From: Aquaticitalea sp. | Lineage (GTDB): Bacteria > Bacteroidota > Bacteroidia > Flavobacteriales > Flavobacteriaceae | DNA: 48,261 nucleotides | Assembly (NCBI GenBank): GCA_041748055.1 | Contig: JBGTDZ010000034.1 | Coordinates: 1 to 48,261, forward strand | Reading direction: 5' to 3' | Part shown: positions 1-48,261 of the stretch, one piece after another | Position numbering within the stretch: position 1 is the first letter of the stretch | Layout: each line of letters begins with the position of its first letter | Made by a program: the position numbers and the translations under genes | Notes under the pieces: generated by a model | Databases searched by the model: none | Told to the model about the DNA's origin: nothing | Seen by the model: only the letters and a program-made list of their open reading frames with translations

Positions 1-333
1 GGACGATTGCACAATAAAGTCAATTTGATGAATGAGTTGACTAAAGTCAAACGTGTCATGCAAAAAGTGGTTGACGATGCGCCTCATGATGTACTTTTGG
101 TGTTAGACGGTTCTACTGGGCAAAATGCTTTCGAACAAGCAAAGCAATTCACTGCAGCTACAGAAGTAACGTCTTTGGCTGTTACCAAACTAGACGGTAC
201 TGCAAAAGGTGGTGTAGTTATTGGGATTTCCGATCAATTCCAGATTCCTGTCAAATACATCGGCGTTGGTGAAGGCATTGATGATCTTCAGGTGTTCAAT
301 AAGTTGGAGTTTGTCGATTCTTTCTTCAAGTAA
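1..333 (+). CDS. ftsY: Signal recognition particle receptor FtsY, C-terminal part (begins before the window)
   Basis: SRP GTPase motifs DGSTGQNA, TKLDGTAKGG and YIGVGE..DL; reading frame is open from position 1. Confidence 0.95.
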   Translation, partial: GRLHNKVNLMNELTKVKRVMQKVVDDAPHDVLLVLDGSTGQNAFEQAKQFTAATEVTSLAVTKLDGTAKGGVVIGISDQFQIPVKYIGVGEGIDDLQVFNKLEFVDSFFK

Positions 334-391
334 ATTTCTATTTAATTATTGAATAAAATGATTTATCAGTATTTTTATAAAAACACTGAAC

Positions 392-2059
392 ATGAAATCC
401 TTCCTATTCTTTTTTGCATTCTTGTGTGTCTTCTGCTGTAAAAATTCGGCTGACAAAAGTAAATCGGAGAATCCTCAAAATCCTGCCACTGAAATTCAGG
501 CAGATTCTACCGAAATGAGTGCAATTTCCACAAAAGACTTTAGAGACTTTAAAGTTCTTGATTCAAAACATATTGATAATTCTGCACTATGGGATGCTTT
601 CAATAAAGACTTGGAAGATTTTACCGCATCGAATTACGTTGCTTTAAAACCCATTGTCTTGGAAAAAGATATCCTTTCCCTTCAAAAATCGATTAATGAA
701 GGTAAGCTGTCCTATGAAAAACTCACTAAGTTTTATCTCTATCGCATCAGAAAGTTCGACAGGGAAAATGAGTTGTCATTGAATTCAGTCATTGCGTTAA
801 ATCCAAATGTGATTGCTGAATCCAAACAAAAAGATATAGAATTAAAGAACAAAAAATTAAAGCACGCCATCTTTGGAATTCCAATTCTTTTAAAAGACAA
901 TATTGATGCATCCGGAATGCCAACGACTGCAGGCTCCATTGCATTGAAAGATAACACAACGGATGATGCATTTATAGTTGCCCAGCTTAAGGATAGGGGT
1001 GCACTTATTTTGGGGAAAGCCAACTTGAGCGAATGGGCATATTTCTTTTGTGGCGATTGCCCAAGTGGTTATAGTGCCATTGGTGGGCAAACGTTAAACC
1101 CTTACGGCCGAAAGGTTATTGATACAGGTGGTTCTAGCTCAGGAAGTGCGGTTGCTGTGGCTGCAAATTTTTGTGCGGCTGCAATAGGAAGCGAAACGGC
1201 GGGATCCATATTGTCGCCAGCCAGTCAGAATTCGGCAGTTGGGTTAAAGCCTACTGTTGGTTTGTTAAGCCGAAGTGGCATTGTGCCTATTTCTTCAACA
1301 TTGGATACTCCCGGACCAATAACGAAAAATGTGATGGACACAGCAATCTTAATGGATGCATTGTTTGGAGAAGATACAACTGACGGTAAATCCATTTATG
1401 CAATTTGGGAAAGTGGCTTTTATACAGAAAACATCAAGATTGAAAGCTTAAAAGGAATTCGTTTTGGTGCCTTTAAGCGTTTGATGGAAGATTCGTTATA
1501 TCTTGCTGCAATTCAAGATTTAAAAAATCAAGGTGCCACAATTGTGAAAATTGAAGAGGAAAAAATTGACTTACCAAATTTCTTAAGATTACTCAATCTA
1601 GACATGAAGAAAGACCTTCCTGTTTATTTTTCAAATTTTGGAAACAAGAATCTGAACTTAACATCAATTGAAGATTTGATTGCATACAATTCCCTAGATT
1701 CTCTGAATACCATGCCATATGGTCAAAAATTGTTTGAAGGAATTGCTGCTGATTCAGCCTCTGACGAAGAATTTGCGAAGATTAAAAATACGCTGAAGAC
1801 CAATGGGCAGTTATTTTTTGATATTCCTATGAAAGCCCATGAATTGGATGGGTTCTTGTCTATAAATAACGAACATGCAGGAGAAGCAGCGGTTGCGGAG
1901 TATCCTGCACTTACAGTTCCAATGGGCTATGCGGAAAATGGAGCACCGAAAGGATTGACATTTATAGCAGTTCGCTTACAGGAAAAACTGCTCTTGCAAT
2001 GGGCCTATGCTTATGAACAAGCTTCAAAAAAGAGAATCGCTCCGAGCAACTATTATTAA
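392..2059 (+). CDS. Amidase-signature family protein, probable lipoprotein
   Basis: KDNID, GGSSSGS and GSET.GSI..PA motifs; N-terminal signal peptide with Cys. Confidence 0.9.
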   Translation: MKSFLFFFAFLCVFCCKNSADKSKSENPQNPATEIQADSTEMSAISTKDFRDFKVLDSKHIDNSALWDAFNKDLEDFTASNYVALKPIVLEKDILSLQKSINEGKLSYEKLTKFYLYRIRKFDRENELSLNSVIALNPNVIAESKQKDIELKNKKLKHAIFGIPILLKDNIDASGMPTTAGSIALKDNTTDDAFIVAQLKDRGALILGKANLSEWAYFFCGDCPSGYSAIGGQTLNPYGRKVIDTGGSSSGSAVAVAANFCAAAIGSETAGSILSPASQNSAVGLKPTVGLLSRSGIVPISSTLDTPGPITKNVMDTAILMDALFGEDTTDGKSIYAIWESGFYTENIKIESLKGIRFGAFKRLMEDSLYLAAIQDLKNQGATIVKIEEEKIDLPNFLRLLNLDMKKDLPVYFSNFGNKNLNLTSIEDLIAYNSLDSLNTMPYGQKLFEGIAADSASDEEFAKIKNTLKTNGQLFFDIPMKAHELDGFLSINNEHAGEAAVAEYPALTVPMGYAENGAPKGLTFIAVRLQEKLLLQWAYAYEQASKKRIAPSNYY

Positions 2060-3144
2060 TTGGTTAGCGTATTGATTTTTTGCCATAATTCATCATCAAA
2101 TCCGGATAAAGCGAAGGTTGGATTTTCTGGATTTGCGACTTCTCCCATTCGTATGATTACCAAATTTTTGCTAGGTAATATATAAATCTTCTGGTCGTTC
2201 TTTCCCATTGCTGCAAACATATCAGCAGGTGCATTTGGAACTAATTCACCTTGAAGTTCTAATTGAAAGCCCGGTAATTTGTAAGAGGATTTCCCATTCA
2301 ACCACCATAGATATCCATAAGCCTCATTAAGGTTTTGTGAAGTGCTGGAAGATGCATTGATGTAATTTTCACTTACTATTTGAGTCTCGTCCCATTTGCC
2401 TTTGGCGTATACCATCAATCCAAAACGGGCCATACTTCGGGTTGTACTCCAATACACACTTAGATCATCCAATGGCAGCCATGCACCTGTCATCCCAATG
2501 CGATCCCTCAACTTTGTATTGAAATAGTTGTTCCAAGTTTGATTGCTAGCTTCGGCCACCACATCTTGCATTTTTACATAGACATTATGATATGCCCAAC
2601 GATTACCTGCATCGGCAAGGTATTGCAAATTTGCAGGCGATACGTCATCACCTAACGAATCATCCAAACCAGAAGTCATTGACAACAGATTTTTACATGT
2701 GATCAGCTGCTCTTTTTCCAATGGGGCGCTCGTCCAGCCTGTGCCTAAATAATTGGAAACAGGGTTGTCTATTGTAATCAAACCTTCTTCTTGCGCAATG
2801 CCAGACACAGTTGCAGTCAAGGTCTTACCAGCGCTTGCCCAATACCATGGTGTGGTTACGGTATGCTCGTTCAAGTAACTTTCCACAACAATTTTCCCGT
2901 TGTGAAGGATGATGAAACCTTTGGTGTTTTTTTCTTCCAAATAATCCAAAAGCGGTTGTAGTTGGCTCTCATTCCACCCTAATTCGGAAATTGTTTTTGT
3001 TTCCCATGTATTGGAACCGATCGGCGGAAAATAAATCTGCATTTCTTCCAAGGTTTGGTCAATGGGAGTATTAGAATCGTCCGAAGTACAAGTCAAAAGA
3101 CTTAAAAACAGTAACATCAAAAGGGTGATTTGAAGCGTTTTCAT
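2056..3144 (-). CDS. Serine hydrolase, beta-lactamase class C / peptidase S12-like lipoprotein
   Basis: SAGK (SxxK), YHN, LLSMTSGL and YGYLWW motifs; lipobox LLTC. Confidence 0.85.
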   Translation of the reverse strand: MKTLQITLLMLLFLSLLTCTSDDSNTPIDQTLEEMQIYFPPIGSNTWETKTISELGWNESQLQPLLDYLEEKNTKGFIILHNGKIVVESYLNEHTVTTPWYWASAGKTLTATVSGIAQEEGLITIDNPVSNYLGTGWTSAPLEKEQLITCKNLLSMTSGLDDSLGDDVSPANLQYLADAGNRWAYHNVYVKMQDVVAEASNQTWNNYFNTKLRDRIGMTGAWLPLDDLSVYWSTTRSMARFGLMVYAKGKWDETQIVSENYINASSSTSQNLNEAYGYLWWLNGKSSYKLPGFQLELQGELVPNAPADMFAAMGKNDQKIYILPSKNLVIIRMGEVANPENPTFALSGFDDELWQKINTLTN

Positions 3145-3228
3145 ATTAAAATTTTTTGGTGTAAGACTCTAAAAATCAGTAATGGTTTAAAGTTTCAATT
3201 GCTAAAACGAAAATAAACAATGATTGTG

Positions 3229-3236
3229 TATCTTTG
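3229..3236 (+). promoter_or_regulatory. Bacteroidota -7 promoter element upstream of rimO
   Basis: TATCTTTG matches TAnnTTTG, 19 nt before the ATG. Confidence 0.6.
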
Positions 3237-3254
3237 CACACTTAATTTTTTGGT

Positions 3255-4562
3255 ATGAGAACGAAATCCCTTAAGAAAAACCGCATTAATGTCATCACCT
3301 TGGGCTGTAGCAAGAATGTGTACGACAGTGAGCTGCTGATGGGCCAGTTGAAAGCCAGTGGCAAGGATGTGGTTCATGAAGAAGAAGGCAATATTGTAGT
3401 GATCAATACCTGTGGTTTTATCAATAATGCGAAAGAAGAAAGCATTAACACCATTTTGGAGTTTATGCAGAAGAAAGAAAATGGCGAAGTGGATAAGGTT
3501 TTCGTAACCGGTTGTTTGAGTGAACGTTACAAACCAGATTTACAGAAGGAAATACCCAATGTAGACCAATATTTCGGCACAACGGAACTTCCCGCATTGT
3601 TAAAAGCCCTTGGTGCAGACTATAAACATGAATTGATTGGTGAAAGATTGACCACCACACCAAAAAATTACGCCTATCTAAAGATTGCGGAAGGTTGCGA
3701 CAGGCCTTGCAGTTTTTGTGCGATTCCTTTGATGCGTGGGAAACATAAATCGACACCCATTGAGGAGATTATCATTGAGGCAGAGAAATTGGCCACCAAT
3801 GGTGTGAAAGAATTGGTATTGATTGCACAGGATTTGACCTATTATGGGTTGGATTTGTATAAAAAACGCAACCTTGCCGAGCTGCTTGAAGCCTTGGTGA
3901 AGGTGGATGGCATTGAGTGGATCCGTTTGCATTACGCGTTCCCAACGGGTTTCCCAATGGATGTGCTGGATGTGATGAACCGTGAACCTAAAATCTGTAA
4001 TTATCTTGATATCCCGTTGCAACATATCAGTGATTCCATCTTGAAGAGTATGCGACGTGGCACCACAAAGGAAAAAACCACGAAGTTGTTGAAGGAATTC
4101 AGGAAGACGGTTCCAAATATGACCATTAGAACTACTTTAATTGTTGGCTATCCTGGGGAAACCGAGGAAGATTACCAAACATTGAAAACTTGGGTTGTAG
4201 AGATGCGTTTTGAGCGTTTGGGTTGTTTTACCTATTCGCATGAGGAGAATACACACGCTTATAATTTAGTGGACGATGTACCTGAAGAAGTCAAACAAGC
4301 ACGAGCTAACGAAATCATGGAAATCCAATCCCAAATCTCTTGGGAATTGAATCAAGAAAAGATTGGTCAGACTTTTAAGGTTGTCATTGATCGCAAAGAA
4401 GGCCATTATTTTGTGGGACGCACGGAGTTTGATTCGCCAGATGTGGATAACGAGGTGTTGATTGATGCCACAAAATGTTATTTAAAAACAGGTGAATTTA
4501 CAACCGTCACGATTACCGATGCGGCAGATTTTGACCTTTACGGGGAAGTGGTTGTTGATTAA
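3255..4562 (+). CDS. rimO: Ribosomal protein S12 methylthiotransferase RimO
   Basis: LGCSKN N-terminus, radical SAM CDRPCSFC, C-terminal TRAM domain (DSPDVD). Confidence 0.95.
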   Translation: MRTKSLKKNRINVITLGCSKNVYDSELLMGQLKASGKDVVHEEEGNIVVINTCGFINNAKEESINTILEFMQKKENGEVDKVFVTGCLSERYKPDLQKEIPNVDQYFGTTELPALLKALGADYKHELIGERLTTTPKNYAYLKIAEGCDRPCSFCAIPLMRGKHKSTPIEEIIIEAEKLATNGVKELVLIAQDLTYYGLDLYKKRNLAELLEALVKVDGIEWIRLHYAFPTGFPMDVLDVMNREPKICNYLDIPLQHISDSILKSMRRGTTKEKTTKLLKEFRKTVPNMTIRTTLIVGYPGETEEDYQTLKTWVVEMRFERLGCFTYSHEENTHAYNLVDDVPEEVKQARANEIMEIQSQISWELNQEKIGQTFKVVIDRKEGHYFVGRTEFDSPDVDNEVLIDATKCYLKTGEFTTVTITDAADFDLYGEVVVD

Positions 4563-4603
4563 TTTTTTTATTCTTCTTTATAAATCTTAAAAAAATAGAT
4601 TGT

Positions 4604-7096
4604 TTAAAGTTCAAAACTATTATTGTTCACAAAAAAGACCGCATTCACCAAGAAAAGTTTGCCGTTTTCCCAAAAGCTTCTAAACAAGGTATTATCTACC
4701 ATGTAAACCATACTTCCATCTCCAATACGTTCCTCCCCAAAGAGCAGCGAATTGCCCAATTGCTTTACTGCCTCACTTCCCGCAAAACCGGATACTGGTT
4801 TTGGATTTTCTCCCAACCAAGCAATGTTGTATCCATTTTCCAATAAGCTGTAAGATTCACTTCCCTGTTTTAAAGTAAAATATGTATCCTTGTAACCAAA
4901 TGCCATAGGATGTGTGACGTCAACATTGCTCTTGAAAATAGCACCAATGATAAATTCCTTTGCAGATTCCCGTTCCCGATTGGCATAAGGGATGAGCTTG
5001 TTTTTTACTTTTGTACTATCTTGGGGTTTGTTGCGCTTTAGACCAAATCCTTCTTTATCGACAAACGCATTGAGTGCGCCATCGATGGCTATAACTTTAC
5101 CGCCCTTACTAACCCAGCTTTTAAGTGTTTTTAAAGTTTCCTCATCAAAATATTTTGAATAATTTCCATTCGGAATAATAATGACATCGTATCGATCTAA
5201 ATTGCTGTTTTTAAAATCATTGGTATTGATGGACGTTACTGGGTAATGCAACTGTTGCTCAAAGAAATGCCAAACCTGACCATAGCTTAACGAAGAAGTG
5301 AATTGTCCCGAAAGCACTGCAACTTTTGGCTTTCTGACCAATTTTACATCTGGTGAACCAAAGTCGGGACCAGAGTTGGAAAAGCCACTGGCTGTGGCGA
5401 TTAAAATACGCTGGTATTTATTCGCCGTCTCAATCAACTTGTCATCAAAATTTTCGATTTTTGGATTATCTCCCCGAGTAATGATCAATGCGCCTTTATC
5501 ATAGTTTTTTTCTGGTGCTTTCGTGGTAAAGGACTTTTCGGAAAAACGGATTTTAATATTCTGTTTCAAAAGATCGGCAAGAAATTCGGCATCTTTCATA
5601 TGATCCCATTTGGTTATATAACCCGTTGCATTTGCATCTTTGACATTCAAAACAGGTGAAATACCTTTAACGGTCGGAGAAACTATTTTAGTGGTTACCA
5701 TGGCATCCAATCCATATGCATACGGAAGACTCCATGCAGTAATGTCATAAGTCAATGAATCCACCAATTTGGTCTGTGGTTCAAAAAGCACTTTTACCAT
5801 TTTTCCTTTTGGCTGATTCGTGCTCACTACCAAATCTGCTGAAGTCGTTTTCATATTGCCATCTTTACTAGAGGAATAGTTGTAACCGCTCACTTTTCCA
5901 TCGGACGAATTACCATATTTGATTTGGTGTTTGTCCAACAATTCTTTCAATGATTGAATCTTATCAGCATTGCCATGCAGTACATAGCTTTTTTCCTTTA
6001 AATTGGTTGTGGTATCAAAGAACTTTTTGAATTCTGTATTCAGTTTTTCAGCATTTTTTGAGGCGATTTCTACAGTGGACAATCCTGTGGTAGTGTGATG
6101 TGCCACTCGATCCACCAACGTCAGAACGATTCCTTCATCATTAAGTACTCCCAAACCTCCTTGTCCAGCTTGCTCATAAGTCATTCCAATGGCTCCCAAA
6201 TAGGTTGGATAAGTATCGCCATAGCTTGGGTAGAGTAAATCAAAACGCTCGCGAGTAAAGTACAACCAACCATTGGCATCAAAATAGCGCGCGTGGTTTA
6301 CACCAATTTGTGTCTGAAAATCACGTTGCCAATCTGTGATGATTTCATGGAACGGTTCGGCTGCCGGTGCAAAATAGTAAGGTTCGTTCATCCCTTGTTC
6401 GTGAAAATCAACATGGATGTGTGGCAACCATTGGTTGTACATTTTTAATCTGGCTTGTGATTCAATCTGTGTTACCCAAGCCCAATCTCTATTTAGGTCA
6501 AAAAGGTAATGGTTGGCACGACCGTAAGGCCAGGTTTCCATAGTTTCATTGGCTTGTTGGTCGGTGTCGTAAGGGCTACTTGCCGTTTCATTGTACCAAT
6601 TGACGTATCGGTCACGTCCATCAGGATTTAAACAAGGGTCGATAATGACCAAGGTGTTCTTGAGCCACTCCTGTTTTTGAGTTAGCAGTTCGTAAATCGT
6701 CTTCATGGAAGCTTCGGTACTAGATGCTTCATTACCATGTACATTGTAACTCAACCAAACGATGGCAACCTCGTTGGATTCAGAATTTCCTTCCACGACT
6801 CCAGCATTTTTTAGATTGATCTCTCTGATGGTTTCAATATTTTTAATATTCTCCGCTGAAGAAATATAAGCTAGATAAAGTGGACGGCGCTCATAAGTTT
6901 CACCATATTGCACCAGTTTGACTTGACCTGGAATTTCTGAAGCCACTTTTTTATAATAATCCACCACTTGATGGTGTCTGGAAAATTGTGTGCCCAACTC
7001 ATAGCCCAAAAAATCTTTTGGTGAAGAGATTTGTTGGGCAAACGAAATAGATATTGAAATAAAGAAAACGAACAGAAAAGCGGTTAGTTTATGCAT
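4604..7096 (-). CDS. M14 family zinc carboxypeptidase, secreted
   Basis: HGNE, NPDG, DLNRDW and DFHE motifs; signal peptide; C-terminal class I glutamine amidotransferase-like region. Confidence 0.88.
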   Translation of the reverse strand: MHKLTAFLFVFFISISISFAQQISSPKDFLGYELGTQFSRHHQVVDYYKKVASEIPGQVKLVQYGETYERRPLYLAYISSAENIKNIETIREINLKNAGVVEGNSESNEVAIVWLSYNVHGNEASSTEASMKTIYELLTQKQEWLKNTLVIIDPCLNPDGRDRYVNWYNETASSPYDTDQQANETMETWPYGRANHYLFDLNRDWAWVTQIESQARLKMYNQWLPHIHVDFHEQGMNEPYYFAPAAEPFHEIITDWQRDFQTQIGVNHARYFDANGWLYFTRERFDLLYPSYGDTYPTYLGAIGMTYEQAGQGGLGVLNDEGIVLTLVDRVAHHTTTGLSTVEIASKNAEKLNTEFKKFFDTTTNLKEKSYVLHGNADKIQSLKELLDKHQIKYGNSSDGKVSGYNYSSSKDGNMKTTSADLVVSTNQPKGKMVKVLFEPQTKLVDSLTYDITAWSLPYAYGLDAMVTTKIVSPTVKGISPVLNVKDANATGYITKWDHMKDAEFLADLLKQNIKIRFSEKSFTTKAPEKNYDKGALIITRGDNPKIENFDDKLIETANKYQRILIATASGFSNSGPDFGSPDVKLVRKPKVAVLSGQFTSSLSYGQVWHFFEQQLHYPVTSINTNDFKNSNLDRYDVIIIPNGNYSKYFDEETLKTLKSWVSKGGKVIAIDGALNAFVDKEGFGLKRNKPQDSTKVKNKLIPYANRERESAKEFIIGAIFKSNVDVTHPMAFGYKDTYFTLKQGSESYSLLENGYNIAWLGENPKPVSGFAGSEAVKQLGNSLLFGEERIGDGSMVYMVDNTLFRSFWENGKLFLVNAVFFVNNNSFEL

Positions 7097-7214
7097 GGAT
7101 TAAATTTGAATGAATTTTATAAAAGTAAAGATAATTACCAAAATGGAATTAACTAAAATTTAGTATACAAAAATGTTAAGAATAGTATCTTTACAATTGT
7201 ATTGATTGTCCACT

Positions 7215-8816
7215 ATGCCAACAGAGTATATTCCGTTTAGAAATACCAATTATTTTTCATCTCTTATCTGTGATTATTTGGATGAAAAGGAACATTTAAG
7301 GCCTTTCTATCATCGCTTTCCAACCTTGGAGAATTTCAAATCCCAAATCGAAGAAAAACAAAGGTCTTTTCACGACGAGTCGCGAAGTACTTTGGTAAAA
7401 TCGTTAATGAAGCAATATGGTGGATTGAGCATTTCATCTGCCACCCTTACCAACATTGATTTGCTTAAGGAAACCAATACATTTACTGTGACCACGGGAC
7501 ATCAGTTGAACCTCTTCACTGGCCCCTTATATTTTTTTTATAAAATCATTTCCACAATCAACCTCTGCAAGGAATTAAAAGCTAACTATCCCGAGTACAA
7601 CTTTGTACCAATTTATTGGATGGCATCGGAAGACCATGATTTTGACGAAATCAATTATTTCAACTTTAAAGGGAAGAAAGTACAGTGGAACCGAGAAACT
7701 TCGGGAGCCGTTGGCGAACTGGATTTGCAAGGCTTGAATCAGGTTTTTGAAGTTTTTTCATTGCAGTTGGATAAGAGCAGCAATGCGGAAGCCTTGAAAC
7801 AACTTTACAAAGCGGCATATTTGAAACATGATAATTTGACTGATGCCACACGATATTTGGTGAATGAATTGTTTGGTAACTATGGGCTGGTGATTCTAGA
7901 TGGCAATGATAAGAGTTTGAAGCAATTATTCATTCCTTTTATTGAAAAGGAGTTGGTAGACCAAACGTCATTTAAAGAAGTATCCAAAACGACACAACTG
8001 CTTATTGAACTGTCAACAAACTATAAAACACAAGTACATCCTCGAGAACTTAATCTGTTTTATATCAAAGATAATCTGCGCGGACGCATCCTTGAAACCG
8101 ACGGAACATACCGAATTTTGGACACTGAGATCCGTTGGAACAAAGCCGAATTGCTCAAAGAAGTAAATGATCACCCTGAACGGTTCAGTCCTAATGTGAT
8201 CATGCGACCTTTGTATCAAGAAGTCATTTTGCCAAATCTCTGTTATATTGGTGGTGGAGGTGAGTTGGCCTATTGGTTACAATTAAAAACTAATTTTGAA
8301 ACTTTGAATGTCACCTTTCCAATGTTGTTATTGCGAAATTCTGTCTTGTTGATTACAAAACGCCAAAAAGAAAAGCTTCAAAAAATGAATGTTTCGGTCG
8401 AAGAGTTGTTTTTGAATCAGGAGGATTTAATAACAAAAGTAACCAAAGACATTTCAAAAATCAATATAGATTTTACTCCTCAAAAAGAGCATCTCAAAAA
8501 ACAATTTGAAAATTTATATAAATTGGCCGAACAAACTGACAAGTCCTTTAAAGGCGCTGTGGGAGCACAAGAAACCAAACAAATAAAAGGTCTAGAGAAA
8601 TTGGAACATCGGTTGCTCAAAGCACAAAAGCGAAAATTGGAAGACGTTTTGGCACGCATACGATTGCTTCAGGATGAATTGTTTCCGAGACAGAGCTTAC
8701 AAGAACGCAATATGAATTTTTCAGAATTTTATTTGGAATATGGAGAAGAATTTATATCAAAATTGATGCATCAACTTCAACCGCTGAAAGGGGAGTTTTT
8801 GGTATTGGAAATTTAG
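7215..8816 (+). CDS. bshC: Bacillithiol biosynthesis cysteine-adding enzyme BshC
   Basis: TGHQLNLFTGPLY, WMASEDHDFDEI, FSPNVIMRP, GGGGELAYW and LQER motifs; ATG at 7215 preferred over TTG at 7206. Confidence 0.92.
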   Translation: MPTEYIPFRNTNYFSSLICDYLDEKEHLRPFYHRFPTLENFKSQIEEKQRSFHDESRSTLVKSLMKQYGGLSISSATLTNIDLLKETNTFTVTTGHQLNLFTGPLYFFYKIISTINLCKELKANYPEYNFVPIYWMASEDHDFDEINYFNFKGKKVQWNRETSGAVGELDLQGLNQVFEVFSLQLDKSSNAEALKQLYKAAYLKHDNLTDATRYLVNELFGNYGLVILDGNDKSLKQLFIPFIEKELVDQTSFKEVSKTTQLLIELSTNYKTQVHPRELNLFYIKDNLRGRILETDGTYRILDTEIRWNKAELLKEVNDHPERFSPNVIMRPLYQEVILPNLCYIGGGGELAYWLQLKTNFETLNVTFPMLLLRNSVLLITKRQKEKLQKMNVSVEELFLNQEDLITKVTKDISKINIDFTPQKEHLKKQFENLYKLAEQTDKSFKGAVGAQETKQIKGLEKLEHRLLKAQKRKLEDVLARIRLLQDELFPRQSLQERNMNFSEFYLEYGEEFISKLMHQLQPLKGEFLVLEI

Positions 8817-8961
8817 TTTCAGTCGCAGTTTCATGCCACAGTAATTAATACTTCTGATTGTAATCCTATAGGGTAAAATTAATAGCATTGGTCTAAATTT
8901 TCATTCATCAATTCGTGGCAAAAAAATTTCCAATCCACAATCGTAATTCCTAAATCATTCC

Positions 8962-8969
8962 TATTTTTG
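8962..8969 (+). promoter_or_regulatory. Possible -7 promoter element upstream of guaA
   Basis: TATTTTTG matches TAnnTTTG immediately before the start. Confidence 0.45.
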
Positions 8970-8972
8970 CAC

Positions 8973-10508
8973 ATGCATCACAACAAAGTCCTTATTTTAG
9001 ATTTCGGGTCGCAATACACGCAACTCATTGCACGAAGAGTCCGAGAGCTCAACATTTATTGCGAAATCCATCCTTACAATAAAATCCCAACCGACATCGA
9101 TAGTTTTAAAGCCGTTATTTTATCGGGAAGTCCATTTTCTGTAAGAGCTGATAATGCACCACATCCCGATATGACTAATATTAGAGGGAAAAAACCATTG
9201 CTGGCAGTTTGTTATGGTGCGCAATATTTGGCGCATTTTTCCGGTGGGAAAGTGGAGGCTTCGAATTCAAGGGAATATGGACGGGCGAATTTATCCTATG
9301 TCAAAGTAAAAGAACCTTTGTTCAATCATATCGATGCAGGTAGCCAAGTATGGATGAGCCACAGTGACACAATTAAGGATTTACCTGCAAACGGAATTCT
9401 CATTGCCAGTACCAAGGATGTGGAAAATGCTGCATTTACCATTAAAGGAGAAATGACTTTTGGCCTACAGTTTCATCCCGAAGTATATCATTCAACTGAT
9501 GGGAAACAATTGCTCGAGAATTTTTTGGTGCACATTGCTAAAGTAGAACAGGATTGGACGCCGCAATCATTTGTGGAAGAAACTGTAGACGATTTAAAGC
9601 AAAAAATAGGGAATGATAAAGTTGTTCTTGGATTGTCCGGCGGAGTCGATTCGTCTGTAGCTGCCATTTTATTGCACAAAGCCATTGGGAAAAATCTCTA
9701 TTGCATCTTTGTCAATAACGGTCTGCTACGAATGAATGAATTTGAAAGTGTTCTTAAACAATATGAAGGCATGGGTCTCAATGTGAAAGGTGTCGATGCT
9801 TCGGCACGCTTTTTGGATGCCCTTGCCGGATTGGACGACCCAGAGCAAAAACGTAAAGCGATAGGTCGTGTGTTCATTGAGGTATTTGATGATGAGGCGC
9901 ATCGTATTGAAGATGTCAAATGGTTGGCACAAGGCACTATATATCCCGATGTGATTGAAAGTGTTTCGGCAACTGGAGGTCCTAGTGCAACCATAAAAAG
10001 TCATCACAATGTTGGTGGATTGCCCGATTTTATGAAATTGAAAATTGTAGAACCTTTGAAAGCCTTGTTCAAGGATGAGGTGCGAAGAGTTGGAGCTACT
10101 ATGGGGATGGATCCCAATTTGTTGAGTAGACATCCTTTTCCAGGACCAGGACTGGCCATACGTATTTTGGGTGATATTACAGCAGAAAAAGTTCGTATCT
10201 TACAGGAAGTTGACGCCGTATTCATCAACAATCTTCGTGAATGGAATTTGTACGATAAGGTTTGGCAAGCAGGAGCAATCCTATTGCCCGTAAATAGTGT
10301 AGGGGTAATGGGAGATGAACGGACCTATGAAAAATGCGTCGCATTGCGAGCGGTCGAAAGTACCGATGGGATGACCGCAGATTGGGTAAATTTACCTTAT
10401 GAGTTTTTGCAAAAAACCTCAAATGAAATAATAAATAAAGTAAAAGGCGTTAATAGAGTAGTGTACGACATCAGCTCAAAACCGCCAGCAACCATTGAAT
10501 GGGAATAA
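8973..10508 (+). CDS. guaA: GMP synthase (glutamine-hydrolysing)
   Basis: [31 protein letters not shown] and C-terminal KPPATIEWE. Confidence 0.98.
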
Positions 10509-10562
10509 TATATAGTTGGCACTTTGCATCAGCAGTATTCAGTCAATTACAACTAATAAAAT

Positions 10563-12482
10563 ATGAAAAAACTTTTTTTAATCGCCATCATAATTCTTTC
10601 TTGCCAAAGTTTTGCCTTCTCGCAGAATTATAGGACACATAAAGTTAATCAAGGAGACACTGTAGAGAGTATTGCCAAACAATACCAGGTATCATTGTCA
10701 GATATATACACCCTAAATCCGGATGCTAAAACGAAACTTAATTTAGGTGCGATATTGATCATCCCAAATTCCAAGTCCTTTTCGGAAGCTGTGCCAACTG
10801 AAATCAGGGAATTGATAGGTTACGAAACCCATAAGGTAAAACGGAAAGAGACGTTATATAGCATTTCAAAGAAATATAACATTGACATCAATGATATCAA
10901 ACTGCATAATAAGCAATTGTATTCCGAAAATCTTCAAAAAGGAGATGAAATCCGTATTCCAAAATATAAAACGGTAGTTTCCAAAGTTAATGTCAAGGAC
11001 ACTTCCATAAAAAAATATAAGGTTCAGCCTAAAGAAGGCAAATGGCGTGTGGCCTATAAATTTGGTTTAACAGTTCCTGAACTCGAAGCAATAAATCCAA
11101 ATATGGCAGAGGTCTTGCAACCTGGCGACGAAATCAATGTGCCAAATTTGGATGTGAAGGAAGAAAAAATGGCTGAAGCCAATTATAATTATTATGAAGT
11201 TTTGCCCAAGGAAGGATTTTATCGTCTGAAAGTAAAATTGGGATTGTCCCAGGAACAATTGGAATCTTTAAATCCCGATTTGAAGGTTTCAGGACTTAAG
11301 GAAGGTATGGTGTTAAAGGTGCCCCAATATGTGACTGTAGAAGAAGTGCAAGGAAGTGTAGAAAACAGTGTTCTTTCAAAAAAATCCCTAAAGAACTTAA
11401 AAACCAAACGTATTGCGCTTCTTTTACCATTCAGATTGGATAGGATTGATACCGATTCGGTTCAAGAAGCTAAGGATATTATTAAGAAGGATAGATACAC
11501 TTCTGTTTCACTCGATTTTTATGCAGGGGCTAAAATGGCTTTGGATTCAGCCAAACGATTGGGGGTCTCAACGCATCTTAAAGTATTTGATACTGAAAAT
11601 CAAAGCTCCCAAATTTCAAGGATTTTATCCGACAATGAGTTTTCTGATTACGACGCCGTTATAGGCCCTGTAGTGGCCACAAATTTTGATCGGGTGGCAC
11701 TACAGTTAAAGGCAGATAACATACCTGTCATTTCACCCTTGATGGTCCCATCCAATCTTTATGAAAATGTGTTCCAGACCATTCCTTCCGAAGATTTTTT
11801 GAAGCAAGCCATGATTAACTTCGTAAAGGTAGATTCACTGCGTAGTAACGTGGTCGTCATTTCAGACAGTGCCAATCGCGGGATTAGCGATCGTATAAAA
11901 TCTGAAATTCCAAATGCATCACAGGTATTTTCCAAAAAAAACAGTGAAGGCAAGGATGCCTTTTATGTGAATGGTTCTGATTTGTCTTCTGCTTATAAAA
12001 GCGGAAAAAATTATGTGTTTTTAGAAACAAGCAGTGCCGCCTTGGTGCTCAGTGTGGTGAGTTCCATGAACAATATGAACAACCGCGATAGGGAATTGAT
12101 TCTTGTTACCACAAATAAATCGGATGCCTTTGATTACGAGCACTTATCAAATAATCATTTGAGCAATCTAAAATTCCATTATCCATCAGTCAATAAACCT
12201 TTTAATTTTGATAAGCCTAACGGTTTCGTCAAGCAATACAGAGAGGAATATGGCATTGATCCAAATAAATATGTAGTTAGGGGATTTGATTTGACTTTGG
12301 ATATACTGTTGCGATTGGCATCAGCTGATGATTTATTTATAGCCTCATCTAATGATATTGAAACAGAATATTTGGAGAATAAGTTCAGATATGCAAAAAA
12401 ATTGATGGGCGGATATTCCAACGAATCGGTTTACATCTTACAGTACACGCTAGAATTAACCATTGAAGAAGCAAAGCGATGA
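10563..12482 (+). CDS. LysM-repeat protein with C-terminal periplasmic-binding-protein-like domain
   Basis: Four LysM-like repeats (HKV..GDT..SIAK.Y, LNP) followed by IALLLPF and DFY.G motifs; signal peptide. Confidence 0.85.
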   Translation: MKKLFLIAIIILSCQSFAFSQNYRTHKVNQGDTVESIAKQYQVSLSDIYTLNPDAKTKLNLGAILIIPNSKSFSEAVPTEIRELIGYETHKVKRKETLYSISKKYNIDINDIKLHNKQLYSENLQKGDEIRIPKYKTVVSKVNVKDTSIKKYKVQPKEGKWRVAYKFGLTVPELEAINPNMAEVLQPGDEINVPNLDVKEEKMAEANYNYYEVLPKEGFYRLKVKLGLSQEQLESLNPDLKVSGLKEGMVLKVPQYVTVEEVQGSVENSVLSKKSLKNLKTKRIALLLPFRLDRIDTDSVQEAKDIIKKDRYTSVSLDFYAGAKMALDSAKRLGVSTHLKVFDTENQSSQISRILSDNEFSDYDAVIGPVVATNFDRVALQLKADNIPVISPLMVPSNLYENVFQTIPSEDFLKQAMINFVKVDSLRSNVVVISDSANRGISDRIKSEIPNASQVFSKKNSEGKDAFYVNGSDLSSAYKSGKNYVFLETSSAALVLSVVSSMNNMNNRDRELILVTTNKSDAFDYEHLSNNHLSNLKFHYPSVNKPFNFDKPNGFVKQYREEYGIDPNKYVVRGFDLTLDILLRLASADDLFIASSNDIETEYLENKFRYAKKLMGGYSNESVYILQYTLELTIEEAKR

Positions 12483-12880
12483 CCTCAAATGTAACCTATC
12501 TGGGCGATTTACGTACGGAATGCAGGCATTTGCAATCGGGTAATATATTTGTTACAGATGCGCCTTTGGACAATAATGGAAAGGGAGAAGCGTTTTCGCC
12601 AACTGATTCTGTGGCAACGGGCTTGGCAAGTTGTATGATGACGGTTATGGGAATTAAGGCACGTGACATGGCAATTGAAATGAAAGGAACTACAGCGACG
12701 GTCAACAAAATTATGGCGGCAGACCCAAGGCGCATTTCCCGAATTGAGGTCTCTTTCAATTTTCCATTTTATGTGGATGAAAAATCGAGAACAATTTTGG
12801 AGCGCACAGCTAACACCTGCCCAGTGCATCACAGTTTACATCCCGATATAGAAAGAGTAATTGTTTTTAATTGGCAGTAA
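12479..12880 (+). CDS. OsmC/Ohr family protein
   Basis: TDAP.DN.GKGEAFSPTD, LASC and CPV motifs. Confidence 0.9.
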   Translation: MTSNVTYLGDLRTECRHLQSGNIFVTDAPLDNNGKGEAFSPTDSVATGLASCMMTVMGIKARDMAIEMKGTTATVNKIMAADPRRISRIEVSFNFPFYVDEKSRTILERTANTCPVHHSLHPDIERVIVFNWQ

Positions 12881-13428
12881 TGGTTTTTAAAAGTCTTTTA
12901 AGTGTTGTATTTGGTCTGTTCATATTGACATCAAACAATGATGAACCCATTTCGTGGAAAGACAACATCAAACTAACCTGGAACCATTTTAAAGGTACTC
13001 CAAAGACCAATATGTCGGCAGTGGCGGTCACCGCTTCTGGTATCACCTTTGAGTTTTCAGTTAAAGAATCCAATGACCGCGTCATTGGTTTCAATACCAC
13101 GGTATATGCACATTTTTATCCAGGCAAATCATGGTATATCAAAGAGCAAGGCAATGCACATATCTTGGCTCATGAACAATTACATTTTGACATTACAGAA
13201 CTTTATGCACGCAAATTCAGGAAGCAAGTTGCCCAACTGGAAGTTTCCAATGCTATCAAATCGCAACTTCGAATGCTTCATGAGAAAGTCAATAAAGAAT
13301 TGGCTGAGGCTCAAAACACGTACGATCGGGAAACCGATAATTCGGTAAATGTTGAATTACAGAACAAATGGAACAGTTATGTGAAACTGGAATTAAAGAA
13401 ACTGGACGCCTACAAATCAAAGGATTAG
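12871..13428 (+). CDS. DUF922-like putative Zn-dependent protease
   Basis: L.HEQLHFDI.E..AR (HExxH) and LTW..F.G motifs. Confidence 0.75.
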   Translation: MAVMVFKSLLSVVFGLFILTSNNDEPISWKDNIKLTWNHFKGTPKTNMSAVAVTASGITFEFSVKESNDRVIGFNTTVYAHFYPGKSWYIKEQGNAHILAHEQLHFDITELYARKFRKQVAQLEVSNAIKSQLRMLHEKVNKELAEAQNTYDRETDNSVNVELQNKWNSYVKLELKKLDAYKSKD

Positions 13429-13659
13429 ATGCTGCAACCAGATCAGGACTTTCTCGTAAAACTTGCGCACTACAAAATGCCTTTTGGCAAATACAAAGAC
13501 CACTACCTTATCGATATCCCCGAATTTTATTATGTTTGGTACCAAACCAAAGGATTTCCTAAAGGACAGCTCGGAGTGATGATGCAACAGATGTATGAAA
13601 TCAAACTCAATGGATTAGAGGAATTGATTTATGGAATTCGGAAACGATATTCAAAATAA
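13429..13659 (+). CDS. DUF3820 family protein
   Basis: MPFGKYK...IDIPE.Y..W...GFP.G.LG...YEIKLNGLE. Confidence 0.85.
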   Translation: MLQPDQDFLVKLAHYKMPFGKYKDHYLIDIPEFYYVWYQTKGFPKGQLGVMMQQMYEIKLNGLEELIYGIRKRYSK

Positions 13660-13681
13660 AGAAGGCATTTTTCTATTCATG

Positions 13682-13694
13682 GTTATCGGTTAAG
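13682..13694. repeat. Terminal half site of the array (only the cassette-side arm remains)
   Basis: GTTATCGGTTAAG is the inverted partner of CTTACTCATAAC at 16186-16197; lies 7 nt from the stop of the last cassette gene. Confidence 0.55.
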
Positions 13695-13700
13695 TTTCTA

Positions 13701-14921
13701 TCATTCTTGACCTGTTTTGGGCAAATCAAAGTATTCATTTATTGTTTCGTCAAGTCTGGTGCTCAATAGGTTGAAGTTGTCTTGATTAGGTTTCAGATTG
13801 ATAAACCTGTCAATAACTCGGCTTCGTTTGTACAGGATAAATGTATTTTCTACTGATGGATCTATTTTGTTTAAATCAATATCTGATTCAATGTCTGAAA
13901 AAGAAGGAACAAAAGTCAATGCAACTTTTTCTAATTTTAACTCCGTTCCAAGCTGAGCCAATTCTTTTTCTCTGATACTTTTATTATAAGCCTTCTCATT
14001 GCCATAAACAAAATACACCTTTAAATATTTTTCTCTTTTCTTACTTTCATTTTCTAGGAAAGTCAACCAAAGTTCAATCTCCTCCCAATTCGGGTTGTTA
14101 CCAACAAAGTAAAGTATTCCGTGATACCAACCATATTTGCAAACTGGGCAAGTTCTTGTCCCTTTGTCTTGTCCCCAAGCGTGATAAGGAATAAAGGAAA
14201 TAATATCTTCTCCGATATTTCTACCAGAGTTTATCTCATTTGATGGTTTCTTCGGATAATCAGGAATGTTTAAACCGAGAATGATATTTCTTTCGCCAAT
14301 CTGCAACTCGCCTTTTTGAACTAATCGTAATACGCCACTTCCACAACGATTTTCCATTTTCTTTCTTCTTGCAGAAGTCAAAATTTTATCGTCATCAAAA
14401 ACAAAATCATCTATGTAATATTCCTTTAGGTCATTTGGCTCTTTCACGGTAATATGGATGTGAGCAGGTTCATCATTAGTTGGATATGTCCCTGGTCTTA
14501 TTGTATAGATATAATACTTTCCTTCCTTGTCTGTTTTTACCCAACCACGAATGTATCCGTGTGTTTGACCAAGTTCATTTGGTGGCATACTTCTAATTTC
14601 TTCCGTCTTGTGTAAATATTTTCCTTCTGTATTGGTTTGGTAGTAATACAATAGAACATCAGGTGCCGGGGATTTCCCATCAATTTGGTAAACGATTCCG
14701 GTTATTAAAATTTTTTGTCCTTTTTGATTCCAACCTGCACTTGTGTCAATGGAACTGATTGTTTTAGGAATACCGTAGTATGTAAATTCACTGTTTTCAA
14801 ACGCACCGCCAACTGATTGTTGATTGTTTGTAGTTCCAGTGCTTTGTTTGGTTTGCCCATTGCAACTTGTCATAACGATGCAAAGCGCAAAAAACAGTCC
14901 GATTTGTGAAAATTGATTCAT
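13701..14921 (-). CDS. Intradiol ring-cleavage dioxygenase-like lipoprotein with extra C-terminal domain
   Basis: YQT...GKY, RGWVKTD..G.Y, TIRPG.YP and PAHIH motifs; lipobox MTSC; CPVC in the C-terminal part. Confidence 0.8.
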   Translation of the reverse strand: MNQFSQIGLFFALCIVMTSCNGQTKQSTGTTNNQQSVGGAFENSEFTYYGIPKTISSIDTSAGWNQKGQKILITGIVYQIDGKSPAPDVLLYYYQTNTEGKYLHKTEEIRSMPPNELGQTHGYIRGWVKTDKEGKYYIYTIRPGTYPTNDEPAHIHITVKEPNDLKEYYIDDFVFDDDKILTSARRKKMENRCGSGVLRLVQKGELQIGERNIILGLNIPDYPKKPSNEINSGRNIGEDIISFIPYHAWGQDKGTRTCPVCKYGWYHGILYFVGNNPNWEEIELWLTFLENESKKREKYLKVYFVYGNEKAYNKSIREKELAQLGTELKLEKVALTFVPSFSDIESDIDLNKIDPSVENTFILYKRSRVIDRFINLKPNQDNFNLLSTRLDETINEYFDLPKTGQE

Positions 14922-14936
14922 AACTATTAGTTCAAT

Positions 14937-15179
14937 TTAGATTGAATTTTGATGTTTATTTCCATTAATAAAAACTTGACCGCCAAGCTGTTTTATGTCA
15001 TAGCTAAGCTAACCTTATTTTGTTTTTTTACACGTTTCAACATGTTATTGAGTAGTCAAAACAGTGTCCTTTGTTTTACCGTCTATTTGAAACATCAATA
15101 TTTCCCAGCGTTGGGAACTATAAACAATGGCACTATCGCCAATAATCCCAAGCAAAGACAAACGAACCCACAGGATTAT
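14937..15179 (-). pseudogene. Decayed gene remnant, possibly SnoaL/NTF2-like (DUF4440-type) beta-rich protein
   Basis: One frame reads ...GDSAIVYSSQRWEILMFQIDGKTKDTVLTTQ*HVETCKKTK*G*LSYDIKQLGGQVFINGNKHQNSI* with three internal stops; 5' part not recognisable. Confidence 0.55.
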
Positions 15180-15323
15180 TTTAAAATGTTATAGTTGATT
15201 CTTAGTCTTCAATTTGGAACTTGACAATGTTGAATGAATATGGCCAAATTCTTCTCTTTTATATTTCAGGTAAATTTCGTTCTGTACCAAGCTGATTTGC
15301 AAATAAAATGTAGTGAGGCGATG

Positions 15324-16166
15324 TTATTCTGTTGTATCCCGATGAGTTTTTCCAAATTTCTGTTTGAAAGATGAAGCATAATTTCTGCTAAGCCTTATTT
15401 CTGTCCCATCACACATTGTCAAATCATAATCGCCATTAAGCCTTGATTTGTAGGATTGAACTTTTTTGATGTTCACGATAACGGATTTATGAACCCGAAC
15501 AAATAATTCTTTGTCTAACCTTTCTATAACCGATTTTAGGGTTTCATTGTGCAAGTATCTTTTCTGTTTGTGGTGAATATTAATATAAGGCGAATTGGCC
15601 GAGAAGAAAAAAATGTCATTAGTGCTGATAATCATTCGCTTGTTATTGTCCGTAACCAAAAGTGATGTAATGGGAATATTCTGTGTTGAATAATCTGTCT
15701 CAATTGAAATATCAAGTTTCCGCTTTAATTTGTTTTTGAAAAAAGTGTAAACAATGAACGGAACAGAATAGGCAGTTAATAGTATAAAACTGTATGAAGT
15801 CAATTCATACTGAAAAGTTTGCCAAAAGGAAAAAGTGTGAGGATAGAATAATTTAGAAATCAGCCAAACAATGGCAGGGTAGGCAAACAGATGTGCGATA
15901 ATAGGAATTAACACAAACAAAATATCCGTTATTCTTTTATTTCGGACGCTGGCAAAATTAAATTGTAGGAACAATAACGGTAGGAAAATCCACCAAAACG
16001 AACTGAATAAAAATGATTCAGAAAAATAAAAAGACCAACCATGAAACTTTGATTCCACCATATCCAAAACCACTGTCAGCATAACACAAGTTGACAAAGT
16101 GATTGGCAAGAACACGAGTAATCTGTATTGCATCGCATTCCTGTTTAATTTAATTGCTGGATTCAT
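15324..16166 (-). CDS. LytTR DNA-binding protein with N-terminal transmembrane region
   Basis: Hydrophobic N-terminal helices; C-terminal FVRVHKSVIVN and NGDY.L...DG..I.LSR.Y. Confidence 0.88.
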   Translation of the reverse strand: MNPAIKLNRNAMQYRLLVFLPITLSTCVMLTVVLDMVESKFHGWSFYFSESFLFSSFWWIFLPLLFLQFNFASVRNKRITDILFVLIPIIAHLFAYPAIVWLISKLFYPHTFSFWQTFQYELTSYSFILLTAYSVPFIVYTFFKNKLKRKLDISIETDYSTQNIPITSLLVTDNNKRMIISTNDIFFFSANSPYINIHHKQKRYLHNETLKSVIERLDKELFVRVHKSVIVNIKKVQSYKSRLNGDYDLTMCDGTEIRLSRNYASSFKQKFGKTHRDTTE

Positions 16167-16185
16167 ATTTGGTGGTGTTTTTTAG

Positions 16186-16326
16186 CTTACTCATAACGTT
16201 TAGACGCCATTAGTCTACGGCGACCTTTTAGACAGAGTACTCTGTGCTACTGTAAATGTAGCTAAAAAAAGGAACGTTCACTTCAGAAAAAACTAGGAAA
16301 AGGAAATAGCAGAGGATAGTGGCTGT
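16186..16326. repeat. Cassette site 1 (attC-like, degenerate)
   Basis: CTTACTCATAAC ... GATAGTGGC; 123 nt core to core (16195-16317); weak internal symmetry; GTT core changed to GAT. Confidence 0.6.
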
Positions 16327-16337
16327 ATCCATGAAAG

Positions 16338-16820
16338 CTACATCTTCTCTTTATATTTTTCAAGAATGAATTCGGCCGACTTTACAGATTGTATCATAAT
16401 AATAGGAAAATCGGTCGCCATTTTCTGTCCCGCAGAAGTCTTGTAGAATTTTATGAGTTGCTTTATTTCATTATAAGTGAAATGCTTTCTGTAAATCCAT
16501 ATTATTGAATTATCTATCCATTTCTTTCCATTTCCTACCGTCAAGAACTTATTAATATTTTGATAGTCAATTTCAGAAATTTCATTTTTGCTACGTGCTT
16601 CAGCAATTTTATAATCCATTGCTTCATTAATGCTAAAACCCCCTTTAAGATCTCGTAATACTTTAATTTTATCTGACATTTTATCATTCGGAACAGCCGA
16701 AGTATCGATCTGAAAGGTTTTCATGGTTTCAGAAATCCTATTGAAAATACTTGATTTATCTACTTGAGAAATCCCAAATTGTTGAAATGAGCAAAATAAT
16801 AAAAACAGACATTTCTTCAT
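16338..16820 (-). CDS. Secreted protein with DUF2059-like C-terminus
   Basis: Y.KHFT..EIK.LI.FY.TSAGQK motif; start moved to MKKCLF (16820) because the longer ORF runs through site 2. Confidence 0.75.
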   Translation of the reverse strand: MKKCLFLLFCSFQQFGISQVDKSSIFNRISETMKTFQIDTSAVPNDKMSDKIKVLRDLKGGFSINEAMDYKIAEARSKNEISEIDYQNINKFLTVGNGKKWIDNSIIWIYRKHFTYNEIKQLIKFYKTSAGQKMATDFPIIMIQSVKSAEFILEKYKEKM

Positions 16821-16842
16821 TTTATTTATATTTTTAGGTGAT

Positions 16843-16985
16843 ATTGCCACTAACTGTTTAGGACTTTGCGATGGTGGGAAAATCGAAACATAAAGGTTCA
16901 ATTTATTGCTAAAATTCAATATAAGCACAAACCTCAAAGTTTGCACGTCACCCCGCCTGACGCGAAACCCGTGTTGTTGGCAGTT
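16843..16985. repeat. Cassette site 2 (attC-like)
   Basis: ATTGCCACTAAC..GGACTTTGCGATGGTGGG ... CCCGCCTGACGCGAAACCC..GTTGTTGGCAGTT; 124 nt core to core. Confidence 0.85.
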
Positions 16986-16988
16986 TTT

Positions 16989-17903
16989 CTATTTAGTCGA
17001 TGTGGTGTAAAAGTCATAAGTTACTTTTGCGATGTCAGCTATGATTTTTTCGTTTGTGTCAAAACTTTCTTTTGATTCACTTACAAAAACACTGATGATA
17101 AAATACTTTCCGTTTGGCAAAAACACAATTCCAATATTGTTTACAGCGGCAGTAATTCCCGTTTCTTTGTTTGTGCCTGACCAACCTGTTTTGTGGGCAA
17201 CAATTGTTCCTTCAGCCAACTGTCCTTTTATTCGATTTTTCCCTGTCGTTGTTTCTCTATTTGTTTTCCAAAAAAAGTCGTGGCTGCTTTTTGAAAGTAA
17301 ATTGTTTTTATTCTCATAGAACATTTTCAACGTCTCACTTGCAGTTTTAGGTGTTGTCCAGTTTTCAAACATATTTTCCCATTTCGCCTGCATATCTTGT
17401 TCGTTATAAGTAATTTGTATGTCTTGAATATTATTCTTTTTAAAGTATTCTTCAACTGTTTTGGGTGTCCCAATAAGCCTTATCAATACATCACAAGCAG
17501 TATTATCGCTATGTGAAACTGAATATTGAATTAGCTTTTTAATAGTAAAACCCCCACCGTTGGGATATTCATCCCTTAGTGGACTCCAAAAATCTTCGGG
17601 TAAAAGTTCATCTTTACTTATTTCTATTTTCTGGTCTAATGAAAATTTTCCTTTGTCAACCTCCGACAAGACGGCCAATGCTATATGAAATTTAAAAACG
17701 CTTTGCATAGGAAATCGTCTGTCTCCGTGGAAAGAAAGGGTGTCTTTACCGTCATTTCCACTAATTGAAACTCCAACTACTGCGTTTTTGTCGGACACAA
17801 TTTGCTCTATTTTGCTTCGTAGCAAATCAGTCTTTTTTTTTTGAGCCTGGCAACTTGTTAGGAATAATAAAAGTAAAGCTGTCAATTGAACTAGTCTTGT
17901 CAT
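16989..17903 (-). CDS. bla: Class A beta-lactamase, subclass A2
   Basis: FPMQSVFK (SxxK), SDN, NE omega-loop glutamate, HKTG; WSPLRD.YP.G and ENWTTP typical of A2 enzymes; signal/lipoprotein peptide. Confidence 0.93.
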   Translation of the reverse strand: MTRLVQLTALLLLFLTSCQAQKKKTDLLRSKIEQIVSDKNAVVGVSISGNDGKDTLSFHGDRRFPMQSVFKFHIALAVLSEVDKGKFSLDQKIEISKDELLPEDFWSPLRDEYPNGGGFTIKKLIQYSVSHSDNTACDVLIRLIGTPKTVEEYFKKNNIQDIQITYNEQDMQAKWENMFENWTTPKTASETLKMFYENKNNLLSKSSHDFFWKTNRETTTGKNRIKGQLAEGTIVAHKTGWSGTNKETGITAAVNNIGIVFLPNGKYFIISVFVSESKESFDTNEKIIADIAKVTYDFYTTSTK

Positions 17904-17940
17904 ATTTATTTTTGATTTAATTATAGGAGTTGTCTTTTAA

Positions 17941-18087
17941 AATTGCCACCAAGGGTTTGCGGCTTGGCTTGGCGAGGCAGGTTTTTTAGAATTAAACATT
18001 ATTAGTTGCACAAAGCTTAAATTTTACATTTCACTGACATAGAACCACGAAACCCCCACTTTTGCAAAACCGCTGTTAGTGGCAGTT
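17941..18087. repeat. Cassette site 3 (attC-like)
   Basis: AATTGCCACCAAG GGTTTGCGG ... GCAAAACCGCT GTTAGTGGCAGTT; 127 nt core to core; AAC core changed to AAG. Confidence 0.85.
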
Positions 18088-18449
18088 TATTTTTCTTTCA
18101 AATTGGGAATTTCGTCCAAACTATAATAAATTTTTAAACCTAACTCTTTTGCAATTCTCACATCGTTGTCAGCTCCTTTTGAATCTCCTTCGATGCGAAG
18201 CACTGCATCACACTTTTCAAGAAGTCGATGCGCGACAGGATATTGTATCTCATCCCAAATATTGTCACCAATCCCTTTTGATCCTGCTAAATGCATTAGA
18301 GGTAAGGCAACCCATTCGCCAATTATAGGAATGTGCCCTTTACGAAATAAGGGCAAGGCAACTGATTCAAGTTTGTCTAAATTCTTCTTTATCAATATTG
18401 GGTCGTCATTAGTGCCTCCGCGATATGCACCTGCGATAAGTATCATCAT
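18087..18449 (-). CDS. DUF4406-like / nucleoside deoxyribosyltransferase-like small protein
   Basis: ILIAG.YR, GH.P.IGEW and CDAVLRI.G.S.GAD.DV motifs; tightly coupled to nudK. Confidence 0.7.
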   Translation of the reverse strand: MMILIAGAYRGGTNDDPILIKKNLDKLESVALPLFRKGHIPIIGEWVALPLMHLAGSKGIGDNIWDEIQYPVAHRLLEKCDAVLRIEGDSKGADNDVRIAKELGLKIYYSLDEIPNLKEK

Positions 18450-18451
18450 AA

Positions 18452-19030
18452 TTATAAAATATTATTGAGTTTAATATATTGAAGAAGCATTATGGTTTTT
18501 CCATCTTTAATTTCTCCATTTTTAATCATTTTCACTGCTTCATCAATTTTCAATTCTAACACTTCTATGTTTTCTTCTTCGTGTTCAACACCGCCACCAT
18601 CAGTTACTTTCATTTCTTTGACATATTCAGCAATAAAAAAATATAAAATTTCAGTTACTGACCCTGGCGACATATAGGCTTCAAATATTTTCTGTACTTC
18701 TGTTATTTTAAACCCTGTTTCTTCTTCGGTTTCTCGTCTAATACAATCTACTGCATTGTCATTGTCTAACAGGCCAGCACAGGCTTCAATTAACATTCCT
18801 GTTTCATTTCCGTTTACAAATGTTGGAAGGCGAAACTGTCTTGTAAGAATGACAGTTTTTTTATTTTTATTATAAAGTAAAATTGTCGCACCATTTCCTC
18901 TGTCATAGGCTTCTCTGCTTTGGATAAGTTTTGTTCCGTCTTTTTTGGTGTACTCATAAGTTATTTTATTAAGTATATACCAATTGTCAGAAAGGACTTT
19001 TATGTCCAATATTTTTATGTTGTCTATCAT
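18452..19030 (-). CDS. nudK: GDP-mannose pyrophosphatase NudK (Nudix hydrolase)
   Basis: [22 protein letters not shown], Nudix box AGLLD...[22 protein letters not shown]. Confidence 0.9.
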
Positions 19031-19073
19031 TGTGTATGATGTCTTGAAAAATTACTCTTGGTAGTTTTTAATT

Positions 19074-19740
19074 TTAACGGCTGATAGCAAAAACTTCATA
19101 TTCAACAAGCATTTTTTCTGAGAGTTCAGATAGTTTATGATTGGGTTTTGAAAAAACAGCTTTGTCAAGAAATTTCAATACATTCTTTTCCGTTGGTTTT
19201 AATATTTGCAAAAGATTAAAATATAGATTTTTAAGCGTCAAGGAAAAAAGTTGTAAGCAACCGGGATTTAATAAAAATGCAGCTTTGACTTTTTCAGGTT
19301 TTACAATTCCAAGTTTCATACATATCAACCCACCAAAGGAAGCACCCACAATAAATGTTTTTTCAATTTTCAATTTTCCTAAAACTTCGTCCGCCCAATA
19401 GCCATATGCCAAAGATTTAATGTTTGGTGTTTGACCATTACTTAAATTTGGTAGTCCGTTTGTTTTAACCATAAAAATTCGCATTCTATGTTTGAAGTTG
19501 TCAAGTCCTTTATCAAAGTCCCATATTAAAGCTGTTGTTCTTGCTCCTGGAAAAATCACTATCGTGTCTAAGTGTTCTCCTTCTGTAAAGTCCCCAAACG
19601 TGTGTTTTACCGAGTGAAGTTTCAATTTCATAACGTTCGTATTGTCGACCGTTAATATTTTCCAATTTTTTTACCCAATTTTCAAAATAATTTAGGTCTT
19701 TTTTTTCGTCTTTGAAGTATGATTTATTTTTTATTTCCAT
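19074..19740 (-). pseudogene. Alpha/beta hydrolase, frameshifted and C-terminally truncated
   Basis: ORF 19513-19740 (..IETSLGKTHVWGL) continues in ORF 19074-19631 (..TIVIFPG..GASFGG nucleophile elbow); frameshift near 19588; ends before the catalytic Asp/His region. Confidence 0.8.
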
Positions 19741-19760
19741 GTTTATGTGTGTCGTCTGTT

Positions 19761-19962
19761 AAACCTCTCTCTAACATTTTGCATTGGACAAGGGCAGGGC
19801 TTCATTAGTGGTCACGAGTAATGCATTATATAATTATGATGTTAAAATTAACGAAAAGTTCATTAGAAAAAGATCAGCCCTTGACCACAGCTGCCATTTT
19901 GATGATGCACAATTTTCGATGTCCAGCCCTGACTTTAGGCAATGCATTTTTAGACGCATAGT
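19761..19962. repeat. Cassette site 4 (attC-like, long variant)
   Basis: CTAAC ATTTTGCATTGGACAAGGGCAGGGCT ... AGCCCTGACTTTAGGCAATGCA TTTTTAG; 179 nt core to core; GTT changed to TTT. Confidence 0.8.
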
Positions 19963-19967
19963 AATTC

Positions 19968-20456
19968 TTATATCGAAGTTTTTGTGATATTATTAGAATG
20001 CTTTACTACTTTATATAACATTATAACATTCGTTATTGTAAATAAAATCATCGGAATCTTTCTATAAATCATATCAGTTGATATAAGCCGTTCAATTAAT
20101 TCCCGAGAAAATCTTTGGTCAAGTTCGATTTGAATTGGTATTTGAATTGTTATTGTTGAAATCAAGGCTATTATTTTAAAGAGTAGTGCAAGTCCAACCA
20201 ACCACTTGCTTATAATCATTGGTCGAAACCAAAACAATAAAATCAGTGGGATGAAGGTTAAGAAAGTGGGAACAACAAATAGTGGAATAATGAGCGAACT
20301 GTCAACTTGATGAAATTTAGGAAATTCGTTTGCACCTACCCAAAGCCATGTGGGGTAGGCCACCAACGAGTTTACAATGCCTCCACCAAAAGCATAGAAA
20401 GCTAACAAAATATAGACAGAGAATACAATACTTGAAATTTTGTTATTATTAGCCAT
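19968..20456 (-). CDS. Four-helix membrane protein (DUF1772-like)
   Basis: Hydrophobic helices; VAYP.W..VG..EF..FH and T...QIP motifs. Confidence 0.6.
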   Translation of the reverse strand: MANNNKISSIVFSVYILLAFYAFGGGIVNSLVAYPTWLWVGANEFPKFHQVDSSLIIPLFVVPTFLTFIPLILLFWFRPMIISKWLVGLALLFKIIALISTITIQIPIQIELDQRFSRELIERLISTDMIYRKIPMILFTITNVIMLYKVVKHSNNITKTSI

Positions 20457-20511
20457 AGTATAATTTTAATATATCCTTTGTACGATTGTTTGTCTTACAT
20501 ACTGTCTTGTG

Positions 20512-20652
20512 ACTAACCGCTAAAGGATAACGGCTTGTCGATGTGGCGGATTTTTAGCACAAAAGTTAAATAGAAAAACTACCGTTGAATTTCGCACAAA
20601 TGTTTCATATAAACACTACAGCCACTATATTGCCAAACACCTGTTATGCGGT
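20512..20652. repeat. Cassette site 5 (attC-like)
   Basis: ACTAACCGCTAAA..GGCTTGTCGATGTGGC ... GCCACTATATTGCCAAACACCT GTTATGCGG; 124 nt; contains the stop codon of the methyltransferase. Confidence 0.8.
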
Positions 20653-21288
20653 CTTTTTTTTATTTGCTGTCAAAATTGTGTGTGTGTCAAATTCGTTTTC
20701 ATCTTTTTCATATTGCACTTTAAATACTTTAATTTTCTCAAAGTTGTTTTTTTGAAGTTGTTTAGTCAGGTCGTCTAAGTTGTAAAAATAAAAATATGTT
20801 CTATCGCCACTGCTACCAACTAGAAAGTCAGATTGACTTGGGTTTCCTTCAACAAAACTTATATAAATCAGTCCATTTTCATTTAGTAAATTGTAACAGT
20901 CAGCAATCAGTTTTTGGCTGTCTGTTTGAGACAGATAAGGTAAACAAAAACCACATATAATTCCGTCATATTTTGATTTAATTTCGTCAATGTATCTGCT
21001 GTCCATAATGCCGAATCTTGCAGTAGGATTGTTACTTTCGGCAAGTTCTATCATATTTGGCGCAATGTCAATTCCAAAAATATCAAAGTGTGGCCGTTTA
21101 GTTAAAAGATACTTTGTAATGTTCCCTGGTCCGCAACCAATTTCTAATATTTTGGCTTTGTCTTTAGTAATTGAGTTACAAAAAAAATCATAAGTGCCAT
21201 TATACAAGTCCAAGTCCATAAACTTCTCCTGATATAGCAAAGCAACTTTATTCCAAGTTTTAAATGTTTCTTTATATCTGTCGTCCAT
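20644..21288 (-). CDS. Class I SAM-dependent methyltransferase
   Basis: ILEIGCGPG and GIDIAP.MI motifs; start MDDRY (21288) preferred because the longer ORF starts inside site 6. Confidence 0.88.
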   Translation of the reverse strand: MDDRYKETFKTWNKVALLYQEKFMDLDLYNGTYDFFCNSITKDKAKILEIGCGPGNITKYLLTKRPHFDIFGIDIAPNMIELAESNNPTARFGIMDSRYIDEIKSKYDGIICGFCLPYLSQTDSQKLIADCYNLLNENGLIYISFVEGNPSQSDFLVGSSGDRTYFYFYNLDDLTKQLQKNNFEKIKVFKVQYEKDENEFDTHTILTANKKKTA

Positions 21289-21307
21289 AGTTGAGTTGTC
21301 TTTAAAA

Positions 21308-21446
21308 TGCCGCATAACGTTTTACCTGTTGCCGAAGTTGGCGATTTTCACCACAAATGTTGATGTGGACAACCAAGGTTTGATTGACCACAAATGTGTC
21401 TGCGGAGCAATGAACCTCCACTTTTGCCAAACCGCTGTTAGCTGCT
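21308..21446. repeat. Cassette site 6 (attC-like)
   Basis: CCGCATAAC..TTGCCGAAGTTGGCG ... CTCCACTTTTGCCAAACCGCT GTTAGCTGCT; 124 nt; both cores intact. Confidence 0.88.
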
Positions 21447-21532
21447 TGCATACTTTTTCCACGAAGTCGGTCAGCCCGAAGTCGGCAGAAAAGTTAGTTA
21501 GTAGCACTTCGTTTTTCAATGTCGTGTCAAGT

Positions 21533-21922
21533 TTATGGTGTTGGAATATTCTCTACTAACATTTCGTTTCCAGATTTGTCGTAGTAAGTGCAAGTCATTT
21601 TTGAAGTGTCAACCGTCCATTTCTCTACTCCTGATTTTGCACAGTCGCTACAAAATGTCGGATAGTTTGTTTGTCCGCGTTGGTGAGCTTTCAAATCAAT
21701 TTTGAACTGTTCAGCGTTTGATACTTCGGGAATAAGTAAAGTGTTATACTTTGCAGGTGTTGAAGACTTAAAATCGATTCCATGGTAATCCGTGTGTCCG
21801 TCTGAAACATAAGTTTCGTATCCGGTTACACCTAAATGTTTTATGTCTTTGATGTATGCAGGAAAGTCCGCACCTGATTTCATTTTGCTGTGAGCTGTTT
21901 TGATTTGTTCTAATGTAAACAT
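21533..21922 (-). CDS. DUF1398 family protein
   Basis: H..KSGADFP.Y...LGV..Y...V.DG, HQ.GQT.Y.TF and GV..W.VD...MTCTYYD motifs. Confidence 0.85.
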   Translation of the reverse strand: MFTLEQIKTAHSKMKSGADFPAYIKDIKHLGVTGYETYVSDGHTDYHGIDFKSSTPAKYNTLLIPEVSNAEQFKIDLKAHQRGQTNYPTFCSDCAKSGVEKWTVDTSKMTCTYYDKSGNEMLVENIPTP

Positions 21923-21943
21923 ATTTGCTTTTTTAAATTAATA

Positions 21944-22579
21944 TTACATTTTCTTTCTGTCTTTCGGTAACAAATTTCTTTCGTAAAAAATGTATGTTGT
22001 GTTTTCGTCCGCCATCCAGTCAATAAGTTTTAATATACCAACAATATTCAGAATAAGTCCGAGAGCAATGCCGATAAAGTAGTCGGTGCTTGTCGCAAGA
22101 TTGTTAGTATGAATAATTGAAACAAAATAAAAAGTACAAGGCACCAAAAGCAACCAACTTCTAGCCAAACATGCGTTGAAAAGCGTCTTGTCTTTTATAT
22201 TGAAAACAGTTGTATGAGCTGTTGCATTGCCAAAACAAACCATAATTGTAGCTATACCCAGCCAAAATGCTTTTTCTGCAAGGATAGCTGCAAGAAAATA
22301 TGATGTCCAGCCAATAACCACATTTACATAAAATGCTGTGTTGGTTTTTAAGGGGTATCGGTCAGGCAACTTACTGTTAAACATTACAGAGTTAATCAAG
22401 ACAGGGAAAGTCCCTGCAATTCGATACTCTTCTAATTGATGTAAAAAAAGGGAAACTAAACTACACCACATCAATGTCTGATAATTTGTCAAATTACTGT
22501 AGTTGATGTATACATAAAAACAAACAAGGGCAGAAAAAAAAGCACCTAAGTCATACCAGTTTTTGCGCAGTAAATTCAT
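21944..22579 (-). CDS. HXXEE domain membrane protein
   Basis: LHQLEEY motif in a multi-pass membrane protein. Confidence 0.85.
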   Translation of the reverse strand: MNLLRKNWYDLGAFFSALVCFYVYINYSNLTNYQTLMWCSLVSLFLHQLEEYRIAGTFPVLINSVMFNSKLPDRYPLKTNTAFYVNVVIGWTSYFLAAILAEKAFWLGIATIMVCFGNATAHTTVFNIKDKTLFNACLARSWLLLVPCTFYFVSIIHTNNLATSTDYFIGIALGLILNIVGILKLIDWMADENTTYIFYERNLLPKDRKKM

Positions 22580-22620
22580 TTTTTTTATTCCATATATTTT
22601 GTAGAAGTGTCGTCATAAAA

Positions 22621-22759
22621 ACAGCAGCTAATGTTTGATGTATAATTAGTCGCATGGTTAAGCAACTAAATTAGTGAAAATGGAATGAACCAGAGGAAAT
22701 TCTGAAGGAATTTCCAAGTAAGCTAGACCGAGCAATTAATTATAAACATTGTTAGGCCT
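22621..22759. repeat. Cassette site 7 (attC-like, second sequence family)
   Basis: AGCAGCTAAT..TGTATAATTAGTCGCATGGTT ... GACCGAGCAATTAATTATAAACATT GTTAGGCCT; inner hairpin GGAAATTC-TGAAG-GAATTTCC; 124 nt. Confidence 0.85.
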
Positions 22760-22870
22760 CGATGTTTAATTTTTATTATTTAATTTCGTAAAAACAGAGT
22801 ACCCAGTATTTAATGAATTTTAATAATTACTGAAATTAAAAAGTTAATTTGTTTCTGAAGTCGAAGTCAT

Positions 22871-23476
22871 ATGAGAATTTTAATATTTGCTTTAATCTTG
22901 ATTACTTCTTGCATATCCAATAAAAACAGAACTCTTAATACTTCTGAAGCAAAACAATATAATGAGAAAAATAATATGAGCAGCACAACCGTTTACAATT
23001 TTATCGAACAAGGTAAGGGCAAATGGCGTGTTCAGGACGACGTCGTTATGGGAGGGCGTTCAGATAGCCAGCTCAAAATGACGGAGGACAGCAGGGCAGA
23101 ATTTTCCGGTCGCATATCTCTTGAAAATAATGGTGGTTTTTGCTCGATTCATCAAACTTCGGAAGAGAACCCCTATGTGATTGCAGAAAATTACAAGGCA
23201 TTTGTACTCGTTTTGAAAGGAGATGGAAAGGATTATAACTTTCGGGTTAGAATGCCTAAAGGGCGTCACTCTTACGCGTTTACTTTTTCAACTGAAGAGG
23301 GAACCGATTGGGAAAGAATCATCATTCCATTTGATTTGATGGAAGCTACCTATCATGGTGAACCAGTGGACGTGCCCAATTACCAAGGTGAAAACGTAGT
23401 CGAATTGCAATTGCTGATTGGCAATAAAAAAGAAGAAACCTTTAAAATTCTTTTAGAATCTATTGAGGTTAGGTAG
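22871..23476 (+). CDS. CIA30 family lipoprotein (cassette gene in inverted orientation)
   Basis: W....D.VMGG.S, F.G..SLENNGGF.S, GDGK.Y and LIGNKK.E.F motifs; lipobox ITSC. Confidence 0.9.
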   Translation: MRILIFALILITSCISNKNRTLNTSEAKQYNEKNNMSSTTVYNFIEQGKGKWRVQDDVVMGGRSDSQLKMTEDSRAEFSGRISLENNGGFCSIHQTSEENPYVIAENYKAFVLVLKGDGKDYNFRVRMPKGRHSYAFTFSTEEGTDWERIIIPFDLMEATYHGEPVDVPNYQGENVVELQLLIGNKKEETFKILLESIEVR

Positions 23477-23515
23477 CCAAACCTTTCATTATTGCTCTTC
23501 ACTCAATTAATTTCA

Positions 23516-23707
23516 AATAAGGCATAACGTTTTGCGGTAAAATGAAGTTGCCGATTTAATCACACATTAATTATTTTTTAAAGGTGTTCATGATTTTCAA
23601 TTCGAAGCGCAAAACTATATGCCACCACTAAACTTGCCACGAAGCACAAAACTTAATTTAACCACTGAATCGCCAATTTCTTATAGGTTCTATTGTGCGT
23701 TCGGCTT
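23516..23707. repeat. Cassette site 8 (attC-like, long variant)
   Basis: AGGCATAAC..TAAAATGAAGTTGCCGATT ... AATCGCCAATTTCTTATA..ATTGTGCGTTCGGCTT; 169 nt; GTT changed to ATT. Confidence 0.8.
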
Positions 23708-23737
23708 ATTTTGTAACTTCTAAATAAAGTCAGTAAA

Positions 23738-25183
23738 TTAGTCCCTATAGTTTAACGCTGGTTTTCTGTCGCCAAGTAAAGCCTTATATTGATAATCGCC
23801 TTTTGATTGTATAAATTCTTCTTTTGCTTTTTTTATTAATTCAGGGCTTGTAAATAAATCAATTGCTGTGAACGCCATAGTTTTTGAAGCTACCATCATT
23901 CCTTTTATACCAATGTCTGTCCCACCGCAGGCAACAGCCTGCCAGCTATGTGCACTCGTACCAGGCACCCATGTTGCAGTTTCTACACCTACTGTTGGCA
24001 CTGTATAACTTACATCACCTACATCTGTTGAGCCTTGATTTTTTTCAATGTGCAGAGGTGCTATTACACTTGCATTATCTATTGAAGGAAATTTGCCCAG
24101 AAAGCTTGTTTGAATTTTTTTAGCAAAAACATTGTCTGCTGCAGTGTACATCACACCACCAGCTTTCTCTAAATTGGTTTGCATATTTACGGCAAGTGTT
24201 TTATTGATAAGCAGGTCGTGTGTACCACCAATTATTTCGTAATCCATTTTTGTTTCCGTACCAAGGGCAGCGCCTTCCGCAGCTTTTGTAATCCGTTCAA
24301 AAATGGATACTGCCATTGCTCTATCGGGGTGTCTTACATAGTAATAAACTTCGGCAAATTCAGGCACCACATTTGGAGCTTTACCGCCATTGGTAATTAC
24401 ATAATGAATTCGGGTTTCCTGTGGAAAATGTTCTCTCATCATGTTTACCATATTATTCATAGCCTCTACCGCATCTAATGCAGAACGACCTTTCTCAGGT
24501 GACGCAGAAGCATGTGATGCAATACCATAAAACCTAAACTTGGCAGATTTATTAGCCAATGCACTAGTATATGTTACTGTATTATGTTCATCCGGATGCC
24601 AATGTAGTACCACATCAACACTATTGAACAACCCTTCCCGAACCATATATACCTTTCCGCTTCCACCTTCTTCTGCCGGACAACCAAATAATTTAATTGT
24701 GCCTTTTATCTTTCCTGTTTCCAATAATTTTTTGATTGCAATACCTGTAGCTACAGAACCAGTACCAAACAAATGATGCCCACATGCATGTCCACTGTTT
24801 TTATTTAAGATTGGTGTTTTTGTAGATGAATTATCTTGTGATATTCCTGGTAAGGCATCATATTCTGCCAAAACACCAATTACAGGTGAACCGCTGCCAT
24901 AAGTTGCCACAAAGGCAGTAGGCATTCCAGCTACACCAGCTTCCACAGTAAATCCATTTTCCTTTAATGTTGTCTGCAACAATGTAGAACTTTTATTTTC
25001 TTTATATCCTAATTCTGCATAATCCCAAATGCTCAAAGCAATTTTTTTATAAGCATCATAACCCGATTGTAGGGTGGTAGCCGTTTCATTTTTTAAGGCA
25101 GCAATTGATTTTTTGTTATTGCTTTGAGCTAAACAATTGAATCCGATTGTCAGCGATAAAATGTAAGCAAAAATTAATTTCAT
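23738..25183 (-). CDS. M20 amidohydrolase, AbgB-like (p-aminobenzoyl-glutamate hydrolase subunit B family)
   Basis: AEYDALPG, GHACGH, PAEEGG, WHP, GRSALDA, GSTDVGDVS and HSWQ motifs; signal peptide. Confidence 0.88.
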   Translation of the reverse strand: MKLIFAYILSLTIGFNCLAQSNNKKSIAALKNETATTLQSGYDAYKKIALSIWDYAELGYKENKSSTLLQTTLKENGFTVEAGVAGMPTAFVATYGSGSPVIGVLAEYDALPGISQDNSSTKTPILNKNSGHACGHHLFGTGSVATGIAIKKLLETGKIKGTIKLFGCPAEEGGSGKVYMVREGLFNSVDVVLHWHPDEHNTVTYTSALANKSAKFRFYGIASHASASPEKGRSALDAVEAMNNMVNMMREHFPQETRIHYVITNGGKAPNVVPEFAEVYYYVRHPDRAMAVSIFERITKAAEGAALGTETKMDYEIIGGTHDLLINKTLAVNMQTNLEKAGGVMYTAADNVFAKKIQTSFLGKFPSIDNASVIAPLHIEKNQGSTDVGDVSYTVPTVGVETATWVPGTSAHSWQAVACGGTDIGIKGMMVASKTMAFTAIDLFTSPELIKKAKEEFIQSKGDYQYKALLGDRKPALNYRD

Positions 25184-25233
25184 ATAGTTTTTTTAAAATT
25201 GATGATTTTTTTCTCAATAATATGGTGTCTCTT

Positions 25234-25376
25234 AAGCTGACGCACAACGGTTGAGGCTATAAATGGTGGCGGTTTGCGTGGTTGTCCGCTGTCAACCAAC
25301 ACCAATGATGGTGAGGGTTACGAGCTTTCAGTTATATGCTTCACCCGCCATTTTTTATAGCCTTTGTTGGCGGTTC
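25234..25376. repeat. Cassette site 9 (attC-like, third sequence family)
   Basis: CACAAC GGTTG AGGCTATAAATGGTGGCGG ... CCGCCATTTTTTATAGCCT TT GTTGGCGGT; 123 nt; strongest stem, both cores intact. Confidence 0.9.
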
Positions 25377-25384
25377 GTTGTTTT

Positions 25385-26068
25385 TCACGCAATTTTATTT
25401 GTTGCAAATCCATTTTCAAGTTCTACTAGGTCAAGTTTAATAAAGTCCTGAAAATGTTGAGAACTTAAATGCGCTTTAAAAGCATGCTCGTCAGTAAAGC
25501 ATTCCCAAATTAATATTTTGGTTGGGTCTTCAATAGTTTGGTGTATGTCAAAAATCACGTTGCCTTTTTCAAGAATTGTAAGCTCTCTCAATTTTTTAAG
25601 CTCACTTTTTACGAGTGATATTTTTTCAAACTCTTTTATTCTTAAAATTCCTGTCGAATGGTATAAAGTTTCATTTTTTGGTGTCGGCTCTATCAAGTCC
25701 CAAAAATTTCCAAATATGTCTTCGAAAACTGCAACTGTTCCGTAAGTTTCAATACTTGGCTCTCTTACAATTTTAATCTGTTTGTCAAGCAAATTTTGAT
25801 AATCTCGTTCAAAGTTGTCAGTTTGTAGGAAAAGAAAAACTCTCCCGCCTGTTTGATTTCCAATTCTGCTTATTTGTTCTTGGTTTACGCCTTTGGCTAA
25901 TAATAAAGAACATTCATTTGCTCCTTTTGGTGTTACAAGAACCCACCTTTTGGTTTCTGATAAAATTGTGTCTTCTGTCAGCGAGAATTGAAGTTTTTGG
26001 GTATAAAATTCTATCGCTTTGTCATAGTCGTCAACAACAATTGCAATATGAGTTAAATTCTGTTTCAT
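25385..26068 (-). CDS. VOC/glyoxalase domain fused to an antibiotic biosynthesis monooxygenase (ABM)-like domain
   Basis: VDDYD.AI.FY..L.F, GNQTGGRVFLFL.TD and YG.VAVFED..GN.WDL, then E.GN..F.I.Q..DP....WE.F....AF..H..S.HF. Confidence 0.85.
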   Translation of the reverse strand: MKQNLTHIAIVVDDYDKAIEFYTQKLQFSLTEDTILSETKRWVLVTPKGANECSLLLAKGVNQEQISRIGNQTGGRVFLFLQTDNFERDYQNLLDKQIKIVREPSIETYGTVAVFEDIFGNFWDLIEPTPKNETLYHSTGILRIKEFEKISLVKSELKKLRELTILEKGNVIFDIHQTIEDPTKILIWECFTDEHAFKAHLSSQHFQDFIKLDLVELENGFATNKIA

Positions 26069-26111
26069 TCTATCTGTCCAAATTGTTTTTTGCTAGTCTT
26101 TCGGATGCTTT

Positions 26112-26150
26112 CACAATTACCGACAACTCTTTAATATACGCAAACTAAAG
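26112..26150 (-). other. attI-like primary recombination site
   Basis: Minus strand TTTGCGTATATTAAAGA G/TTGTCGGT; GTTGTCGGT matches GTTGGCGGT at the other end of the first cassette (8/9); no palindromic partner on the integrase side. Confidence 0.7.
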
Positions 26151-26240
26151 AGATGAAATATATTTAAAAGTTTGATTTTTAATTTTTTAGTGTTGTTTTT
26201 GCTGTGTTTTACCACATATGTTAAAAATAAAAAAAATGAA

Positions 26241-26423
26241 CTATAAATTATCCAACGAACTAATTATTTTTCTTAATTTTTGATACTGAGCCGTATAGCG
26301 CAGGATTGTTTTAATATCCTTGTGCCCTAGAAAATCATGGATGAAACGGACGTCGGTGCCTTGTTCTAATAAATGGGTGGCATAACTTTGCCGCAACAAA
26401 AAACAAGTGTATGGAGCAGCCAT
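26241..26423 (-). pseudogene. C-terminal remnant of a tyrosine recombinase (XerD / integron-integrase-like)
   Basis: LRQSYATHLLEQGTD.R.I..FLGH.DIKT..RYT...ISSLDNL: box II with catalytic R, H and Y plus a decayed SPLD.L tail; upstream part missing. Confidence 0.85.
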
Positions 26424-26707
26424 AGATAAGCCGTATATGTTATTCTTTTTAATCCTTCAAAGCCAATACTTAAACAAGATGAGCGCAGCAGACAGAGTCA
26501 TAATTTGAACGTATAATTAAATCATCCTTATTACGTTTTACGCCACATGAGTCAATCTATCCACACCAACAAATTGCTAAGGATTGAAGTTTCAGTTCAT
26601 CACTAGATAATTTAAGCCATATGTATGTTAACATAACTTATGAAAGCCCGAAGTTCTTTACCCATAAATTACTAAAAACAATTCCCCAAAACTCTATATA
26701 AATTTTG

Positions 26708-26715
26708 TAAATTTG
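26708..26715 (+). promoter_or_regulatory. -7 promoter element upstream of pyrG
   Basis: TAAATTTG matches TAnnTTTG, about 20 nt before the ATG. Confidence 0.6.
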
Positions 26716-26726
26716 CCTGCGTTTAA

Positions 26727-28379
<1,653 letters not shown>

Positions 28380-28470
28380 TGGTTGCATTTTTACATAATC
28401 AAAGTCAAATTCATTCCCATAGTTTACAGACTATGGAAACTAAATAATTACCATCCAGAAACATTCATTC

Positions 28471-30384
28471 ATGGAAGAAAAAAAATTCGATATTCAATCC
28501 ATCATAGGATTTGTTCTTATTTTCGGAATATTATTGTTCATGCTGTATCAAAATCAGCCAACCCCGGAAGAACAGGCCGCCGAGAAAGCCAAACAGGAGC
28601 AATTGGTAAATGAACAAAAAGCAAAGGAAGCCAACCAAAAGAAGGATAGTTTCCAAACCCCTACAGTTGATGTTTCAAACGCAACGTCATCAGATTCTTT
28701 AAAGCTCGCAGCACTTAAAAACAGATTGGGGGCATTTGCATACGCTTCAACTCTGCCGTCCGCCAAAGATGAAACTACCGAAGTAAAAACAGATTTGTTG
28801 ACTTTAATATTCAGTAATAAAGGTGGCTTTTTGTCTGAAGTAAAACTTAACAAATATGTCAATTATGATTCGGTGCCTATTTACTTGATAAAGGATAATA
28901 ATGCATCCTTCAACATCTCCTTTGCAACAACCGATAATAGAAACCTCAGCACACAATACTTATATTTTCAGCCTACAGTAACCAAAAATGGCAGTAACAT
29001 AGTGGTGTCCATGAAGCTGAAGGTGTCGGAAAGTGATTTTTTGGAATATCGCTATGAGATTCGGCCAGACAACTATATGCTGAACTTTACCATCCGCTCA
29101 CAGGGCTTGAATGATGTCGTCAATACTTCCCAAGATGTCATGCTCGATTGGAAGATGAAAACCTTCCGGCATGATCAAAGCATCGCCTATGAAAATCGCT
29201 ATACCAGACTCACCTACCAATATGAAAATGGAGATAAAATTGATAAATTGTCTGAAGGTGATGGTGATGAGGAATTTGAAGAAGACGTCAATTGGTTATC
29301 CTATAGACAGCACTTTTTCAGTACTATTTTAGTTGCAGAAAAGCCGTTTAAGACCGCAAAGATTACCTCCAAAAATATGGTGGAAAATGATGAGATCGAT
29401 ACCTTGTACACCAAACTATACACATCCAAAGTGCCTTTGCGTGTTGCTTCTGGTGAAATCAATGAACCATTGCAATTTTATTTTGGCCCCACCGATAGTA
29501 AAATTCTTAAAAAATATGAGAATGACCTTGAAGAAAGTATCCCATTGGGATGGGGTATTTTTGGATGGATTAACAAAGCGTTATTCATTCCGTTGTTTGG
29601 GTTCTTAAGTTCCATAATGCCTTATGGCATAGCCATTATTGTGATGACAATCATTATAAAGATATTATTGTCATTCGTTCAGTACAAGCAATTTTTGTCA
29701 CAGGCTAAAATGCGTGTCCTAAAACCTGAATTGGATGCCATCAGGTCAAAGTACAAAGACAACAAATTGAAAGCCCAACAAGAAACGATGGCCTTGCAGA
29801 ACAAAGCTGGAGCAAGTCCCTTCAGTGGGTGCTTACCAGGACTGATGCAGATTCCAGTATTTTATGCCCTGTTCATGTTCTTCCCAACAGCGTTTGATTT
29901 AAGACAGAAAAGTTTTCTATGGGCAGACGATTTATCGTCCTATGATGTAATTGCCCAACTGCCTTTCACAATTCCGTTATATGGTGCCCATGTGAGTTTG
30001 TTCCCAATTTTGGCGGCCATTGCAATTTTCTTCTATATGAAAATGACCACAGGAGATCAGATGGCAGCACAGCCTGTACAGGAAGGCATGCCTGATATGA
30101 CAAAAATAATGAAGTACATGATTTATTTCTCCCCGATATTGATGTTGGTATTCTTTAACCAATATGCATCAGGCTTGAGTTTGTACTATTTCATTTCCAA
30201 TTTAATCAGTATCGGAATTTTGTTGGTCATCAAGAATTATATCTTGGATGAAGATAAAATCCATGCACAGATTCAGGTGAGTAAAGCCAAACCAAAAAAA
30301 CAGAACCGTTTCCAACAGAAAATGCAGGAGATGATGGAGCAGGCAGAGCAGCAAAAACAATCACAACAGAAACGTAAGAAGTAA
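28471..30384 (+). CDS. yidC: Membrane protein insertase YidC
   Basis: N-terminal TM, periplasmic domain, GCLP.L.Q.P, FLWA.DLS and GL.LY..ISN motifs. Confidence 0.95.
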   Translation: MEEKKFDIQSIIGFVLIFGILLFMLYQNQPTPEEQAAEKAKQEQLVNEQKAKEANQKKDSFQTPTVDVSNATSSDSLKLAALKNRLGAFAYASTLPSAKDETTEVKTDLLTLIFSNKGGFLSEVKLNKYVNYDSVPIYLIKDNNASFNISFATTDNRNLSTQYLYFQPTVTKNGSNIVVSMKLKVSESDFLEYRYEIRPDNYMLNFTIRSQGLNDVVNTSQDVMLDWKMKTFRHDQSIAYENRYTRLTYQYENGDKIDKLSEGDGDEEFEEDVNWLSYRQHFFSTILVAEKPFKTAKITSKNMVENDEIDTLYTKLYTSKVPLRVASGEINEPLQFYFGPTDSKILKKYENDLEESIPLGWGIFGWINKALFIPLFGFLSSIMPYGIAIIVMTIIIKILLSFVQYKQFLSQAKMRVLKPELDAIRSKYKDNKLKAQQETMALQNKAGASPFSGCLPGLMQIPVFYALFMFFPTAFDLRQKSFLWADDLSSYDVIAQLPFTIPLYGAHVSLFPILAAIAIFFYMKMTTGDQMAAQPVQEGMPDMTKIMKYMIYFSPILMLVFFNQYASGLSLYYFISNLISIGILLVIKNYILDEDKIHAQIQVSKAKPKKQNRFQQKMQEMMEQAEQQKQSQQKRKK

Positions 30385-30416
30385 AAACTATCAAAAAAGA
30401 AAAATTCAACGATCCC

Positions 30417-30551
30417 ATGTTTTTGGTTATTCTTTTCATGTTGGTTAATGTCATTAACGAATGGATAGAGAATAAAGTGGCATCCAATATTTTGGGTGCA
30501 ATTGGCATCGGACTGTTCATCCTGGCAGTTGTAAAATATTTTAGAAGTTGA
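30417..30551 (+). CDS. Possible 44-aa two-helix membrane microprotein
   Basis: MFLVILFMLVNVINEWIENKVASNILGAIGIGLFILAVVKYFRS*; below the ORF track cutoff; sits between yidC and the terminator. Confidence 0.4.
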   Translation: MFLVILFMLVNVINEWIENKVASNILGAIGIGLFILAVVKYFRS

Positions 30552-30584
30552 TACATCATTAAACACATTCACATAAAACAACAA

Positions 30585-30606
30585 AGCCTCCAAAATATTG
30601 GAGGCT
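30585..30606. terminator. Probable bidirectional intrinsic terminator
   Basis: AGCCTCCAA-AATA-TTGGAGGCT perfect 9-bp stem between convergent genes, A-rich on the left and T-rich on the right. Confidence 0.75.
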
Positions 30607-30657
30607 CTGTCTTTTGTAACTAATCAACTAAACAACAATAAAAACTTTCTTTTTCAT

Positions 30658-31647
30658 TTATTGTGGCGGTAAAATAACCTTATCTATCGCGTGTACTACG
30701 CCATTGCTGGCCTGTATATCTACAAGTGATGGGATAATGTTACTTACTCTATTATTGGCATCAGTAAGGGTTAAATTAGAAGCATCCAATGTAATATTGC
30801 CTCCCAAAGTTGGCACCGCACCAGACGTTAAATCACTAGAACGTACATTGGCACCTACAACGTGATACAATAAAACAGCTTGAACGGTTGCTGGTGGAAC
30901 GTCACCCAAGCCAGTGTTGCCTGAAGGGTCTAATTCCAATAACAAATTTCCAAAAGCTGCGTCTGTTGGAGCAAAGACCGTGAAAGGACCAGTTCCTGAT
31001 AGGGTTCCAATTAAATTTGGAGAAGGCGTTTGTGAATCGGCTGATTGCAAAGCTGCAACCAAATTGGTCAATGCAGGATTTGCCAAGGCAAAAGTAACAA
31101 CGGTTGGAAGTCCTATAACTGCATCCACAATATGCACTATTCCATTTGATGCCATCACATCAGCTGTACTTACTGACGATACGCCATTAAATCTAACCCC
31201 GCTTGAAGTATTAAAATAAATACTCATTGGATTTCCTCCTGCACCTGTAGCGTTCGTAGTAGTATAACCTGAACCCAATCCTGCCAAATCAGTTGAAGAT
31301 ACATTGCCTGATATCACATGATTCAACAAGATTTGAGAAAGTACATTAGTGGGTACATCCTCCAAGCTTGCAAATCCATTTGCCGAAAGAAAGGCAGTAA
31401 ATGCTGCATTAGTTGGGGCCAGAACAGTAAATGGACCACTTCCATTCAGTACATTGACCAAATTGCCGTCGGCTGCTTGCAATGCGGCTACCAAACTACT
31501 TAATGAGGGTGTCGCCAGTGCGGTTTCCACAATTGTTAATTCTTGTGGTTGAGGTGTTGAGTTATCGTCATCATCGCTGCATGATGAAAATATAAATACC
31601 ATTAAAAGTATTGGTATAATCTTTGTTAAATTTGAAATAATTTTCAT
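30658..31647 (-). CDS. Fasciclin (FAS1) domain lipoprotein, two domains
   Basis: GPFTV.APT.AAF, LL.HV and ASNG.VH.ID.V motifs, each twice; lipobox FSSC followed by SDDDD. Confidence 0.92.
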   Translation of the reverse strand: MKIISNLTKIIPILLMVFIFSSCSDDDDNSTPQPQELTIVETALATPSLSSLVAALQAADGNLVNVLNGSGPFTVLAPTNAAFTAFLSANGFASLEDVPTNVLSQILLNHVISGNVSSTDLAGLGSGYTTTNATGAGGNPMSIYFNTSSGVRFNGVSSVSTADVMASNGIVHIVDAVIGLPTVVTFALANPALTNLVAALQSADSQTPSPNLIGTLSGTGPFTVFAPTDAAFGNLLLELDPSGNTGLGDVPPATVQAVLLYHVVGANVRSSDLTSGAVPTLGGNITLDASNLTLTDANNRVSNIIPSLVDIQASNGVVHAIDKVILPPQ

Positions 31648-31689
31648 TGTTTTGAGTTTTAAATAGAGTTAATATTAATTTTTGTCTAA

Positions 31690-31697
31690 CAAATTTA
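31690..31697 (-). promoter_or_regulatory. Possible -7 element for the fasciclin gene
   Basis: CAAATTTA on plus equals TAAATTTG on minus, about 43 nt upstream of the start. Confidence 0.45.
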
Positions 31698-31701
31698 CAT
31701 A

Positions 31702-32409
31702 ATGATTAAACAAAATATCATTTTAAATATATTTTTAACATTAATTTTAACAAATGTTAGGGCGCAGTCCATCAATCAATTAAATGATAACGGTGAGCGA
31801 CATGGAGTATGGAAAAAGAATTTTGAAAAAACCGATCAACCAAAATACGAAGGCGCATTTGAGAACGGCAAGGAAGTTGGAACCTTTAAATTCTACAAAC
31901 TAGTTGAAGGTAAAAGCAAGTTAAGTGCGACACGTGAATTTCTGCCTGATAGTGATAACATCAATGTAAAGTTTTTTTCTTCCAAAGGGAAATTAATCAG
32001 CGAAGGCATGATGAAGGATAAGATCTACTTTGGAAACTGGGTGTATTATCAGAATAAATCCAAAGGAATTTTGATGACAGAGAATTATAATGACAGAGGG
32101 ATTCTGGAAGGTGAAAAATTGGTATATTATGAGAATGGAAAAGTTGCCGAAAGGGCGATTTATGTAAATGGAGCAATTGATGGCATCTCCACATGGTACT
32201 CAGAAAAAGGAACTGTTCTAAAAGAATTTACATATAACAATGGGGAACTTCACGGCATGGCAAAATATTATGACAGTGATGGCAGAATGCTGGCGGAAGG
32301 TAGTTATAGAAACGACAAAAAATACGGCACTTGGAAATACTACGAGAATGGTGAATTCAAGGAAGAAAAAGACTATACCATTAACAGTAAAAATCCGAAG
32401 AAGCAGTAA
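31702..32409 (+). CDS. MORN-variant repeat (YwqK-like) secreted protein
   Basis: Repeated G.W..YY.NG....EG.Y motifs; signal peptide. Confidence 0.8.
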   Translation: MIKQNIILNIFLTLILTNVRAQSINQLNDNGERHGVWKKNFEKTDQPKYEGAFENGKEVGTFKFYKLVEGKSKLSATREFLPDSDNINVKFFSSKGKLISEGMMKDKIYFGNWVYYQNKSKGILMTENYNDRGILEGEKLVYYENGKVAERAIYVNGAIDGISTWYSEKGTVLKEFTYNNGELHGMAKYYDSDGRMLAEGSYRNDKKYGTWKYYENGEFKEEKDYTINSKNPKKQ

Positions 32410-32502
32410 TCCCAATGATCAGTTTTCAGTCTCAGTTTTCATTCATGACGGTCATTTAAAGTCATTTAAAGGTTCCTTTTCTCCTTTGCGAGAAATAATT
32501 CT

Positions 32503-32510
32503 TAATTTTG
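32503..32510 (+). promoter_or_regulatory. Possible -7 element upstream of mnmA
   Basis: TAATTTTG directly before the ATG. Confidence 0.45.
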
Positions 32511-32514
32511 CTGC

Positions 32515-33702
32515 ATGAAAAGAGTAATATTAGGACTTTCCGGTGGTGTGGATTCGAGCGTTGCAGCCTTTTTGTTAAAAGAGCAAGGTTACGAAGTCAT
32601 CGGACTGTTCATGAAGAATTGGCATGATGATTCTGTAACCATCAGCAACGAATGTCCTTGGCTGGATGACAGTAATGACGCCATGTTGGTTGCCGACAAA
32701 CTGGGAATTCCATTCCAAACGATTGATTTGAGCGAACAATATAAAGAACGTATCGTTGACTATATGTTCAACGAGTACCAAAAAGGCCGTACCCCAAACC
32801 CTGATGTCCTCTGCAATCGCGAGATCAAGTTTGATGTCTTTATGAAGATTGCCTTGGATTTGGGAGCAGATTTCGTAGCCACAGGCCATTATTGCAGAAA
32901 AGGAACCATTCAAAAGGATGGAAAAGAAGTCTATCAATTGCTGAAAGGTGTTGATGACAACAAAGATCAATCCTATTTTCTTTGTCAATTGTCACAAGAG
33001 CAATTGTCAAAATCCTTATTCCCAATTGGGGAGTTGACCAAACCCGAAGTACGGGAGATTGCAACCAAATTGGATTTGGTAACAGCCAATAAAAAGGATT
33101 CTCAAGGCTTATGCTTCATTGGAAAAGTAAAACTACCCGATTTTCTTCAACAGCAATTGCAGCCAAAGGAAGGTGTGATTGTGGAAATTTCAGAGGATCA
33201 AAATTTCTATCATCAAGAAGCCCCCACTTTTTCTACAATACAGGAAAAACTACAATATTTATCTAGAAAAATTGAGTATTCAATTTCGGATGGCAAAATT
33301 ATGGGCAAACATCAAGGCGCTCATTATTTTACCAAAGGTCAGCGCAAGGGCTTGGCAGTCGGAGGCACAATTGAACCACTTTTTGTTATTGACACTGACG
33401 TCGAGGATAATGTCATTTATACCGGTCAAGGCAAAGAGCATCCAGGTTTGTTGAAAAAAGCATTATTTGTAAAAGAGGATGAATTACATTGGATACGTGA
33501 AGATTTGGCATTGAAAATAGATGAAACCATGTCTGTTAAAGCAAGGATCCGTTACCGTCAGCCGCTGCAAAATGCAACAATTCATAGGGTTGACAGCGGA
33601 TTGTATGTGGAGTTTGAAGAATGTCAATCAGCCATAACAGAAGGACAGTTCGTAGCTTGGTATTTGGAAGGTGAATTAGTTGGTTCGGGAGTTATTTCTT
33701 AA
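32515..33702 (+). CDS. mnmA: tRNA 2-thiouridine(34) synthase MnmA
   Basis: [31 protein letters not shown] and KKDSQGLCF. Confidence 0.97.
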
Positions 33703-33762
33703 ATTGCATTGCTATGATGGCCTTTTCATTCAGGACATGACAAGGTGTTTTTAATTATCCCA

Positions 33763-35376
33763 ATGAAAACAAAATTACTTTTACTCATCCTAATGAGCTT
33801 TCAAACTGTGATGTTTGCACAACAGGATGCTTGGATTTATCTCACTGATAAAGAAAACGTTTCAGCTTCCATTCAAAATCCGATTTCCATACTTTCCCAA
33901 AATGCCATCAACAGGAAAAATGCCCATGGCATCGCCATTGACACGCGCGATGTGCCTGTCAACGAGAATTATGTTGCGCAACTAAAAACCCAAACAGGGA
34001 TCACGGTCTTGGCAAAATCCAAATGGTTCAATGCGGTGCATGTGCAAGGAAGTGAAGAAGATATAAATGCTTTGACAGTTTTGTCTTTTGTGGCTACAAT
34101 TGATTTTGCTGATAACAGTTTGGATACCTCAGGACGTAGTTTACAACAGCACAATAGATTTGAAGACGAGGCAACCTTAGTCGATTTTAACTACGGATCT
34201 GCACAAAACCAAGTGGAGATGATCAATATCGATGCCCTGCACAGTTTGGATTATACGGGCGAAGGCATTGTCATTGCTATATTGGATTCGGGTTTCCCAA
34301 ATGTGAATACAATGGGAGCATTTCAAAGATTGAGGGATAATGGCGATTTGTTGGATGCATATGACTTTGTGGACAGGACTCCAAACATTTATGCTTATGC
34401 TGGGAACACGCATGGAACCATTGTTTTGAGTACCATGGCTGCATATATTCAAGACGCATACGTTGGTACTGCACCCGATGCTTCATATTATTTATTTCGC
34501 ACGGAAGATGCCGCATCAGAAAACCCCGTGGAGGAAAGCTATTGGGTAGAAGCTGCGGAAAGGGCAGACAGTCTAGGGGTGCATGTCATCAATTCTTCGC
34601 TGGGATACACAGTTTATGACAATCCAAACTATAGTTATACGCCAAGTGATATGGATGGTATGACTGCATTTATCTCTAGAGGAGCAAACATAGCTGCCGA
34701 AAAGGGCATTTTAGTTGTCAATTCAGCGGGAAATTCTGGAAACGACACTTGGCAAGTAGTAATTGCGCCAGCTGATGCTCCAGGTGTTTTTTCGATTGGT
34801 GGTGTCGATGCTGAGGGGAATTATGCAAGTTTCAGTTCTCAGGGCAGTGCAATCCAACCCACCCAAAAACCGGATGTGGTGGCTAGGGCTTTGGGCACTT
34901 TTGTAGTAAATCCGAATGACGTCATTTCCTCTACCAATGGAACTTCGTTCAGTTCGCCACTCATTGCCGGCGCAGTAGCTTGTTTGATGCAGGCCTTGCC
35001 AAATTTAAACATTGATCAAATCAAACAATATATAAGACAATCTGCTTCACAATATAATTCCCCTGACTATTTACTGGGGTTTGGCATTCCAGATTTCGGA
35101 TTGGCTCTGAGCAATGCCTTGTCCGTCGAAGAAGCAAATTTTGAAACGGTAAAAGTCTATCCAAATCCGGTAAAGGATATGCTTTATCTTCAATTACCGT
35201 CAACTTTTGAAACTTCGCAAATGACTATTTTTGATGTCACTGGAAAATTGATCTTGCAAAAAACTTTGACAATGTCTCAAGAAAATATAGACATTGCTTC
35301 ATTTGCTTCGGGTTTATATATCTTGAACCTTCAATCCGAACAAGAGTCAATTTCTGTAAAATTGATCAAACAATAA
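33763..35376 (+). CDS. S8 subtilisin-like serine peptidase with T9SS type A sorting domain
   Basis: LDSG, HGT, SAGNSG and GTSFSSP motifs; C-terminal VYPNP..D...G.YIL...KLIK. Confidence 0.92.
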   Translation: MKTKLLLLILMSFQTVMFAQQDAWIYLTDKENVSASIQNPISILSQNAINRKNAHGIAIDTRDVPVNENYVAQLKTQTGITVLAKSKWFNAVHVQGSEEDINALTVLSFVATIDFADNSLDTSGRSLQQHNRFEDEATLVDFNYGSAQNQVEMINIDALHSLDYTGEGIVIAILDSGFPNVNTMGAFQRLRDNGDLLDAYDFVDRTPNIYAYAGNTHGTIVLSTMAAYIQDAYVGTAPDASYYLFRTEDAASENPVEESYWVEAAERADSLGVHVINSSLGYTVYDNPNYSYTPSDMDGMTAFISRGANIAAEKGILVVNSAGNSGNDTWQVVIAPADAPGVFSIGGVDAEGNYASFSSQGSAIQPTQKPDVVARALGTFVVNPNDVISSTNGTSFSSPLIAGAVACLMQALPNLNIDQIKQYIRQSASQYNSPDYLLGFGIPDFGLALSNALSVEEANFETVKVYPNPVKDMLYLQLPSTFETSQMTIFDVTGKLILQKTLTMSQENIDIASFASGLYILNLQSEQESISVKLIKQ

Positions 35377-36324
35377 ATGTCAAATAAAATAACTTCCCTT
35401 TTTAATATACAATATCCCATAGTACAAGCTGGAATGATATGGGCAAGTGGTTGGAGATTGGCCTCTGCTTCCAGCAATGCCGGTATTTTGGGATTGATTG
35501 GGGCAGGATCTATGTATCCTGAAGTCTTGCGGGAACACATCCAAAAATGTAAAAAGGCGACAAACAAACCTTTTGGTGTGAATGTGCCCTTGCTATACCC
35601 GAATATTGAAGGTATTATGGAAATCATTGAAGAAGAAGGAGTTAAAATAGTGTTCACTTCTGCGGGAAATCCGAATACATGGACGAAATGGTTAAAGGAA
35701 CGTGGCATCTCAGTTATCCATGTGGTCAGCAGTGTCAAATTTGCATTGAAAGCACAGGACGCAGGAGTTGACGCCGTGGTTGCTGAGGGTTTTGAAGCCG
35801 GAGGACACAATGGTCGCGAAGAAACAACTACCTTAACATTGATTCCCATGGTCAGCGAGCAATTGCAGATTCCATTGATTGCAGCTGGGGGCATTGCGAC
35901 AGGACAGGCGATGTTGGCAACGATGATTTTGGGTGCGGATGGCGTACAGATTGGCAGTCGTTTTGTCGCCAGTGATGAAGCTTCTTCGCATCCCAATTTT
36001 AAAAATTTGGTTGTCAATTCCAAAGAAGGCGACACGCATTTGACCTTAAAGGAATTAGCGCCTGTAAGGATGATAAAAAACAAGTTCTATAATGACCTTC
36101 AGGATTTGTATAAAAAGGGAGCAACTGTTAACGATCTGCAGACCTTATTGGGAAGGGCAAGGGCAAAAAGAGGCATGTTTGAAGGCGACTTGGAGGAGGG
36201 TGAACTGGAAATAGGTCAAATTGCTGGATTGATTCATGATATAAAGCCAGTATCCAAAATTGTAGAAGATTTATTGGATGAGTTTGAGCAAGCAAAACAG
36301 GGAATCAAGGATTTTTCATGGTAG
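35377..36324 (+). CDS. Nitronate monooxygenase / FabK-like flavin oxidoreductase
   Basis: YPIVQAGM, EG.EAGGH, IAAGGI and GADGVQIG.RF. Confidence 0.88.
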   Translation: MSNKITSLFNIQYPIVQAGMIWASGWRLASASSNAGILGLIGAGSMYPEVLREHIQKCKKATNKPFGVNVPLLYPNIEGIMEIIEEEGVKIVFTSAGNPNTWTKWLKERGISVIHVVSSVKFALKAQDAGVDAVVAEGFEAGGHNGREETTTLTLIPMVSEQLQIPLIAAGGIATGQAMLATMILGADGVQIGSRFVASDEASSHPNFKNLVVNSKEGDTHLTLKELAPVRMIKNKFYNDLQDLYKKGATVNDLQTLLGRARAKRGMFEGDLEEGELEIGQIAGLIHDIKPVSKIVEDLLDEFEQAKQGIKDFSW

Positions 36325-37249
36325 AAATCCCATCCAGAGACACTTTGTATAATCTGCTCGAACCATTTTCATAACTATTGAATGTTTTTAACAATTCATC
36401 CAGATGCACTTGGGACTCAAACGTTGGTTTCAAGGCATTTCTTTTGCTTGTGAAATATAGCGTGTTGGTGATTTCATCCACAAAAGGACAATACTCCATT
36501 GTGGGGGTATTGATTTGGCTTCCCATGTTTTTTGAAGGATTCCATTCGCCATTTTCTGATTTGGTGCTCATATACAAATCACCACTTCCAAAGCCACCTT
36601 CTTTATTATAACCCGTATAAATTAGGTATGTTTCATCACTGGCTACGAAAGCATTAAATTCATAACCCTCAGAATTTACACTTTTTCCCAATTGTTTTGG
36701 TTGTTTGTATGTGCCATTGATGTATTCGCTCACATAGATATTGTCTTTTTGTTTCAATTCCAGATTGTCAAGGGTAAAATAAATGTTTTTGGAGTCTGTT
36801 ATTGCTGGATAAAATTCATCCATGTCTGTATTGATTGGCGCTCCAATGTTTACAGGTTGAGACCATTCACTGTCAAATGTTTTTCTTTCTACATACCAAA
36901 TATCAAAATCCTTAATAGTTTCAGAAGTTTGGTCCAGAGGACGATTGGAAACAAAAAAGAGTGTCAGACCATCTGTGGCAAAGAAAGGCTCCAAATCAAA
37001 ATATCGCCCGGAAAAAGATACTACTTCAGGTTGTTGCCATAGGTCATTCACTTTTTTTGTGCCGATCAAAACAGAAATATCTCCCATGACACTTTGAGCT
37101 GAAAACAATACTTCATTCTGGTTTTGGGTCATTGCCAAATCCCTTACGTTTGGAAATTGAGAGACAATAGTGTCCAAAAAGGGTTGAACCGATTGTGAGA
37201 ATGTATAGGAGTAAATGATAAAAACTAAGTAGGTAATAATGCGCTTCAT
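36305..37249 (-). CDS. PD40/TolB-like beta-propeller secreted protein
   Basis: Repeated P....DG..LFF.S.R, D.Y.S and W..P.N.G..IN motifs. Confidence 0.75.
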   Translation of the reverse strand: MKRIITYLVFIIYSYTFSQSVQPFLDTIVSQFPNVRDLAMTQNQNEVLFSAQSVMGDISVLIGTKKVNDLWQQPEVVSFSGRYFDLEPFFATDGLTLFFVSNRPLDQTSETIKDFDIWYVERKTFDSEWSQPVNIGAPINTDMDEFYPAITDSKNIYFTLDNLELKQKDNIYVSEYINGTYKQPKQLGKSVNSEGYEFNAFVASDETYLIYTGYNKEGGFGSGDLYMSTKSENGEWNPSKNMGSQINTPTMEYCPFVDEITNTLYFTSKRNALKPTFESQVHLDELLKTFNSYENGSSRLYKVSLDGISTMKNP

Positions 37250-37594
37250 AGGCTTTTACTTCGACAAATTAAATAAACACATTTTACAGTTTTAAGATTC
37301 TAGGTTTTTAGTAGACATAAAAACAAAAGGGAAAAATCTTTCAATATTAGTTTGAAACTTTTAACTTCAAATTTTGAATCCCTCTCAATTATAGCTAAAT
37401 CGTTTCCAAACAGTTAATTTAAATTCAGTAAATGAACTCGAAATCAATTTACTCTAAATTGTCTAAAGTAAAGTTAGGAAATTGTTTTGATTTCAAAGAT
37501 CAATTTACCTATACTTTGTTAACAACATGGTGTCAAACTATTTTGCATCTGGTAAAAATATATAATAAGTCTGTCATTTGGGTAGCCAAAAAAC

Positions 37595-37602
37595 TAACTT
37601 TG
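37595..37602 (+). promoter_or_regulatory. -7 element upstream of the MATE gene
   Basis: TAACTTTG about 18 nt before the GTG start. Confidence 0.55.
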
Positions 37603-37619
37603 CCTTTTAATTTTTAAAA

Positions 37620-39005
37620 GTGGTTTTTTCTAATTATACCAAAGAATTTAGGCGCAATTTTCAGCTCGCTACCCCAGTGATGTTGGGCATGCTGGGCCAT
37701 ACATTTGTTGGCCTGATTGATAATGTCATGGTAGGGCAATTGGGTTCTGCCGAATTGGCTGCCGTCTCTTTGGGAAACAGTTTCATCTTTGTGGCAATGT
37801 CCATCGGTATCGGATTTTCTATGGCCATAACGCCATTGGTTGCCGAAGCTGATTCCGAACTCGATTTTGAGAAAGGCAAATCCTCCTTCAAGCATGGTCT
37901 ATTTTTGTGTACTGTTTTGAGCATTTTGCTTTTCTTGTCACTCCTATTGGCAAAACCTTTGATGTATGTTATGGACCAACCAGAGGAAGTTGTTAAGTTG
38001 GCGATTCCATATTTGGATTTGGTAGGGCTTTCGTTGATTCCTTTGATTGTATTTCAAGCGTTCAAACAGTTCAGTGACGGATTGTCCTTGGTAAAATATC
38101 CTATGTATGCAACCATTGTGGCAAATATTTTGAATGTATTTTTTAACTACGTATTGATTTTTGGTAAACTTGGATTTCCAGAAATGGGCATCGTTGGCGC
38201 GGCTTTAGGAACATTGATCTCCCGTTTTGCAATGCTGATTTTTCTCTGGTGGTTGTTGAAATTGAGGCAGAAATCCAAGGCCTATGTCACACACATCAAA
38301 ATATTTGAATTGAGCAAATCCATGTTGCAGAAAGTATTTAATCAAGGGTTTCCTAGCTCCATGCAAATGTTTTTTGAAGTGCTTATATTTACTGCAGCGA
38401 TTTGGTTGAGCGGCACCTTGGGAAAAAATCCACAAGCAGCTAATCAGATTGCTCTCAATCTCTCTTCAATGACCTTTATGGTGGCTATGGGTTTGAGTGT
38501 TACGGCCATGATCCGTATAGGAAACCAAAAAGGACTTCAGAATTTCAAGGAATTACGTCGCATTGCTCATTCCATCTTTTTCATGGGGATTATTTTCGCC
38601 GTCATCTTTGCCTTGATGTTTCTGGCGTTTCATAATGTATTTCCAAAAATTTATGTCAATATGGATGACCCTGCAAATGCCATTGACAATGCTGAGGTCA
38701 TCAGCATTGCTTCAACCTTGCTGATAGCCGCAGCCGTGTTTCAGATCAGTGATAGTTTGCAAGTACTCGCCCTTGGCGCCTTGCGTGGGTTGCAGGATGT
38801 AAAAATCCCAACGATCATTACATTTATTTCCTATTGGGCCATAGGGTTTCCCATCAGTTATTTTTGTGGCAAGGAAGCCGTTCTGGGAAGTCTGGGGATT
38901 TGGCTCGGGTTGTTGGCAGGATTGACCAGTGCCGCGATTTTATTGTATATTAGATTTGATTATTTGACAAAGAAATTAATAAGATTGGAAGTGTCTAAAG
39001 TTTGA
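37620..39005 (+). CDS. MATE family efflux transporter (NorM-like)
   Basis: D..MVG.LG...LAA, G.PE.GI.GAA and FQI.D..Q....GALRG..D motifs; 12-TM pattern. Confidence 0.92.
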   Translation: MVFSNYTKEFRRNFQLATPVMLGMLGHTFVGLIDNVMVGQLGSAELAAVSLGNSFIFVAMSIGIGFSMAITPLVAEADSELDFEKGKSSFKHGLFLCTVLSILLFLSLLLAKPLMYVMDQPEEVVKLAIPYLDLVGLSLIPLIVFQAFKQFSDGLSLVKYPMYATIVANILNVFFNYVLIFGKLGFPEMGIVGAALGTLISRFAMLIFLWWLLKLRQKSKAYVTHIKIFELSKSMLQKVFNQGFPSSMQMFFEVLIFTAAIWLSGTLGKNPQAANQIALNLSSMTFMVAMGLSVTAMIRIGNQKGLQNFKELRRIAHSIFFMGIIFAVIFALMFLAFHNVFPKIYVNMDDPANAIDNAEVISIASTLLIAAAVFQISDSLQVLALGALRGLQDVKIPTIITFISYWAIGFPISYFCGKEAVLGSLGIWLGLLAGLTSAAILLYIRFDYLTKKLIRLEVSKV

Positions 39006-39086
39006 AAATAATTTTAGGAACTTTGAACATTTCACATTATTGCTAACTTTAGCCACTTTAAGTACTTAAAACTTATAACTCAAACA

Positions 39087-39314
39087 ATGGACTTACCAAA
39101 ATTTATCTTAGGCGACAATACGGATCATCCCGATGCCATTTACATCATTCATACCGAATTTCCACGTTTTATTTTGAATTTGGAAACCGACGATGTAGAG
39201 TGGTTGGAAGAGTTTGACGATCACGACGAAAAGGAAATCGCATCGGAAACTGAGAACCTAATTCAACAGGCAACCGATTTTTACGATAGGGAAATTGCAA
39301 GATACAACGAGTAA
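39087..39314 (+). CDS. Small acidic hypothetical protein
   Basis: Clean 75-aa ORF coupled to the next gene by TAATG. Confidence 0.7.
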   Translation: MDLPKFILGDNTDHPDAIYIIHTEFPRFILNLETDDVEWLEEFDDHDEKEIASETENLIQQATDFYDREIARYNE

Positions 39315-39889
39315 TGATTGAACAAATCCTACAGTACGATACAGAACTTTTTATTTATTTGAACAGTTTGGGCTCCAAAACATGGGATCCTTTCTGGTTA
39401 GCTTATACTTCAAAATGGAATTGGATACCGTTTTATGCCATATTGTTATATTTGATTTTTCGACAGATTGGAAAGTATCCAATGCTCATCACTATGTTGG
39501 TAGTCGCATTGATGGTATTGGTCACCGATCAAACAACAAATCTTTTCAAACATGGTTTGCAGCGCATGCGACCTTGTCATTTGGCAGAAATAATAGATGG
39601 GATGAGATTGGTAAGGACCGGATGTGGTGGAAAATATGGATTTTTCTCCGGCCATGCGTCCAACACCATGGCAGCGGCGATTTTTATCGGATTGACATTA
39701 AAAAACCGCTTTAAATATATCCTGTATATTTTAATTGTTTGGGCAGTATTGATGGCCTACAGCCGGGTGTATATCGGTGTGCATTATCCATTGGATATTG
39801 TTATGGGCATGACTTTCGGTGCCATTTCAGGTTTTGCCTTTTATAAATTGAACATGTTCCTCATCGGAAAATTAATTAAAGCCGCGTAA
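39314..39889 (+). CDS. PAP2 family membrane phosphatase
   Basis: K....R.RP, FFSGHA and SR.Y.GVHYP.D motifs. Confidence 0.92.
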   Translation: MIEQILQYDTELFIYLNSLGSKTWDPFWLAYTSKWNWIPFYAILLYLIFRQIGKYPMLITMLVVALMVLVTDQTTNLFKHGLQRMRPCHLAEIIDGMRLVRTGCGGKYGFFSGHASNTMAAAIFIGLTLKNRFKYILYILIVWAVLMAYSRVYIGVHYPLDIVMGMTFGAISGFAFYKLNMFLIGKLIKAA

Positions 39890-41498
39890 GTATATAAAAA
39901 TCATTGATGAGCCGTTCATTATAGCGTTTGGAATTTGGCGCAATTGTGTTCAAATCGAATGTCTCCACTGTTTGAATCTTATAGTATGTTTCAAGGAATG
40001 TCCATTCTTTAGGACTGATGATATTTCCCAACATGCCAAATTTAGCCTCTGAAGGCAAATCATAAGTGCCATCTTCCAATTTTATTGGTGGGATTTTGTC
40101 TCCGTAGTGCCAAATCATTTCAGGTGAAATGCCATTGAAACCATAAATTGTTAATTCTTTCTGTTCCAAGTTTGCAATTGGATTGTTGGCAGTGGCAATG
40201 GCAGGTTTTAATAGTGGCAAGACAAATATGAAAATCACAACAAAAAATGCAACTGTAATCATAAAAACTTGTGCTATGTTTTTATTTTTCAAATGAAAGA
40301 TTATCAAAGTCCCAATACCAATTAAGATAACCGCCATGATAGAAAATAATAACCATTGATCTAGTATCGTATTCCCAACGAAAATGTATAATGCAATGGG
40401 AAATGCAATCGCAATCATAGCAATCAATCCAAAATTAAAATAAACTGGGATCGTTTCTTTTTTTTCTTTCAGTGCTTTGAATTCCCTGATTAAATAGTCA
40501 ATATAAAATCCTGTATTAATGGCCAATGGAATCAAAACGGGCATCAAATATCTCGATTTTTTCTCTGGAATGAGTGAAAGCAAAATCACAGCAATAATAG
40601 TCCAAAGCAAAGTAAACTGATAGGCTTTTAAATTGGAGACCCTACTTTTAAGATACGGATATAATAAACTGATGAACGCTGGAATCGTCCAGATGCCGCT
40701 TTGGGTAAAAAAACTCCAGTAATAATAAAACGGTTTGGTGTTATAACTGTGCCAATTATTCGTTTCTCGTGCGGTAATGGCCTCAAAGGTAAGAGGGTCG
40801 TTCATTCGTACATATACAAACCACCAGCCACCAATAATCAAAGCCAAAAGAATACAGCCCAGCAGTGGAAGGATTTTCGATTTGATATTTTTGAACCGAT
40901 ATGTAAAACCAAATGCCATAAGAAAGGGAAGCATCAAAGCATAAATCGCAATCGGTCCTTTACAAAGAATCGAACAACCCATAAAAATGCCAGCCAAAAT
41001 CGCATGTTTCCAAATATCCTGCTCTTTTTTGAATAGTTCAAACAAATGATAAATGGCAATGAGCATAAAACCGTGCGCAAAAATGTCCCAAGGCGCTTCC
41101 AAAGTAATCCCGATGACATAAAAGGAAGTAATAACAATCAACGCATTGATGAAACTATGGATATTGTCCACAACTAATTTTTTCGATAATTGAAAGGTAT
41201 AAATCCCGATAATCGCGACAAATATAATCGCAGGAAATCGAAGTGCGACGAGGCTTTTCAGACCAAAAATCAACCCGAAGATAGCTGTCATCCAAGTTGG
41301 CAATGGCGGTTTCTCATAGCGAGCTTCACCATTCATGGTGGTCAATAGCCAATTGCCATCAGTTATCATCTCCCTAGCGGTAATAAAATTACGGGCTTCC
41401 ATAATGCTCACTGGCAAATTGTCAATACTAAAAAAGAGCATTACAAAAACAATAACTACTATCGATACAATGGGTTTGCTTGTGAGTACCTTAAGCAT
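39876..41498 (-). CDS. ArnT/PMT-like (GT-C) lipid-carrier-dependent glycosyltransferase
   Basis: EAR....AREM...G.W, R.EKPPL, KGP and KK.RYL.P motifs; many TM helices. Confidence 0.88.
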   Translation of the reverse strand: MLKVLTSKPIVSIVVIVFVMLFFSIDNLPVSIMEARNFITAREMITDGNWLLTTMNGEARYEKPPLPTWMTAIFGLIFGLKSLVALRFPAIIFVAIIGIYTFQLSKKLVVDNIHSFINALIVITSFYVIGITLEAPWDIFAHGFMLIAIYHLFELFKKEQDIWKHAILAGIFMGCSILCKGPIAIYALMLPFLMAFGFTYRFKNIKSKILPLLGCILLALIIGGWWFVYVRMNDPLTFEAITARETNNWHSYNTKPFYYYWSFFTQSGIWTIPAFISLLYPYLKSRVSNLKAYQFTLLWTIIAVILLSLIPEKKSRYLMPVLIPLAINTGFYIDYLIREFKALKEKKETIPVYFNFGLIAMIAIAFPIALYIFVGNTILDQWLLFSIMAVILIGIGTLIIFHLKNKNIAQVFMITVAFFVVIFIFVLPLLKPAIATANNPIANLEQKELTIYGFNGISPEMIWHYGDKIPPIKLEDGTYDLPSEAKFGMLGNIISPKEWTFLETYYKIQTVETFDLNTIAPNSKRYNERLINDFYILTRL

Positions 41499-42114
41499 TT
41501 TTTTGGCGAATTAGAAATAAATTTCTAGTATAGATGATGGTTCCGAGTCCATGTCCAACAAACAAGACAGGGTCCTTTCTAAAAACAGCATAGATCAAAA
41601 TCAGGATGGAACCAACAAGGCTTAACAACCAAAACCCAAAAGGTAAGGCGGATACTTTTTTAACTTCGGAGTATATCCACTGATAAATAAAGCGAAACGT
41701 AAATGTCAATTGAGACACGATTCCAAGTATCAAAAGCCAAACTGGGATGGCTTCATTTTTAAACAAAATATTCACATCTATTTTTTGGTTGTTGAAATAA
41801 TACACCACAATCAATGAAGGCACCAAGAGAAGTATCCATTGAAAAAACCGTGGAATTTTTTTCCATTCTCCTTGAAATTGTAAATTTCGGATATATATAA
41901 AATAAGTTATTGCTTGTCCCAGCATAATGGCAAAATCCTGACGCAAGTAGCCATAAATAAAAAGGAGAGACGATGCAGCCAAACTCAGGGTCCAAAAGGT
42001 AGAAGGGGTGATGACTTTCTGTTGCTTTTCCGAAGTAATCCATTGGATGACAAGTCTCGAAGAAAACAACAGTTGTGCAACAAACCCAACACTATAAATT
42101 AGCCAATGATTCAT
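41491..42114 (-). CDS. Membrane protein with two lipid-A-biosynthesis N-terminal (LAB_N) repeats
   Basis: G...Q..F..R...QW..SE......P..FW..SL repeated twice, each half ending in Y.RNL. Confidence 0.85.
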   Translation of the reverse strand: MNHWLIYSVGFVAQLLFSSRLVIQWITSEKQQKVITPSTFWTLSLAASSLLFIYGYLRQDFAIMLGQAITYFIYIRNLQFQGEWKKIPRFFQWILLLVPSLIVVYYFNNQKIDVNILFKNEAIPVWLLILGIVSQLTFTFRFIYQWIYSEVKKVSALPFGFWLLSLVGSILILIYAVFRKDPVLFVGHGLGTIIYTRNLFLIRQKNA

Positions 42115-42848
42115 TCGCTCTGTTTGTTGATTTTATAATTGATGTACTTTTTCTTCATCCATAAATAGGCAAAACAATCCATTAAAGGACCCAATAAGCG
42201 ATTCCATAGACCAAAATTTGCCGTGCCTGCCATTCGGGGAAAATGTTGTACAGGAATCTGGATGACCTTTCCTTCCTGAAGCATGACCATGGCAGGCAAA
42301 AAACGATGCAAACCCTTGAACATTGGAATGCGTTTGGCATACTCGGTTTTTATCACTTTCAACGGACATCCGGTATCATCCATACCGTCTTGGGTAAAAG
42401 CACGTCGAATGCCATTGGCTATTTTGGAAGACATATTTTTTACAAACGAATCTTTTCTGTTGGAGCGCACACCAGTAACCAAATCATAGTCTTCTATATA
42501 TTCGAGCAGCAGATTAAAATCGTTGGGTGACGTTTGCAAATCCGAATCGATATATCCCACAAATTCCGTATCCGTAAAATCAAAGCCTGCCTTGATTGCC
42601 GCGCTCAAACCTCTATTTTTCTCAAAAGAAATATATTCAAAATTTTGGTTTCTATTGCAAATTCCTTCTATGAGATTTTGGCTGCTGTCCTTCGATCCGT
42701 CATTAATAAATAATATTTTGGTGGGGACTTTTGCTATCCTCGTATAGTTGAGAAGTTCTATTTCTACACGCTCCAAGTTATCTTCTTCATTATAAACCGG
42801 CACTACAATAGTGAACCTATAATTCATTTGGATATGGTTAGTTGCCAC
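42111..42848 (-). CDS. GT2 polyprenol-phosphate glycosyltransferase (ArnC/DPM-like)
   Basis: VVPVYNEE, NDGS.D, DSDLQ, D.GC.LK and HRFLP motifs. Confidence 0.9.
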   Translation of the reverse strand: MATNHIQMNYRFTIVVPVYNEEDNLERVEIELLNYTRIAKVPTKILFINDGSKDSSQNLIEGICNRNQNFEYISFEKNRGLSAAIKAGFDFTDTEFVGYIDSDLQTSPNDFNLLLEYIEDYDLVTGVRSNRKDSFVKNMSSKIANGIRRAFTQDGMDDTGCPLKVIKTEYAKRIPMFKGLHRFLPAMVMLQEGKVIQIPVQHFPRMAGTANFGLWNRLLGPLMDCFAYLWMKKKYINYKINKQSE

Positions 42849-42943
42849 AAAAATATTAATTTTTAGATGAACAGTTTAAATTTGCGTATTTAATCTGTAA
42901 AAAAGGCACTAACTTGCACATTATTTTACAATTCAAGCATCCA

Positions 42944-43882
42944 ATGAAGATATTAGTTACAGGAGCAGCAGGTTTTATAGGTTCTCATACCGCTGAGCGA
43001 TTAAAAAGGTTAGGTCATGAAGTCATTGGTGTGGACAATTTTTCACCCTATTACACTGTTGAGCTTAAAGAACTAAATGCCAAAGCGCTTTCTGACCTTG
43101 ATATTTCAATTATTCGTCACGATTTAAGGTCTGAAGACCTCATCGATGTATTGCCAATCGATATCGATTATATATTTCATTTTGCAGCACAACCTGGAAT
43201 TTCGACCACCTCGACGTTTGAAGATTATTTCAGTAATAACATCATCGCTACTAAAAATTTAATTGACTACGCTATGGCATGTAAGCAATTAAAATTATTT
43301 GTAAACATAGGAACGTCTTCTATCTATGGTTTGGAAGCCACTTTTCCTGAAGACGTTGCACCACAACCAGCCTCACATTATGGTGTTACCAAATTGGCAG
43401 CAGAACAAATGGTGCTTCAAAAGAGTCGAGAAGAGAATTTTAAATCCTGTTCTTTACGATTATATTCGGTGATTGGCCCAAGAGAACGTCCGGAAAAAAT
43501 GTATACAAAATTGATAGATTTAGGTCTGAAGGACGAAGAATTCCCTTTGTTTAAAGGAAGTGATACTCATTTAAGAAGCTTTACATACGTGGGCGATATC
43601 GTTGATGGTGTGGTAAGTGTTGTTGGAAAAGAGGATAAAGTGAATGGAGAAATTTTTAATTTAGGAACAGAAGTAGAACACACGACTCAAGAAGGAATCG
43701 AGGCAGTTGAGCAAGTGCTTGGCAAAAAGATCAAACTAAATGTTATTGCAAAACGTGCAGGCGATCAATTGCGTACAAAAGCGAATATTGATAAGGCGAG
43801 AAAAGTTTTGAATTATAATCCTAAAACAACCTTATTAGAAGGTGTGAAAGCTCAAGTAGCTTGGTATAAGGAAAATTTTTAG
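42944..43882 (+). CDS. NAD-dependent nucleotide-sugar epimerase (UDP-glucuronate 4-epimerase-like)
   Basis: TGAAGFIGS, H.AAQPG, YGVTK (YxxxK) and R.FTYV.D.V.G. Confidence 0.85.
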   Translation: MKILVTGAAGFIGSHTAERLKRLGHEVIGVDNFSPYYTVELKELNAKALSDLDISIIRHDLRSEDLIDVLPIDIDYIFHFAAQPGISTTSTFEDYFSNNIIATKNLIDYAMACKQLKLFVNIGTSSIYGLEATFPEDVAPQPASHYGVTKLAAEQMVLQKSREENFKSCSLRLYSVIGPRERPEKMYTKLIDLGLKDEEFPLFKGSDTHLRSFTYVGDIVDGVVSVVGKEDKVNGEIFNLGTEVEHTTQEGIEAVEQVLGKKIKLNVIAKRAGDQLRTKANIDKARKVLNYNPKTTLLEGVKAQVAWYKENF

Positions 43883-45240
43883 ACAAACGCACTGTAACCA
43901 GTAATGGCCCTGCCTACAATCAAGGTATTGATTTCCTTGGTACCTTCATAAGAATAAATCGCTTCCGCATCAGCTACAAAACGGGCCACGTTATATTCCA
44001 AAAGAATACCATTGCCACCCATAACTTCTCTTGCTTGGCTCACAACATCGCGCGTTCGCAACGAACAGAATACTTTTGCCAAAGAGGCATGTTCGTCGGT
44101 CAATAAACCTTGATCTTGTAATTCAGACAGTCGATAGACCATCGTTTTCATCGCGGTCAAATTTGACAGCATTTCCACCAAATGGTTTTGGATGAGTTGA
44201 AACGAAGCAATGGGTTTTCCAAATTGTTGTCGTTTTTTGGTGTATTTCAAAGCGTTTTCAAAGGCACCTCTCGCACATCCTACGGCTTGCCATGCTACAC
44301 CTGCGCGCGTCATTCTTAAAACCTTCGCTGTATCTCCAAAGGAATTTGCATTTTGCAATCTGTCTTTTTCGGGAATTCGGCAATCTTTCAATGTGATGAT
44401 GGCATTCTGAACGGTTCGCAATGCCATTTTATCTTCTATTTTTTCGGTTGTAAAGCCCGGTGTATCTTTTTTTACAATGAAACCTTTCACTTTATTGGCC
44501 ACTTCTTCCCGTGCCCAAATGATGGTAATATCAGAAAAGGTCGCATTGCCAATCCATTTTTTCTGCCCATTCAAGACCCATTCGTCGCCTTCAAGTCGGC
44601 AAGTGGTTTCCATACCGCCAGCTACGCCGCTGCCCACGTTTGGCTCGGTAAGTCCAAAAGCACCAATCACTTCCATTTTTTGCATTTTTGGTAACCATTC
44701 CTGCTTTTGTTCTTCACTGCCACACAGATAAATTGAGCCCATGGCCAATCCACTATGCACTCCAAAAAAGGTAGAAATGGAAACATCCACTCGGGCCATT
44801 TCTTCAGCAATGATTCCTTCCATTATAAACGGCATATCCGGACAACCATAACCTTTGTATGCGACACCACAGATGTTGAGTGTTGCCAACTTTGGAATGA
44901 TTTCCAAAGGAAATTGCGCTTTCTTCCAATAATCGTTTGCAATTGGGTCGATTTCTTTTTCCATGAAGTTGCGTACTTTCATTTGAACGGCCCGCTGTTC
45001 TTGGGTCAATTTCAAATCCAAATCGTAAAAATCGCCATCGATGGGTGGTAGCTTGTGCTGGCCTTTTTTGCTTTTTTCGGTCAGCATTTTCATCATGCCA
45101 TTGAGTTGTTTTTCATCAAGCTCACCAACGGTTTTCATGATGGCTGCCAAATCGATTTTCTTTGAAATTTCAGACAATTCTTTAAAATCCACATCTTTCA
45201 TGAGCTGTATAATGGATTTTACTTTATGGAATAGTTTCAT
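43879..45240 (-). CDS. Acyl-CoA dehydrogenase (glutaryl-CoA dehydrogenase-like)
   Basis: FGLTEP..GS, LNG.K.WIGN, R.QFGKPI..FQL and GGNG...YSYEGT. Confidence 0.9.
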   Translation of the reverse strand: MKLFHKVKSIIQLMKDVDFKELSEISKKIDLAAIMKTVGELDEKQLNGMMKMLTEKSKKGQHKLPPIDGDFYDLDLKLTQEQRAVQMKVRNFMEKEIDPIANDYWKKAQFPLEIIPKLATLNICGVAYKGYGCPDMPFIMEGIIAEEMARVDVSISTFFGVHSGLAMGSIYLCGSEEQKQEWLPKMQKMEVIGAFGLTEPNVGSGVAGGMETTCRLEGDEWVLNGQKKWIGNATFSDITIIWAREEVANKVKGFIVKKDTPGFTTEKIEDKMALRTVQNAIITLKDCRIPEKDRLQNANSFGDTAKVLRMTRAGVAWQAVGCARGAFENALKYTKKRQQFGKPIASFQLIQNHLVEMLSNLTAMKTMVYRLSELQDQGLLTDEHASLAKVFCSLRTRDVVSQAREVMGGNGILLEYNVARFVADAEAIYSYEGTKEINTLIVGRAITGYSAFV

Positions 45241-45243
45241 CTT

Positions 45244-46365
45244 TTAAGATTTTAAATTCAAAAGCGATTCTGCGGCTGCAAAAGGCGTGGTTTCTCCATT
45301 GTCAATCCGTTCCAATTGAATCTTTATTTCTTTTTTTATCGCAGAATTGTTATAAAAATCAGATTTCAATCGGTCGTCGATGGTTTGAAGCATCCAGAAT
45401 TTGTTTTGCTCTTTGCGTTTATGGTCGAAGTAGTCATTATTTTTTGAAAGCTTTAAATAAGCTTCTATCAATTCCCAGATTTCAGAAATACCTTCATTTT
45501 TCAAGGCACTTGCCAATAGGACTTTGGGTTGCCAGCCTGAATCTTTCACCGGATATAAATGTAAAGCTCTGTTGAATTCTACTTTGGCATTTTTCGCATG
45601 TTTCAAATTGTCGCCATCCGCTTTATTGATGACGATGGCATCCGCCATTTCCATGATACCACGCTTAATTCCTTGAAGTTCATCACCTGCCCCGGCCAAT
45701 TTCAACAACAAAAAGAAATCGACCATACTGTGTACTGCAGTTTCACTCTGACCAACACCCACGGTTTCAATTAAAATGGTGTCAAATCCTGCAGCTTCAC
45801 ATAGGATTATAGTTTCACGACTTTTACGGGCTACACCTCCAAGCGAAGTTCCCGCAGGCGAAGGACGGATAAAAGCATTATCATCCTTGACCAAGTCTTC
45901 CATTCGAGTTTTGTCACCAAGAATGGAACCTTTGCTTAAAGTACTGCTCGGGTCAACTGCCAAGACGGCTACTTTTTTCCCATTGGAAGTCAAATAAGTT
46001 CCAAAGGCTTCAATAAATGTGCTCTTACCAACTCCTGGGACACCTGTGATTCCAATTCGGATTGAATTATTGGCATGCTGTAAACATTTTTTGATGATGT
46101 CATTTGCCTTTTGAAGATGTTCTGGGTTTGTACTTTCAACCAAGGTAATGGCTCGGCTCAATGCGGTCATATTACCTTTGAGAATATCCTTGACCAAAGC
46201 ATCCACTGACGGTTGCGTAAGACGCTTTTCTTTTATGGATTTAACAGCATTTTTGTTGGTGGTTTCGGGTAGTGAAACACCTTGTTTCTCTTTTAGGGCA
46301 GAAGATTTGTTTTTATGGTTCAAATCATTATTTGTTAGCCTGTTCTTGTGGGGTTTCGACAACAT
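45244..46365 (-). CDS. meaB: Methylmalonyl-CoA mutase-associated GTPase MeaB/ArgK
   Basis: [41 protein letters not shown] and NKAD. Confidence 0.95.
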
Positions 46366-46915
46366 CCATAGGAATCTCTACTTTAGTTTTGTCCCAGACC
46401 AATGTCATTTTTAATTCATCGGTTATGTTGTCAAAGGCAATCGTAAATTGCTCCACAGATTTATCTAGATGTTGTACTGGTGCTTCAATGTTTACCAAGT
46501 CAAACTGTGGCTCGCGCATAGGTCGCATTTGTTCGTCCACGCCCCACGGGTATTGTTTAGTGTTGAAGATGATATCCCAAACGGTATCATGCGGAATGGT
46601 CCATAAGGTATATTCCCCTTTTGGCATATAGATGCCTTCAATCATCAAATCCTTGTTGGTGGTAAAAGTTGTCGCTTCGTTTGCACCTGTTCGCCATACT
46701 TCATCAAAAGGAACGAGAGCTCCATAGATTTCCCGACCCTTTTTATAGGGTCTATTATAAAACACCTCCAATCGGGTGTCGTTCAATTCAAATTTTACGG
46801 TGTCTTTTGGACTTAACCTTTTGCTGAAAATATCTTCAAAGAAGTAGGCATAGACAAATAAACCTAATGCGACGACCGAAAGTGTGATGATGGTCCATTT
46901 TAACAACTTGTTCAT
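46328..46915 (-). CDS. DUF2911 family protein
   Basis: Y.RP.KKGR.I.G.LVP...[10 protein letters not shown] motif. Confidence 0.88.
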
Positions 46916-47102
46916 AATTATAGATTCTGTTAAGTCTAGTTAAGCATAAAGATAATTGAAATAGCTTGATGTGTAAACTTCGTAACGCTGTTTTGTAGTA
47001 ATTTATGATGTTTTCCAAAATTATTTCTAAAATTTGCAACATCCTGTTTTTTGTGTCGTCCTTAAGATGAACTAAACCATTAACCAATAGCACAACCAAA
47101 GC

Positions 47103-47651
47103 ATGTTTCAAACCGATATCATTGAAAAATGCAAGCAAAACAATCGTATTGCACAGTTGCAACTGTACAATCAGTATTGCGATGGTATGTATGTGGTGGC
47201 GAATCGGTTTGTGAAGGATTCCATGGAAGCTGAAGATATCGTACAGGAAGCCTTTATAAAAGCCTTTAGCAAACTGCATCAATATAAAGCGGAAGTGACT
47301 TTTGGAGCATGGTTGAAACGTATCGTCATCAATAAAAGTATCGATTTACTAAAATCCAAGAAGCAACAATTGCAAGAATTGGAAGAGGTGCACCTCAAGG
47401 TAGTCGATGAGTCGGATGACGAATGGTTGGTAGAAGACAATATTACAATTGAAGACGTAAAGAAAGTGATAGAGCAATTGCCCGAAAAGTATAAATATGT
47501 GGTGATGCTCTATTTGATTGAAGGGTATGACCATCAGGAAATATCAGAAATTCTGGGGATTACCGAAATCGCTTCACGCACACAAGTATCGAGAGGAAAA
47601 GTAAAATTACAAGAACTGTTAACACCTATGTACAATGGCACGAGATCTTAA
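47103..47651 (+). CDS. ECF RNA polymerase sigma factor
   Basis: AEDIVQEAF and F.AWL.RI..N (region 2); LP.KY..V..L..EG..H.EI...LGI (region 4). Confidence 0.95.
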   Translation: MFQTDIIEKCKQNNRIAQLQLYNQYCDGMYVVANRFVKDSMEAEDIVQEAFIKAFSKLHQYKAEVTFGAWLKRIVINKSIDLLKSKKQQLQELEEVHLKVVDESDDEWLVEDNITIEDVKKVIEQLPEKYKYVVMLYLIEGYDHQEISEILGITEIASRTQVSRGKVKLQELLTPMYNGTRS

Positions 47652-48219
47652 AAAAATGTTTAGTGAGGATCGTTTAAAAATCCAGAATGGAATGCCTAAA
47701 GACCATGAAGCCCGCTTCTTAAAAAAGTTGGAGCAAGAACTTCCTGCACACATCAATCCGTCAAGCAAAAGCGCAATCAAAAAACGTTTCAGTATTTTTA
47801 ATATCGCAGCAAGTATCGTGGTGCTTATGGGCTTGAGTTTTGGGGCTTTTCAATTCTTTAAAACTCCTGATGTGATGACCCAGCCAAACGCGCAAGTTGT
47901 TACCTTAAAATCTCTTGGTGATGTATCGCCAGACTTAAAGAAAGTGGAGAATTATTATGTTGCCAACATCAATCTCGAATTGTCAAATGTAAAGCTCACA
48001 CCCGAAAACAAGGACCTGTTCGATAGCTATATTGTGCGGTTGGAAGAATTGAACAAGGAGTATAATCGACTTTCTGTGGAGTTGACTGAGAATGGTCCCA
48101 ATGAATTGACCGTGAATGCGCTTATCGACAATCTAAAATTACGTCTCAATTTGTTGTATCGCTTGAAAGAACAATTGAAACAATTGAACACAACTGATGA
48201 AAATCAGGAAACAATCTAA
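47635..48219 (+). CDS. Single-pass membrane protein, probable anti-sigma factor
   Basis: Overlaps the sigma gene; P..H..RF..KL, then IAAS TM helix and a helical C-terminal part. Confidence 0.7.
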   Translation: MARDLKKMFSEDRLKIQNGMPKDHEARFLKKLEQELPAHINPSSKSAIKKRFSIFNIAASIVVLMGLSFGAFQFFKTPDVMTQPNAQVVTLKSLGDVSPDLKKVENYYVANINLELSNVKLTPENKDLFDSYIVRLEELNKEYNRLSVELTENGPNELTVNALIDNLKLRLNLLYRLKEQLKQLNTTDENQETI

Positions 48220-48224
48220 AAATC

Positions 48225-48261
48225 ATGAAACATTTAAAAATAATAACAACCCTTCTATTGT
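48225..48261 (+). CDS. Start of a secreted protein, truncated by the window end
   Basis: MKHLKIITTLLL signal-peptide-like start 5 nt after the previous stop. Confidence 0.5.
   Translation, partial: MKHLKIITTLLL

Follow-up and report, generated by a model that had tools for sequence, protein, structure and literature searches.

A decayed integron-like cassette array with a non-IntI tyrosine recombinase in Aquaticitalea sp.

A contig of the flavobacterium Aquaticitalea sp. (GenBank assembly GCA_041748055.1, contig JBGTDZ010000034.1; all 48,261 nucleotides, hereafter the window) contains a row of gene segments whose two ends are complementary to each other. The initial annotation of this DNA regarded the paired ends as a record of circular intermediates that fixes the crossover at G/TT, which raises the questions of which unit moves, which enzyme moves it, and how far the end pairing itself can locate the cut.

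The cassette row and its recombinase

The region is a decayed integron-like cassette array with a non-IntI recombinase, and the window is a worn example. A row of ten gene cassettes adjoins a tyrosine recombinase remnant and an attI-like site and is co-oriented with the remnant. The features are as follows, end matches being given out of six bases.

26241..26456, minus strand: tyrosine recombinase remnant, C-terminal part of about 70 codons, lying upstream of the cassettes in the same orientation
26125..26150, minus strand: putative attI-like docking site ending in GTT, a worn copy of the TATA-rich motif found after the recombinase stop in relatives
25248..26126, minus strand: cassette 1, VOC/glyoxalase-ABM gene (25385-26068) and hairpin site (25246-25368); end match 5/6
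23528..25247, minus strand: cassette 2, M20 amidohydrolase (23738-25183) and long hairpin site (23526-23694); end match 6/6
22632..23527, minus strand: cassette 3, CIA30-family gene in reversed orientation (22871-23476, plus strand) and hairpin site (22630-22753) with normal arm polarity; end match 5/6
21318..22631, minus strand: cassette 4, HXXEE and DUF1398 genes and hairpin site (21316-21439); end match 6/6
20524..21317, minus strand: cassette 5, SAM methyltransferase (20644-21315) and hairpin site (20522-20645); end match 6/6
19775..20523, minus strand: cassette 6, 162-aa ORF without family match and worn long site (19773-19951); end match 3/6
17953..19774, minus strand: cassette 7, alpha/beta-hydrolase fragment, NUDIX gene, 120-aa ORF and hairpin site (17951-18077); end match 3/6
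16854..17952, minus strand: cassette 8, subclass A2 class A beta-lactamase and hairpin site (16852-16975); end match 5/6
16197..16853, minus strand: cassette 9, DUF2059 gene and degenerate 117-nt site (16195-16317); end match 6/6
13682..16196, minus strand: cassette 10 (distal), LytTR regulator and intradiol dioxygenase-like gene, ending at AAC with the hairpin lost; end match 4/6

Eight of these cassettes had been recognized in the initial annotation, which missed the two decayed ones and wrongly left the downstream hairpin out of the segments. Cassette 7 may have arisen from two cassettes fused by a deletion. The beta-lactamase of cassette 8 scored 630.9 bits with a RATA-like profile, below the cut-off of 660, and the hairpin family of this cassette also occurs after close beta-lactamase homologs in other genomes. 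The AAC-to-GTT spacing is 117-121 nt in seven of the nine window sites and 163 and 173 nt in the other two, and site length served as a check on the window ends that is independent of matching. The triplet is damaged in 6 of 20 arms, and strong folding (z < -3 on both strands) was found in only two of the nine sites, free folding being weak in the remaining seven. A repeat search of the window recovered the site families only as fragments, an Rfam search of 13400-26800 gave no match, and neither did the comparison of one window hairpin with a phage collection. No immunity family was found among the array proteins scanned. Of six loci from the same genus that include both flanks, three were empty.

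The remnant shares 44% identity over 61 aa with an intact recombinase on another contig of the same genome (G000:C80, hereafter C80), and no further recombinase parts were found in 26100-26760. As its own recombinase is a fragment, the window array probably either no longer moves or depends on the intact C80 gene acting in trans. The test for the IntI insertion was run on the C80 paralog, the window gene being a fragment. This paralog lacks the insertion, its KG.K and H..RH motifs being 64 residues apart, and an alignment gave 64-65 residues for recombinases of the family versus 105-107 for three IntIs. In addition, the recombinase scored 190.9 bits against TIGR02249 (cut-off 265), and none of 201 genomes of the family contained a match over this cut-off. 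A close homolog of the recombinase is present in 90 of the 200 other genomes of the family, and an integron-like gene-swapping system is common in the Flavobacteriaceae.

In relatives, a motif after the recombinase stop that is conserved across genera ends at GTT; the arrays start exactly there, and the first cassette has no hairpin in front. One 450-bp cassette is found both at this motif and at three inner places of the same array (locus L211), which suggests that the motif is an attI-like docking site at which cassettes would be inserted. A sigma-70 scan for a Pc promoter remained at chance level, the sigma-70 model being ill-suited to Bacteroidota promoters.

Matching ends in the window and in relatives

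The end match was scored by comparing the left end with the reverse complement of the right end over the six variable bases that follow the triplet. Over all ten segments, 49 of 60 variable bases match, a value reached by 18 of 3,628,800 permutations (mean 28.4). For the eight segments chosen in the initial annotation, 43 of 48 match, which was reached by one of 40,320 permutations (mean 23.3), and the omitted segments (18075-19775 and 19949-20524) match at 3/6 each. Perfect ends are found in 4 of the 10 window cassettes. All 16 end sequences quoted in the initial annotation lie at the ends assigned to them, and its claim that the ends of a cassette pair with each other holds, within-cassette pairing being better than random. 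Its observation that the outer arms of a single site usually match worse was likewise borne out: the nine real sites match at 2, 4, 5, 3, 2, 2, 2, 4 and 3 of 6 positions, the site at 17951-18077 (5/6) being the exception.

A larger comparison was based on 40 recombinase loci of the same family, 34 of which carry sites, with 258 cassette intervals and 286 sites. A full 6/6 match was found in 196 of the 258 intervals (about 28 in shuffles, with a maximum of 45), and the perfectly matched intervals contain 94 different hexamers; hybrid sites match 6/6 in only 5 of 286 cases. Thirty-six intervals match at 4/6 or worse, part of which are probably due to missed sites. The arms pair over as much as about 14 bp. 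Position 11 forms a fixed mismatch (matched in 2 of 222 cassettes), start arms carrying A there in 221 of 222. The claims that each visible site combines parts of two cassettes and that circularization restores a longer palindrome were both supported; for the latter, predicted folding gave the circle junction a greater stability than the array form for 192 of 196 cassettes of relatives. The bottom strand of the junction folds better than the top strand in 194 of 196. Part of this strand difference comes from G-T wobble alone.

In unrelated sequences alike, the sites fall into two length groups, 111-122 and 173-188 nt, with 39 of 286 being longer than 170 nt. The longest ORF is in sense orientation in 206 of 222 cassettes. 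The spacer offset is 2-4 nt, a range imposed by the final detector and free of that restriction in the seed sites and a looser first pass, and it lies on the other arm than in classical attC (register about 3 versus 5-6). In the beta-lactamase lineage, a compensated change at arm position 4 was found on about three branches, together with three uncompensated cases.

The moving unit and its crossover

As judged from cassette comparison, the moving unit is GTT-gene-AAC with the downstream hairpin of about 118 nt, and the cut lies inside GTT. Three beta-lactamase homologs (L127, L128 and L129) do not differ in their cores or downstream hairpins, but each has its own upstream context and is followed by a cassette not found behind the other two, divergence starting right after GTT, as the initial annotation had expected of homologous cassettes with different neighbours. 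Among 820 pairs, 42 showed downstream-only and one upstream-only sharing; among 16 repeated cassette pairs from integrase-anchored arrays, the hairpin only was shared in 11, both sides in four, neither in one, and upstream only in none. Hairpin swaps occur occasionally between close homologs (L126/L132 at 99.5%, and also L131, L136 and L137), and gene and hairpin are therefore not permanently linked. Plasmids matched the beta-lactamase DNA at only about 65%, which gave no boundary information, and 15 distant hits from a two-cassette DNA search of 401 genomes were left out of the boundary evidence.

Matching arms arise with a cut at the post-gene AAC as well as at the GTT of the next gene, so that end-matching alone cannot fix the crossover. 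The GTT triplet stands as the crossover region, being bounded by cassette comparison, while the exact bond that the initial annotation read from end pairing does not. Among 58 loci, no two nearly identical sequences with a different first base in GTT were found, and a cut at G/TT is suggested by analogy with integrons, not told apart from GT/T, GTT/ or /GTT. In five loci, antisense group II intron ends lie between the first and the second A of AAC, the same position as has been reported for IIC-attC introns (PMC7923331). No circle and no cassette-skipping or excision joint was found at any site in the contigs of five sequencing runs (X1-X5); since contigs drop rare variants, this is not evidence of absence, and the circular intermediates are something we infer from the ends.

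The best explanation, with a probability of roughly 80%, is an array of ten cassettes that would have been excised and re-inserted as circles by a tyrosine recombinase without the IntI insertion. The recombinase would excise GTT-gene-AAC units with their hairpins as circles, which would be re-inserted at the docking site just behind its own gene. By analogy with integrons, the substrate would be the folded bottom strand, the cut would fall at G/TT (AA/C on the bottom strand), and resolution by replication would allow the donor copy to stay. Moreover, the sequence pattern suggests that the long arm of the circle might form a nearly double-stranded binding site for the enzyme, as the stem of CTX phage does for XerCD, and would therefore be selected for integration.

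Alternative readings and related systems

Within the same topology, the matching arms might be a by-product of cassette birth or of folded-strand gene conversion and not an integration requirement, which appears rather unlikely. Nearly perfect matching of 94 different hexamers would be an easy result of copying, the compensated change in the beta-lactamase lineage may reflect only about three events, and such an origin is compatible with circle-based movement and does not exclude it. However, plain copying would erase the mismatch at position 11, which persists between matched flanks, and the matches have decayed beside the dead recombinase (4 of 10 perfect) but not where the recombinase gene is full-length or almost intact (196 of 258). 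A mirror-image topology, in which AA/C is cut right after the gene and the cassette carries its hairpin in front, predicts the same end-matching and would agree with the distal window cassette stopping at AAC and with extra unpaired bases on the opposite arm from classical attC. It is hardly credible and was rejected because identical cassettes share only the downstream hairpin (42 versus 1, and 11 versus 0 in the repeated pairs); in addition, no hairpin precedes the first cassette, and a homolog of the distal cassette in the X5 contigs has kept the hairpin start after AAC. The needs of shufflon-like invertase sites would be served by inverted arms with matched 6-bp cores, the six bases being the overlap region, and the CIA30 gene is indeed reversed. 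Inversion would nevertheless bring the G of position 11 to the start arm, where A prevails, and no inverted copies occur in the 16 repeated pairs; given also the sense orientation of most ORFs and the normal arm polarity of the CIA30 cassette, this reading was disfavoured as very improbable.

Insertion of REP/MITE repeats between genes, or cores acting as small transposons with terminal inverted repeats, might be suspected from the recurrence of the window hairpin families on other contigs of the same genome and from the occasional swaps. The initial annotation had argued against such repeats, and this was supported: the hairpins move with the gene and are not free-standing, the arrays begin exactly at the motif behind the recombinase, and the two length classes recur in unrelated sequences. 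No gene core was seen in identical copies of which one had a cleanly inserted hairpin with target duplication and the other had none, and a mobile-repeat origin was rejected as highly doubtful. An ordinary integron (IntI, attC) that has lost its integrase would account for the AAC...GTT frame and for a topology and end-matching that equal those of the controls, and a co-oriented integrase is known from Treponema integrons (PMC3607928). The recombinase lacks the IntI-specific insertion and stays below the TIGR02249 cut-off, however, and the spacer register is about 3 versus 5-6, not 3 versus 3. In the attC geometry, both arms have a spacer of 5-6 nt, extrahelical bases lie near L'', and the length is 57-141 bp; this does not agree with the spacers and lengths found here, and membership in the integrons was rejected as improbable.

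The arrays nevertheless resemble integrons in the AAC...GTT site after each gene, the downstream hairpin carried by the cassette, the boundary in GTT, the docking site beside the recombinase, the bottom strand's better folding, and the position of group II introns. In classical integron controls, taken from phage records after a plasmid search for diverse IntI had given only IntI1, the own ends were complementary over 7-12 nt in 10 of 15 intervals, as also in three class 1 cassettes; end-matching is thus a standard property of integron cassettes, and the signature itself is not new. The differences comprise the absence of the IntI insertion of about 40 residues, sites of two narrowly defined lengths (about 118 or 180 nt) whose spacer is asymmetric, an end pairing of about 14 bp in which position 11 is matched in 2 of 222 cassettes versus 6 of 10 in the controls, and a docking motif conserved across genera.

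The only comparable array system found in the published literature is rAID-1 of the Bacteroidales, in which an XerD-like recombinase is likewise followed by co-oriented low-GC genes and conserved intergenic motifs have been described as "reminiscent of integrons" (Ross et al., bioRxiv 10.1101/471110; Azhieh et al., 10.1101/2025.05.03.651265); the available portions of these papers contain no description of site anatomy, boundaries or circles. The rAID-1 definition asks for a 5' recombinase with >44% identity to BF9343_RS08045, for which the plasmid recombinase of a rAID-like Bacteroides ovatus cluster was compared as a stand-in: it lacks the insertion, is nested among the flavobacterial enzymes, and is 39.9% identical to C80. 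The GC content of the co-oriented downstream genes (30-39%) agrees with the rAID-1 definition (at least two such genes at <=41% GC), which is uninformative in a genome of 37% GC. The end rule also holds in this B. ovatus cluster, where 9 of 10 are perfect. The rAID-like hairpins measure 37-41 nt, with start arms reading ATT, and the rAID-1 cargo consists of orphan immunity genes, whereas metabolic, regulatory and resistance genes are found here. The array is thus not a classical integron, and its end rule is common with the Bacteroides rAID-like cluster. For CTX phage and XerCD, a folded single-stranded substrate, recombinases without an I2 domain, and a stem that mimics double-stranded DNA have been described (PMC4792948). 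The lack of I2 and, presumably, the folded substrate are shared; however, CTX hijacks host XerCD at dif, whereas a dedicated recombinase here serves long arrays at its own site.

It appears somewhat more probable than an even chance that the flavobacterial arrays, the rAID clusters of the gut and the recombinase that adjoins tet(X3) belong to one phylum-wide active gene-capture system, an integron sister lineage that shuffles hairpin-bounded cassettes without an I2 domain and in which the extrahelical bases are replaced by an arm of 14 bp that matches itself and has a fixed wobble. Such a system would serve as a living model for how integrons evolved before IntI, and it would be a route of resistance genes that is still unmapped. 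An active enzyme would make the need for the IntI insertion on folded single-stranded sites directly testable, give the rAID clusters a mechanism, and provide cassette-borne beta-lactamases and tet(X) with a mapped vehicle. IntegronFinder surveys have recorded almost no complete integrons in Bacteroidetes (PMC9024848), yet the recombinase homolog occurs in 90 of 200 genomes of one family, and the end-matching rule offers a strong and cheap detector of such cassettes. The best 80 genome loci of the beta-lactamase span Bacteroidota and Ignavibacteria.

End-matching in the window array and its relatives

All strings quoted in the initial annotation, which had described pairing of the two ends within each of eight cassettes, were found where it had placed them. 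When matching was scored over the six variable bases that follow the triplet (the hexamer), 43 of 48 bases matched in these eight segments, a score reached in 1 of 40,320 permutations. Two more segments, between the beta-lactamase and the methyltransferase, matched at 3/6 each, and the ten together matched at 49 of 60 bases (reached in 18 of 3,628,800 permutations). Site length, measured from the AAC behind a gene to the GTT starting the next cassette, provides a check on cassette ends that is independent of matching, and this span was 117-121 nt in seven of nine window sites. The array is worn, with the triplet damaged in 6 of 20 arms (outer ends), the hairpin of the distal cassette lost, and good folding in only 2 of 9 sites. 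Nine nucleotides within the degenerate site behind DUF2059 (16195-16317) are the same as in the end arm of the 162-aa cassette (19949-19957) and may be left over from a cassette that was deleted. In the region 13660-13700, contigs from two sequencing runs (X1, X2) are broken at 13671; beyond this point one X2 contig (30 letters seen) has a different sequence, again with an arm-like GTT motif, which hints at a second distal allele.

The array, with a GC content of 34.7% versus 38.6% and 38.8% in its flanks, lies between a PF12843 gene and pyrG. Among 11 fetched loci of the same genus, six span both flanks, three being empty and three carrying unrelated genes. At the right end of the array is the last part (~70 codons) of a tyrosine recombinase, in the same orientation as the cassettes, followed by a motif that ends in GTT. 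An intact paralog (395 aa) lies on contig C80 of this genome, and behind it come a motif of the same kind and cassettes with matched ends. Cleaner-looking sites were present on seven other contigs (C21, C72, C80, C90, C119, C179, and C247), among 19 detector hits. The first cassette behind the intact recombinase (L012, 1324-4114, on C80) is 3.1 kb long, shares its hexamer with the next one, and contains an HTH gene and one for an N6-methylase/specificity fusion protein, which is restriction-modification-like. A 525-aa ORF (-2..1575) and a transposase-like ORF (3127-4182) lie among the cassettes of C179. The window beta-lactamase (16989-17903) is a RATA-like class A enzyme; homologs with up to ~90% identity are carried by such cassettes in Bacteroidota and Ignavibacteria.

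Of 200 other genomes from the family, 90 contained a match to the C80 protein with an E-value of at most 1e-60, and 40 of the 97 listed matches were fetched as loci (L192-L231), long contigs being favoured. In these loci, the recombinase stop codon is followed by a conserved motif ending at GTT. A detector based on the inner hairpin only, whose two length windows were chosen after viewing a first pass, identified 286 sites in 34 of the 40 loci; 247 of the sites measured 111-122 nt, and the other 39 measured 173-188 nt. The two classes, ~118 and ~181 nt, differ by about six helical turns across unrelated sequences. Among 258 intervals (both ends of one cassette) shorter than 3 kb, 196 matched at 6/6, 26 at 5/6, and 36 at 4/6 or fewer; within-locus shuffling gave 27.6 expected perfect matches (maximum 45 in 2,000), and such family counts overstate significance because kin among the loci are not independent. 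Hybrid sites, in which both arms of one visible site come from neighbouring cassettes, matched at 6/6 in only 5 of 286. The perfect intervals use 94 hexamers. Arm positions 10, 12, 13, and 14 were also paired in 77-92% of 222 good pairs. Position 11 was matched in only two; its start base was A in 221, and in 194 this A faces an end C, so that the bottom strand has a T-G wobble there.

Boundary of the mobile unit

End pairing had been taken to fix the crossover at G/TT. This argument does not hold, since the pairing is identical whether a hairpin belongs to the preceding or the following gene. The boundary was examined in 160 beta-lactamase loci (161 sequences with the window), of which 53 had both arms recognisable; after removal of seven out of register and five with short flanks, 41 were left. 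Homology had been proposed to stop at GTT, and three loci (L127, L128, and L129) do diverge just after it, with all different next cassettes; their cores and 118-nt downstream hairpins are identical in three different upstream contexts. Among the 820 pairs, 42 shared the downstream side only and one the upstream side only. Similarly, 16 repeated pairs among the 222 cassettes of the recombinase loci shared the hairpin only (11), both sides (4), or neither (1), and none the upstream side only. One 450-bp cassette is repeated in L211: GTT is preceded by A in the copy at the docking site and by C in the copies at three inner positions. Downstream-only sharing and the L211 repeats show the mobile unit to be GTT-gene-AAC-hairpin, with its boundary inside GTT. 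Tight gene-hairpin linkage is counted against by hairpins swapped between some close beta-lactamase homologs, and by a compensated change at arm position 4 that maps to roughly three branches, three other cases being uncompensated.

The first base of the triplet shows no covariation between a cassette's two ends in the beta-lactamase set and is systematically different in the Bacteroides cluster, behaviour with which a cut at G|TT would be consistent; no near-identical pair informative for this base was found. Inversion by an invertase is excluded by arm polarity and by the lack of any inverted repeat pair found. No cassette-skipping joint was present in contigs of five runs.

In silico circle junctions and putative intron insertions

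When cassettes were circularised in silico, the junction was more stable than the array form in 192 of 196; of its two strands, the bottom one was the more stable in 194 of 196. Sites of the attC type reportedly show the same strand bias (PMC5027507). G-T wobble partly accounts for the bias here.

What we take to be the 3' end motif of group II introns was read between the two A residues of AAC in five loci:

L013, 4928, antisense, group II intron-like end inside a cassette-end AAC
L046, 2837, antisense, the same
L126, 2235, antisense, the same
L198, antisense, the same
L227, antisense, the same

L126 has a second antisense intron in the neighbouring upstream site, confirmed by Rfam and Pfam. 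The position between the two A residues equals the TTGT/T position of IIC-attC introns, as given in PMC7923331 and PMC3001079.

Relationship to integrons and rAID-like clusters

Integron controls also showed end-matching: three class 1 cassettes matched at 10, 9, and 10 of 12 bases, and 10 of 15 intervals of two phage-collection arrays matched at 7-12 bases, six of these also at position 11. Thus, end-matching is ordinary for integrons, and the signature is real and textbook. Integron boxes and A/C cleavage are treated in PMC3053210 and PMC5027507, the function of the I2 helix and the comparison with CTX in PMC4792948, and co-oriented integrases in PMC3607928; PMC9024848, PMC2426708, and PMC8618304 record true integrons as rare at most in the phylum.

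The C80 protein contains PF00589 and Phage_int_SAM_4 domains and scores 190.9 against TIGR02249 (cut-off 265); a stretch of 55 residues in IntI4 (2A3V) corresponds to 10 in this protein. No TIGR02249 match over the cut-off was found in 201 genomes. The aligned segment spans 64-65 residues in each of the 14 enzymes associated with arrays; the two Xer proteins of the genome have 70-72 residues there, and three IntIs have 105-107. The system works in the manner of an integron, but tests found neither the defining insertion nor attC geometry, which places it outside the integrons. In a 19-protein tree, with long-branch warnings on the root, a group (89/93, not starred) beside IntI comprises the array enzymes, the B. 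ovatus enzyme, and the TnpF protein from a tet(X3) plasmid.

The system carrying the end-match signature is a little-described variant. Its nearest description in the phylum is that of rAID-1, with integron-like intergenic motifs (10.1101/471110, 10.1101/2025.05.03.651265). No paper on the flavobacterial system or its boundaries was found in a search mostly outside the subscription literature, and some of the site anatomy may already be on view in the rAID figure S4 motifs and tables S6-S7. In an rAID-like immunity cluster on a B. ovatus plasmid (NZ_CP081918; L233, 5707-12786), 9 of 10 cassettes matched at 6/6, like the flavobacterial arrays, the end arms being chosen from 1-4 candidates with every winner in the 37-41 nt range; its hairpins are 37-41 nt and its cassettes start with ATT. 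The present analysis adds a mapped mobile unit, a 14-bp arm with a fixed wobble, an end rule that the rAID-like cluster shares, and intron evidence for the bottom strand.

An Acinetobacter plasmid (NZ_CP104735; L232, 2967-5117) carries a truncated recombinase of the array-associated family, a GTT docking motif, and then tet(X3), downstream of which are AAC and a hairpin start resembling the window sites, with hexamers matching at only 3/6.
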